From the NCBI GenBank assembly GCA_016699955.1, contig CP064993.1, forward strand, positions 810,001 to 842,000: a stretch of 32,000 nt of DNA, written 5' to 3'. The translations under genes and the position numbers were made by a program. Origin of the DNA: Candidatus Saccharimonadota bacterium. GTDB lineage: Bacteria; Patescibacteriota; Saccharimonadia; Saccharimonadales; UBA4665. The notes under the pieces are model-generated. The model ran no database searches and was not told where the DNA came from. It saw only the letters and a program-made list of their open reading frames with translations. This document shows, piece by piece, positions 1 through 32,000 of this stretch (the stretch's first letter is position 1; the number at the start of each line of letters is the position of its first letter).

Positions 1-8
1 GAAAGACG

Positions 9-1421
9 ATGACCTTATCACCACTAGATTTTTCACCTACCTCTGGAGACAATCGCTTTAACAGCATAGATCCGCTCGATGGTCGGTACTATGATCCCGA
101 AATTGCCCGATATTTGTCTGAGCGCACACGTATTTTGACGCAGGCGCACGTGGAAGCTGCCCTTGCCTATGGGCTGGCTGAATTTGGGCTGTGCAGTCAG
201 GAAATTGCCGAGCAGATAGATGCCGCGAGCCGAAAGATTAGCGTGGAGGCTGTCTCAGAAGAAGAAAAAACCACCCGTCATGACGTAAAAGCCATTGTCA
301 ACACTATTAAAAAAGAGCTGCCCGAAACGGCGCAGCCCTATGTACATTTTGGCGCGACATCATACGACATTGTTTCAACCGCCATGAGTTTGCAGCTGCG
401 CCGGGCGATTCGTGAGCTGGTGTTGCCGCGCCTGCAAGACTTGCAAAAAACACTGGCGCAGCTCGCGGAACGTTACGCCGAAACCGTACAAATAGGTCGC
501 ACACACGGTCAACATGCCGTGCCAATTACATTTGGATATTTTCTGGCTACGTATGTAGAGCGGCTAGACGACAGTATACGGCATCTTGATATTTTGGCCG
601 GCGAGCTGAAGGGTAAATTTTCTGGTGCGGTCGGTACATACAATGCTATTTCAGTGTTTGTCGATGACCCGCTAAAGTTCGAAAAAACCGTACTTGGGTT
701 TGTCGGGCTTGAACCTGCTCCGGCTGCGACGCAAATTGTCCCAGCAGAGGGTTACATACGCCTTCTAGATGAGCTTGCAATTGCTGCCGGTGTGATGGCA
801 AACCTATCGCACGATATGCGCAACCTACAGCGTAGTGAAATTGGTGAGGTGCGTGAAAAGTTTGAGGAAGGCCAGACGGGATCTTCGACCATGGCGCACA
901 AGCGCAACCCATGGAACTTCGAAAACGTCATTGGCATGTGGAAACAAGTCACGGCGCAAGTTGTGAACGCGAACCTCAATATTAGCAGTGAGCACCAGCG
1001 CGACCTGACCGATTCATCGTCTGCTCGTTTCTACACGACTTCATTTGCGCTCGTTGCGTCCATGGCGAAACGGCTGCAAGAGGTGATGAGTAAGATTGAA
1101 GTTGACGAAGCGGCCATGAAGCGGAATCTTTATCTTACTAAGGGAGCAATTGCCGCCGAACCTCTGTACTTACTGCTCGAAAAGTACGGGCACACCACAG
1201 CGCACGAAGTATCCAAGGCTCTCGCCCACAAAGCAATGGAACAAAACGTACCCCTGTACGAAGTGGCATCCCAGGCGGAAACCATCGCCCCCTATTGGGC
1301 AAAATTCACCGAAAAAGAGCGCGAACTAATCCTCTCCCCAGAAATCCACTACACTGGCCTCGCAATGATGAGAGCACATAGTTTAGCAGTTCTAAATTTG
1401 ACAAACATACAACATATGTAA
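9..1421 (+). CDS. purB: Adenylosuccinate lyase
   Basis: 470-aa ORF with the fumarate-lyase superfamily signature GSSTMAHKRNPWNFEN and a PurB-like N-terminus (DPLDGRY). Confidence 0.9.
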   Translation: MTLSPLDFSPTSGDNRFNSIDPLDGRYYDPEIARYLSERTRILTQAHVEAALAYGLAEFGLCSQEIAEQIDAASRKISVEAVSEEEKTTRHDVKAIVNTIKKELPETAQPYVHFGATSYDIVSTAMSLQLRRAIRELVLPRLQDLQKTLAQLAERYAETVQIGRTHGQHAVPITFGYFLATYVERLDDSIRHLDILAGELKGKFSGAVGTYNAISVFVDDPLKFEKTVLGFVGLEPAPAATQIVPAEGYIRLLDELAIAAGVMANLSHDMRNLQRSEIGEVREKFEEGQTGSSTMAHKRNPWNFENVIGMWKQVTAQVVNANLNISSEHQRDLTDSSSARFYTTSFALVASMAKRLQEVMSKIEVDEAAMKRNLYLTKGAIAAEPLYLLLEKYGHTTAHEVSKALAHKAMEQNVPLYEVASQAETIAPYWAKFTEKERELILSPEIHYTGLAMMRAHSLAVLNLTNIQHM

Positions 1422-1473
1422 TAAGATAGACAAGATTTTTAACTAAGTTTTTCAGAAAGATAACACCGCCAAT

Positions 1474-1507
1474 ATGATAGGTATTGCTCAAGAATTAGCC
1501 ACAAATC
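1474..1507 (+). pseudogene. 5' fragment (11 codons, MIGIAQELATN) of the SAM-dependent methyltransferase gene split by IS copy 1
   Basis: The ATG at 1474 reads in frame up to the IS boundary. Removing the IS and one copy of the AAATC duplication joins it in frame to 2594-3259. Confidence 0.7.
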
Positions 1508-2592
1508 CACGCATTTCGCACCTTAACCACGCATACGAGCAGCCAGCGCTAGCTGGATGCTCGGTTTTATGACCTCCCACTTTTGTTGGTACATGCTGTT
1601 TTGTATATTGTTTAGCCTGTCCTGAGATCTTCTCTTGTGTCTTTGTATCCAGGTGAGCATAGAGAGCCCAATGTGGTTTCTCTGTGCTCGGCCAGTGTTG
1701 GCCAGACAGCGAGTAAAACCACAGGTTTGTTTGAGTTCACGATGCAACACTTCGACGCTCCAACGTCTTTCAAAGTACTCTTTGACTTGGCTCCTGGATA
1801 GATCGAGCTTGCTAGTACCAATGTAATCCGTGCGACCGTGTTTGGTCACGAACCGGAATAGCTTGATCCATCCGTATCCTTTGAGGTGTACGACCAGACC
1901 TTCATCTGGTATCTCGAGGGTTTTAATCTGTACATGTGGTTTGTTGACCAAACGGTTACTACGTAACCCCATCACCCAATCCCAGCCATGAGAGCGAGTG
2001 GCTTTAAGGTTATCTAAACTGGAATACCAACTGTCGGCAACAACCATTTCAGGCGTAAGTTGACGCTGTTTTACAGCTGTCAGCATATCCCTGAAATGGT
2101 TGTTTTTAGTCTTGCCATCTTCCGACGGATTCCATATACGGTAGTCCATCGGCATGTAGTCTTCTTTACTGGTTTGCCATAAGGCATTAACTACACCAAT
2201 ACCTTTAGTTATGTCGTGCTTCGAGCCGGCATACTGCCAGTTTACTAATTCAGTCTTACCACTACGACTTTTGTCTATGACTACATCGTCAAAGACAAGG
2301 ATACCAGGTTTAGAGGCTACCTCAGACTTAGCAGCCTGCCACAGATCCTTGGGCTGTACCTTTTCGTCTGCAAGCCAACGAGAGATGCTGTCATGTGATA
2401 GCGTCGATCCATCTGGAGCAACTTCGCTCAGTGACAATGCTGAATATCTATCTGCTGTTACTTCCAAGAAAGCACAATACAGATCGCGAGAACATTTTGA
2501 TCGAGACATGTTTATTTTATCCTGCTTAGTTTTGCAGGGCTAACGCCCTGCTACTAATTATGCAGGTTGGGGGTTAAAGTGCGAAATGCGTG
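1508..2592 (-). mobile_element. IS element copy 1 (1085 bp), single DDE transposase, IS4/IS701-like
   Basis: Terminal inverted repeats CACGCATTTCGCAC(T/C)TTAACC match 20/21. A 5-bp direct repeat AAATC flanks the element at 1503-1507 and 2593-2597. The ends and all ORF translations match the copy at 19834-20918. Confidence 0.9.
1523..2509 (-). CDS. DDE transposase (IS4/IS701-like)
   Basis: 328 aa with candidate DDE residues in ILVFDDVVIDKS, VVADSWYSS and RWSVEVLHRELKQ (the YxxRxxxExxxxxxK-type C-terminal motif). It lies between the terminal inverted repeats. Confidence 0.85.
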   Translation of the reverse strand: MSRSKCSRDLYCAFLEVTADRYSALSLSEVAPDGSTLSHDSISRWLADEKVQPKDLWQAAKSEVASKPGILVFDDVVIDKSRSGKTELVNWQYAGSKHDITKGIGVVNALWQTSKEDYMPMDYRIWNPSEDGKTKNNHFRDMLTAVKQRQLTPEMVVADSWYSSLDNLKATRSHGWDWVMGLRSNRLVNKPHVQIKTLEIPDEGLVVHLKGYGWIKLFRFVTKHGRTDYIGTSKLDLSRSQVKEYFERRWSVEVLHRELKQTCGFTRCLANTGRAQRNHIGLSMLTWIQRHKRRSQDRLNNIQNSMYQQKWEVIKPSIQLALAARMRG

Positions 2593-2593
2593 A

Positions 2594-3259
2594 AATCAAG
2601 AGACTCTTTGGGACACCCAACATGCCCTTCGAGGGGGACAGGGTGGATTTGAAGGAGCCAGAATTGTTGATGAACCAAATGACGCAGCAGTTATGTTCAA
2701 CGGCTTACTGCCACCTAAATCAACTATTGCAGAGCTTGGATCTGCAAATGGACGAGATGCTAGATATTGGGCTCAATTTGGGGGCCATACTGTGCATTGT
2801 TTGGATTTCTCTCAGGTCGCACTTGACCAGTTAGTAATGCATGCAGTGCGGCAAGGAGTAGCAGATCTAATCAAGCCATGGCACTTCGATGCCAATTCCG
2901 GCAGGCTTCCCAAGGAGGTGGACAGTTTCGATGGTTTCTATGCGAGATCAGCTTTGCACGTTGATGACGCGACGTTAATGGCCCTTTTGGCTGATGTTGA
3001 TAGTCGTTTACGTCCGCAAGGTGTTGTATTTATCGAAGGCAAAAGCACTCATGATACCAAAATTGCACGTAGTATAAACTTGGGTAACGGATTAGCCGTG
3101 GACCCAGAGGAAAATGGGCATCTACGTCGAATATGGTCTCCAGAAACACTTCAACAAATCTGTCGTATTTTTGGTTGGATTTCATTAAATCAAGATACAA
3201 TTAAAGAAAAATGGGCAGGTACTGATGCAACGTTCCTCCGTTTAGTAGCAACCAAATAA
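2594..3259 (+). pseudogene. Class I SAM-dependent methyltransferase, 5' end severed by the IS (internal ATG at 2693 could still give a shortened product)
   Basis: The frame is open from the first base after the IS (a TGA straddles the IS end at 2591-2593). Motif I-like IAELGSANGRDARYW is followed by VHCLDFS. Confidence 0.75.
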
Positions 3260-3283
3260 CATTACCTATATAATCGAGAAACT

Positions 3284-3820
3284 ATGATTGATTCATCTAC
3301 GTCAAACCCACGTGTCGTTGTGTCTGCAATAATCGAAAAAGTTGAAGATGGAATGTGGTTTGTCTTCATGCAAACACGTTGGAAGCCACAAGCAAGCCCT
3401 ACCTATTTAGGCGTATTCGAGATTCCGGCTGGTGGTATTGATGGATATGAGAACGTGTATGATTCGGTTAAACGTGAAGTCAAAGAAGAAACAGGCCTTG
3501 AGATCATTCGTTTTATTGATGATTTTCAGACGCCAGTTACGTATGCTCGTCTTGGAGATTCCTCAATAGCTTTTCGACCATTTATATGTCAGCAAGTACT
3601 CGAGACTAACGGTGGCCTTCCATGGGTAGGATTTGTCTTCCGTTGCGAAGCTACGGGCACAATTTCCATGCAAACTAGTGAAGCTAAAGACCCCCGTTGG
3701 GTATCTATTGATGAGCTGGACGAGTTGCTAAACAAATCTCCCGAGAAGATCTTTTCACTTCACGTCGCTACCCTAAAGTACTATGTTGACTTTGTAAGAA
3801 ATCTAACAAGGAGCCTATGA
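3284..3820 (+). CDS. NUDIX hydrolase
   Basis: Nudix box GGIDGYENVYDSVKREVKEETGL (Gx5Ex7REUxEExGU). Confidence 0.85.
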   Translation: MIDSSTSNPRVVVSAIIEKVEDGMWFVFMQTRWKPQASPTYLGVFEIPAGGIDGYENVYDSVKREVKEETGLEIIRFIDDFQTPVTYARLGDSSIAFRPFICQQVLETNGGLPWVGFVFRCEATGTISMQTSEAKDPRWVSIDELDELLNKSPEKIFSLHVATLKYYVDFVRNLTRSL

Positions 3821-3950
3821 TTTTTGGCATAAAGTAGACTGGTGGTGTCTGATAATTCGGCGAACATTTTGGCTAGAAGACCTGCCGACCTTCGACAGAG
3901 AAAAAATATGTGATTTTGTGTCGTTGTCCGTCTCGGCCGTTTTGCTTACT

Positions 3951-3969
3951 ACGCTTTTCGCACTTTAAC
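3951..3969 (+). repeat. Solo IS-end-like sequence (matches the transposase-proximal inverted repeat of the 1085-bp IS)
   Basis: ACGCTTTTCGCACTTTAAC versus IS end ACGCATTTCGCACTTTAAC, 18/19 identical. I saw no partner end or transposase nearby. Confidence 0.5.
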
Positions 3970-4181
3970 TTCGCCGTCATCTTCCCCTTATAATCAACAC
4001 ACAGTCTTTCCCGGAAAAGACGAAAATATGTTTCTATTCACTGTATTATGGAAAATAATTCTACGTGGTGGGGCGTTCTTGGTTACTAGTTTCGCTGGTT
4101 TCATGAGTGATGAGGTAGGTTGTGGTCAGGAGGACTAGGGCGCTGAGGGTGGGGCTGATCAAATGTTTGTAACAGCGCAAA

Positions 4182-4940
4182 CTATCGGATTTTTGCTGCT
4201 ACTGCTGGCGCGATTTGGGCATTTCCTGCGGCGTTTAGGTGCAAGCCGTCTCCAGTGAAAAATGCCGTGTTAGCTAGTTCGGAACGGTTGGTCGCAGCTA
4301 TTTTTTCGCCCAGTAAGCCTCGTGTGTCAATTATTCGGCCTTGAGGAGCTAGCCAAGCCGAAAGCCACTCATTATACCAATCGCGCCTATGTTCTATGGC
4401 GAGAGAGTCTACGTCGGAGACCTGGGTAGTAGTGGTGCGGGGCATAGGTGTAATCCAATATACCTTTGCTACTCCGGCATCACGCAGTGCTTGGTCGGCG
4501 TAGACCGCTTCCCATTTCGACAGCTCCAAAGAGTTCGGATCATTCAAATTGTAGTTTTCAGCGAATTGATAGATATCGTTGTGACCTATCAAAATAATAG
4601 CAGTAGTCGGACGCTCGGTTGTCGAGGCCAACGCATTTTGGATTTGCTTTTTGAGTGTCATTTGAGTTGGGGCTGTGGGATGGGCGCGCAAAACCGAACC
4701 ACCAATCGAATAATTTGTGATCGTGGTACCGCTTAGGCTGCCGGCCATTTCTGGAATTGTCGCTCCCAGTGTTGGATATGCTGTCGAGCGCCATTGGTTG
4801 GTTACTGAACCCGCCATGATTGAATCACCAAAAGCCCATACCGTCTGTCCGGCTGCGTTTGTTGTGCGTCCCTGCAGACCAACCGATATTGCCAATATGA
4901 CTATTAGAGCGCCCGTAAGGATCATTAGTTTATTTTTCAT
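4182..4940 (-). CDS. Secreted SGNH/GDSL hydrolase
   Basis: N-terminal signal-like hydrophobic segment. Block I FGDSIMAG, block III GHND, block V GDGLHLN. SD GAGGAG lies 5 nt upstream of the ATG. Confidence 0.85.
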   Translation of the reverse strand: MKNKLMILTGALIVILAISVGLQGRTTNAAGQTVWAFGDSIMAGSVTNQWRSTAYPTLGATIPEMAGSLSGTTITNYSIGGSVLRAHPTAPTQMTLKKQIQNALASTTERPTTAIILIGHNDIYQFAENYNLNDPNSLELSKWEAVYADQALRDAGVAKVYWITPMPRTTTTQVSDVDSLAIEHRRDWYNEWLSAWLAPQGRIIDTRGLLGEKIAATNRSELANTAFFTGDGLHLNAAGNAQIAPAVAAKIR

Positions 4941-5117
4941 AGAACTCCTCGATTAATATATAAACCATATCACTTTTTTCTTACTAAATCAAGGGTTGTC
5001 GATATTGAGCCGTTCTACATATCAATTTTTTGGACAGAAATTAAGGACCTGAATTGCCCGTGTATGGCTTTGGCTGAAGTGCATGTCTGCATCTGCCCAG
5101 TGTATGCTTGTTTGTCT

Positions 5118-6041
5118 TTACAAACTATGACTATCTTCCAGAACCGTATTTTTCATCGACAGTGTGTATGTGCATATTAGCAAAATAACCGCACCAACTC
5201 CCTGCGTGAGTGTCAGGCCCTGTTGTAGGAACGCCCAGCCAATGAGGACGGCGCTGAGTGGCCAGGCTAGTTCAAGTACAGCAGCGCGACTGGCGGTAAC
5301 GCGCTGGAGGCCGTAGTAGTAAATGAGTAACGCCACTAGGCCAGTGCTAAAGGTGATGGCGAGCAGGTAGAAAAACTGTGGCTGAGTGATTTGCGAAACG
5401 GCTGCGGCTGAGCCAGAGCCGAGTACAAAAAAGAGCGAAATCACTGCCGTCAAACCAAATCGTGCAGCTGTAACGTGCGGGTATGAAGTGCCCTTCAGCG
5501 CGTATTTTGAAAACGCGGTGCCAATGCCCCATGCAGCAGCTGCGCCAGCTGCATAAAGTGCGGCGATGAGGGTTCCCTTGCCTGTATCAAGATTAACTGT
5601 GAGGTCCGGGAAGCTGACTAGGTAGGCGCCAATAAGTGCGACTGCGGCCAAGCTAAGAAACTTCGCGCTTAGTTTTTCGCGCAGTAACATCGCTGCGGTA
5701 GCAATCGCAAAAATTGGGTTTAATTGTTGCAACAGCACAACTACCGAGAAGTTTATAAAGTTTACCTGCCCAAGTGCCGCGGTGTACAAAATGGTGCCGA
5801 GTGCGCCAGACAGGAGCGCAACCAGTCCCATAGCCCACCATTGCTTACGGGTTAGACCACGGAATTTTGAGCGCGTAGACCACAGAAACGGCGCCAGAAG
5901 TATTACTCCCAGCACGTGTTCATAAAACACAACGACTGAAGGTGGCAAGCTATATAAATTACGCCGTAGCAGACCGTCTACGCTCCAAAGCAATGCTGCA
6001 ACTATCACAGCGAAAGCCCCCGCATGGGCAAATTTATTCAT
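5118..6041 (-). CDS. EamA/DMT family transporter
   Basis: 307 aa, about 10 hydrophobic helices arranged as two EamA-like halves. SD AAAGGGAA lies upstream. Confidence 0.8.
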   Translation of the reverse strand: MNKFAHAGAFAVIVAALLWSVDGLLRRNLYSLPPSVVVFYEHVLGVILLAPFLWSTRSKFRGLTRKQWWAMGLVALLSGALGTILYTAALGQVNFINFSVVVLLQQLNPIFAIATAAMLLREKLSAKFLSLAAVALIGAYLVSFPDLTVNLDTGKGTLIAALYAAGAAAAWGIGTAFSKYALKGTSYPHVTAARFGLTAVISLFFVLGSGSAAAVSQITQPQFFYLLAITFSTGLVALLIYYYGLQRVTASRAAVLELAWPLSAVLIGWAFLQQGLTLTQGVGAVILLICTYTLSMKNTVLEDSHSL

Positions 6042-6248
6042 TGATCAGTTCCCTTTCTACTGCTATTGCAGCAACTCGATTGCTCGAGTTTCCGACTGTA
6101 CGGCCGGTGAACGAATTGCACGTTCTCATCCAAGAAAACTTGGTCGACGACTTAAGGCCGTAGGACCTATCACGTCCGATTGGCGAATTTCACGCCACCC
6201 TGGTTAGTTTTACAACCCTACTTTACCATACCTCAGCCGTAAGCACAC

Positions 6249-6281
6249 AAAAATAGATTGTCCGGCCGTACAATCTATTTT
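6249..6281. terminator. Bidirectional intrinsic-terminator-like hairpin in a divergent intergenic region
   Basis: AAAATAGATTGT (6250-6261) pairs perfectly with ACAATCTATTTT (6270-6281), loop CCGGCCGT. An A-run sits on one side and a T-run on the other. Confidence 0.5.
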
Positions 6282-6292
6282 GATGTTTTTTC

Positions 6293-7537
6293 ATGATTCA
6301 AGCATTCATAAAAATTGTATATTGTGCAATGTATTGCTATACTTTACGAATCGTGGACATTTTTATACCACCCTCGCGGCGATCAGCGCCGGAAGCATTA
6401 ACAAATGAATTCCGGTTATTTTATGATCCTCGACACGATTTTGAGCGAAGTGATACCGCTGAACAATTGCTATGGCTCTCCCGTGGTCGCAGCATCTCAC
6501 CAGACCCCGATGTTAGTTTGCATGTTGGTTCAAGAATCTTAGCTCGTGAGCTAGCACATACTCGTCTAATAGCCATCGGTAGGCATGATAACGCTGGTGG
6601 CCTGAACATACCCCATCAAGAATTGGACAGTATTGTTGATCTAGCATATTTTGATGCACATCGTACCATCCGAGCGCTGGAAAAGGGCATCTCTCGTCTC
6701 TTGTGTGATTATCCTGATATCGCTGCGCAAGCAAAAAAAGAAGATCCAGAACGCATCTTACTTTTTGGAGCTATGGGTAGCAGCCTCTCTCATTTAGGGC
6801 AGAGACGCCGTAACGGCAATCAATACGCACAGCACCCCCTTGAAAGTACCATGATCGCTGAAGTGATTGAAAAAAGACAGTTTGGTACTGTGTCGCCAGA
6901 ACAGTACAGCGTACAGTCTGCTATTTTGAAGTACGTGTTGTACGCTCACGATGAGATTGAAGATGATATGTCTAGCGAAGAGGGTAAACGGAACCATTCT
7001 TTCTTGGCAAAGAAAAAAGTACACATGACACCTCTCGTTCATTACATGCTTTTACAGTATCTCGGTTACACAGAAGAAGTAGCAGACTATGCTTCCGACG
7101 GGCTGTTGCCGCTAACAAAAACTGTTGGCTTGAGTGGTCGGCGCAATTGGTATGACTATATTCGTGAGCTGGCTTCGGCAGCACCAGTAGCGCCAAGCGG
7201 TTTTGAAGGCATAATAACAGAAGTAAAAGAAATAGAAATGTCCCACAATTCTGAAGTTGATAAGGATAATCATCCAGCAGAATCCACTCTCACGGGCGAT
7301 AATTTAAGATTGGCTGAAGTAAAGTACTATCGGCGTAAAAAAGATTACGATTGGGCTAGAGAGGAGTTGCGCAGGTACACCACATACCTCAGTGGGTATC
7401 CGGCGGCTATCGCGCAACATGTCGGGGCTGTGAGCGCAGAGGACATCAAGAGGCATAAAGGGGCTGGGTCGTTAAGTACCATGCTTGTGCCCGATTTGCT
7501 CGTTGCTTCATTTTTTGCGGGAAATCAGGCCACATGA
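6293..7537 (+). CDS. HD-domain protein, RelA/SpoT-type (HD_4-like) hydrolase domain in the centre; start probably GTG 6353
   Basis: GQRRRNGNQYAQHPLESTMIAEV ... LYAHDEIEDD ... EVADYASDGLLPLTK resembles the (p)ppGpp-hydrolase HD fold. Extended -10 TGCTATACT at 6335-6343 lies inside the annotated 5' end. Confidence 0.55.
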   Translation: MIQAFIKIVYCAMYCYTLRIVDIFIPPSRRSAPEALTNEFRLFYDPRHDFERSDTAEQLLWLSRGRSISPDPDVSLHVGSRILARELAHTRLIAIGRHDNAGGLNIPHQELDSIVDLAYFDAHRTIRALEKGISRLLCDYPDIAAQAKKEDPERILLFGAMGSSLSHLGQRRRNGNQYAQHPLESTMIAEVIEKRQFGTVSPEQYSVQSAILKYVLYAHDEIEDDMSSEEGKRNHSFLAKKKVHMTPLVHYMLLQYLGYTEEVADYASDGLLPLTKTVGLSGRRNWYDYIRELASAAPVAPSGFEGIITEVKEIEMSHNSEVDKDNHPAESTLTGDNLRLAEVKYYRRKKDYDWAREELRRYTTYLSGYPAAIAQHVGAVSAEDIKRHKGAGSLSTMLVPDLLVASFFAGNQAT

Positions 7538-7594
7538 TTATTTACCGTTAAGACTTTATTAGGTACACTGTGAGAAGAACTGGAGGGTTCGCAA

Positions 7595-8410
7595 GTGAAG
7601 TTTATAGATAAGTTGCAGGCATCTGTGGTACGTAACGATTCGCTTGTGTGCGTTGGGTTAGATAGTGACGCTGCAAAACTGCCGAAGGGAGTTGACCAGC
7701 TGAGTTTCAATAAAGCCATCATTGATGCGACACATGACTTGGTAGCGGCGTATAAACCAAACACGGCATTTTATGAGGCGCGTGGCGCTGAAGGTATCAC
7801 AGTTTTAAAAGAAACCTGTGAATATATACACCAGAAAGCACCTAGTGTAATCATCATCCTTGATGCCAAGCGCGCAGACATTGGCAATACCAATGCTGGC
7901 TATCTGCAGTTTGCGTATGACTATTTAGGGGCCGATAGTATAACCCTCCACCCTTACCTTGGTCATGAAGCTCTAGAACCTTTTCTTGCGCGGGCTGACA
8001 AGGGGGCGATTGTTCTCTGCCGAACTTCGAACCCCGGAGCTGGGGAATTTCAGGATCAATATCTCGATGGTCATAAACTGTTTGAGCATGTCGCGTGCAT
8101 GGTTGCTAAAGACTGGAATGGCAATGACAACTGCATGCTGGTGGTTGGGGCAACCTATCCAGACGAAGCCAGAGCTATCCGTGAGGCAGTGGGTGATAAC
8201 ATGTGGTTTCTTGTTCCTGGTGTCGGTGCGCAAGGTGGCGATGTCCAAAAAACCATGGAGGCCGCGCAAAACAGCCGTGGCAGTGGGCTACTTATAAACT
8301 CATCACGCGGGATTATTTTTGCAAGCTCAGGTGTCGATTATGCCGAGGCCGCCCGTCAGGCAACGATAACACTCCGAAGTGAAGTTAACAGCTATAGAAA
8401 GGGCAAATGA
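7595..8410 (+). CDS. pyrF: Orotidine 5'-phosphate decarboxylase (type 2)
   Basis: LVCVGLDSD and ILDAKRADIGNT motifs. SD GGAGGG lies upstream of the GTG start. Confidence 0.9.
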   Translation: MKFIDKLQASVVRNDSLVCVGLDSDAAKLPKGVDQLSFNKAIIDATHDLVAAYKPNTAFYEARGAEGITVLKETCEYIHQKAPSVIIILDAKRADIGNTNAGYLQFAYDYLGADSITLHPYLGHEALEPFLARADKGAIVLCRTSNPGAGEFQDQYLDGHKLFEHVACMVAKDWNGNDNCMLVVGATYPDEARAIREAVGDNMWFLVPGVGAQGGDVQKTMEAAQNSRGSGLLINSSRGIIFASSGVDYAEAARQATITLRSEVNSYRKGK

Positions 8411-9083
8411 AGTGAAACCCGAAGACGTACTTAAGAAAATGGGCTGCGTATATAGTGGTCATTTTGTCGGCGTAAGCACAAAGCACCTGGCTGGATATTG
8501 CAATATAGATCCGCTCATACCACATGTCCGTGAGGTGGGACAACTCATACAACAGTTAGTGGAAAACTTTAAGGATGATGATGTTGAAGTGGTAGCATCG
8601 CCTGCTATTGGGGCAATACCATTTGCACACTGGGCCGCGCAACATCTCATGGCAGGAACCGACAAAGATATTTTAGGTGTCTGGGCCGATAAAGTTTCCG
8701 GTTCTGCCGAGCGTGAATTTATATTTGAACGCGAGGGATTTACTAAGGCAGTTCAAGGCAAACGGATTCTGATACTTGAAGACATGGTAAACCAGATGGC
8801 GTCCGTAAAAGCAATGATTAAAACCGTTCGCGCTGCAGGCGGTACTGTGGTGGGCGTCGGTTGCATTGCAGCCAACAAAGGAGCAACAGCCGAGGAGCTA
8901 AATGTTCCGAAGTTTGTAAAACTGACAAGCGTAGAGTACGACGTTTGGACGGCTGAGGAATGTCCGGTTAGCGGTTTGTGCGCAAAAGCTGAACCGATAG
9001 TGATAGACATTGGTCATGGTGATGATTATCAAAAAGCCCATCCCGACTACAGCGGTGGCTTTGTAAAACTGCTGGACGACTAA
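8379..9083 (+). CDS. pyrE: Orotate phosphoribosyltransferase-like PRTase (start uncertain: GTG 8379, GTG 8412 or ATG 8439)
   Basis: PRPP-loop region ILILEDMVNQMAS, which departs from the usual DD..TTG.T pattern. The gene sits between pyrF and pyrD. Confidence 0.65.
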   Translation: MKLTAIERANEVKPEDVLKKMGCVYSGHFVGVSTKHLAGYCNIDPLIPHVREVGQLIQQLVENFKDDDVEVVASPAIGAIPFAHWAAQHLMAGTDKDILGVWADKVSGSAEREFIFEREGFTKAVQGKRILILEDMVNQMASVKAMIKTVRAAGGTVVGVGCIAANKGATAEELNVPKFVKLTSVEYDVWTAEECPVSGLCAKAEPIVIDIGHGDDYQKAHPDYSGGFVKLLDD

Positions 9084-9084
9084 C

Positions 9085-10158
9085 ATGCTCTATGAACCAA
9101 GTAGGTCATTTGATGAAAATGTGGCGGAGGGGCCGTTTGACATCGACCCCAAAGATTACCGCAAGCCGAACGAGCTGCCGAAGTATACATTCTTGGGTTT
9201 CCCGATCAATTTTCCGTTTGGGATTGCGGCCGGCTCCCTGCCTACCTCGCGCCATACAAATGCTGCGTTTCGGCTTGGTTACGATGTGGTGGTGTATAAA
9301 ACCCAACGTGCTCACGAGTTCCCGTGTAACCCCTACCCTAACGTCTTGCCGCTTCAGATTGATGGCGACCTGACACTCGAAAAGCTTTCAGACCCACTGG
9401 TCGTAGCAGATACCTTTGCCGAAGACGTTTCGAAACTGAGTGTAACCAATTCATTTGGAGTTCCTTCCCCCGACCCAACCGTTTGGACGGCCGACCTACC
9501 AAAAGCTTTGGCTGGTGCGGGCAAAGGTCAATTATTGGTTATGAGTGTGGTTGGAACAATCCGTGAACATTTTGGACCTAGCGAATACTACGATGATTTT
9601 GCGAGCGCAGCAGCTCTGGCAAAAGAGGCAGGCGCACAAGTGGTCGAAATCAATCTGTCATGTCCAAATGTGGCGAGTGAGGGCGTGATTTGCTACAACC
9701 ACGATGCGGTGACGGAAATATGCAAGCGGACAAAAGCCGCTCTAGGTAATATGCCGCTGGTTATAAAAATAGGTTATTTCACCCAGGAGCAGCAAAGTAC
9801 TCTTGAGGAAATTGTTCGGGACGTTGATCAGTACGTTGCGGCGATTAGCGCAATCAATACATTGCAGGGAACTATTGTTGATAGTAATGGTGAGCAGGCA
9901 TTACCAGGACCAGGACGACTGAAAAGCGGAGTCTGCGGAGCAGGAATAAAATGGGCGGGACTTGATATGGTACGGCGGCTTGACGCGCTCCGCACGAAAG
10001 AAGGCTATGACTACGAAATAATCGGTGTGGGTGGCGTCATGACACCGGCAGATTACGCCGAATATCGAGCAGCTGGTGCTGATGTAGTGCAAGCTGTCAC
10101 TGCGCCAATGTGGAATCCGCTGCTCGCCCAAGAAATTATGTCGTCTAACAAGCAGTAA
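9085..10158 (+). CDS. pyrD: Dihydroorotate dehydrogenase (class 1-like)
   Basis: NLSCPNV active-site loop, a C-terminal GVGGV FMN-binding-type segment, and operon context. Confidence 0.8.
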   Translation: MLYEPSRSFDENVAEGPFDIDPKDYRKPNELPKYTFLGFPINFPFGIAAGSLPTSRHTNAAFRLGYDVVVYKTQRAHEFPCNPYPNVLPLQIDGDLTLEKLSDPLVVADTFAEDVSKLSVTNSFGVPSPDPTVWTADLPKALAGAGKGQLLVMSVVGTIREHFGPSEYYDDFASAAALAKEAGAQVVEINLSCPNVASEGVICYNHDAVTEICKRTKAALGNMPLVIKIGYFTQEQQSTLEEIVRDVDQYVAAISAINTLQGTIVDSNGEQALPGPGRLKSGVCGAGIKWAGLDMVRRLDALRTKEGYDYEIIGVGGVMTPADYAEYRAAGADVVQAVTAPMWNPLLAQEIMSSNKQ

Positions 10159-10188
10159 CTTGGCGTTTACGCTCGAGTTCGGGTTATT

Positions 10189-11037
10189 TTAGCGATACTG
10201 CTGGAGGCGGGCAATGCGAGCCGCGGTGCTTGGGTGGGTAGAAAACAGGCTGGAGAGACCTTGCATGCTGAACATATTGGTAAACATAAGGTGTGCTGTG
10301 GCTTGCTCGTTCGGGCGAGGCTGTAAACCGGCCATGTTTGGTTTGAAATTTTCCAGTTTTTGTAGGGCACTTGCTAGGTCGCTCCCCTGTCCAACAAGGT
10401 TAGCGCCGTGTTCATCAGCGCCAAACTCGCGGCTGCGCGAGACCGCCATCTGAATCATCATGGCAGCAAACGGTGCAAGTATTAGCATGGCAAGGCTACC
10501 TGCCCAATTGTTGCCTTCGTCGTCGCTACCCCCAAAAAGTGAGCCTCCCCAAAACGCCATTTCAGCCAAGATAGCTATTGCGCCACCCACGGCAGCGGCA
10601 ATGGTAGAAACCAGCATGTCGTAGTTTTTTACATGACCAAGTTCGTGAGCAAGGACAGCGCGCAGTTCACGTTCGTTTAATATTTCGGTGATTCCTCGGG
10701 TTACGGCTACAACGGCGTGTTTCGGACTGCGGCCAGTGGCAAAGGCATTTGGTACCGGTGTATCAACAAAGTATAACTTTGGCATAGGCAGGTTGTCTTT
10801 TTGCGTAAGCTCGCGCACGGCCTTTTCGACATGCGGAAAAGCTTGGGTGTCGAGCGGGACAGCGCGTTGCATTTTTAGTACCATACTGCCGCTGAACCAG
10901 TACATGCCGAAGTTCATGACCGTTGCGAGGAGCAGCGCAATAATAGCTCCACTACGTCCGCCGAGCATGTATCCGACTGCCAGAAACAGGCCTGTCAGTG
11001 CCCCCAGTAGTAATGTTGTTTTTGCAAATGATTTCAT
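10189..11037 (-). CDS. htpX: Zinc metalloprotease HtpX (M48)
   Basis: HELGHVKN (HExxH), four hydrophobic segments, and an HtpX-like N-terminus. Confidence 0.9.
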   Translation of the reverse strand: MKSFAKTTLLLGALTGLFLAVGYMLGGRSGAIIALLLATVMNFGMYWFSGSMVLKMQRAVPLDTQAFPHVEKAVRELTQKDNLPMPKLYFVDTPVPNAFATGRSPKHAVVAVTRGITEILNERELRAVLAHELGHVKNYDMLVSTIAAAVGGAIAILAEMAFWGGSLFGGSDDEGNNWAGSLAMLILAPFAAMMIQMAVSRSREFGADEHGANLVGQGSDLASALQKLENFKPNMAGLQPRPNEQATAHLMFTNMFSMQGLSSLFSTHPSTAARIARLQQYR

Positions 11038-11154
11038 TCTTCTTGACCAGTTCTACTCCAGATTTTTTTCTGCAGCTTCACCATTATCTCATATCTGCTT
11101 TATTTTTTCACCGACTCCCGCACAAAGCGCCCTTAGCGCAGTATCATTTTGGGG

Positions 11155-11163
11155 TGATACAAT
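11155..11163 (+). promoter_or_regulatory. Extended -10 (TGATACAAT) 7 nt before ATG 11171, suggesting a leaderless transcript
   Basis: TGnTAnnnT pattern. No SD between it and the start codon. Confidence 0.45.
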
Positions 11164-11170
11164 AATCCAG

Positions 11171-12226
11171 ATGATAGATGATGAAAGCTACAAAAAGTGC
11201 AGACGTGAGGTCTCGGACTATATTAGTGACTGGTTCGACAAACAATCGTCTGAGGCAGCAGTTATACACAAAAACTATGAAAGGCTGATGCGTATAGCTG
11301 GCGAAAGTATGCAGGACGGTGGTAAATATCTGCGGCCGTATCTAGTGTGGTTGGGCTATAAGTACGGCGACAAAACCACTTCTATTGTGCCAGTTGCCGC
11401 TGCTTTTGAGCTACTGCATTACGCGTTCCTTATTCATGATGACATTATTGATGGAGATGTTCGCCGCCGCGGAAAACTAAACATTACTGGTAGGTATATA
11501 GAAGTTTACCAATCAATAACGTCTCAAGCGAAGCGAAAACACTTTGCTGAGAGCGTGGCCCTGCTGGCAGGAGATATTTGTATAGCCGGCTCTATCTCGA
11601 TGGTACTTGACAGCGCGTTTGATCCCGGACAGCAGCAAAAAGCACTTCGGCATCTTCTAGCAAGTATGTATGAGGTGGGCGGTGGTGAACTACTCGATGT
11701 GGAGGCTTCGATGGGTTTGGAAGATAAAGCCCCGCCTGAAACAATCTACCGTTATAAGACGGCGGGATATTCCATGGTTCATCCGTTACTGGTCGGTGCC
11801 GAGTTGGCCGGTTGCTCAAACGATATACGCCGTACGCTTGAATCATTTGGTATAGAGCTGGGCATTGCATTTCAACTCTCAGACGATATTCTCGGTGTTT
11901 TTGGTGACGAAAAGCTTACTGGTAAATCAACGCTGAGCGACCTACGTGAGGGCAAATACAGCTACCTTATTGCCCAGTTTGAGAGGCATGCGAACCCAGC
12001 TCAGCGCAAGAAATTTTATACCCATTTTGGGCAAAGCAACCTGTCTGAACGAGAGGCTAGCCTACTGCGCACTATCTTAGATGATTGCGGAGCGAAACAG
12101 GCAGCTGTTCATGCTGTCGATGAATATACTGAGCGAGCAAACCAGTTACTTGCCTTGTTGCCGCGCGGCGAAGCGAGCCAAGCGCTACAAGAACTGATTA
12201 CAGTTCTCAAAAGGCGATGTGCTTAA
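11171..12226 (+). CDS. Polyprenyl diphosphate synthase (trans-IPPS)
   Basis: First aspartate-rich motif LIHDDIIDGD and second motif QLSDDILGVFGD. The 512-aa ORF in the track is an over-extension that runs antisense through htpX. Confidence 0.85.
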   Translation: MIDDESYKKCRREVSDYISDWFDKQSSEAAVIHKNYERLMRIAGESMQDGGKYLRPYLVWLGYKYGDKTTSIVPVAAAFELLHYAFLIHDDIIDGDVRRRGKLNITGRYIEVYQSITSQAKRKHFAESVALLAGDICIAGSISMVLDSAFDPGQQQKALRHLLASMYEVGGGELLDVEASMGLEDKAPPETIYRYKTAGYSMVHPLLVGAELAGCSNDIRRTLESFGIELGIAFQLSDDILGVFGDEKLTGKSTLSDLREGKYSYLIAQFERHANPAQRKKFYTHFGQSNLSEREASLLRTILDDCGAKQAAVHAVDEYTERANQLLALLPRGEASQALQELITVLKRRCA

Positions 12227-12280
12227 GGGCGTGAGTGCGGCATCATTGCAAATAACGCTCTGGTCTAGTACCATAAGCGG

Positions 12281-13573
12281 GTGAAAATAATCGGTGTATT
12301 TGGGCAGCAGCGCGGCGACGAGGGCAAGGGCCGAGTTGTTGATATGCTTGCCGAGTCATGTGACATAGTTGCTCGCTTTAACGGTGGCAGCAATGCCGGG
12401 CATACGGTAGTTTTGCCCGATGGCCGTGAGCTTGCGCTACATATCGTGCCCTCGGGCATTGCACATAACGACGCAGTCAACGTCATTGGCGGTGGTACTA
12501 TTGTCGATCCCGCTAGTTTTTGTGAAGAAGTTGCCCAGATTGAAAAACTAGGCATTGCCGTAACGCCTGCAAATCTAAAAGTCAGCTCATCTGCCCACCT
12601 TGTGCTGCCCCATTACAAACAGCTGGAAGAAATTCGCGAAATTGGTCGCTCTGCTCAGGGAACTACTAAAGCCGGCATTGCCGATACCTACGCTGCAAAG
12701 GCGCAGCGGGCTGGTGTACGGGTCGAGCGAGTGCTTGGTAATCACGAGTCGCTTCTGCGCGTGGTGCGGGAAGGACTAGAGGCTTTGCAAATCGAACGAA
12801 AAAACCACGATTTACCCACTGTAGATATTGATAATGAAGTTAAATTGTACGCCGAAGCCATACTCAAGTTACAGCCTTTCGTGACCGATACATCGGTATA
12901 CGTGAACGAACGTCTCCAGGCGGGGGCTTGTTTGTTGGCGGAAGGAGCGCAAGCGTTTTTACTAGACATTGACCACGGCATGTACCCGTTTGTGACGTCG
13001 TCGTCGACAACTGCCGGAGGGGTGGCCACTGGTCTTGGGATAGCGCCCAACACATTAGACCGCTCAATCGGTATCGTAAAAGCGGTGCAATCACATGTTG
13101 GTGGTGGACCGTTTGTGACAGAAATTCATGACGAAAAACTGCTCAGTGTTTTGCACGGCGATATGTCGACTATTGATGCAGAAAAAGGTACGACGACCGG
13201 TCGTGTACGGCGACTAGGGTACCTTGACATTACTGGCATACGCCGGGCAAATATGATAAACGGCACGACTGAACTTGCTATCACAAAGCTTGACTGGGTA
13301 CCGCGCTACGGCAGTAAAATCAAAGTCTGCAAGGCGTACAAGTACCGCGGAGAAACACTTTCAATGGCGCCTGATTCAGCTTGGGCTCTCGAGAAATGCG
13401 AGCCAGTGTACGAAGAACTTTCTGCTTGGGATGAAGATATTACAGAAGTGAGAAACTTTTCAGACCTGCCCGAGGCTGCACAAAAGTATGTTAAAGCCAT
13501 CGAAAAATGGACAGGTCTCCCTGTTACTTATATTGGTGTTGGCCCCCGACGCGACCAGGTCATCATCCGCTAG
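12281..13573 (+). CDS. purA: Adenylosuccinate synthetase
   Basis: P-loop-like GDEGKGR, plus NGGSNAGHTV and TTGRVRR motifs. Confidence 0.9.
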   Translation: MKIIGVFGQQRGDEGKGRVVDMLAESCDIVARFNGGSNAGHTVVLPDGRELALHIVPSGIAHNDAVNVIGGGTIVDPASFCEEVAQIEKLGIAVTPANLKVSSSAHLVLPHYKQLEEIREIGRSAQGTTKAGIADTYAAKAQRAGVRVERVLGNHESLLRVVREGLEALQIERKNHDLPTVDIDNEVKLYAEAILKLQPFVTDTSVYVNERLQAGACLLAEGAQAFLLDIDHGMYPFVTSSSTTAGGVATGLGIAPNTLDRSIGIVKAVQSHVGGGPFVTEIHDEKLLSVLHGDMSTIDAEKGTTTGRVRRLGYLDITGIRRANMINGTTELAITKLDWVPRYGSKIKVCKAYKYRGETLSMAPDSAWALEKCEPVYEELSAWDEDITEVRNFSDLPEAAQKYVKAIEKWTGLPVTYIGVGPRRDQVIIR

Positions 13574-13704
13574 CTTTTGATATAGGCTTCTCTTGCCCTG
13601 CCCAGTATTGTATTGTCCAACGTTAAACCTAATTCAAATATATTATTGACGAATATAATTCACGGCCGCGGAATATATTTACGTTATGCCTAAAGTGTAT
13701 TTGT

Positions 13705-14511
13705 TTAGTAGGTCTTGTTGAAGGCGTGGATGAGGTTGGCTAGGCTTGGTGTGGTGGCGTTGAAGCAATGAGCATCGACGGAATGAATCGGGAGGATTTT
13801 TGCGCTGGTACTGGTTAGGAAAGCTGTGTCGTAGCTTGCTAGTGAGTCGAGCGGAATGGGCTGATGGACAATGTCGAAGCCCTGGGCGCGCGCGAGTTTC
13901 AGGACATGGTCACGGGTGACACCGAGGAGAATGTCTGACTCGGGGGGCGAAAAGATAGTGGTGTCTCGCATGACGAAAAAGTTGCTGCGAGTGCCTTCGG
14001 TGATTTCGCCCCGGCGATTAATGAGCAGCGCATCATGCGCCTCAGCTCTCACGGCATCTCGGTAGGCGAGGTAGCTTGGTAGCATGTTGAGTGTTTTAGC
14101 GTGGGGGTACATGCGCTCGTACTCATATGTCGTGCAATGACAGCCCGTTTTATACAGTTTGCGGTCGACAAAATATGGCGCGAGACACAAGATGTATATA
14201 TCGGCATCAGTCGCTGCCTTACTGCCAATTAGTAGTACCTTTACATTACACGTTTCAACTTCATTTGCCTTGACTATATCTGTTACGAAGGCTTCAATTT
14301 GACTTGGTTTATAATTGTGTTCTAGCCCGATGGTGTCAGCCGAGGTTTGCAGGCGCTGGCAGTGATCCTTAATAAACCGTGGTTTACCATCCGAAACACG
14401 TATGGTTTCATACACGCCAAAACCATAGCTGTATTCAATGCTGGCAAGTGGCACAACAGCTTTCTCAAGTGGCAACACTGCCCCGTTGTGCGAAAAAAAC
14501 TGAAAACTCAT
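13705..14511 (-). CDS. Class IV (fold type IV) aminotransferase: branched-chain / D-amino-acid aminotransferase or aminodeoxychorismate lyase family
   Basis: 268 aa with the EGTRSNFFV motif and a family-like N-terminus (YGFGVYETIR). Confidence 0.8.
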   Translation of the reverse strand: MSFQFFSHNGAVLPLEKAVVPLASIEYSYGFGVYETIRVSDGKPRFIKDHCQRLQTSADTIGLEHNYKPSQIEAFVTDIVKANEVETCNVKVLLIGSKAATDADIYILCLAPYFVDRKLYKTGCHCTTYEYERMYPHAKTLNMLPSYLAYRDAVRAEAHDALLINRRGEITEGTRSNFFVMRDTTIFSPPESDILLGVTRDHVLKLARAQGFDIVHQPIPLDSLASYDTAFLTSTSAKILPIHSVDAHCFNATTPSLANLIHAFNKTY

Positions 14512-14558
14512 AACAGTATTTTACCTCAGTCCCAATTAAGTACCACCTACTTTCTTAA

Positions 14559-14807
14559 CTAGCGGATGCGGGTTTTAAGACGAAGGTTTGAGAGGTACTG
14601 CTCGGCGGTTATCCCAGGGTGCGCACAGAGATAGGCAACATGTTTGTCAACAAATGACATACTGTGGTCGGGGTAAATCTCTGCGTTGGGGTTGTAAGAA
14701 GATGTAGTGGTAAAAGCTTCGTCTTCCAACATAGCTTGTAGTTTCCGGCAAAAGATTTTGCCTTCTTCAGATTGAAGAAAAGTAGTAACCGGTATTGTGC
14801 TTGCCAT
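14559..14807 (-). CDS. Hypothetical small protein (82 aa)
   Basis: Strong SD GAAGGAG 7 nt upstream of the ATG. Packed between the helicase and aminotransferase genes on the same strand. Confidence 0.55.
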   Translation of the reverse strand: MASTIPVTTFLQSEEGKIFCRKLQAMLEDEAFTTTSSYNPNAEIYPDHSMSFVDKHVAYLCAHPGITAEQYLSNLRLKTRIR

Positions 14808-14828
14808 ATAAACTCCTTCAATATGACG

Positions 14829-16118
14829 TTATTTTTCGACGAATGTGTATGCGTAACCGATGCGACCAGCTCGGCCGGCACGGCCAATGCGGTGAATGTA
14901 GTCATCGTAGGTTTGTGGTTGTGTGTAGTTTATGACGTGGGTTATGTCGATTACGTCAAGACCACGGGCAGCGACATCGGTTGCAACCAATATTTTTACG
15001 GTATTATCTTTAAAACTTTTGAGTGCGCGGGCGCGCTGGCTTTGGCTTTTGCCACCGTGGATACTCGCAACATGGAAGCCACGCGCCGTAAGATCGTTTT
15101 CGAGCCGTTCGACGCTGCGTTGGGTTCCCTCAAAAATGATGGCTTTTTCGGTGTCTGGCTGAAGAAGGATATCGTGTAGTTTTTCTTGCTTGTCAGTTTT
15201 GCCGCTAAATTGCATAACGTCTTGGTGCACGTTTTCACTTGTCGTGCTGGCTCTAACGGTAACCATTTCGGCGTCTGGTGAAAAAGTGTGAATAAGGTTA
15301 GTTACCCGCGTGTCCATAGTGGCGGAAAAGTAGAATGACTGGCGTTTGACTGCAAGCTGGCTGAGCAGCAATCGAACATCATTTACAAAACCCATATCGA
15401 GCATGCGATCAACTTCATCGAGTACTACTAGATTAAACCCATCGAGTTTAAGCGTATTTTGGTCAATGTGGTCTTTGATTCGTCCTGGAGTACCAATAAC
15501 GAGTCGTGGGCCCGCGCGAAGATCGCGGAGCTGTGGCCCATAAGCCATGCCACCGAGCAACAGAGCGCCGCTGAAGCCACCGCCCTTACCCATGTCTCGG
15601 CATTCGGCTTCAATTTGTTGAGCAAGTTCTCGTGTCGGTGCAACAATCAGTGCTTTACTGTTTTGGTCGGCCATGAGACGGTGCAAGATAGGCAGCGCAA
15701 AAGCGGCGGTTTTACCAGTGCCTGTGCTGGCAATACCAATTACGTCTTTGCCGGCTAGGCCGAGTGCGATCGTTTGATCTTGAATGGGCGTAGGAGCCAC
15801 ATAGCCCTTGGTGGCGATGTTGGCATGGAGGCGCTTGTCAAATGCGAAGTCCGCAAAAACATGTTTAGCTTCGTATGAATCGGCCGTAACTGGAGCTGCA
15901 ACCTGAACGAAGCGTGCAGGGTTAATGTACTGGCCTGCTCCGCGTGCGCGGCGCTGAGGCTTTGGTTTTGCATAGGGGGAACGGCTGCTTTTATAGGCAA
16001 AGCCGCGTCGTGATGATACTGGCATAAGATTTATGTATTCCTTTAGGTCAAGTGGTTTATAGTGTATAGCCGACAATAATAAACGTATGTACGTCTTGTC
16101 GTATTGCCTGTATGACAC
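14829..16118 (-). CDS. DEAD-box ATP-dependent RNA helicase (DEVD variant); likely true start ATG at 16025
   Basis: Q motif PTPIQ, motif I ASTGTGKT, motif II VLDEVD, motif III SAT, motif VI HRIGRAGRAG. Confidence 0.9.
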   Translation of the reverse strand: MSYRQYDKTYIRLLLSAIHYKPLDLKEYINLMPVSSRRGFAYKSSRSPYAKPKPQRRARGAGQYINPARFVQVAAPVTADSYEAKHVFADFAFDKRLHANIATKGYVAPTPIQDQTIALGLAGKDVIGIASTGTGKTAAFALPILHRLMADQNSKALIVAPTRELAQQIEAECRDMGKGGGFSGALLLGGMAYGPQLRDLRAGPRLVIGTPGRIKDHIDQNTLKLDGFNLVVLDEVDRMLDMGFVNDVRLLLSQLAVKRQSFYFSATMDTRVTNLIHTFSPDAEMVTVRASTTSENVHQDVMQFSGKTDKQEKLHDILLQPDTEKAIIFEGTQRSVERLENDLTARGFHVASIHGGKSQSQRARALKSFKDNTVKILVATDVAARGLDVIDITHVINYTQPQTYDDYIHRIGRAGRAGRIGYAYTFVEK

Positions 16119-16538
16119 CGAAGCACTAACCTACCAACCTAGGAATCATAGAAACAATTACTTAAAATTCTAGCATAAATACTTTTGATAAGCAAGCGGC
16201 TGTGGAGGTTCACTACATGAGCGCCACTTCTTCAGCTTCCAGCGTGCCGAAGTTTCTAGCCCAGACAGCTAGGAAAATGTTACTTCCAAACAACAATGGC
16301 ATGCTGTCCCGGGTATTTCTAGCGTAGCTGACTCTGGGTTTGTGGTGGTGTATAGTATTGACGTACCGTGAGCACCCATGTAGAGAGCGCAAAACCGGCA
16401 CTGCCGATACGCGCAACACGGGGCAACCACGGTGGCACAGTGTAATACCAACAGAGAATGACTGACATCGGCGACGAACCTGCTTGCAGGCTAAAAATCG
16501 CAGCGGATAAACAACTTATAATTAGCGGGGTTAAATGT

Positions 16539-16961
16539 ATGGCAGAAAATAAAACAAAGCCCACTGTCGTTAATCCGGCGTCTTTCTTGGCTGGCGTGTC
16601 GAATGCGACTCGGCGGGAAGACGGAGCTAAGTTGCTGGACATAATGCAGGAAATAACCGGCCAAGATCCTGTCATGTGGGGGCCGAGCATGATTGGTTTT
16701 GGCTCGTACCATTACAAGGGTAGGTCAAGTGAAGGCGACTGGCTTCGCGTTGGGTTTTCGCCCCGCTCCTCTGCACTCGTGTTGTACGGCCTAGTCTTTT
16801 ACGATGAAAATGAACCAAATAATCACCTGCTGAGTACGCTCGGGAAATACACGCGTGGCAAGGGTTGTCTTTATGTGAAATCGCTGGCAGATGTAGACGA
16901 GCTGGTGTTGCGCAAAATGATAAAAAACGCCTATTTTCATGAGGCGACGAACGAAACATGA
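16539..16961 (+). CDS. DUF1801 (YdhG-like) domain protein
   Basis: MAENKTKPTVVNPASFL...GFGSYHYKGRS pattern. The track ORF start at 16458 is probably an over-extension. Confidence 0.7.
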   Translation: MAENKTKPTVVNPASFLAGVSNATRREDGAKLLDIMQEITGQDPVMWGPSMIGFGSYHYKGRSSEGDWLRVGFSPRSSALVLYGLVFYDENEPNNHLLSTLGKYTRGKGCLYVKSLADVDELVLRKMIKNAYFHEATNET

Positions 16962-17305
16962 CAGTTGAGGCGTACATTGACCAGTTCCCTGCTGCTGTAA
17001 AAGAGCGGCTTCTTGCCATGCGTGAAATTGTACACACACGCGTACCGGAAGCGGAAGAATCTTTTTCCTACGGCATGCCTGCTTACATGCTATACGGTAA
17101 ACCACTTGTGTACTTTGCTGGCTACGACAAACACATTGGGCTGTATGCAACCCCCACTGGCCATGCGGCTTTCAAAAAAGAGCTTGCTCCCTACAAACAA
17201 GGTAAAGGTTCGGTTCAGTTTCCTCTTGACCAACCGCTGCCGCTAAACTTGGTTGAAAAAATTGTTCTCTTCCGTGCTGCCGAGGTCACGGCGAGCGTTA
17301 ATTAA
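16958..17305 (+). CDS. DUF1801 (YdhG-like) domain protein
   Basis: FSYGMPAY...KHIGLYATP pattern. A 4-nt ATGA overlap with the upstream paralog. Confidence 0.7.
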   Translation: MTVEAYIDQFPAAVKERLLAMREIVHTRVPEAEESFSYGMPAYMLYGKPLVYFAGYDKHIGLYATPTGHAAFKKELAPYKQGKGSVQFPLDQPLPLNLVEKIVLFRAAEVTASVN

Positions 17306-17331
17306 CGCAGTAAATCTAGTATACTTGTGGT

Positions 17332-17646
17332 ATGAAGAAGCAAACACTAGCTAGCGGGACAGTTCACATTATGCCGTCCGATCTTCGCACAATGCTTGAG
17401 GCAGACAGCGGTTTGGTGGCAGCTTGGCAAAGCATTACACCGTTAGCTCGAAATGAGTTTATTTGCTGGATAGTAGAAGCGAAAAAACCTGAAACTCGTG
17501 CCCGGCGCATCCTCGTTGCCAAAGACAAACTGTCCCGCGGCGAACGTCGCCCCTGCTGTTGGATTGGGTGTATTCATCGCACGGACAAACCACTGAGCCC
17601 ATCGGTTAAAGGTATTATGGAAAAACGCTCTCATTCACGTGGCTAA
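17332..17646 (+). CDS. YdeI/OmpD-associated family protein
   Basis: W..ITPLARNEFICWI...KKPETRARRI pattern typical of the family. Confidence 0.65.
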   Translation: MKKQTLASGTVHIMPSDLRTMLEADSGLVAAWQSITPLARNEFICWIVEAKKPETRARRILVAKDKLSRGERRPCCWIGCIHRTDKPLSPSVKGIMEKRSHSRG

Positions 17647-17816
17647 GCTAGTGTGTTCTTTACCTGGGACGGCTAGATAACAGAGGTGTTTTTCATCTCG
17701 AGCTTTTTTGGGGCGACACGTTTTTTTGTGGCTAGAGGTAGAGCAAACGAACATGACTTAGTTTTGCCGTAGGTTTATTTGCTACGCCAACGCTGAGCGG
17801 TTGGTTGGCTGCCTTG

Positions 17817-18665
17817 CTACGACGCTTGTCTGTAGAGTGAGCCTTCCGATACCCTATCCACAACCTCATGGGCACTGGTGATTACGACGTAGGCGTGCTT
17901 GTCTATGCGGCGAATAGCTTCTTTGAGCCGTTGTTCTTCGAACCGTGTGATGACAGCGAGCATAATACCGTGAGGCTCATTATTGTCACCTGGCTTTGCT
18001 TCTTTAATGTACGTTACAGGCTCACGGATCATTTGGTTGATAGCCCCACCAATCTCGCGGACGTGCATACTAACAATCCACATACAGCGATCTTCGTTAA
18101 GTCCTTCTACGACAACGTCGATTGCTTTATGGGCGATAAAGTAGGCGATTAGTGAATACATTGCCTGTTCCCAGCCATAAACGAACCCTGCCAGCGTAAT
18201 AATGGTACCGTTAATGACCATGATTGCCTCGCCAACGGTAAATACAGTCACTTTGTCGACCAAGACGGCAATGGTATCCGCACCGTCAATTATGCCACCA
18301 TGACGTATTACCAGCCCCACTCCTAATCCGACTATTAAGCCACCAAAAATCGCTGCAAGCATTGGGACATCCGTTGCCCCAGTATCGACATGGAAAAATG
18401 TCAAAAGTGCGAGTGTTGTGATGCCGATTGTAGAATACACGGCAAAGACTTTTCCGAATTTGCGGTAACCAAGCATGACGAACGGTATGTTTAGAATAAG
18501 CAAAAATAGACCGAGTGGCAGACCAGTTAGTTTCGCAGTGATAATAGAGAGTCCGGTCACTCCCCCGTCCAGTAAATGGTTTGGTAATAAGAAAAACTGC
18601 AGGCCGACTGCAGTGACAATGCTCCCTAATATGACAAATGTGATTCGTTTGACGTGTTCGGTAAT
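17817..18665 (-). CDS. YitT family membrane protein; proposed non-canonical ATT start at 18665
   Basis: The track ORF begins at GTG 18560. However, 35 more in-frame codons (ITEHVKRITFVILGSIVTAVGLQFFLLPNHLLDGG) look like the usual YitT N-terminus, and GAAAGGAAG precedes them. Confidence 0.75.
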   Translation of the reverse strand: MTEHVKRITFVILGSIVTAVGLQFFLLPNHLLDGGVTGLSIITAKLTGLPLGLFLLILNIPFVMLGYRKFGKVFAVYSTIGITTLALLTFFHVDTGATDVPMLAAIFGGLIVGLGVGLVIRHGGIIDGADTIAVLVDKVTVFTVGEAIMVINGTIITLAGFVYGWEQAMYSLIAYFIAHKAIDVVVEGLNEDRCMWIVSMHVREIGGAINQMIREPVTYIKEAKPGDNNEPHGIMLAVITRFEEQRLKEAIRRIDKHAYVVITSAHEVVDRVSEGSLYRQAS

Positions 18666-18753
18666 ACGCTTCCTTTCTGTTTATGTATAGATATATTGTA
18701 CAGGGTTTTGAACCAGACAGAGTGGTTTAAACGGGGTGTACTGGGTTCAATTG

Positions 18754-19011
18754 TTATTTTTTAGCGTCCGCTTCTGATTCCATTTTCTTCAGGCGAGTGT
18801 AGTAATCAGGAATTTCCTTAAGATGTGCCCAAGCTATTTTACCTGTGATTATGGGGTCACCATTTGTTACATTTGTCCCTGGATCATTTGATCCGTGTTC
18901 GAGCTCCACCGCTAGTCCTTTTCTGAACTCATCTAAGTCGTATTTTTTAAAATCTATACCAATTTTCTCTCCGATTGCGCGTGCTTCTTTTTGCGTGAAT
19001 TTTTTAGCCAT
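18754..19011 (-). CDS. Small conserved protein (DUF5661-like)
   Basis: LEHG..DP.T.VT..D...TGKIAWAHLKEIPDYY pattern. A -10-like TACTAT lies 6 nt before the ATG. Confidence 0.6.
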   Translation of the reverse strand: MAKKFTQKEARAIGEKIGIDFKKYDLDEFRKGLAVELEHGSNDPGTNVTNGDPIITGKIAWAHLKEIPDYYTRLKKMESEADAKK

Positions 19012-19107
19012 ACAAACATAGTAAGCCTTTTTGGTTGGAAGTGCGAATGCTTACAGCGTAACCTGTAAAATGCATGCTTTTAGCACAGCCTATGGACGTA
19101 CCAAGGA

Positions 19108-19569
19108 CTAAGAACTGATGATGGCTGCCGTTCGCTCCATAGCATAGTTGGGCACGCCGTCGGCATGTACGATACGTTTGCCTGTTAGCTCAAAGCCAAG
19201 TTTTTTAAAAAACGGTATTGCTTCACGGCGAGCATCAAGCGTAAAACCAGTAGCGCCACGAGACTGCGCTTTGGTTAGCGCTGCGCTCAGCATTAGTCTG
19301 ACCACGCCCTTACCCCTGGTTGTGGGAACTACTACCATCTTGCGCACCTCATAAATATTAGGTTCAGTTCCGACCAGGTCAAGCCGCACCGTGCCGACAA
19401 CTTCTCCACAGTCAAATGCTGCCATATGAATAGTCTCTTCTGCAAAGTCTTTTGCAGTCAGCTGGTGGTCGGTCTTGATAAGTCGTGCCGTATCAAGCAC
19501 AACGTGCCGTAGTTGCTGCACTTGTGTTAACTCGCTCATGTCTGGCTGGCGTATTTCGATGTTATCCAT
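19108..19569 (-). CDS. GNAT family N-acetyltransferase
   Basis: Acetyl-CoA motif A region VVVPTTRGKGVVRLML. Confidence 0.8.
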   Translation of the reverse strand: MDNIEIRQPDMSELTQVQQLRHVVLDTARLIKTDHQLTAKDFAEETIHMAAFDCGEVVGTVRLDLVGTEPNIYEVRKMVVVPTTRGKGVVRLMLSAALTKAQSRGATGFTLDARREAIPFFKKLGFELTGKRIVHADGVPNYAMERTAAIISS

Positions 19570-19833
19570 ATGTATTTGAAACTACTTTATGCAGTAATTA
19601 TAACAAGCTCGCGCCCGAGAAATTATCAGACAAATACAGACTACCTATAGCGTGAATGCGCCCTGGATAACCCGATAAATATGTACTGCGGGCTCCCGCT
19701 GGTAGACGTACTTCACAACTATTAACTCAAAGGATGGTGAATGCTATTGCGGCTGGATAGATATTAGGTTAGGAAAGCGCCCCCAAGCCCAAGACAAATC
19801 TTCCAACCCGTAAGCCATGTCATTTGGGTCTAA

Positions 19834-20918
19834 CACGCATTTCGCACTTTAACCCCCAACCTGCATAATTAGTAGCAGGGCGTTAGCCCTGCAAAACTAA
19901 GCAGGATAAAATAAACATGTCTCGATCAAAATGTTCTCGCGATCTGTATTGTGCTTTCTTGGAAGTAACAGCAGATAGATATTCAGCATTGTCACTGAGC
20001 GAAGTTGCTCCAGATGGATCGACGCTATCACATGACAGCATCTCTCGTTGGCTTGCAGACGAAAAGGTACAGCCCAAGGATCTGTGGCAGGCTGCTAAGT
20101 CTGAGGTAGCCTCTAAACCTGGTATCCTTGTCTTTGACGATGTAGTCATAGACAAAAGTCGTAGTGGTAAGACTGAATTAGTAAACTGGCAGTATGCCGG
20201 CTCGAAGCACGACATAACTAAAGGTATTGGTGTAGTTAATGCCTTATGGCAAACCAGTAAAGAAGACTACATGCCGATGGACTACCGTATATGGAATCCG
20301 TCGGAAGATGGCAAGACTAAAAACAACCATTTCAGGGATATGCTGACAGCTGTAAAACAGCGTCAACTTACGCCTGAAATGGTTGTTGCCGACAGTTGGT
20401 ATTCCAGTTTAGATAACCTTAAAGCCACTCGCTCTCATGGCTGGGATTGGGTGATGGGGTTACGTAGTAACCGTTTGGTCAACAAACCACATGTACAGAT
20501 TAAAACCCTCGAGATACCAGATGAAGGTCTGGTCGTACACCTCAAAGGATACGGATGGATCAAGCTATTCCGGTTCGTGACCAAACACGGTCGCACGGAT
20601 TACATTGGTACTAGCAAGCTCGATCTATCCAGGAGCCAAGTCAAAGAGTACTTTGAAAGACGTTGGAGCGTCGAAGTGTTGCATCGTGAACTCAAACAAA
20701 CCTGTGGTTTTACTCGCTGTCTGGCCAACACTGGCCGAGCACAGAGAAACCACATTGGGCTCTCTATGCTCACCTGGATACAAAGACACAAGAGAAGATC
20801 TCAGGACAGGCTAAACAATATACAAAACAGCATGTACCAACAAAAGTGGGAGGTCATAAAACCGAGCATCCAGCTAGCGCTGGCTGCTCGTATGCGTGGT
20901 TAAGGTGCGAAATGCGTG
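19834..20918 (+). mobile_element. IS element copy 2 (1085 bp), inverted relative to copy 1
   Basis: Same inverted repeats, non-coding ends and ORF translations in several frames as copy 1. Flanks TCTAA and TTCTA are not a direct repeat. Confidence 0.9.
19917..20903 (+). CDS. DDE transposase (IS4/IS701-like)
   Basis: 328 aa, identical to the 1523-2509 product. Confidence 0.85.
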   Translation: MSRSKCSRDLYCAFLEVTADRYSALSLSEVAPDGSTLSHDSISRWLADEKVQPKDLWQAAKSEVASKPGILVFDDVVIDKSRSGKTELVNWQYAGSKHDITKGIGVVNALWQTSKEDYMPMDYRIWNPSEDGKTKNNHFRDMLTAVKQRQLTPEMVVADSWYSSLDNLKATRSHGWDWVMGLRSNRLVNKPHVQIKTLEIPDEGLVVHLKGYGWIKLFRFVTKHGRTDYIGTSKLDLSRSQVKEYFERRWSVEVLHRELKQTCGFTRCLANTGRAQRNHIGLSMLTWIQRHKRRSQDRLNNIQNSMYQQKWEVIKPSIQLALAARMRG

Positions 20919-21359
20919 TTCTATAAAGATGATATAGCCAAAAATGACGAAATATTCTTACCTGCCGGTAAGGGCCGCACGGCATTTGTAGATGTCCGTG
21001 ATATTGGTGCAGTCGCTGCAGAAGTGTTTACTGGCACTGACCATATTGGCCAGGCATATACGCTGTCAGGCTCAGAGTCGCTTGATTACTACCGGGTTGC
21101 AGAGCTACTAAGTAGCGAACTAGGGCGAACGATTACATATCAAAATCCTTCTGTGGCATATTATGTAGAACGCCTACGTGCGAACGGCTCACCGGCAGAA
21201 TTTATTAAAGTGCAAAAAATGCTCTATTTTGTCGTTAGGCACAACTTTTCATCAGGTACGAAAAGCGACATAGCAAAGCTTATAGGCCGAGAACCGACAG
21301 CTTTTAAACAATTTGCGCACGACTATGCTCATATTTGGGCAAACAATACCAGCAACTAG
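20919..21359 (+). pseudogene. C-terminal half of an NmrA-like / atypical SDR NAD(P)-binding protein, 5' part missing
   Basis: The frame opens exactly at the IS boundary (the track start GTG lies inside the IS end). No Rossmann GxxGxxG N-terminus is present anywhere in the window. Confidence 0.7.
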
Positions 21360-21558
21360 ATAACCGAGGCATTCCGGTCCAGGGAAAGGGTTTGCTTTTG
21401 AGGGGCTGGGTTAGAACTAAGTCACAGGGGGGAAATGAAAGAACCGCCATTTCTGACGGTTCCGGGGATTACTTGGTAACGGCTGATTTTTTAAGGCGTT
21501 CTAGCACGCTATTCATGGAAGTTTTTAAAACGGTTTGCAGCTGAGGAGGAGCTACAAA

Positions 21559-22332
21559 CTATCCTTTTTTTACTTGTTTCTTAGATTTTAGGAAATCTGC
21601 AGCGCTGTCGATAAGAAAAAGGCTCACGTCGTCCCGCGTCTCCCCTGAGTCATGAAACGGTGTACTGACAATTCCGATTAGTATCATAATGTAGATCAAC
21701 ACAAAACTTATGATGCCTATGATGGCTAAGCTTCCGTAGAAAGGATCAACGTTAGTTAATATTAAAAGACCAATTACGAAAAAAACAATCGACTTCAGCA
21801 GAATACTGGCAGACGGAATGAACTTAATACGTTGAATGTAAGTAACTCGTTTACGATGACGTAACAATAGTAACTGTTGTTGCTTAAGTTTAACTATGAA
21901 ATTCGCAGGTACTCCGGCTTTTTCCATTTGTCCAAAATAAGGATTTAAGGCTCGAATTTTTGAGCTCATTCCTCTAGCTGCATTGCGTGTATCGTCTTCA
22001 AACTTGAACGCAACTTTTTGTAGTTGTGCCCGGAAACCCTCTAAGTCAAATTTTGGATATGATTTATGAATTTCCTCTGCGTCTGCGTACATATCTTCAA
22101 TATTAGCTGCAAATTCTGCTGGAATACGTTCGGATTCTTTGTAGTCTGCAATAGTCGCTGAAAGTAAAAAACCAATTACAAATGTAGCACTTGAAATAAC
22201 TCCATTGTGTAGCGAGCTTTGTTCAATTGGTTCCCAGCCAAAAGCATGAAAGCAGTATTTAACCCCAACAATCACAATCGCTGAAATTATTGATACAAAA
22301 AAGATTTTTAAATCTGTAAGTTTTTGAAACAT
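21559..22332 (-). CDS. Hypothetical membrane protein (two N-terminal and two C-terminal hydrophobic helices)
   Basis: 257-aa ORF, AT-rich. Its topology was read from hydrophobic stretches. Confidence 0.6.
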   Translation of the reverse strand: MFQKLTDLKIFFVSIISAIVIVGVKYCFHAFGWEPIEQSSLHNGVISSATFVIGFLLSATIADYKESERIPAEFAANIEDMYADAEEIHKSYPKFDLEGFRAQLQKVAFKFEDDTRNAARGMSSKIRALNPYFGQMEKAGVPANFIVKLKQQQLLLLRHRKRVTYIQRIKFIPSASILLKSIVFFVIGLLILTNVDPFYGSLAIIGIISFVLIYIMILIGIVSTPFHDSGETRDDVSLFLIDSAADFLKSKKQVKKG

Positions 22333-22583
22333 TTTATTCTTATAATTATACAGGCAAACTCATCACATTTTACTAAAGAATTATACAAATGCAGTTGAAG
22401 GCGGTGGAACTGGAGGAAAAGACCTGAGTAATCTATCAGCAGGTAGCATGGTAGTGGCTAAAGCCATCTTCATCTTATTCTAAAAGAATACCACATAAAT
22501 GATGCTGTATTTTCTTAACTGCACCTCACCGAATCAACTTCGGTTCCCAGCAGTCTGGTTCGCGTCCAGGGCTGGAAGTAAAT

Positions 22584-22607
22584 AAAAAAGCCTCACAAAT
22601 GTGAGGC
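22584..22607 (-). terminator. Intrinsic terminator after Fic cassette
   Basis: GCCTCAC-AAAT-GTGAGGC, followed on the minus strand by a T6 run. Confidence 0.7.
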
Positions 22608-22616
22608 AACTTTATT

Positions 22617-22646
22617 TGGCACGCAACAATATACGGAATTATAACC
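22617..22646 (-). repeat. 30-nt cassette-end box, copy 1 (GGTTATAATTCCGTATATTGTTGCGTGCCA)
   Basis: Aligns without gaps to the other eight boxes. Lies 63 nt after the Fic stop and is followed by a terminator. Confidence 0.6.
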
Positions 22647-22709
22647 GTTATTAATCTAGAGTTTGCTTGCTTTTAGGGTAAATTGCATTGCCGACAAACG
22701 TACTTAATA

Positions 22710-23261
22710 CTATTCCTTATAGTTGTCTGGCTCTTCGTAATAGTACGATTGTTCTATACCTTTCATGAATACTTCCCGATCATCGATTTTGTCGGTTAAT
22801 GCTGTGCGTAGTAGCTCACGAATCTCTAAATCATTCACAGGACTGCGCTCCATAGCGTTTAAGTAGTCGTTTTTATTGATTTTTTCCCAGTCAATACACT
22901 GTTTCAGATTTTTCTTGAATATCAAATCTAGCCAGATACGCGTACTACGTCCGTTGCCTTCCATGAAAGGATGCGCTATATTCATTTCTACGTATTTTTT
23001 AACAATCTCTTCAAAAGTCGTTTCTGGCATTTTATCTATTTCGGCAAGGCCACTAACCAAATAAACGGCGGATGCAAATGTAAAGCCACCTTTGCTAATG
23101 TGCTTGGAACGAATTTTCCCAGCAAAGTCGTATAGACCACCAAAAAGATACTCGTGAATTTGTCGTAAACCATTTATTGTGCCGACCTCAAAAGCCGACA
23201 AGTCCGAGCTACCAAAGAGTTCTACGGCCCGCTGTTTGCTTATTTCGTCAATGTTTGGCAT
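22710..23261 (-). CDS. Fic family protein, class III-like (C-terminal inhibitory helix)
   Basis: Fic motif [12 protein letters not shown]. About 183 aa from ATG 23261. C-terminal [10 protein letters not shown] carries an SxxxE inhibitory-type motif. Confidence 0.9.
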
Positions 23262-23267
23262 GACTAA

Positions 23268-23276
23268 ATTATAGCA
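23268..23276 (-). promoter_or_regulatory. Extended -10 TGCTATAAT, 6 nt before ATG 23261 (leaderless)
   Basis: Read on the minus strand: TTGTGCTATAAT-TTAGTC-ATG. Confidence 0.55.
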
Positions 23277-23500
23277 CAAAACGGCGGATTATTTATAAGA
23301 TCAACCCCTGTTAAAATGGCAACATCAAAGAAATTGAAACAAGTTATAGTCATTACTAAATCCAAGAAAATCTAGACAATAAAGTAGTGTTTACCCTATA
23401 ATACAGTCTGTAAAAGACGCATACGGGACTGAATCTGACCCAGAGGCGTCTTTTCTGATTAGTTGGAGTTGTGTTGATTTCATTTCCAGACCGCCTATAT

Positions 23501-23531
23501 AAAAAGTCAGAACCGAATTATCAGTTCTGAC
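23501..23531 (-). terminator. Intrinsic terminator after SDR cassette (GTCAGAAC hairpin family)
   Basis: GTCAGAAC-N10-GTTCTGAC with a T5 run on the minus strand. Confidence 0.7.
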
Positions 23532-23543
23532 TTTATCTTTTTT

Positions 23544-23573
23544 AGCTCGGCTCTGCGATACGTCTCTCGAACT
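23544..23573 (-). repeat. 30-nt cassette-end box, copy 2 (AGTTCGAGAGACGTATCGCAGAGCCGAGCT), diverged
   Basis: Lies 6 nt after the SDR stop, in the same position relative to a terminator as the other boxes. Confidence 0.45.
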
Positions 23574-23579
23574 TTTTTG

Positions 23580-24323
23580 CTACTGATTTAAATCGTTGTA
23601 GCGATGTTCGTATTCACCAGTAGCAACCGCATCAGTAAAATATTTCACTCGCTCTACTTGTATTTCATCTATTTCAGGATTGTTTTCAAGTAAATTTGTT
23701 ACTTCGGTAATGAAATCAGCAAGGGGCATAGCGTTGGGGTCGTTAGCTTGTTCTGGACTGATTAGTTCAGTTTGTACATAAGGCGGAATAAGCTCGATGA
23801 CTTGAATGCCACTATTTTTTAGCTGTGTACGAAGAGACTGCGTGTAAGAGTGTATTGCAGCTTTTGTTGCGCAGTACGATGGAAAGCTTGCACCTGGGAT
23901 AAATGCTAATCCCGAAGAAACAGTAACTATTACAGCGTCGTTGTTACCCTCAAGAATTGGAAGCAATTTAGAATTTAACTCCATCTGCCCGATTAAGTTA
24001 GTGGCGATTATGGACTTTGCAGTCTGTATATCATTGTCACCAATCTTTTCTGCTTTCATCATTCCGGCATTGAGTATCAGTACATTGAGATCAGGGTATT
24101 TTTCATATACTTGAGCGACTAGGGCATCTATTGATTCGCTAGTTGTAACATCGAGCTCTAAAGTCTCCATGCCCTCGTTAGCTTTAGCGACTTCCTCAAG
24201 TCTTGCCTTGTTTCGTCCCGCAATGATAACTTTATTACCTTTACGATGGAACATTTCGGCCAAACCTTTCCCAATTCCAGAGCCACCGCCAGTAATTAAG
24301 ATTGTATTTTTAAACATTTTCAT
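23580..24323 (-). CDS. Short-chain dehydrogenase/reductase (classical SDR)
   Basis: TGGGSGIG cofactor motif, NAG motif, catalytic YCATK. Confidence 0.9.
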   Translation of the reverse strand: MKMFKNTILITGGGSGIGKGLAEMFHRKGNKVIIAGRNKARLEEVAKANEGMETLELDVTTSESIDALVAQVYEKYPDLNVLILNAGMMKAEKIGDNDIQTAKSIIATNLIGQMELNSKLLPILEGNNDAVIVTVSSGLAFIPGASFPSYCATKAAIHSYTQSLRTQLKNSGIQVIELIPPYVQTELISPEQANDPNAMPLADFITEVTNLLENNPEIDEIQVERVKYFTDAVATGEYEHRYNDLNQ

Positions 24324-24329
24324 ACTTTT

Positions 24330-24338
24330 ATTTTAGCA
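24330..24338 (-). promoter_or_regulatory. Extended -10 TGCTAAAAT, 6 nt before ATG 24323 (leaderless)
   Basis: Minus strand reads TTGTGCTAAAAT-AAAAGT-ATG. It shares the TTGTGCTA prefix with the Fic promoter. Confidence 0.55.
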
Positions 24339-24481
24339 CAATCACCGATGGGCTAGATGCTCTTGTCTGTATATGGCGCACAACTAAAGACAGGTCGTGG
24401 GTACAGGTCTGTTCTTGGGGTACCTGGTTGCCATATAGGGAAATGGTTACTGACGAAACGCACCATCAGGGGTAATAAATC

Positions 24482-24503
24482 AAAAACCGTCCTTTCGGAC
24501 GGT
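24482..24503 (-). terminator. Intrinsic terminator inside long spacer module L1
   Basis: ACCGTCC-TTTC-GGACGGT with a T5 run on the minus strand. Confidence 0.6.
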
Positions 24504-24610
24504 TCTGATGGTTTTGGTCAGTTGTTAAAGCTGACATTCTTCTTGTCTGACCAAGGAGTTAATGTGGGAACAGGTCACGGAACCTGGTCACTACTTTTCA
24601 CTGCTTGGTT

Positions 24611-24640
24611 TGGCTCCTCGCAATAGAGGAAGTTATGACT
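24611..24640 (-). repeat. 30-nt cassette-end box, copy 3 (AGTCATAACTTCCTCTATTGCGAGGAGCCA)
   Basis: Lies 47 nt after the stop at 24688. Confidence 0.65.
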
Positions 24641-24687
24641 GTAATTAAGAGGGATTATTCTGGAGTACTATAAAGACACTTCGCAAC

Positions 24688-25066
24688 CTACGTTTCGAGA
24701 TATTGCAATGGAACCGCAGCATGCTGGTCTTCTGTAAACCGATGGCCATTATCAATTGATAAAGTTGGATCGATTCCTATCGCGTAGCCGGGGTTTCGCG
24801 ATATGAGATTTGCTGCTTCTGCCGCTACGCATATTTTAGTGTAAGCATCAAGTACTACTGCTCCTCCGCGCTTTTTTAGCAGTGCGTCCTTATAAGCGAT
24901 TTCCTTCCGTAATATGTCAAGCGGCTTTTTGATGTCAGGAAAGAGTATAAGGCTGACATAATCGCCAAAAGTATTCAAAAACGGATCCGAGTCTAAGGCC
25001 TTTCGCCTCGTTTGTGTATCCGCCCAAAGATCGGGTGCGCCGGGACCGCTGAAATATAGGTTTTGC
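24688..25066 (-). pseudogene. 3' part of a 175-codon cassette gene split by the IS at 25067-26174
   Basis: The frame is open up to the IS boundary. It joins in frame to 26175-26331 once the IS and one GGTTTTGC copy are removed. Confidence 0.7.
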
Positions 25067-26174
25067 GGCTTAAGACCAAAATCTGGTTGCTGCTAAAGCT
25101 TTAAAACAAGGCCAAAACAAATACGGACAGGCTCGCCTCATGTATTCTTGTAGTTGCAAAACTAAGTAAGGAAAAAACTAATGAGAGCTAAGCACTGTCC
25201 GTATTTCAATTGTACCAACGTTAAGAAAAATGGGGTGAGAAATAGCAAGCAAAGATACTACTGCTGTTCCTGCGAGGCGTCTTGGATTAACAAAGCTCGA
25301 CCGATTCGTAGCCTTAACAAACTGTGGGATCAATATGCATTTGATGGTCTGACGGTAGCAAAATTAGCTCGTAATTGCAGTAAAAGCAGAGGCTATATCC
25401 AGACCAGACTAAACGCCTATGTCCCTTTACCCATAACTCAAAAACCTCATACCGTAGCCGTCATCATGGATGTTACCTACTTTGGCAGCTGGGGCATTTT
25501 GGTTGTCATCGATCCATACGCGAACACAAGCTTAGGAGAGAACGTCGTATTGTACTACGCAGAGGTTGAAGGCACTGAAAAGACCCGTGACTACGTGATC
25601 GCAACAGATACGGTCGAGGCTATGGGCTACAGTATCATTGCTGCTACGATTGACGGCAGACGAGGAGTGCGGAACATGCTTGAATCCAAAGGCATACCCG
25701 TCCAGCATTGTCAGTTTCATCAGCTCATGACCATTACCCAATGTCTGACGAAGCGACCCAGACTGACTCAGAACATCGAGCTGCGAGCCATTGCTCTGAC
25801 ACTCAGTAGAACGGGCGAGATGGCGTTTGAAGAGGCTCTGGCCGGTTGGTACAGCAAACACGGCGAATGGCTCAAGGAACGCGATGCAGTCACGGGAAAG
25901 TTCTCGCATGAACGTACCAGACGAGCCTACTTTAGTTTGATTAGGAATCTACCCTATTTGTTCACCTTCCGGCATGATTATCTACAAGAATACACTCAGC
26001 AGACCGGCAAGCAAATCGCCAATACAACCAGCCCATTAGACGGCAGATTTGGAGTCTGGAAAGACAGACTCATACCCCACAGAGGGTGCTCAAAAAGGCG
26101 TACTTTTATATTGCTTTGTAGTTTCTTCTCTAGAACAACAGATTAGGGTAGCAACCGAAAAATGGTCTTAAGCC
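25067..26174 (+). mobile_element. IS element (1108 bp), zinc-ribbon DDE transposase, IS1/IS1595-like
   Basis: 12-bp perfect terminal inverted repeat GGCTTAAGACCA. An 8-bp direct repeat GGTTTTGC flanks it at 25059-25066 and 26175-26182. Confidence 0.85.
25181..26146 (+). CDS. Transposase with N-terminal zinc ribbon (IS1 InsA-like / IS1595-like)
   Basis: CPYFNC...NGVRNSKQRYYCCSCEASW zinc-ribbon pattern, followed by VIMDVTYF and ATIDGRRG acidic motifs. Confidence 0.8.
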   Translation: MRAKHCPYFNCTNVKKNGVRNSKQRYYCCSCEASWINKARPIRSLNKLWDQYAFDGLTVAKLARNCSKSRGYIQTRLNAYVPLPITQKPHTVAVIMDVTYFGSWGILVVIDPYANTSLGENVVLYYAEVEGTEKTRDYVIATDTVEAMGYSIIAATIDGRRGVRNMLESKGIPVQHCQFHQLMTITQCLTKRPRLTQNIELRAIALTLSRTGEMAFEEALAGWYSKHGEWLKERDAVTGKFSHERTRRAYFSLIRNLPYLFTFRHDYLQEYTQQTGKQIANTTSPLDGRFGVWKDRLIPHRGCSKRRTFILLCSFFSRTTD

Positions 26175-26331
26175 GGTTTTGCTGATAAATTACGGGATTG
26201 CCACGTGCCAGAGTTCTGTGCAGTTTCTCCGACAGGTACTCATAATAACCCGCTGGCATTGAGGCCGATGGCCTATGTACACCAGTCTCAAGATCATAAA
26301 CGCCATTCACATGCTTAACAACAGCCAACAT
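26175..26331 (-). pseudogene. 5' part (52 codons) of the cassette gene split by the IS
   Basis: MLAVVKH...GNPVIYQQN, then the reading runs into the IS end and stops after 10 IS-encoded codons. Confidence 0.7.
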
Positions 26332-26338
26332 ACATAAT

Positions 26339-26347
26339 AAAATACCA
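26339..26347 (-). promoter_or_regulatory. Extended -10-like TGGTATTTT, 7 nt before ATG 26331
   Basis: Overlaps the 3' arm of the preceding terminator hairpin (ATACCAC/GTGGTAT). Confidence 0.35.
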
Positions 26348-26370
26348 CATTAAGTGGTATTTGTAAATAT

Positions 26371-26547
26371 CTTGGCTCCGGGGACTGGGTCGCTACGCTC
26401 TTCCGCTCAATAGTGCTCGAAGCAAGCTTCTGCGCGCTATATCGCTACACCGAACTAGTGACCACGCTCACGTTGTTCGCTTGTCGCTAGGTCAAACTCA
26501 ATCTCGAGATCCAAATTAAAACCGCCTCATTCGAGACGGTCATAATT
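26371..26547 (-). repeat. Structured spacer module A
   Basis: The first 85 nt are identical to module C (28197-28281). On the minus strand it ends in CCCCGGAGCCAAG. Confidence 0.8.
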
Positions 26548-26577
26548 TGGCTCACAACGATAGAGGAAGTTATAACC
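26548..26577 (-). repeat. 30-nt cassette-end box, copy 4 (GGTTATAACTTCCTCTATCGTTGTGAGCCA)
   Basis: Lies 32 nt after the stop at 26610. Confidence 0.75.
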
Positions 26578-26609
26578 ACAATTAAGCAAGACTCATATGC
26601 ATAAAATTC

Positions 26610-27236
26610 TTAGTCGAACCAGTGCTTGTGCATCTCTGACATGAATTCCTTTGTAATCGGAAAACCAGATTTGTCACCAATAACAGAATCAATCCCGCAC
26701 TTGGGGCATAGCGCGCAGTCATTATCATCGACCCATTCTTCGATTTTGTTGGGTGTGAATATATCTCCACAATAGAAACAGCCACATTCTTTGCTGGCGA
26801 GAACCTCTTCCCAATGCCTGGCGGTGTGCGTATGGGCCTCACGAATGTCTTTAGGCATAGCGGATTTCGCAGTTTCTAGTTGTTGGATTAGCTCGTCAAA
26901 CTCTTCTTGTTCTTTTTGTGAAATAGGTTGATCGGTCAACGAGGGAGTTTCCTTGGGTAGGGGTTTGCGTGTGTGGGATGCCATATCCTGACTACATGCC
27001 CCAAATGTCCTAAAGTTCTTCTTTGCTTGATTTAAGGTAAGTCCGTGATTTGGGCCGTAACATGGTTCGTCTGGGTTCTTTTGATGATCATCGTCTATAC
27101 TGTCGTCTTCCCGGAAACACACAGGGCATATATCATACATGCCCTTATGAGCGGCATCTATGGTAAGAAAACCGCATACTTCACATGCGGCACGGTTCTT
27201 AATATTAGGAGCTTTGGCACGCTTGAACCAGTTCAT
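26610..27236 (-). CDS. Cysteine-rich fusion protein: N-terminal CPCC-type domain plus C-terminal CxxC...CxxC zinc-ribbon domain
   Basis: CEVCGF...YDICPVCFREDD...GPNHGLTLNQAKKNF at the N-terminus, and CGCFYCGDIF...EWVDDNDCALCPKCGIDSVIG at the C-terminus. Confidence 0.75.
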   Translation of the reverse strand: MNWFKRAKAPNIKNRAACEVCGFLTIDAAHKGMYDICPVCFREDDSIDDDHQKNPDEPCYGPNHGLTLNQAKKNFRTFGACSQDMASHTRKPLPKETPSLTDQPISQKEQEEFDELIQQLETAKSAMPKDIREAHTHTARHWEEVLASKECGCFYCGDIFTPNKIEEWVDDNDCALCPKCGIDSVIGDKSGFPITKEFMSEMHKHWFD

Positions 27237-27242
27237 AAATGT

Positions 27243-27251
27243 AGTATAACA
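27243..27251 (-). promoter_or_regulatory. Extended -10 TGTTATACT, 6 nt before ATG 27236 (leaderless)
   Basis: Minus strand reads CTGTTATACT-ACATTT-ATG. Confidence 0.5.
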
Positions 27252-27281
27252 GTTCTAACGTTGCAGGCTCAGCTTACCCCA

Positions 27282-27321
27282 AACCAAACTAACAGAGACT
27301 TTCGTCTCTGTTAGTTTGGTT
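27282..27321. terminator. 18-bp perfect hairpin (AACCAAACTAACAGAGAC / GTCTCTGTTAGTTTGGTT, loop TTTC)
   Basis: Exact reverse complement arms, located directly after module B on the minus strand. Confidence 0.6.
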
Positions 27322-27326
27322 CTAAC

Positions 27327-27492
27327 CTTGGCTCGGGGGACTGGGCAGCACACACTAATCTATGCGCCGAGTAAACTCGGGCATTAGTCTAATGACCGAA
27401 CCCAGCGGCCTGACTCCGCTTTGCGGAGTGGTCGCAGGTTAAAGCCAGTCTCAAAGCAAGAAAAAACGAGCCCAAAAGGACTCGTCTTTTCT
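27327..27492 (-). repeat. Structured spacer module B
   Basis: Its last ~63 nt are part of an 81-nt run (27430-27510) identical to 28309-28389; the run continues 18 nt into the adjacent box. On the minus strand the module ends in CCCCCGAGCCAAG. Confidence 0.8.
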
Positions 27493-27522
27493 TGGCTCAC
27501 AACGATAGAGCAAGTCATAACT
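27493..27522 (-). repeat. 30-nt cassette-end box, copy 5 (AGTTATGACTTGCTCTATCGTTGTGAGCCA)
   Basis: Lies 4 nt after the stop at 27527. Confidence 0.75.
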
Positions 27523-27526
27523 GCGA

Positions 27527-28135
27527 TTAAATTAGATTTTGCCCATTGATGCCCGAAAAGACTATATTAAAATAGTGATTTGTGTGCTGGACAAAACGCT
27601 CTTTGAATTCATTCCTTGATACGATTTCTTCGCTGTTCTTCGCCTTTATCCATTCAACTCCATCGACCTCTCCATCTGGAAAAGTGAAGGTCATATCATC
27701 TCTGTATTCAACGGTATAAACGAACCTTAATTCATCTTTGTGACTGTCTTCTGTTTTTCTCTGATAATGTTCAACCCCAGCAAAATAAAGATCGTCTGTG
27801 TTAATTGAAATACCTAATTCTTCTTTTGTTTCTCGTATTGCTGCTGCAACCTCATCTTCATTCAGGTCAATGTGTCCAGCTGCAGAAATATCTAGTAATC
27901 CTACTTTGTAGTCAACTTTTGGTGCAGCCTTTTGGAATAATAGGTATAGTTCATCATTTTCTTTTTTCCAAATCCAAATGTGAGCTGCTGCATGTGGTAT
28001 GCCACTAGAAAATGCACGTTCATGGCCTGTGCCTTTTTGTGGAACCTGCGTGCCATATTTAGTATAAATTTGCCAATCAATCATTCGTACATTATACCCC
28101 ACAAAAAACATGGGCATTTTATCGTTCGGTTTCAA
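27527..28135 (-). CDS. NUDIX hydrolase (start uncertain: TTG 28135, ATG 28117 or ATG 28111)
   Basis: Nudix box GHIDLNEDEVAAAIRETKEELGI. Confidence 0.8.
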   Translation of the reverse strand: MKPNDKMPMFFVGYNVRMIDWQIYTKYGTQVPQKGTGHERAFSSGIPHAAAHIWIWKKENDELYLLFQKAAPKVDYKVGLLDISAAGHIDLNEDEVAAAIRETKEELGISINTDDLYFAGVEHYQRKTEDSHKDELRFVYTVEYRDDMTFTFPDGEVDGVEWIKAKNSEEIVSRNEFKERFVQHTNHYFNIVFSGINGQNLI

Positions 28136-28151
28136 TTCTTGTCTGGGTATG

Positions 28152-28182
28152 AAAAAGTCAGAACCATTTTCACAGTTCTGAC
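28152..28182 (-). terminator. Intrinsic terminator (GTCAGAAC hairpin family)
   Basis: GTCAGAAC-N10-GTTCTGAC with a T5 run on the minus strand. Confidence 0.7.
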
Positions 28183-28196
28183 TTCATCTGTTCCAG

Positions 28197-28371
28197 CTTG
28201 GCTCCGGGGACTGGGTCGCTACGCTCTTCCGCTCAATAGTGCTCGAAGCAAGCTTCTGCGCGCTATATCGCTACACCGAACCAGCGACCTACGCTCACTT
28301 TGTTCGCTGGTCGCAGGTTAAAGCCAGTCTCAAAGCAAGAAAAAACGAGCCCAAAAGGACTCGTCTTTTCT
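28197..28371 (-). repeat. Structured spacer module C (mosaic of A-left and B-right)
   Basis: 28197-28281 is identical to 26371-26455, and 28309-28389 is identical to 27430-27510. Confidence 0.85.
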
Positions 28372-28401
28372 TGGCTCACAACGATAGAGGACGTTATAAC
28401 C
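28372..28401 (-). repeat. 30-nt cassette-end box, copy 6 (GGTTATAACGTCCTCTATCGTTGTGAGCCA)
   Basis: Lies 35 nt after the stop at 28437. Confidence 0.75.
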
Positions 28402-28436
28402 GCCATTATGCTGGATTTAACGGTGTCCAGCGTTGC

Positions 28437-28655
28437 TTAAGCTGGTTTTAACGAAATTATATTATCCATGCCCATGCTTGATACTTTCATTTGAGATAAA
28501 TTATTCACCAACTCCATGCATTCTTTAGAATGTTTTGAATCTTCATTGATAATATAGCTTGCTTGATAGAATTTATCACCACTTCCACTTACCTGATTTA
28601 ATTTCACTTTCAGGGATCTCCTTACTTTTGGGCAGTGTTCCTGTAGCCCATTCAA
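28437..28655 (-). CDS. Hypothetical small ORF (72 aa), overlaps the next ORF out of frame
   Basis: ORF only. It may be the frameshifted continuation of 28576-28821. Confidence 0.3.
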   Translation of the reverse strand: MNGLQEHCPKVRRSLKVKLNQVSGSGDKFYQASYIINEDSKHSKECMELVNNLSQMKVSSMGMDNIISLKPA

Positions 28656-28821
28656 ATTCTCTAATTACCTGCGCTGCAACTTCTTCATCCCAATCTTTTT
28701 TCGAGCGACCCTGGACTTCCTTATTCATAACTTCATGAAACTGCTTATCAGGACTATTATGTGGTCCACGATTTGCTGAGAGAATTTCTTTTAGCCGTTT
28801 ATGAAATCGATCTTTATTCAT
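28576..28821 (-). CDS. Hypothetical small protein (81 aa), translationally coupled to the hydrolase gene
   Basis: Its start overlaps the hydrolase stop (ATGAATAA, 8-nt overlap). Confidence 0.45.
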   Translation of the reverse strand: MNKDRFHKRLKEILSANRGPHNSPDKQFHEVMNKEVQGRSKKDWDEEVAAQVIREFEWATGTLPKSKEIPESEIKSGKWKW

Positions 28822-29392
28822 TCAAAATGTGTAGCAATTTCTCTTTCAAGTCTTCAAACTCTGTGTACCCAGCTCTAGCGTTAAAGTGCCCTGCATTAGG
28901 TATAAACGACAGCTCAACTCCTAAGTGCTTTGCTAACTCTTTGCCATTGTCTAGTCCCACATAAGGGTCATCATCGGACTGGTATACTATGAAGTCTTTG
29001 GCTTTCTGCTTAATATTGTCCCACTCAAAATCAAAGCCACTAAAGGCACTGTCGCGATCATAATTGAGAATTGGCCTAACACCTATTGGTGCGCCGACAA
29101 AGAATGCTGCCTTAATAGGGTGTTTTAACTTTTCTAAAACACGAAGTGTAAAGATTCCGCCTAAGCTATGTCCAATAATAATTGTATTTTCCGTAATCTT
29201 ATCTCCGTAGTCTTTCAAAACATCAACCCACTCAGAAATCTTTGCAGGAACAACGGGTGGCGACGGAAACTGCGGAACAGTAACTTCGTATCCTTTTGCT
29301 TCAAGCTCGCCTTTTAGCCAAGGAAACCAGTTTTCCTGCGGGTGGCCTTCTGTGCCATGAAAAATAAAAATGTTTGGTTTATCTTCAGTCAT
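28814..29392 (-). CDS. Alpha/beta serine hydrolase, YdeN/RBBP9-like
   Basis: 192 aa with nucleophile elbow IIGHSLGG, a late DDD...GHF pattern, and typical family size. Confidence 0.85.
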   Translation of the reverse strand: MTEDKPNIFIFHGTEGHPQENWFPWLKGELEAKGYEVTVPQFPSPPVVPAKISEWVDVLKDYGDKITENTIIIGHSLGGIFTLRVLEKLKHPIKAAFFVGAPIGVRPILNYDRDSAFSGFDFEWDNIKQKAKDFIVYQSDDDPYVGLDNGKELAKHLGVELSFIPNAGHFNARAGYTEFEDLKEKLLHILNE

Positions 29393-29398
29393 TACATA

Positions 29399-29407
29399 AT
29401 AATAACA
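29399..29407 (-). promoter_or_regulatory. Extended -10 TGTTATTAT, 6 nt before ATG 29392 (leaderless)
   Basis: Minus strand reads CTGTTATTAT-TATGTA-ATG. Confidence 0.5.
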
Positions 29408-29495
29408 GATACGAACACATTGCTGGTTTCAAATCTAGGGTGCCTATATAAAAATCAGAACTAAATTAACAGCTCTGACTTTGTCTACTATGGTC

Positions 29496-29525
29496 TGGCT
29501 CACACTAGCAGACGCATTGCGAACC
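29496..29525 (-). repeat. 30-nt cassette-end box, copy 7 (GGTTCGCAATGCGTCTGCTAGTGTGAGCCA)
   Basis: Lies 48 nt after the stop at 29574. A degenerate GTCAGAAC-family hairpin follows at 29455-29478. Confidence 0.65.
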
Positions 29526-29573
29526 GCCTGTCTGGATTTTGATAAAAGTAATTTGAATGAAATAAAGGCAATC

Positions 29574-29750
29574 TTAGCGACGGCTGCTTAGTTTATTCAC
29601 TAACTTATTGTATTGCCCTTTTGTCAAAAAGACCCTGTGGATGTTTGGCTTACTTGTATTTCCAGTAAGTGTCGCTTTTGTCGTTATGCCCCAGTCTACA
29701 ATCGTCATGTTAGTTAGGTCTACTTCAACGAAGTAATACTCTTTTTTCAT
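29574..29750 (-). CDS. Hypothetical small protein (58 aa), below the ORF-track cutoff
   Basis: ATG at 29750 with SD GGAGG 9 nt upstream. A cassette-end box and hairpin follow it. Confidence 0.5.
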   Translation of the reverse strand: MKKEYYFVEVDLTNMTIVDWGITTKATLTGNTSKPNIHRVFLTKGQYNKLVNKLSSRR

Positions 29751-29812
29751 GCTGTTCAGCCTCCATCTATATCTATTCTACACCCAGCTTTGGTAAATCT
29801 ATACCGCAAAGC

Positions 29813-29837
29813 AAAAACACCTTCCTTTCGGAAGGTG
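29813..29837 (-). terminator. Intrinsic terminator directly after the tRNA-3'-end-like sequence
   Basis: CACCTTCC-TTTC-GGAAGGTG with a T5 run on the minus strand. Confidence 0.7.
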
Positions 29838-29845
29838 CTTATACT

Positions 29846-29870
29846 TGGCTCCGGGGAAAGGATTCGAACC
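29846..29870 (-). other. tRNA 3'-end-like sequence (T-loop, acceptor 3' strand, discriminator, CCA); no complete tRNA
   Basis: Minus strand reads GGTTCGAATCCTTTCCCCGGAGCCA. The upstream sequence does not form the matching T-stem, acceptor stem or other arms. Confidence 0.6.
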
Positions 29871-29961
29871 AATAATAATCACCGCCTAATTTTAGGTTCG
29901 TTTTAGCTTATCTTACCCCTGTTATATGTCAACTTTTATTGTGGTTTTTAATGTCTGAATG

Positions 29962-29970
29962 TGATATCAT
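29962..29970 (+). promoter_or_regulatory. Extended -10 TGATATCAT, 6 nt before ATG 29977 (leaderless)
   Basis: TGATATCAT-TAGAAC-ATG. Confidence 0.5.
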
Positions 29971-29976
29971 TAGAAC

Positions 29977-30153
29977 ATGAATAAGCCACAGCTAAAACGC
30001 ACCAAAAACGTTAATCGAGCTGTTGCCAATGAACGACTCGAGGGCTTGAAGGTATCTGAAGATTCCCGAAAAATTGCTGGCGAATATATTTCTGGTAAGG
30101 CTTCTGCAAAGCAAGCCGCCTCTAAAATACGAGCACGATACGGGGTGCTGTAA
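29977..30153 (+). CDS. VbhA-like antitoxin of a class I Fic toxin (58 aa), below the ORF-track cutoff
   Basis: RAVANERLEGLKVSE resembles the VbhA inhibitory helix (consensus (S/T)xxxE(G/N); here NERLEG). Its stop overlaps the Fic start (TAATG). Confidence 0.75.
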   Translation: MNKPQLKRTKNVNRAVANERLEGLKVSEDSRKIAGEYISGKASAKQAASKIRARYGVL

Positions 30154-30752
30154 TGTCCGATTTTGTCGATCCCTACCTGGATGACAAGACCGGCATCTTA
30201 CGCAATCTACTTAATGCCGGGACGAATGATGAGTTAAAAGATCTAGAGGCTCAAATAGTTTTTGCCAACGAACTAGAACTCGAAGAAATCGGAATAAAAC
30301 GAACTAGTGACCTATCTGAATTACTGGCAATTCACAAACAGCTGTTCGGTAACGTGTACGATTGGGCTGGTGATATACGTACTGTCGATATTAAGAAAAA
30401 TAGCGATAATGCCGAGTATTTCTTACCTGTTAGCAAGATATTAGGTGCGTGCGAGTATGTTTTTGCTGAGCTTACCAAGGAAAACTATTTGAAAAATTTA
30501 GATAAAGAAAAATTCGTAGAACGTTTGGCCTATTTTTATGACCAGCTAAACTATGTTCACCCGTTTCGTGAAGGCAACGGTCGTACGCAACGAGTCTTTT
30601 GGACAAGAATTGCTCACGGTGCTGGATATGAGATAGGTTGGGACGAAGTAGTTGGCAATGAAAACGACGAAGCATCACGCATCGCCGCAGAAAAGATGGA
30701 TTTATCTCCACTTACTGCGATGTTTGCAAAGATTATTAGCTCACTACAATAA
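30153..30752 (+). CDS. Fic family toxin (class I, VbhT/FicT-like)
   Basis: Fic motif HPFREGNGRTQR. Translationally coupled to the upstream small antitoxin ORF. Confidence 0.9.
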   Translation: MSDFVDPYLDDKTGILRNLLNAGTNDELKDLEAQIVFANELELEEIGIKRTSDLSELLAIHKQLFGNVYDWAGDIRTVDIKKNSDNAEYFLPVSKILGACEYVFAELTKENYLKNLDKEKFVERLAYFYDQLNYVHPFREGNGRTQRVFWTRIAHGAGYEIGWDEVVGNENDEASRIAAEKMDLSPLTAMFAKIISSLQ

Positions 30753-30994
30753 ACTCTTGTGCCAGCAGTAAAACTTTTCGGTCAGGGAACTCGGTCTGGT
30801 TTCTGTCTGTCCAGCTTCCATAGGGGCGACTGGTCAAGGTTCGAACCAGAATAACAGAGGTAAATACGAAGAACCACCATTTCTGGTGGTTCTAACGTTT
30901 ATCGGGTTCGAACTGCTTTCGAACCTTCCGCAAGGCTAATCAGAGAAGTAAAACCTTGTCATGGAACCCGGTCTGGGTATTTCTCTGCTTGGTC

Positions 30995-31024
30995 TGGCTC
31001 CAGCTAGCGGATGAGTTGTGAACT
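30995..31024 (-). repeat. 30-nt cassette-end box, copy 8 (AGTTCACAACTCATCCGCTAGCTGGAGCCA)
   Basis: Lies 81 nt after the stop at 31106. Long module L2 follows. Confidence 0.6.
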
Positions 31025-31105
31025 GTTAGTATCTATTTTGATAAACACAAGCTACTAGTAATTGGGGACGTTTTAACGAGCGAAAGTTATTACACATGCT
31101 AACTG

Positions 31106-31753
31106 CTATTTTTGCACATCACGCTCATGATCGAGCTGTGTCTGTGTTGGCCTCTGCATTAAAGGAGCCATCTTATCATGAGGTATATATATACTATTAA
31201 GTGTTTTCCGTAAATCCACATAGCTAATAATATTGATGGGTATTCCGAGTAAATTTCCAATCTCAGTTGCTTCGGCATCAAGCGGAACGCTCGCCTTATA
31301 GAAAGGAAGTCCGAATCTATTGATATTCCACTCCACCATATACCTATCTGCTATTTCAATCTGTTCGTCAAAAACTACATTCAGGTATAGGGTACACCAC
31401 CTATCACCAAAAAAAATATGCTCGTTTCCATCGAAACCCTTCAAGTAGTCCAGACTGCGTACGTCTGTACGGTCAAGCCGCCTAATCCATCGCTTGTCGC
31501 CAATCATTCGCTTGTATTCAATAGTGATGGTGCCGTCCGATGCCATTGTGACTGTACGAGTCTCGACATACTTCACCATGAATATACCGAAGACGGTTAA
31601 TAATAAGCCAACTACAATAAAAGGCAGTTCTTGGGTATAGAGGCCAATCGCTGCAAGCACAACACCAACGCTACCGGCACTTAGACCATAAACAAATTGT
31701 AGGGTGTTTTTTTCGATAATTTGGAGTGTGCTGCCATTTTTTTGGAAAATCAT
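31106..31753 (-). CDS. Hypothetical membrane protein (two N-terminal helices plus soluble domain)
   Basis: 215-aa ORF with hydrophobic segments at about residues 20-60. Confidence 0.6.
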   Translation of the reverse strand: MIFQKNGSTLQIIEKNTLQFVYGLSAGSVGVVLAAIGLYTQELPFIVVGLLLTVFGIFMVKYVETRTVTMASDGTITIEYKRMIGDKRWIRRLDRTDVRSLDYLKGFDGNEHIFFGDRWCTLYLNVVFDEQIEIADRYMVEWNINRFGLPFYKASVPLDAEATEIGNLLGIPINIISYVDLRKTLNSIYIPHDKMAPLMQRPTQTQLDHERDVQK

Positions 31754-31759
31754 ACGGTT

Positions 31760-31768
31760 ATCTTAGCA
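31760..31768 (-). promoter_or_regulatory. Extended -10 TGCTAAGAT, 6 nt before ATG 31753 (leaderless)
   Basis: Minus strand reads GTGCTAAGAT-AACCGT-ATG. Confidence 0.5.
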
Positions 31769-31844
31769 CGGCTATACTAAGATATACCATCCGTGCATCA
31801 CTCCGCGCTGCGGTAGCCGCTTTTAGCGTAACCTTCAAAACAAA

Positions 31845-31881
31845 GAAAAAAGCCTAGGCAGTGAATGCCTTGGCTTTTTTC
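31845..31881. terminator. Bidirectional intrinsic terminator
   Basis: AGCCTAGGCA-GTGAA-TGCCTTGGCT (one mismatch), flanked by A6 and T6 runs. Confidence 0.65.
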
Positions 31882-31883
31882 TT

Positions 31884-31913
31884 TGGCTCCGCTTACAGGT
31901 CACGAATTTTTAA
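31884..31913 (-). repeat. 30-nt cassette-end box, copy 9 (TTAAAAATTCGTGACCTGTAAGCGGAGCCA), diverged
   Basis: Ends in GGAGCCA, is followed by a terminator, and sits after an ORF that runs off the window end. Confidence 0.45.
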
Positions 31914-32000
31914 CAGGGTAAAACGCTACAAATGAGTTACTACATGTGGTTTTTGGCGAACCATTCATGTTCTATAGCACTTCTTGGAGAGTCAACAACC

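Follow-up and report, generated by a model that had tools for sequence, protein, structure and literature searches.

What are the short boxes that recur behind small genes in one part of a Candidatus Saccharimonadota chromosome, and what assembled the region that carries them? The window, i.e. the whole 32,000-nt stretch analysed here (CP064993.1:810001-842000), had been described in a first-pass annotation as holding nine minus-strand copies of a gap-free 30-nt box, each 2 to 81 nt past a stop codon and in most cases followed by a hairpin, read either as (a) recombination or boundary sites of an undescribed cassette-accretion system derived from a tRNA 3' end, or as (b) tRNA-like RNA elements.

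Sites and cassettes of the window

A minus-strand site is present at all nine positions, 4 to 81 nt past the stop codon as measured here, and each is followed by a hairpin, usually with a T-run; the one given as 23544 is a GAGCCG junction lying 4 nt away, at 23548. The single 30-nt family did not hold: the nine boxes belong to several left-arm families, and the conserved unit spans ~47 nt plus GAGCCA. There are good boxA copies at 26548, 27493, 28372 and 24611, a decayed boxA at 22617, a second family (boxB) at 29496 and 30995, and a tRNA-like 'psi' arm at 31884. The count of nine also proved too low, since four additional sites belong to the same system, namely a 25-nt fragment of the tRNA-Asn 3' end (29846) and three ~135-nt 'e' elements (28199, 27329 and 26373), as well as a probable decayed one near 21475.

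The boxes are genuine and recur far more often than chance would give. The window has 26 copies of GAGCCA where shuffled sequences have 14.4 +/- 3.9, and 13 of the 26 copies lie on the minus strand between 22.7 and 31.9 kb. A box HMM trained on 205 foreign copies (nhmmer) recovered the sites at 26548, 28372, 27493 and 24611 with E values of 1e-9 to 1e-14, and more weakly those at 29496 (5e-5) and 22617 (6e-3), with nothing significant in the window beyond these six array sites. Over the core genes at 1-21 kb it had no match at all, so that over these 21 kb the box does not behave as a generic motif behind core genes, the case that the first-pass annotation had set against its own reading. The higher AT content noted for the array is borne out (GC 0.35-0.46, against 0.45-0.55).

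We consider it likely that, from ~21.47 kb to past the window edge at 32 kb, small integrated elements ("cassettes") follow one another in tandem, and that large serine recombinases (LSRs) targeting the 3' end of tRNA-Asn in Saccharibacteria assembled this array. Neither an LSR nor a full tRNA-Asn lies within the window, where the head of the array is not seen, and exact-match look-ups together with one exact-match metagenome scan gave no sequence extending the contig past it. Throughout, a site consists of a left arm, GAGCCA and a right arm. Along the minus strand the features are:

31884..31913, minus: Site 1, psi left arm (AAAAATTCGTGACCTGTAAGCG plus GAGCCA; left-arm cluster L2, 35 copies), mimicking the tRNA-Asn 3' end in B-type register (motif start -25); plus strand WLRLQVTNF and stop, a tail shared by the full-length LSRs P0172 and P0193
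31106..31753, minus: cassette gene, 215 aa (ORF); a family search with the product gave no match
30995..31045, minus: Site 2, decayed boxB, P-type left arm of LSR tail family 2; plus strand WLQLADEL and stop; 73% identical to the 29496 copy (repeat family D9), motif at -30
30753..30994, minus: right arm R2 (GACCAAGCAGAG...), long non-coding leader, hairpin 30870-30893 (repeat families D5, D6, D11); cluster of 23 copies across loci
29977..30752, plus: opposite-strand cargo, a 58-aa ORF, then a 199-aa Fic/Doc protein (Pfam Fic, E 1.3e-15), read as a toxin-antitoxin pair
29846..29870, minus: Site 3, 25-nt copy of the tRNA-Asn 3' end (GGTTCGAATCCTTTCCCCGGAGCCA; compared with full tRNA-Asn genes in L115 and L079), then right arm R1
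29815..29845, minus: right arm R1 (AGTATAAGCAC hairpin with T-run), a class also found 3' of unoccupied tRNA-Asn genes and closing many arrays; together, Site 3 and R1 look like an unoccupied attB
29574..29750, minus: cassette gene, 58 aa, with a homologue of 95% identity in the Saccharibacteria MAG locus L080, where the left arm is the same and the right neighbour different
29496..29588, minus: Site 4, boxB; plus strand WLTLADALRTACLDFDKSNLNEIKAILATAA and stop; this tail family ends the full-length LSRs P0171, P0173, P0176 and P0180
29425..29495, minus: right arm R0, hairpin AGTCAGAGC...GTTCTGA with T-run, then a TTGAAAC leader (repeat family D3; cluster of 91 copies)
28437..29392, minus: cassette cargo, Ser_hydrolase (YdeN-like, 192 aa; PF06821, E 1.2e-23) and two small overlapping ORFs
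28372..28437, minus: Site 5, boxA; plus strand WLTTIEDVITAIMLDLTVSSVA and stop; nhmmer E 9.8e-13
28199..28371, minus: Site 6, mini-cassette of a terminator hairpin (R9) and e-element e1, a structured ~139-nt unit whose 3' end is the tRNA-Asn 3' strand CCAGTCCCCGGAGCCA (CM R1 135 bits; covariation)
28128..28198, minus: right arm R0 before the NUDIX gene
27527..28135, minus: cassette gene, NUDIX hydrolase (Pfam, E 3e-13), its stop codon within the conserved box region
27493..27552, minus: Site 7, boxA; plus strand WLTTIEQVITAIKLDFAH and stop; nhmmer E 4.3e-12
27329..27492, minus: Site 8, hairpin (R9) and e-element e2, a variant with a different insert (CM R1 38 bits, E 3e-7; fold z-score -3.4)
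27240..27328, minus: right arm R3 (AGGTTAGAACC...CAGAG hairpin) before the CPCC gene; cluster of 18 copies
26610..27236, minus: cassette gene, Cys_rich_CPCC protein (Pfam, E 2.3e-22)
26548..26605, minus: Site 9, boxA; plus strand WLTTIEEVITTIKQDSYA and stop; nhmmer E 7.4e-14
26373..26547, minus: Site 10, hairpin and e-element e3 (family D4; CM 128.6 bits), 98% identical to e1 over 93 nt
24688..26372, minus: cassette of right arm R16 and a gene interrupted by an insertion sequence (ORFs)
25181-26146, plus: IS256-family Zn-variant transposase inside the split cassette gene (NCBIfam NF048019, E 2e-58)
24611..24668, minus: Site 11, boxA; plus strand WLLAIEEVMTVIKRDYSGVL and stop; nhmmer E 1.5e-9
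24324..24610, minus: right arm R2 (AACCAAGCAGTG...), long leader, hairpin 24483-24506 (repeat families D5, D11)
23580..24323, minus: cassette gene, short-chain dehydrogenase (Pfam adh_short, E 1.9e-44)
23548..23573, minus: Site 12, decayed psi-like left arm (AGTTCGAGAGACGTATCGCA plus GAGCCG), placed by register and by aligning the following R0 arm with other R0 copies
23477..23547, minus: right arm R0 before the Fic gene (family D3)
22710..23279, minus: cassette gene, Fic, 74% identical to a boxA-flanked gene in locus L061
22617..22678, minus: Site 13, decayed boxA (GTGCCA); plus strand WHATIYGIITVINLEFACF and stop; nhmmer E 5.8e-3
21559..22332, minus: last cassette gene, 257-aa membrane protein, 74% identical to one in locus L078
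21440..21490, minus: decayed tRNA/e-like arm (AGTAATCCCCGGAACC) near 21475, then a hairpin of R1-like family (hairpin families D5, D6); probably the last site and end of the array, assigned by eye only

The box as the coding tail of a large serine recombinase

The box corresponds, in antisense, to the final ~20 codons of an LSR gene and serves at the same time as its attachment site. Read on the plus strand, the best boxes give W-L-T-T-I-E-E-V-I-T-x-I-K-x-D and a stop, the C-terminal tail of LSRs, the W-L codons being the reverse complement of GAGCCA; the boxA tail is WLTTIEEVITxIKxDL and that of boxB WLxLADxLRTA..., each closed by a stop. In most of 141 box copies the opposite-strand frame stops 18-22 codons past the W, and in L027, L098 and L060 it stays open for ~500-540 codons upstream, as long ORFs with Resolvase, Recombinase and Zn_ribbon_recom domains. 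Among the six frames it has the best synonymous to non-synonymous ratio and the fewest stops. The boxA tail is common to three LSRs that are only 27-30% identical to each other, and an intact LSR stands beside boxA at only 3 of 212 sites.

Most LSR homologues end instead in WLRGLDSNQRP, which is antisense tRNA-Asn (63 of the 120 from one search and 86 of the 120 from a second), while four carry a boxA, four a boxB and five a psi tail; hence, the gene extends across attP, and integration gives it another tail. In L121-L126 the LSR gene shares ~42 nt at its 3' end with tRNA-Asn, in L128-L131 and L137 the two adjoin, and complete elements, from tRNA-Asn to the tail-bearing site at the far end, measure 6.9-11.3 kb. 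A free attP form exists as well: L138 and L139 represent a single 8.67-kb circle opened at different points (99.99% identity, terminal repeat of 30 nt) with an intact LSR, whose tail at attP matches the boxB of the window. In L141 a boxA belonging to the upstream neighbour has become fused to the LSR, whose own tail lies 8.5 kb downstream, which indicates that new insertions enter on the tRNA side. The box is thus the antisense 3' end of an LSR gene spanning its own attP, and not a derivative of a tRNA 3' end as had been proposed; the T-loop-like start seen in it is a genuine likeness, probably reflecting one recombinase-binding motif, set 5 bp farther outward in the box relative to its place in the tRNA.

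Arrays across Saccharibacteria and the origin of the mosaic

More than 120 stretches contain this box, and almost all of them come from Saccharibacteria MAGs. By sequence content, the window is assigned to this group solely through the box and through its cassette homologues in such MAGs. We counted 329 sites in 124 locus-strands, on a single strand in all but 4 loci and with a median spacing of 745 bp; tRNA-Asn stands first in 36 of 39 arrays. Left arms are LSR tails (boxA or boxB), tRNA-Asn 3' ends or tRNA-like copies, right arms fall into a few terminator-plus-leader families, and the GAGCCA core corresponds to A72, the discriminator G73 and the CCA of tRNA-Asn. Left- and right-arm families combine independently (chi-square p = 0.24) and switch exactly after GAGCCA, which places the exchange at this core. 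Proposal (a) stands in substance, given this arm exchange, the tRNA-Asn heading the arrays and a cassette found elsewhere with different neighbours.

Concerning register, P-type left arms (boxA, boxB and a third tail family, tail3) differ from B-type ones (tRNA-Asn and psi copies). Of 212 box arms, 167 have the start of a shared RGTY motif at -30; in most of the tRNA arms (35 of 39) and psi arms (23 of 35) it begins at -25. This agrees with what is published for LSRs, in which the position of the zinc-ribbon-domain motif differs by 5 bp from attP to attB (PMC3783163).

Could the arrays be the decayed remains of full-size LSR elements, integrated serially at tRNA-Asn, whose recombinase was later deleted and whose cassettes never moved singly? 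LSR remnants are indeed present: among 330 right arms, six consist of coding sequence for an LSR C terminus, in some cases broken by in-frame stops, L137 has a 690-bp remnant between tRNA-Asn and a tail, and the window sites at 22617, 23548 and 30995 are decayed. Nevertheless, we regard this origin as unlikely, because random deletion would not yield a few cross-species right-arm families starting exactly at GAGCCA (R0 alone has 91 copies). Apart from the six remnant arms, no similarity of right arms to LSR 3' ends was detectable; the layout of the units (terminator, leader, one gene, box) is uniform, with a median length of 745 bp, and a second genome holds the 58-aa cassette, 95% identical, next to a different neighbour.

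Another possibility, which we hold to be improbable, is that LSRs made the sites while homologous recombination between 50-90-nt boxes and leaders, perhaps on DNA supplied by natural transformation, produced the arm mosaic and spread the cassettes. With ~53 nt for boxA and ~80 nt for R0, the repeats have the length and the similarity that such recombination needs, and no circular single-gene cassette was seen. The exchange points, however, fall on the 6-nt core rather than being scattered over the repeats, and arms as unlike as tRNA-Asn, psi and boxA are joined to one and the same right arm at an identical base. Such recombination could still contribute to the shuffling.

An RNA-level role of the box in the cassette mRNAs, whether as a motif tied to the terminator or, as in proposal (b), as a tRNA-like 3'-UTR element for processing or stability, is very hard to maintain, even though the box lies in the 3' UTR just ahead of a terminator hairpin and one copy folds better than shuffles (z = -2.3). 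Its copies vary with a period of 3, in ways that are synonymous when read on the opposite strand, where the stop codon keeps a fixed distance, and the box is the tail of intact LSR ORFs. Single-copy folds are otherwise unremarkable, inspection of the sequences at 24611, 22617 and 30995 finds the proposed hairpin not kept, a search of Rfam with the box gave no match, and none occurs in the 21 kb of core genes.

Proposed mechanism and relation to known systems

In the LSR-built array that we favour, the LSR gene runs across attP on the opposite strand. Integration joins the LSR body to antisense tRNA-Asn, giving the tail WLRGLDSNQRP and stop, and leaves the former tail at the far end of the element as a box; the P-type site on the circle would pair with a B-type site in the chromosome. 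Right arms, as terminator-plus-promoter leaders, would have little weight in the choice of partner, so each insertion at tRNA-Asn would regenerate a usable target and push older cassettes away, in the order tRNA-Asn, newest ... box, older ... box, native flank. Most units are LSR-less and hold one gene, apparently with a promoter and a terminator of its own; they are presumably mobilised in trans by the LSRs of autonomous elements of ~7-11 kb, which carry cargo and a Rep-like gene as well. The assignment of a given LSR to a given arm, the precise crossover dinucleotide and any role of the tail switch we infer. Against this reading stand the rarity of intact LSRs beside boxA, the right arms, whose lack of detectable likeness to LSR 3' ends makes it hard to see how they would be bound by an LSR dimer, and the fact that neither circular single-gene cassettes nor an empty/occupied pair among close strains came to light.

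Our verdict is that the system is an LSR-based variant of tRNA-targeting integrative elements, with LSR-less cassettes; the enzyme family being known, it is not the undescribed system first suggested. A canonical integron or CALIN, with attC sites of a tyrosine integron integrase, shares the gene-site-gene-site layout of co-oriented, short, unrelated genes including a toxin-antitoxin pair, but is very improbable, since the array is anchored on tRNA-Asn and not attI, the associated enzyme belongs to the serine recombinases and has the site inside its own gene, the box, unlike attC, keeps its primary sequence across the more than 120 stretches, which come from different MAGs, and is coding when read on the opposite strand, and the cassettes appear to carry leaders and terminators of their own. 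For canonical LSRs both half-sites are required, and attL is not a target; the rule proposed here, in which the left arm would decide, is therefore a departure from the textbook behaviour of the family.

The box and the large serine recombinase gene

A degenerate pattern of the box (the minus-strand repeat ending in GAGCCA) was scanned against one genome per species, and the box turned up in at least 120 stretches, nearly all of them, among the matches listed, from Candidatus Saccharibacteria or Saccharimonadales MAGs. Its 18-mer had no matches in viral contigs. Among the fetched loci and contigs (L numbers), box arrays are also present on contigs binned elsewhere, several of them short: L001 and L017 (Pedobacter MAGs), L077 (Clostridiaceae MAG), L074 (Microgenomates), L087 (Doudnabacteria), L050 and L103. 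The box contigs outside Saccharibacteria are probably mis-binned Saccharibacteria DNA; for those in other Patescibacteria bins, transfer is possible.

The conserved part measures ca. 47 nt plus GAGCCA, longer than the 30 nt initially described, and conservation ends abruptly after GAGCCA, where a handful of recurring sequences follow. The variable positions of the box fall on every third base. Read on the opposite strand, it yields W L T T I E E V I T x I K x D L, with synonymous codons for Leu (TTA/CTA/TTG/CTG) and Asp (GAT/GAC), and this frame meets a stop 18-22 codons past the W in most of 141 copies, while in three loci it stays open for ca. 500-540 codons upstream. Over 202 distinct copies the opposite-strand frame leads in synonymous changes and has the smallest number of stops (457:1018, 17 stops); the forward frame sharing its third positions has a synonymous score nearly as good, and coding on the opposite strand is settled by the intact open reading frames of large serine recombinases (LSRs). 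The ORF containing the box in L098, for example, carries the Resolvase (PF00239), Recombinase (PF07508) and zinc-ribbon (PF13408) domains that identify it as an LSR. Three LSRs with the common boxA tail (boxA and boxB being two LSR-tail families) are only 27-30% identical to each other, hence the tail must be held by more than ordinary protein descent. In the window, the plus-strand tails read as follows.

Plus-strand tails of the window boxes
26548, plus strand: WLTTIEEVITTIKQDSYA, then stop
27493, plus strand: WLTTIEQVITAIKLDFAH, then stop
28372, plus strand: WLTTIEDVITAIMLDLTVSSVA, then stop
24611, plus strand: WLLAIEEVMTVIKRDYSGVL, then stop
29496, plus strand: WLTLADALRTACLDFDK..., then stop

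Forward-strand coding as a C-terminal extension or read-through, suggested by the in-frame stops of the CPCC gene and a small ORF, was dropped in view of the intact LSR ORFs on the opposite strand. A protein search with the tail only returned five short ORFs and was uninformative.

The second key to the box is tRNA-Asn(GTT), which ARAGORN places next to boxes in many loci. The order in L115 is tRNA-Asn...GGAGCCA, hairpin, gene, box ...GTGAGCCA and then AGCATAAGCA; in L079 an e-element, a structured unit of about 135 nt with a tRNA-Asn 3' end, sits between tRNA-Asn and cassette. GAGCCA comprises A72, the discriminator G73 and the CCA of tRNA-Asn, and the W-L codons TGG CTC are its reverse complement. 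Two protein searches found 870 and 798 LSR homologues, whose source names include Chloroflexota, Dehalococcoidia and other Patescibacteria. Tails such as WLRGLDSNQRPSG, which are antisense tRNA with DSN as the T-loop, end 63 of the best 120 homologues of the L098 LSR, and antisense-tRNA tails occur in 86 of the best 120 homologues of the L060 LSR. As to the recombinases next to a full tRNA that the first-pass annotation had advised looking for, the 3' end of the LSR gene overlaps tRNA-Asn by ca. 42 nt in the fetched contigs L121-L126, LSR genes border directly on tRNA-Asn in L128-L131 and L137, and in a relative with 49% identity the overlap is with tRNA-His (L134:103-1658). The overlap with tRNA-Asn together with the antisense-tRNA tails indicates that the LSR gene spans attP: integration at the tRNA CCA end swaps the last ca. 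20 LSR codons for antisense tRNA.

Among the LSR homologue proteins, P0001-P0245 represent a clade including Chloroflexota, Dehalococcoidia and Nomurabacteria names whose called C-termini are antisense tRNA (WL..DSN.., WG..SNP..). With such tails across a broad LSR clade, tRNA 3'-end targeting by serine integrases looks widespread. Gene callers report these chimeric tails.

Integrated and free elements, and the sites of the window

Full elements have tRNA-Asn at one end and, at the other, an LSR-tail left arm of the tail3 family, WLPLH(D/H)SI..LS.

Full integrated elements
L121:490-11495: full element
L124:203-11483: full element
L132:117-7041: full element, followed by a AGCATAAGCAC flank

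The order with its hybrid sites is tRNA-Asn, LSR, ..., tail, flank in all three. Full elements encode an HTH regulator, a SpoVG-like protein, a Rep-like protein (weak Phage_CRI match) and the LSR, with cargo such as metal-resistance genes. Within the L060 clade (best 120 homologues), full-length LSR tails belong to boxA in four cases, to the boxB family of the window in four and to the tRNA-like psi arm in five.

The free form is also found. L138 (8699 nt) and L139 (8665 nt), from two samples, are circularly permuted versions of a single 8.67-kb molecule, with a 30-nt terminal repeat and 99.99% identity. It carries an intact LSR with a boxB-like tail, its attP reading ...ATTCGCAATGTGTCTACTAGAGGGAGCCA, the counterpart of which in the window is GGTTCGCAATGCGTCTGCTAGTGTGAGCCA at 29496. 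This circle is the free attP form, and its tail identifies the window boxes as the element-side left arms of LSR att sites. Its genes (LSR, a Rep-like protein of 371 aa, SpoVG-like, an FtsK/SpoIIIE translocase and a MerR/HTH_17 protein) form a set that recalls actinomycete integrative conjugative elements.

In the window itself, ORF and Pfam annotation of 21.4-32 kb bears out the earlier description of short, unrelated genes packed mostly on the minus strand: a membrane protein, Fic, a short-chain dehydrogenase, an IS-disrupted ORF, CPCC, a NUDIX hydrolase, a Ser_hydrolase with two small ORFs, a 58-aa ORF and a 215-aa ORF, a Fic/Doc pair being the sole plus-strand exception among the genes listed. 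These ORFs were rightly called AT-richer, with a GC of 0.35-0.46 in the array vs 0.45-0.55 in the first 21 kb. The window holds 26 copies of GAGCCA vs 14.4 +/- 3.9 in shuffles, and 13 of the 26 fall within 22.7-31.9 kb on the minus strand. The first-pass annotation counted nine boxes of one family; inspection of 60 nt on each side gives 13 sites of several types, four of which stand as good boxA copies, and the box placed at 23544 is a decayed arm whose junction lies at 23548.

Sites of the window array
26548, 27493, 28372 and 24611, minus strand: good boxA copies
22617, minus strand: decayed copy of the box as first reported
29496 and 30995, minus strand: second box type (boxB)
31884, minus strand: tRNA-like (psi) arm
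23548, minus strand: decayed arm, true junction
29846-29815, minus strand: 25-nt tRNA-Asn 3' fragment plus R1 hairpin (R0-R16 being right-arm families), mid-array
28199-28337, 27329-27458 and 26373-26511, minus strand: three e-elements of ca. 135 nt, ending CCAGTCCCCGGAGCCA at 28199, 27329 and 26373

Judged by its sequence, the fragment at 29846-29815 looks like an intact, unoccupied attB copy inside the array. Hairpins with T-runs lie downstream of most window sites, as had been noticed, and the reported lack of an integrase agrees with the ORF and Pfam search, which found neither an LSR gene nor an IntI-type tyrosine recombinase in the window. ARAGORN found no tRNA or tmRNA there, complete tRNA-Asn included, and Rfam gave no match in the window at the gathering threshold, the hits at an E-value threshold being limited to sub-threshold hairpins in the e region. 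Metagenome contigs scanned with an exact 40-mer gave no match to the window, leaving the array head unseen. The layout is the same as in other arrays, and 11 of its sites were classified in the clustering described below. The 58-aa cassette recurs with 95% identity in L080, with the same boxB and another right neighbour, and for the Fic and membrane-protein cassettes homologues with 74% identity occur in other MAGs. The box and these cassette homologues point to Saccharibacteria as the source of the window.

Several further features of the window deserve mention. Two IS701-family transposase ORFs, at 1523-2509 (minus strand) and 19917-20903 (plus strand), are inverted, have identical Pfam scores and flank a 17-kb core block; directly after the second, at the array border, lies a 147-aa NmrA-like C-terminal ORF (20916-21359). 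The inverted copies and the truncated ORF suggest that a gene was interrupted here and that the IS copies may have mediated an inversion next to the array. Another cassette gene is split into ORFs 24688-24978 and 26143-26331, the insert being an IS256-family "variant Zn-binding type" transposase at 25181-26146 (plus strand; NCBIfam E 2e-58, no Pfam match). In the core block lie genes for adenylosuccinate lyase (9-1421), adenylosuccinate synthetase (9085-10158) and a dihydroorotate dehydrogenase-like protein (12281-13573), nucleotide-metabolism genes that are notable for a lineage usually called strongly reduced.

Arm families and probable growth of the arrays

Each site consists of a left arm, GAGCCA and a right arm, and all GAGCCA sites of the fetched loci and the window were clustered by arm.

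Arm families of the clustered sites
Left arm, boxA (boxB included): 212 copies
Left arm, full tRNA-Asn: 39 copies
Left arm, psi (GTYCGTGACCTGTAAGCG): 35 copies
Left arm, e-type: 9 copies
Right arm R0, start AGCCnnAATAGATnAAGTCAGAAC, hairpin, T-run, TTGAAAC: 91 copies
Right arm R1, AGCATAAGCAC hairpin: 40 copies
Right arm R2, start GACCAAGCAG: 23 copies
Right arm R3, start AGGTTAGAACC: 18 copies
Other right arms: several smaller families

Left and right families pair independently (chi-square p = 0.24), and the arms invariably change at the base that follows GAGCCA. The 329 sites are spread over 124 locus-strands, with both strands used in only four loci, at a median spacing of 745 bp (interquartile range 530-1273), and 36 of 39 arrays begin with tRNA-Asn. 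GAGCCA is the only repeat common to all sites; copies of the tRNA 3' end (psi, e and the 25-nt fragment) are present as well. The right arms form many unrelated families which, by eye, have no motif in common and none that mirrors the left-arm motif. A candidate origin of right arms as decayed LSR 3' ends, to which R0 is faintly alike by eye, was rejected, an HMM of 212 LSR C-termini matching none of R0-R16.

The left arms come in two registers. Counted from the last base of GAGCCA, 167 of 212 box arms have an RGTY(C/A)... motif with its first base at -30 (by eye also boxB and two of three tail3 arms, L124 and L121); in tRNA-Asn arms (35 of 39) and psi arms (23 of 35) its first base is at -25. 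The motif, common to box and tRNA-Asn arms, upholds the early remark on a T-loop-like start of the box. In attB sites of serine integrases, the zinc-ribbon-domain motif is the attP one placed 5 bp closer to the crossover (PMC3783163). On the strength of the same 5-bp difference, the box arms may be read as P-type and the tRNA-like arms as B-type half-sites, RGTY being the putative zinc-ribbon-domain binding motif of the left arms.

The e-element is a tRNA-Asn 3' half with a 60-75-nt insert in place of the T-loop. A covariance model built from 15 copies (examples elsewhere are L079:4739-4865 and L068:4196-4343) recovers 33 copies in 100 sources, each directly after a terminator hairpin and most ending in the local tRNA-Asn 3' strand, a few with decayed ends. 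Its central stem is strongly supported: 85% of cells are paired vs 62% in shuffles and 29-43% when slid, and 81 cells are changed on both sides vs 27.5 in shuffles. A terminal helix closing the element, found in 19 of 33 copies vs 137 of 330 shuffles, was not significant and was discarded. Possible roles of the e-element are that of a portable attB, of a single-strand origin used by the Rep-like protein, or of a small RNA whose end resembles a tRNA.

From the anatomy of the sites, the integrated and free forms and the arm shuffling seen in these loci, we infer how an array could grow. A circle bearing a P-type site would recombine with a B-type site of the chromosome, in the main tRNA-Asn, and the right arm would swap partners without deciding the reaction. 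As the product beside the tRNA would again be tRNA plus some right arm, the next element could enter at the same place, and older units would shift away from tRNA-Asn, ending in box and native flank. The psi and e units would offer extra B-type landing sites inside arrays. Use of "attL-like" sites as targets is not textbook LSR behaviour, and here the model departs from it. Two loci fit this growth: in L141 the LSR is fused to the boxA of its upstream neighbour, which would be the newer element, with its own boxB-like tail 8.5 kb downstream, and the L098 LSR carries boxA, though its clade elsewhere has tail3 at the far end. Most units consist of terminator, leader, one gene and box; being too small for a recombinase gene, they would depend on LSRs in trans. 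No cassette circle was seen.

Among other explanations, homologous recombination between repeats may add to the shuffling, and leaves the sharp junctions unexplained. A graveyard holding only decayed full-size elements would account for the LSR remnants found in 6 of 330 right arms and in L137; it cannot explain the conserved right-arm families, which start exactly at the core. The evidence speaks against a canonical integron, given a recombinase of the serine type, an anchor that is tRNA-Asn and a box which is conserved in sequence across at least 120 stretches from different MAGs and evolves as opposite-strand coding sequence. An RNA role of the box, put forward in the first-pass annotation, is contradicted by the coding signal on the other strand. 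Folds of single boxes and e-elements gave z from -3.4 to +0.7, a hairpin of two boxes is lost in others, and the RNA reading of the box was dropped.

Going beyond serial insertion at tRNA-Asn, we tentatively put forward a broader proposal, which we hold to be somewhat improbable in its entirety. It would see in the arrays a Saccharibacteria-wide, integron-like LSR platform in which promoter-bearing single-gene cassettes are inserted serially at the tRNA-Asn CCA end; one half-site (P-type box or B-type tRNA arm) would set the partner, so that the target is regenerated each time, the exchange of LSR tails between free and integrated forms would act as a built-in state sensor, the covarying e-element would be a portable landing pad or a new non-coding RNA, and the wider antisense-tRNA LSR clade would behave likewise in Chloroflexota and other Patescibacteria.

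Significance and comparison with known systems

Saccharibacteria are ultra-small, mostly episymbiotic bacteria, for which we know of few recognised routes of gene gain. The tRNA-Asn-anchored cassette array, with at least 120 stretches, would serve as a main store of accessory genes for them, such cargo in the window comprising Fic/Doc toxins, a NUDIX hydrolase, other hydrolases and membrane proteins. The LSR system of the arrays adds tRNA targets to those of serine integrases and provides a natural case of an integrase gene that spans attP and has its tail changed on integration, and the arrays suggest a site grammar whereby a single half-site determines the reaction. The LSRs, with boxA or boxB and the tRNA-Asn 3' end as their site pairs, are candidate site-specific genetic tools for Patescibacteria. 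The box is also a simple marker of the limits of accessory DNA in MAGs, and flags LSR genes whose called C-termini are antisense tRNA.

No description of this system was found in the literature covered on serine recombinases, cassettes or tRNA-Asn in Saccharibacteria or Patescibacteria; that coverage is incomplete, and an earlier description is possible. Integrons have the IntI tyrosine recombinase, an attI anchor and cassettes each with an attC, an imperfect palindrome (R''-L''...L'-R') conserved in structure and little in sequence. The likeness lies in the short, mostly co-oriented, unrelated single-gene cassettes, each with a terminal recombination site, in the fixed anchor with the newest cassette nearest and in the toxin-antitoxin cargo; the arrays differ in their serine recombinase, in having tRNA-Asn instead of attI, in sites that are sequence-conserved and coding rather than folded attC hairpins, and in cassettes that appear to bring their own promoters and terminators. 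The CIMEs of streptococcal ICEs and SCCmec islands also contain recombinase-less, att-flanked tandem units which depend on a recombinase-encoding element, and SCC elements use LSRs (CcrAB) with direct repeats at a host gene 3' end; their targets are fda and rlmH, and the units are much larger and have no integrase-tail box. Islander-type tRNA islands resemble the arrays in the intact tRNA at one end, the 3'-part copies and the tandem arrangement, with a tyrosine-family integrase instead of a serine one.

The serine integrases of A118/LI, Bxb1 and phiC31 share the Resolvase, Recombinase and zinc-ribbon set and short sites, as well as a motif whose distance from the crossover is 5 bp greater for the element site than for the host site (PMC3783163), and integrated and free circular forms are both seen here. 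Serine integrases were not known to target tRNA genes, according to the Islander paper (PMC4383910). The present system differs from them in its target, a tRNA gene 3' end, in an integrase gene that spans attP and changes its tail on integration, in right half-sites that appear interchangeable and in long arrays of recombinase-less units. In Myxococcus phage Mx8 IntP and SSV-type archaeal integrases the site lies inside the integrase ORF and tRNA integration alters or splits the integrase (PMC4383910, PMC7253208), a likeness in both site position and tRNA target; those are tyrosine recombinases, whereas here the enzyme is of the serine type, the exchange is limited to the last ca. 20 codons and, as in L141, a full tail can be regained from a neighbouring box.

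Closest in architecture are the tycheposons of Prochlorococcus, tRNA-targeting elements with a small integration module, a replication module and cargo, whose serial integrations push older elements into the island, where decayed remnants stay (bioRxiv 10.1101/2020.12.28.424599). The ca. 7-11-kb Saccharibacteria elements with LSR, Rep-like gene and cargo are similar, the comparison being one of architecture alone. Nearly all tycheposon-type elements (910 of 937) have tyrosine integrases, partial tRNAs serve as their attachment repeats, and arrays of ca. 0.7-kb single-gene units with integrase-tail boxes are not described for them (bioRxiv 10.1101/2020.12.28.424599). What is known already, then, is the enzyme family and the piling up in tandem of tRNA-targeting integrative elements.

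Follow-up and report, generated by a model that had tools for sequence, protein, structure and literature searches.

What are the three spacer modules, A, B, and C, that recur within about 2 kb of the window (the whole 32,000-nt stretch of DNA analyzed here), and why do they look like mosaics of one another? We find that they are copies of a conserved folded DNA/RNA element of Saccharibacteria, derived from inverted and direct copies of the end of the tRNA-Asn gene, and that they sit between the single-gene cassettes of an integron-like array growing at the 3′ end of this gene. Our best explanation, to which we assign a probability of roughly 0.45, is that the modules serve a site-specific cassette array as portable attachment-site elements of the tRNA-Asn type, their mosaicism arising via exchange at shared tRNA-derived segments.

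Anatomy of the modules

Each module ends with the last 17 to 20 nt of the Saccharibacteria tRNA-Asn(GUU), comprising the T-stem 3′ strand, the acceptor 3′ strand, a G, and CCA. The sequence CTTGGCTCCGGGGACTGGG is the reverse complement of the intact tRNA-Asn 3′ end in at least 10 Saccharibacteria genomes, and in module C both AGGTCGCTGGTTCG and CCCAGTCCCCGGAGCCA are identical to the tRNA-Asn(GUU) of relatives (e.g., in the related loci L009 and L024). A preliminary description of the modules had missed this origin: their left ends, in plus-strand coordinates, are the reverse complement of the tRNA 3′ end, and the repeated TTGGCTC is the ...GAGCCAA end common to all units of the tRNA-anchored array.

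Read on the tRNA-sense strand, which is the minus strand of the window, the modules share one order of parts. A bidirectional terminator hairpin comes first, followed by a 5′ arm in which tRNA positions about 45 to 69 are copied in inverted orientation, a variable apical hairpin (P3), and a direct copy of the variable loop, the T-stem 5′ strand, and the start of the T loop (GGTCGCTGGTTCG). The T loop is then interrupted by an insert of 49 to 59 nt with its own hairpin, before the tRNA 3′ end completes the module. The tRNA parts correspond to positions about 44 to 57 and 59/60 to 76, plus the inverted copy; the 5′ arm aligns with antisense tRNA at 18 of 21 positions in modules B and C and at 17 of 19 in L111. 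With its inverted 5′ arm complementary to the direct copy of this tRNA region, the strand can form a branched hairpin, and once self-folded it can rebuild a duplex resembling the T-arm/acceptor region of tRNA-Asn, with the insert as a third branch.

Identity to the tRNA extends over the T arm, acceptor 3′ strand, and CCA. The module is not a tRNA gene or pseudogene cloverleaf, since the acceptor 5′ strand, D arm, and anticodon arm are absent, and tRNA, tmRNA, and permuted tmRNA were ruled out by ARAGORN, which reported no tRNA or tmRNA in the window. A covariance model (CM) search of the window returned exactly three full copies, all on the minus strand (Table 1). The “type 2” insert of module B has relatives in L058 and L089.

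Table 1. Coordinates of the modules, their parts, and neighboring array features in the window.
Feature	Position	Strand	Description
Module A	26371..26546	-	CM copy 26373-26510; 122 bits, E=1e-26
Module A terminator	26546-26513	-	
Module A P1 5′ strand	26508-26496	-	
Module A P2 5′ strand	26495-26483	-	
Module A P3	26482-26463	-	
Module A P2 3′ strand	26462-26450	-	tRNA variable-loop/T-stem copy, GTTCGG at its end
Module A insert	26449-26391	-	
Module A tRNA-Asn 3′-end copy	26390-26371	-	ACCCAGTCCCCGGAGCCAAG
Type-1 insert core	26415..26433	-	GCAGAAGCTTGCTTCGAGC; same sequence in module C, 28241-28259
Module B	27327..27491	-	“Type 2” insert; CM copy 27329-27458; 69.8 bits
Module B terminator	27491-27458	-	
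Module B P1 5′ strand	27455-27443	-	
Module B P2 5′ strand	27442-27430	-	
Module B P3	27429-27411	-	ACTCCGC/GCGGAGT
Module B P2 3′ strand	27410-27396	-	
Module B insert	27395-27347	-	Long hairpin around GCCCGAG..CTCGGCGC
Module B tRNA-Asn 3′-end copy	27346-27327	-	GCCCAGTCCCCCGAGCCAAG
Module C	28197..28370	-	Mosaic copy; CM copy 28199-28337; 118 bits
Module C terminator	28370-28337	-	
Module C P1 5′ strand	28334-28322	-	
Module C P2 5′ strand	28321-28310	-	
Module C P3	28309-28289	-	
Module C P2 3′ strand	28288-28276	-	
Module C insert	28275-28217	-	
Module C tRNA 3′-end copy	28216-28197	-	
Box, CPCC cassette 3′ end	26547..26587	-	GCTTAATTGTGGTTATAACTTCCTCTATCGTTGT↓GAGCCAA, ends in shared junction; box family across loci
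CPCC cassette	26610..27236	-	Single gene, Cys_rich_CPCC protein, 208 aa, between modules B and A; PF14206, 2e-22
CPCC cassette leader hairpin	27282-27321		
Box, NUDIX cassette 3′ end	27492..27532	-	
NUDIX cassette	27527..28135	-	Single gene, NUDIX hydrolase, between modules C and B; PF00293
NUDIX cassette leader hairpin	28155-28184		AAGTCAGAAC..GTTCTGACTT; predicted promoter 28145-28116
Box, next cassette 3′ end	28371..28411	-	Cassette with ORFs 28437-29392
Box variant	29495..29535	-	...GGCGGTTCGCAATGCGTCTGCTAGTGT↓GAGCCAG; next cassette leader hairpin directly after, no module between
Box variant	24610..24650	-	...AGTCATAACTTCCTCTATTGCGAG↓GAGCCAA; then a different kind of spacer (24330-24609)
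Box variant	31883..31920	-	...GTTAAAAATTCGTGACCTGTAAGCG↓GAGCCAA; then terminator 31841-31885
tRNA 3′ fragment	29844..29870	-	GGTTCGAATCCTTTCCCCGGAGCCAAG; intact T loop; weak CM match; homologous arrangement in L087

Mosaic structure of module C

An exact 85-nt identity between modules A and C had been reported at 26371-26455 and 28197-28281, and we find it as described. The second reported run, shared by modules B and C, is likewise exact and extends over the junction into the first 18 to 19 nt of the adjacent box; its length is 82 nt (27429-27510 and 28308-28389) rather than 81 nt from 27430 and 28309. Between the runs the modules differ, as had been noted: the 26-nt middle segment of module C (28282-28307) shows few differences from A, is unrelated to B, and matches neither exactly. 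Module C combines a left half of B type with a right half of A type, its terminator and 5′ arm being identical to B and its insert and 3′ end to A. Because its middle segment is unique, module C is not a collapse of A and B.

Patchwise exchange, proposed from these runs, is recurrent. Left halves (terminator, 5′ arm, and P3) and right halves (insert and tRNA 3′ end) reassort across the 56 members of the family described below; for example, L114 and L105 are 89% identical in the left half and 35% in the right, and L115 and L091 are 31% identical in the left half and 92% in the right. The preliminary interpretation as a whole is partly supported.

A conserved branched fold in Saccharibacteria

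The CM identifies 56 copies in 52 sources, namely, the window and 51 related loci from genomes and metagenomes, several of which carry two or three copies; copy number at a locus ranges from 0 to 3 or more. Module orientation is always that of the tRNA. Among 51 classifiable copies, approximately 19 lie directly 3′ of a tRNA-Asn 3′ end whose T loop is intact, about 6 come after another module, and most of the others are preceded by a cassette box ending in ..GCCA.

No Rfam family reaches its gathering threshold over the window, and searches at E<=10 over 24 to 32 kb give only chance-level matches, none of them on the module core; known RNA families, including small ribozymes, SRP, 6S, and Y RNA, were discarded on this result. 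Within the literature library searched, we found no description of the locus or the element, which we regard as a candidate structured nucleic-acid family absent from Rfam. A phage or plasmid origin was also discarded, a blastn search with module, box, and leader giving no match. A single pattern match to a viral contig (L079) is a false positive, and 18-nt pattern matches in cyanobacteria and other taxa lie inside coding genes and are due to chance. Derivation from a MITE or insertion sequence does not fit either: the module ends are not inverted repeats of each other, and all copies lie in tRNA-Asn arrays, with no others found in the window by the CM.

The family structure is a branched fold of about 130 to 150 nt with five helices. 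In the model-fitted alignment, pairing holds for 79% of cells, compared with 67% in shuffles and 29 to 39% in slid controls, and double changes occur in 38 of 43 pairs. The type-1 insert core (GCAGAAGCTTGCTTCGAGC) consists of a 5-bp hairpin closed by a CUUG-type loop, with almost invariant unpaired CAG and CGAGCA on either side; it is 98% paired, with compensatory changes in 4 of 5 pairs, and in plain MAFFT alignments the central 5-bp hairpin is 96 to 98% paired, with compensatory changes in 4 to 5 of its 5 pairs. Covariation in the enlarged alignment thus supports the helices of the folded single strand that had been suspected from three modules. The GACTGG/CCAGTC pairing noted at that stage is family helix P1 and still pairs in lineages with a different tRNA-Asn. 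The three hairpins that had been placed at an equivalent position are, however, not equivalent: CTAGTGAC/GTCGCTAG in module A is helix P2, in which the tRNA T-stem copy pairs with its inverted copy; ACTCCGC/GCGGAGT in module B is P3; and ACCAGCGA/TCGCTGGT in module C is an alternative register of P2, the family register being AACCTGCGAC/GTCGCTGGTT.

On the sense strand, minimum free energy (MFE) z-scores of the three window copies (+1.1, -1.25, and -3.0) are unremarkable, and we dropped thermodynamic support for the fold because they lack significance for A and C; the evidence for structure is therefore comparative. We also rejected a strand assignment from G-T versus A-C mismatches, since the observed 3:1 ratio is what the base composition of the 5′ arm predicts under neutrality. 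Across lineages the module arms track the sequence of the resident tRNA-Asn. In L087, where the tRNA-Asn T-stem is GCCGG/CCGGC, both arms have changed to match, P2 reading GAACCGG/CCGGTTC and P1 showing three double changes. Such tracking need not reflect selection for pairing, since gene conversion by itself could produce it. Variation in P2 is mostly one-sided.

A cassette array anchored at tRNA-Asn

Modules and gene cassettes are separate units, each with a terminator-like hairpin at the start and ...GAGCCA(A/G) at the end, and the arrays are co-oriented downstream of tRNA-Asn. The “box” of the preliminary description lies outside the module and is the conserved 3′ end of the neighboring gene cassette. 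Across loci, boxes form a sequence family, GTTC.AA..TCCAC.A...G↓GAGCCA, that has only GAGCCA and a loose motif in common with the tRNA end. Repeats of 19 to 20 nt (CCCAGTCCCC[G/C]GAGCCAAG) at 26371, 27327, and 28197 form att-type direct repeats, and the shorter GAGCCA core stands at the end of every unit. A further tRNA 3′ fragment (Table 1) at the end of the reverse-oriented Fic cassette belongs to a class of att remnant different from the modules.

All longer loci show co-oriented small open reading frames (ORFs) downstream of tRNA-Asn, each with a leader hairpin and a -10 box; the leader of the NUDIX cassette is conserved in L009, L049, L088, L105, and L113. The cargo consists of typical accessory genes (GNAT, Fic, NUDIX, SDR, and hydrolase), and GC content is 0.41 to 0.45 in the array and 0.47 to 0.50 in the core region. 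The array overruns the right edge of the window, in which ARAGORN detects no intact tRNA-Asn; an intact tRNA stands at the array end in L009, L058, L086, L104, L112, L113, and L117, and the order in L009, a complete genome, is tRNA, module, module, cassette, cassette.

The related contigs L080 and L101 share a terminator and module, which follow tRNA-Asn in L080 and a cassette box in L101. Their identity begins at GGAGCCA, and a cassette is present or absent exactly there. A crossover in the T loop was rejected as the cassette boundary because the two contigs are not alike in the stretch that separates the T-loop-like motif from GGAGCCA; such a crossover may still account for reassorting module halves.

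Among the window ORFs, Pfam scans gave no Phage_integrase match and no other integrase or recombinase; they recovered only insertion-sequence transposases of the DDE type. Across some 300 kb of related loci, inspection of the larger ORFs by eye and a crude motif screen revealed no recombinase; the genes beside tRNA-Asn in these loci are unrelated (e.g., smpB) and include no integrase. No dif-like palindrome was noticed by eye at the junctions. Guide-RNA schemes, in which a scaffold would present the tRNA end as a 3′ guide (TnpB/Cas12k) or act as an IS110 bridge RNA, were set aside since no such protein is encoded nearby and the putative guide is paired in P1. Neither is there any sign of independent mobility of the insert as a miniature IS200/IS605-type element with sso/CS-6-like motifs (TAGCGA).

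Candidate attachment sites and alternative readings

In our preferred reading, the shared ...GAGCCA end would be where a site-specific recombination system, encoded elsewhere in the genome, has its crossover core; the enzyme of this system is hypothetical, since no recombinase was found in the window or related loci. Each module would represent a second, portable copy of the tRNA-Asn-type attachment site, and cassettes may be inserted and excised beside it as well as beside the tRNA itself. The recognized form would be the folded strand, more likely as single-stranded DNA than as RNA, and the A/B/C mosaic would result from exchange between copies at common tRNA-derived segments, namely, the GGTTCG region and the GAGCCA junction. 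That cassettes are mobile is suggested by one presence/absence comparison and by the architecture of the array.

It is possible, if unlikely, that the module instead acts as a tRNA-like structured noncoding RNA (ncRNA) of about 140 nt, in which P1 mimics stacked acceptor and T stems with a free GCCA end. Such an RNA would derive from read-through of tRNA-Asn or an upstream cassette, be trimmed by tRNA-processing enzymes, and act on tRNA-Asn biology, perhaps as a decoy that draws off enzymes or toxins recognizing the acceptor/T arm, with array copies as passengers. Covarying helices beside nearly invariant unpaired nucleotides would be expected of it, as would the CUUG-type loop on the central hairpin and the GNA triloops on P6, both common RNA motifs; P1 can be extended until only GCCA or CCA is unpaired, and the constant orientation and the copies directly behind tRNA-Asn also fit. 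However, no promoter is predicted for the modules, nor is there space for one between the upstream T-run and P1, and a strong bidirectional terminator lies directly ahead of every copy, which argues somewhat against an abundant RNA. Confinement to the tRNA-Asn array in variable number is unlike a housekeeping RNA, and two very different insert types within one genome, the absence of Rfam matches to the module even at E<=10, and the unremarkable MFE z-scores weigh against it as well.

Rather improbable, in our view, is that the modules are inert scars, P-arm and attR remnants of successive integrations of small elements into tRNA-Asn that were later cut by an insertion in the pseudo-T-loop and, in naturally competent cells, spread and made uniform through homologous recombination and gene conversion. 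An ancestral inverted duplication would have left the apparent structure as a by-product. Scattered direct repeats of a tRNA 3′ end are a classic signature of serial integration, as in tycheposon islands (bioRxiv 10.1101/2020.12.28.424599), and these loci also contain ordinary tRNA-Asn fragments of other classes (L026, L073, and L081; window 29844-29870). One-sided variation of P2, neutral wobble statistics, and the tracking of the resident tRNA, as expected from gene conversion, point the same way. Yet scars should decay rather than covary, and the element is conserved across diverged lineages with dissimilar cassettes, holds invariant unpaired positions next to stems with many compensatory double changes, and keeps the position and fold of its insert in two unrelated sequence types.

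A true integron, in which modules or boxes would be attC sites recombined by IntI, is very improbable and largely refuted by module anatomy. Small cassettes in a co-oriented array, one reversed toxin-antitoxin-like cassette (Fic), imperfect palindromes separating cassettes, and AAC...GTT at the base of P2 (TTTGAAC/GTTCGG) all recall integrons. An attC site, though, carries R″ (RYYYAAC) and R′ (GTTRRRY) at its ends, with the cassette boundary in R′ (G↓TT), and forms a two-box hairpin of 57 to 141 nt with R/L boxes, an unpaired spacer, and extrahelical bases. The AAC/GTT of P2 is internal to the module, unit boundaries fall at GAGCCA (GGAGCCA in the comparison of L080 with L101 and in the box alignment), and the R″/L″-L′/R′ boxes with an unpaired spacer are missing. 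The module forms a three-way junction of about 140 nt, accompanied by a terminator, the cassettes have their own promoters and terminators, and neither the window nor the neighborhood of tRNA-Asn in related loci yielded an intI. Least credible of all is an assembly artefact of collapsed or misjoined repeats: exact repeats of 82 to 85 nt can confuse short-read assemblers, and the modules in L101 produce cycles in assembly graphs, but module C has its unique center, each module is flanked by different unique genes, and half-wise reassortment recurs in independent assemblies, one of them a complete genome.

Comparison with known systems

The closest parallels are arrays of elements at tRNA genes (accretion, cis-mobilizable elements, and tycheposons), of which the tycheposon islands of Prochlorococcus exemplify tandem integration (bioRxiv 10.1101/2020.12.28.424599). 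As in these arrays, the island has a tRNA gene as its anchor, partial tRNA 3′ ends separate the units as direct repeats, newer units presumably displace older ones outward from the tRNA, and cargo units without their own integrase exist. In Saccharibacteria, however, each unit is a single gene of 0.5 to 1.5 kb, the loci examined yielded no integrase, the minimal repeat in common is as short as GAGCCA(A), and the partial tRNA lies inside a conserved foldback element with an inverted tRNA copy and a T-loop insert. We know of no description of such a foldback element in tRNA-gene arrays.

Like integrons, especially sedentary chromosomal ones, the locus strings small accessory cassettes of diverse content into a long co-oriented array, has structured imperfect palindromes between cassettes that conserve their fold better than their sequence, includes a reversed toxin-antitoxin-type cassette, and has a fixed insertion point at the array head. 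It differs, besides the lack of a detected IntI and of R/L box architecture and the promoter and terminator carried by each cassette, in its junction at the tRNA CCA end, in that not every cassette has a module, and in that the gene-cassette ends (box and leader) are not palindromic. Folded single-strand sites, such as attP(+) of phage CTX for XerCD and the attC bottom strand, likewise place two inverted target copies on one strand and fold into a bulged and branched structure that imitates the duplex of the chromosomal site; the comparison is no more than an analogy, as no single-stranded intermediate, Xer/dif-like site, or phage genes were found here.

The pdif (Xer) modules of Acinetobacter plasmids are also small units bounded by short recombination sites without their own recombinase, carrying one to three genes and shuffled between replicons. 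Their sites are 28-bp XerC/XerD sites in alternating orientation on plasmids, whereas here direct repeats from a tRNA end lie on a chromosome. Among tRNA-like RNAs (the tRNA-like domain of tmRNA, the bacterial Y RNA module, and acceptor/T minihelices), a helix equivalent to stacked acceptor and T stems and a GCCA end are shared features; the module, in contrast, lacks a D arm, an anticodon arm, and a promoter, has no ARAGORN or Rfam match, and is array linked with variable copy number.

Implications for gene acquisition in Saccharibacteria

Saccharibacteria are ultra-small epibionts; their genomes measure about 1 Mb, and few mobile elements have been recognized in them. To our knowledge, integrons are not known in this group, and its acquisition of strain-specific genes is poorly understood. 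A bolder and, at present, doubtful proposal is that these loci constitute an independent integron-like gene-capture system, in which the tRNA-Asn CCA end would be the insertion site, cassettes would carry a tRNA-end-like box, and the foldback module would be a structure-recognized portable attachment site, analogous to attC or CTX attP(+), served by a trans-encoded recombinase other than IntI. Testable targets are the GAGCCA junction, the structured element with its covariance model, and the predicted trans-acting recombinase. If the fold is recognized as single-stranded DNA, it would be a third independent folded-strand recombination site after attC and CTX attP. If the proposal is true, the tRNA-Asn-anchored array of single-gene cassettes would be a dedicated gene-capture locus in the Saccharibacteria phylum.

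tRNA-Asn origin and anatomy of the modules

Reading of the sequence at 25.5-29.5 kb, together with a repeat finder, places three spacers of ~175 nt beside small genes on the minus-strand side; we call them modules A, B, and C (see table). A genome-collection scan with the query TTGGCTCNGGGGACTGGG was the key step in showing that they are of tRNA origin: in Saccharibacteria genomes the query falls on the 3' end of tRNA-Asn(GUU), composed of the T-stem 3' strand CCAGT, the acceptor CCCCGGA, G, and CCA. Matches from other phyla, cyanobacteria among them, fall within coding genes and were rejected as chance. The window itself contains no tRNA and no Rfam match, and TTGGCTC occurs nine times on its plus strand at 24.6-31.9 kb (13 window-wide versus 4 expected).

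Read in tRNA sense, which is the minus strand here, each module opens with a terminator hairpin bearing an A-run and a T-run, directly after the ...GAGCCA of the previous unit. There follow a 5' arm, GAGAYTGGNTTTGAACCAGCGAC, that is an inverted copy of tRNA positions ~45-69 (18/21 in B/C), a variable hairpin, and then GGTCGCTGGTTCG, which has the same sequence as the variable loop, T-stem, and beginning of the T loop of the tRNA. A 49-59-nt insert and the 3' end (A/G)(T/C)CCAGTCCCCGGAGCCA complete the module. Modules A and C carry a type 1 insert, whose core is GCGCAG-GAAGCTTGCTTC-GAGCAC, and type 2 (B and the related loci L058 and L089) forms a longer hairpin around GCCCGAG..CTCGGCGC.

Other tRNA fragments were also observed. 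The Fic cassette that is oriented opposite to all other cassettes has at its end a piece of tRNA whose T loop is intact (GGTTCGAATCCTTTCCCCGGAGCCA), and its homologue in locus L087 has the same relative orientation (70% identity over 900 nt). At L091:185-347, a module that lies behind another tRNA gene (3' end ...GGGTTCGAATCCTACCACCCCAGCCA) nonetheless ends in tRNA-Asn 3' sequence. Arrays L026, L073, and L081/L106 carry classical tRNA-Asn 3' fragments that start from the anticodon stem (..AACCACTAGGTCGCTGGTTCGA..), upstream of the pattern match, and other integrase classes therefore seem to use tRNA-Asn in Saccharibacteria too.

Features of the window
Feature	Position	Remarks
Housekeeping region	1-18500	purB, pyrF/E/D, purA, DEAD helicase, yitT; GC 0.47-0.50
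Array region	18500-32000	GC 0.41-0.45
Insertion sequence, first kind	1508-2592; 19834-20918	1085 bp, 100% identical, inverted, ~17 kb apart; DDE_Tnp_1 transposase, 328 aa
Truncated NmrA-like ORF	20916-21359	adjoins second copy
Insertion sequence, second kind	25066-26175	inside array
Its inverted repeats	25066-25091; 26150-26175	26 nt
Its ORF	25181-26146	321 aa, Cys-rich N terminus, no Pfam match
Module A	26371-26546	minus strand
Module B	27327-27491	minus strand
Module C	28197-28370	minus strand
A/C identical run	26371-26455 = 28197-28281	85 nt
B/C identical run	27429-27510 = 28308-28389	82 nt
Center of C	28282-28307	26 nt
Cys_rich_CPCC gene	26610-27236	
NUDIX gene	27527-28135	
Leader hairpins	23497-23530; 28155-28184; 29452-29485	
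Box without module	29495	
Opposite-strand Fic cassette	29844-30752	small upstream ORF 29978-30152, then 30153-30752
Other spacer kind	24330-24650; 30760-31045	44-56-nt repeats in common

A conserved fold across the family

A metagenome scan returned 39 loci, ~32 of which are true modules. The covariance model of the family (R1) identifies 56 copies from 52 sources (the window and 51 related loci), of which exactly three lie in the window. In a MAFFT alignment, the central hairpin is 98% paired with compensatory changes in 4/5 pairs, the neighboring helix shows covariation at 21-49, 22-48, 24-46, and 18-51, and the overall covariation score is 0.325 versus 0.138 for shuffled and 0.05-0.10 for slid controls. 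P2, the T-stem copy paired with its inverted copy, is 89% paired in the full-length alignment. In the R1-fitted alignment, which is biased towards the fitted structure, 79% of cells pair versus 67% shuffled and 29-39% slid, with double changes in 38/43 pairs. The compensatory changes in the helices lend support to a folded strand, as proposed in the preliminary description, and the alignments show a predicted fold conserved across the family. Minimum free energy z-scores are weak for the window copies, and the asymmetry of G-T versus A-C in P2 equals the neutral expectation and assigns no strand.

An independent natural test comes from locus L087. Its tRNA-Asn has the T-stem GCCGG/CCGGC and acceptor CCCAGGA. 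The modules there have GTCCGGCCCCAGGAGCCA as their 3' ends, and their 5' arms have changed to match: P2 reads GAACCGG/CCGGTTC, and P1 shows three double changes. Both arms thus follow the resident tRNA.

Modules and gene cassettes as separate units

The genes at ~19-32 kb are all small and mostly on the minus strand, in a series broken up by insertion sequences; they include GNAT, two Fic, SDR, Cys_rich_CPCC, NUDIX, and Ser_hydrolase genes. Each array ORF has a hairpin and a TGnTATAAT-like -10 element on its 5' side (the leader) and on its 3' side a box with the family consensus GTTC.AA...TCCAC.A...G followed by GAGCCA. Minus-strand order in the window is box / terminator and module C / leader-NUDIX-box / terminator and module B / leader-CPCC-box / terminator and module A / leader, and after some boxes the next leader follows directly. 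In all longer loci, co-oriented ORFs of 100-250 aa lie downstream of tRNA-Asn, and the complete genome L009 has the order tRNA-Asn / module / module / cassette / cassette.

Loci L080 and L101, from the same sample, have an identical terminator and module, preceded by tRNA-Asn in L080 and by a cassette box in L101; the identity starts at GGAGCCA, a junction seen in one comparison. Among 51 classifiable modules, the upstream neighbor is directly the tRNA-Asn 3' end in ~19, another module in ~6, and a box in most others. Taken together, the junction, these neighbors, and the box ends show modules and gene cassettes to be separate units, each with a terminator at its start and GAGCCA at its end.

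The whole L101 contig (1726 nt) has an exact 123-nt terminal overlap and thus describes a 1603-bp cycle of module, leader, three ORFs (one NUDIX-like), box, and terminator, which reflects a circular molecule or else a cassette between two identical modules. The leader hairpin AAGTCAGAAC-N8-GTTCTGACTT, also found in L009, L049, L088, L105, and L113, belongs to an ~85-nt shared cassette 5' end and keeps its sequence across lineages and ahead of unrelated cassettes. Spacers of another kind between cassettes (repeats D6 and D8) have an internal terminator and GGTTCGAAC-like motifs and give no match to the module covariance model. GC skew switches sign between the housekeeping and array regions, in step with gene orientation, and the inverted insertion-sequence copies could mediate inversion of the segment between them.

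Possible role of the modules

In the proposed mechanism, a site-specific system whose enzyme is encoded elsewhere would use GAGCCA as its crossover core; neither the window nor the related loci examined yielded a recombinase. A module may then be a portable attachment site of tRNA-Asn type, whose folded single strand would rebuild a duplex like attB from which the insert branches off. Because no module promoter is predicted and a terminator precedes each module, the balance tilts towards a role at the DNA level, and a tRNA-like noncoding RNA is doubtful. It is also unlikely that the modules are inert att scars. That the array is a true integron is very improbable, as it fails on the defining features tested.

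Patchwise exchange between modules

Direct string comparison reproduces the exact A/C identity of the preliminary description; the B/C run reported there likewise exists, at 82 rather than 81 nt. Module C resembles B on one side and A on the other, and since its central 26 nt match neither copy exactly, it is a third sequence and not a collapse of A and B; an assembly artefact is hardly credible. The A/C block has GTTCGG and the GAGCCAAG junction as its exact limits, and the B/C block starts inside the box, crosses GAGCCA, and stops where the 5' strand of P2 ends. Patchwise exchange, as had been suggested, extends beyond the window copies: left and right module halves reassort across genomes, the left half of A having 92% identity to L038 and 88% to one L009 module copy (L009m1), with differing right halves. 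Judging from the block limits and this reassortment, exchange seems to be located at the tRNA-derived segments common to all copies, and may be either homologous or site-specific. Saccharibacteria are naturally transformable.

The nearest known systems include integrons, pdif modules, attC and CTX attP as folded-strand att sites, and tycheposon islands (bioRxiv 10.1101/2020.12.28.424599), in which integrative elements stand in tandem at a tRNA gene and parts of the tRNA recur as repeats. Phage and plasmid collections gave no match. A literature search of limited coverage found no description of the locus, so that novelty is unproven; the array resembles known kinds of system, and the modules would be a new family of structured elements within it.

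Follow-up and report, generated by a model that had tools for sequence, protein, structure and literature searches.

Cassettes joined at a GAGCCA core in a Saccharibacteria genome: probable serial accretion at the 3' end of tRNA-Asn by large serine recombinases

An array of short cassettes with shared junctions

The window analysed here is the whole 32,000-nt stretch of a Candidatus Saccharimonadota genome (contig CP064993.1). From about 21.4 kb to the window end at 32.0 kb it carries an array whose genes are short, unrelated and, with few exceptions, on the minus strand. Their identifiable products belong to diverse families, and the genes are separated by arms, leaders and three gene-less modules. 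The features, in window coordinates, are as follows.

21559–29392, minus strand: span of the single-gene cassettes
21559–22332, minus strand: cassette gene with no family match
22710–23279, minus strand: Fic cassette gene
23580–24323, minus strand: SDR cassette gene
24611–24657, minus strand: diverged box1 arm (antisense WLLAIEEVMTVIKRD...) and core, then a T3 leader
25066–26175, plus strand: IS256-family insertion (Zn-binding variant) with 26-nt terminal inverted repeats
26373–26514, minus strand: module A, with the architecture of module C, its 3' 93 nt being 98% identical to module C
26548–26594, minus strand: box1 arm (antisense WLTTIEEVITTIKQD...) and core
26610–27236, minus strand: CPCC cassette gene
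27329–27460, minus strand: module B, with the architecture of module C and a different insert, ending in CCAGTCCCCCGAGCCA
27493–27539, minus strand: box1 arm (antisense WLTTIEQVITAIKLD...) and core
27527–28135, minus strand: NUDIX cassette gene
28199–28339, minus strand: module C, gene-less, ending in CCAGTCCCCGGAGCCA
28372–28418, minus strand: box1 arm (antisense WLTTIEDVITAIMLD...) and core
28576–28821, minus strand: cassette gene with no family match
28814–29392, minus strand: serine hydrolase cassette gene
29496–29588, minus strand: box2 arm junction, whose antisense is a 30-residue tail of the large serine recombinase type, WLTLADALRTACLDFDKSNLNEIKAILATAA and a stop
29574–29750: 58-aa ORF of a cassette outside the 21559–29392 span, no family match
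29815–29845, minus strand: right side of the 25-mer junction, a 'T2' leader made of AGTATAAG and a terminator hairpin
29846–29870, minus strand: 25-nt copy of the tRNA-Asn(GTT) 3' end, assigned by identity to real tRNA-Asn genes (the 25-mer)
29977–30752, plus strand: cargo of the VbhA/Fic cassette, with the VbhA antitoxin at 29977–30153 and the Fic toxin at 30153–30752
30995–31040, minus strand: box2-like arm junction (antisense WLQLADEL and a stop), then a long T3 leader
31106–31753: ORF of a second cassette outside the 21559–29392 span, no family match
31884–31910, minus strand: box3 arm junction (antisense WLRLQVTNF and a stop), then a terminator hairpin

Eleven junctions were found in the window, all on the minus strand and all sharing GAGCCA. 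Throughout, they have the form left arm-GAGCCA-leader. The left arm is of four kinds, all present in this array: the tRNA-Asn 3' end (26373, 27329, 28199 and 29846), box1 (26548, 27493 and 28372, plus the diverged copy at 24611), box2 (29496 and 30995) and box3 (31884). Downstream of most junctions a hairpin comes within a few bases; the two junctions with a T3 leader have a longer structured leader instead. The initial annotation placed a flip of cassette orientation at the 25-mer. The VbhA and Fic genes, whose cassette ends in the 25-mer, do lie on the strand opposite to the other cassette genes, but the change concerns the gene direction of that one cassette only, and all junction sites stay on the minus strand.

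The IS256-family element interrupts the array and is separate from the junction system, and an IS701 copy truncates the distal end of the array. ORF 25181–26146 was considered as the array integrase and rejected, since it encodes an IS256-family transposase and has inverted repeats of its own. No large serine recombinase (LSR) gene was found in the window, and no Phage_integrase domain among the window ORFs scanned. The only LSR remnant in the window is a 30-codon tail at 29496–29585 that matches LSR tails.

The 25-mer copies a tRNA-Asn 3' end exactly

Read directly, the minus strand from 29870 to 29846 is GGTTCGAATCCTTTCCCCGGAGCCA. It can be parsed as GGTTCGAATCC-TTT-CCCCGGA-G-CCA, that is, a T loop, the 3' T stem CCTTT, a 3' acceptor strand, a discriminator G and CCA. 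The 25-mer forms the left arm of one junction, with the core GAGCCA at 29851–29846, and on the other strand it encodes WLRGKDSNQ, with two stop codons right at the point where tRNA identity ends. On its 3' side lies AGTATAAG and then a terminator-like site (29840–29815); a G+C-rich hairpin with a T run starts 8 nt downstream, where the initial annotation had a terminator. The same T2 leader type is also found directly behind intact tRNA-Asn and behind boxes in other genomes. Terminator aside, the one pairing in the fold of the 25-mer region is a weak one of 7 bp.

No relation to tRNA is seen in the sequence upstream of the 25-mer, and a complete cloverleaf is absent. ARAGORN reported zero tRNA genes in the 32-kb window, and Rfam gave no match at gathering score for the 25-mer, the boxes or the modules, the sub-threshold matches being terminator hairpins only. 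Since both searches were empty, only the 3' end of a tRNA is present at the 25-mer, in agreement with the initial annotation. The tRNA fragments of the window are co-oriented, and none belongs to an intact tRNA there.

The end of the 25-mer recurs. We found CCCCGGAGCCA, allowing at most one mismatch, at four sites in the window, all on the minus strand (26373, 28199 and 29846, and 27329 with one mismatch), versus 0.21 expected; four sites were reached in 0 of 100 shuffles. The shorter GAGCCAAG has nine sites versus 0.82 expected, six of which are minus-strand array sites. The repetition that had been proposed at 26373, 27329 and 28199 was seen at all three as CCCC(G/C)GAGCCA. The T-loop 11-mer alone is unremarkable, with a match of at most one mismatch in 29 of 100 shuffles. 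The whole 24–25-mer, unlike this 11-mer, is identical to real tRNA-Asn genes elsewhere.

An exact metagenome scan with the 24-mer matched ten contigs. Seven of them (loci L123, L125, L126 and L129–L132) carry an intact tRNA-Asn(GTT) with the T stem GAAGG/CCTTT that ends in exactly the 24-mer. In contig L127 a tRNA-like sequence of about 100 nt goes uncalled by ARAGORN, and in L128 a recombinase gene follows a 40-nt tRNA copy. The 25-mer differs from the commonest tRNA-Asn allele, also seen in modules A–C, in having CCTTT where that allele has CCAGT. The description of this sequence as a tRNA mimic was therefore right about the tRNA 3' end and wrong about mimicry, as the sequence is a literal copy of a tRNA-Asn allele. 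The expected donor of Asn or Gln type proved to be tRNA-Asn(GTT), seen in related metagenome contigs.

Boxes lie downstream of tRNA-Asn in related genomes

A species-representative genome collection was scanned with a degenerate 30-nt box pattern. At least 120 loci were recovered, nearly all of them in MAGs of Saccharibacteria or other Patescibacteria. The consensus of the box has about 47 nt (aaatcttgcttaattgcGGTTATAACTTCCTCTATYGTKGTGAGCCA). ARAGORN was run on 119 listed box loci, and tRNA-Asn(GTT), present in 26 of them, was the sole kind of tRNA. In those 26 loci every box (33 of 33) lies downstream of tRNA-Asn on the same strand, with none upstream and none opposite, and the distance from the tRNA to the first box is typically about 0.6–1.6 kb. 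The earlier expectation that a tRNA borders such arrays is thus borne out in these relatives. Every tRNA-Asn gene in the 26 loci ends in GAGCCA, and the sequence right after its CCA is one of the same few leader types that are found behind boxes. The genes upstream of tRNA-Asn vary (SmpB-like, LexA-like by eye, and others) and none is a recombinase; a conserved gene upstream of tRNA-Asn was rejected as a candidate on account of this variability.

What the boxes encode is best seen on their other strand. Mean entropy, taken over 160 distinct box1 copies, is 0.51, 0.44 and 0.92 at the first, second and third antisense codon positions, and conservation extends over about 15 codons. Although some positions were fixed by the search pattern, the upstream half of box1, which it left unconstrained, is equally periodic. 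We considered the boxes as degenerate tRNA fragments and rejected this, as the distance from GGTT to CCA is 5 nt greater in box1 than in the tRNA. It is because of this offset and of the codon-periodic conservation on the other strand that a tRNA origin of the boxes was dropped, and they are better described as putative antisense LSR tails than as tRNA derivatives. The 5-nt offset of GGTT presumably resembles the offset between attP and attB half-sites described for serine integrases. It had also been claimed that GAGCCAAG ends most boxes. This needs a small correction: only two of the four well-preserved box1 copies end so, the other two end in GAGCCAAA, and the invariant core is GAGCCA.

A Xer/dif site is 28 nt long, with XerC and XerD arms around a 6-nt spacer. 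Sites of this kind (pdif-type) were rejected for the boxes, the likeness being a 7-nt resemblance (ACTTCCT) judged by eye against dif consensus sequences.

Large serine recombinases read through the core

Clustering of about 1500 ORFs from 120 listed loci and the window revealed a family of LSRs with the domains Resolvase, Recombinase and Zn_ribbon_recom. In L029, L064 and L108 an LSR gene of opposite orientation lies just behind a box and continues through GAGCCA into it, so that the last residues of the protein, WLTTIE(E/D)VITxIKxD, are the antisense translation of the box. With L122, four loci have LSR ORFs that read through the core into box1. The same arrangement is seen at tRNA genes: the LSR gene of L121 overlaps tRNA-Asn by 42 nt, the LSR of L130 likewise reads into tRNA-Asn, that of L128 reads into the 40-nt tRNA copy, and an LSR relative overlaps tRNA-Trp in L134 and L135. 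In the LSR frame the core reads TGG CTC, Trp-Leu. Because the reading frame crosses the core, the last 9–30 codons of the LSR are the antisense of whichever left arm is adjacent.

A search with one LSR as query gave 807 homologues at E ≤ 1e–10. Among the best 120 of these 807, the C-terminus is antisense to tRNA in 95, with the pattern W-L-(R/P)-(R/G)-(L/P)-(D/G)-S-N-(Q/R)-(R/Q)-P-..., which is the antisense of the T arm and acceptor strand. C-termini of box type were found in 13 of the same best 120 (4 box1, 4 box2 and 5 box3), the box2 tail being WLxLADTLRTA... and the box3 tail WLxIQVTDF.... The 95 homologues that read into an antisense tRNA 3' end point to a large, so far unrecognised class of probably tRNA-targeting serine integrases in the candidate phyla radiation.

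LSR genes that are intact, or cut only by the end of the locus or contig, occur in about 10 of some 135 loci, and in three more (L035, L038 and L077) truncated LSR remnants adjoin boxes. An LSR lies directly at the tRNA in 0 of the 26 genome loci with tRNA-Asn. No relatives of the LSR were found in IMG/VR viral contigs, either with a single protein or with a 32-sequence profile. The initial annotation had expected an integrase next to the array. In relatives LSR genes do abut tRNA genes or boxes, and the window itself has none; moreover, the recombinase is of the serine type and not the tyrosine integrase that a tRNA-targeting element would normally imply.

Whole elements and neighbour exchange at the junctions

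Two loci show how complete elements are arranged. The order in L121 is tRNA-Asn, LSR, a Phage_CRI replication gene, HTH_17, cargo and, at the far end, a box2 arm, about 10.3 kb in all. L122 is a tandem in which tRNA-Asn, cut by the contig end, is followed by LSR_A and further genes up to box1, and then by LSR_B and further genes up to a box3-like arm; here LSR_B reads into the box1 that ends the LSR_A element.

Comparison of loci places the change of neighbour at the core. Window positions 29489–29823 are 97% identical to L083, and identity stops at GAGCCA. L124 shares the end of the Fic cassette with the window, 25-mer included, but differs in the leader beyond GAGCCA. Conversely, the same LSR right arm is found beside box1, a full tRNA or a partial tRNA, the change falling exactly after GAGCCA. 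The T1 leader shares GAAGTCAGAA with the 3' coding region of the L121 LSR, at a distance from the core of +14 versus +13, which suggests that cassette leaders may retain the recombinase-proximal arm. All sites examined were hybrid junctions, with no excised attP form among those recovered. The attP and attB sites of LSRs have 40–50 bp and an imperfect dyad symmetry about a central dinucleotide; seven junctions were compared for such symmetry around the core, and no centre of it stood out.

Modules A, B and C contain an interrupted tRNA half

The three modules of the window each sit behind a box plus hairpin, and modules of this kind are present in many genomes, often immediately behind tRNA-Asn. 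They open with a 5' arm similar to the tRNA 3' end in reverse complement, continue with a small hairpin and close with a tRNA-Asn 3' half whose T loop is broken after GGTTCG by a structured insert of 55–60 nt. They end in CCAGTCCCC(G/C)GAGCCA, and the version CCAGTCCCCGGAGCCA corresponds to the commonest tRNA-Asn allele. The 5' arm is able to pair with the acceptor-like 3' strand.

A consensus fold of whole modules (MAFFT alignment) recovered the T stem alone. The insert folded by itself gave two helices with strong covariation among 14 modules: 91% of cells are paired, compensatory changes occur in 8 of 10 pairs, and the covariation score is 0.569 versus 0.242 for shuffled alignments and 0.07–0.14 with slid partners. 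This covariation indicates that the insert is under selection as a folded single strand, of RNA or DNA.

Serial accretion at tRNA-Asn and its alternatives

Overall, we suggest that LSRs added elements and cassettes one after another at the tRNA-Asn 3' end and that the elements later decayed, and we give this reading a probability of about 0.68. The LSR family common in Patescibacteria is the most likely agent of the junctions. From sequence comparison we infer that the LSR catalyses the exchanges, where the crossover lies, in what order insertions took place and that cassettes lacking an LSR gene can move in trans. The link between recombinase and tRNA rests on relatives because the window has neither an LSR gene nor a tRNA. 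Likewise, serial insertion at a tRNA-derived core, as initially proposed, finds its support in the comparison with relatives and not in the genome of the window.

Under serial accretion, the chain of cassettes would start directly after the CCA of tRNA-Asn(GTT), as it does in related genomes, and the tRNA-Asn of this genome would be expected to the right of position 32000 on the minus strand. Integration at the GAGCCA of the tRNA would keep the tRNA intact. The LSR gene would come to lie at the tRNA-proximal end of the integrated element, on the opposite strand, and would gain its antisense-tRNA tail upon integration. The arm carried by the element, either a box or a tRNA-like copy of the 25-mer kind, would land at the far end; the 25-mer itself would be the far-end arm of the VbhA/Fic cassette. 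Repeated integration beside the tRNA would shift older elements outward, and loss of the LSR and replication genes would leave single-gene cassettes bounded by a leader and an arm.

Several points count against this model. Among them are the small number of LSR genes in the loci, their absence directly at the tRNA in the 26 genome loci with tRNA-Asn, and the lack of a dyad symmetry around the core. LSRs recombine attP with attB and not attP with attL, so repeated insertion beside an already occupied tRNA needs an explanation. Modules A–C have no explanation in LSR-mediated accretion. Finally, no excised circular cassette was observed in the material compared here.

A bolder and less probable version is an integron-like capture platform of Saccharibacteria and other Patescibacteria at the 3' end of tRNA-Asn and, in some cases, tRNA-Trp. 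The LSR tail would be rewritten at each recombination, single-gene cassettes with both arms preserved would be moved in trans, and the modules would be a new structured accessory element. If so, the tail, encoded either by a box or by antisense tRNA, could act as a built-in switch of directionality or activity.

Ordinary homologous recombination after DNA uptake, with boxes and leaders as the homology and no dedicated site-specific system, is unlikely. It would make use of the 47-nt boxes and 50–70-nt leaders, which are conserved at the nucleotide level across many genomes, and it would suit the many cassettes (most of them) that have no recombinase nearby. However, the breakpoints fall at the 6-bp core instead of being scattered across the conserved blocks, and the anchoring to tRNA-Asn, the uniform orientation and the coding-type conservation of the boxes would be left unaccounted for.

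Slightly less credit goes to crossovers made by tyrosine integrases within tRNA-Asn, in its T loop or its anticodon loop, with the copies as displaced or regenerated fragments and the LSRs as incidental cargo. A crossover at GAGCCA does not itself account for 25–40 nt of tRNA sequence in an element, and a tyrosine integrase crossing over in either loop yields such fragments directly. In fact, the T loop is where the 25-nt copy begins, and the anticodon loop is where those of 40 nt in L006, L063, L097 and L128 begin, both typical sublocations of tyrosine integrases (PMC4383910), and tandem island arrays at tRNA genes are known (PMC4383910). Nevertheless, the junction breakpoints lie after GAGCCA and not in the loops, the boxes are not tRNA fragments, and LSR frames consistently cross the core, with box conservation tracking their codons. 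A motif screen for the tyrosine-recombinase box II, a weak test, found none in about 1500 ORFs of the 120 listed loci and the window.

We regard as improbable a purely RNA-level role, in which the sequences serve as tRNA-like 3' tags on cassette transcripts or small RNAs (for processing, CCA-end function or stability). The ends are indeed placed between cassette gene and terminator on the transcribed strand, and the modules offer both an insert that covaries as a folded single strand and a 5' arm that can pair with the acceptor-like 3' strand. Against this, the 25-mer lacks a 5' partner and folds weakly, boxes show antisense codon periodicity rather than base-pair covariation, and Rfam matches are absent. 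An RNA-level role may nonetheless apply to the modules, in addition to a DNA-level role and not as a replacement for it.

An integron proper, with an IntI tyrosine recombinase, attI and promoterless cassettes bounded by attC, resembles this array in having mostly single-gene, functionally unrelated cassettes split by a repeated element and was rejected as next to impossible: there is no intI in the window or the loci, the boxes have neither R''/L''...L'/R' inverted repeats nor a GTTRRRY core and thus no attC organisation, their conservation is codon-periodic and not hairpin-like, related arrays are headed by tRNA-Asn instead of intI/attI, and the cassettes have their own terminators and promoter-like leaders.

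Comparison with known systems

Our literature search, which may have missed some work, found no description of this tRNA-Asn/LSR cassette system. Its nearest functional analogue would be the composite SCC island of staphylococci at rlmH. SCC and SCCmec elements at rlmH (orfX), and the Enterococcus cassette chromosome, are moved by the LSRs CcrAB and CcrC. The likeness extends to the serine-recombinase family, a housekeeping gene, conserved and left intact, whose 3' end is the insertion site, elements accreted in tandem with short direct core repeats between them, and recombinase-less units in the same array. However, the target here is a tRNA gene, and a unit often consists of one gene of about 1 kb. 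In addition, the recombinase ORF here crosses the core and has its C-terminus set by the neighbouring arm, and the repeats are 25–90-nt arms with antisense coding conservation.

By target, the nearest analogue would be a tRNA-gene island. Islands at tRNA and tmRNA genes of the kind found by Islander have an intact tRNA at one end and direct-orientation 3' fragments further on, as here, and newer elements are likewise expected beside the tRNA (PMC4383910). They are the work of tyrosine integrases that cross over inside the tRNA, whereas the recombinases here are LSRs. According to the same 2014 paper, serine integrases were not known to target tRNA genes (PMC4383910). In our system the core consists of the final 6 nt of the tRNA, made up of the last two bases of the acceptor stem, the discriminator and CCA. 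Integrons share with this array a fixed primary site and a series of small unrelated cassettes, each ending in a conserved recombination-associated element; here, in contrast, there is no IntI and there are no attC hairpins, cassettes have their own leaders and a tRNA is the primary site.

The system would explain a hypervariable accessory region, with toxin-antitoxin, NUDIX, hydrolase and further genes, in very small genomes. Defined att sites and matching LSRs would also be candidate tools for the genetics of bacteria in which manipulation is difficult. If the arrays are only ordinary decayed islands, a precise rule for annotating this region in Saccharibacteria genomes remains.

Recombinases whose own gene contains the recombination site have precedents. 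A work cited in PMC4383910 reports that Myxococcus phage Mx8 alters the C-terminus of its integrase IntP, and SSV-type archaeal integrases (PMC7253208) likewise have a gene that spans attP. Both resemble our LSRs in that the recombination site lies inside the integrase ORF and integration changes its 3' part. They differ in being tyrosine recombinases; here a serine recombinase would have a short C-terminal tail swapped, with antisense tRNA as the replacement, and would be a natural example of a recombinase C-terminus exchanged through the enzyme's own reaction.

Recombinase family and its probable tRNA targets

Relatives of the large serine recombinase (LSR) whose reading frame crosses the GAGCCA core of the cassette junctions were found at tRNA-Trp(CCA) in two of the compared loci:

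L134 6001-7541, LSR relative, antisense to tRNA-Trp(CCA)
L135 288-1828, LSR relative, antisense to tRNA-Trp(CCA)

In both, the gene overlaps the tRNA by ~66 nt on the antisense strand, and the LSR tail derived from the overlap reads WQGWQELNPRPSVLETDALAN. This overlap indicates that the family is not confined to a single tRNA as its target.

Four loci (L006, L063, L097 and L128) share an element end, GAGATAGTCCACGC-hairpin-...AAGTG, that is conserved and fused to a 40-nt tRNA-Asn copy starting in the anticodon loop; in L128 an LSR reads into this fusion. These ends may represent a separate element family or point to another crossover position.

tRNA-like sequences

Gene-less modules in the array and a tRNA-like sequence in another locus are as follows:

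26373-26514, minus strand, module A
27329-27460, minus strand, module B
28199-28339, minus strand, module C
L127 about 517-620, minus strand, tRNA-like sequence of ~100 nt

Each module contains the 3' half of tRNA-Asn, interrupted in the T loop by a 55-60-nt insert, and has a 5' arm that resembles the tRNA end in reverse complement. The insert forms a two-helix hairpin with covarying helices and conserved GCGCRCAG...CGAGCA; an Rfam search of the modules gave no match. Modules are also present outside the window, in L011, L015, L063, L085, L094, L098, L123 and further loci. The L127 sequence starts with TCCGGGG, ends with GGTTCGAATCCTTTCCCCGGAGCCA and contains a long insertion. It was called by neither ARAGORN nor Rfam and could represent either an interrupted tRNA-Asn or some tRNA-like element.

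Leaders downstream of GAGCCA

30760-30995 and 24467-24611, minus strand, T3 leader (also in many loci)
27256-27324, minus strand, T6 leader hairpin, after module B

The T3 leader, a conserved 150-240 nt located 3' of GAGCCA, carries a long hairpin (GACCAAGCAGAGAAA...TTCTCTCCTTGGTC), palindromes (GGTTCGAA/TTCGAACC) and a terminator-like hairpin. The perfect 18-bp T6 hairpin scores below gathering against Rfam psRNA14 (40.6 bits versus 60) and looks like a terminator rather than a psRNA14 member.

Insertion sequences and Fic cassettes

1508-2592, IS701-family copy 1, 1085 bp
19834-20918, IS701-family copy 2, 1085 bp
25066-26175, IS256-family element, Zn-binding variant (transposase ORF 25181-26146, plus strand)
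29977-30752, plus strand, VbhA antitoxin/Fic toxin pair
22710-23279, minus strand, second, solitary Fic gene

The IS701-family copies, 100% identical and mutually inverted, enclose ~17 kb of housekeeping genes; copy 2 cuts short an NmrA-like ORF (20916-21359) at the array's distal edge. Within the array, the IS256-family element (26-nt terminal inverted repeats) appears to split a cassette ORF into parts at 24688-24978 and 26143-26331. The VbhA/Fic pair is the array's sole cassette with plus-strand genes.
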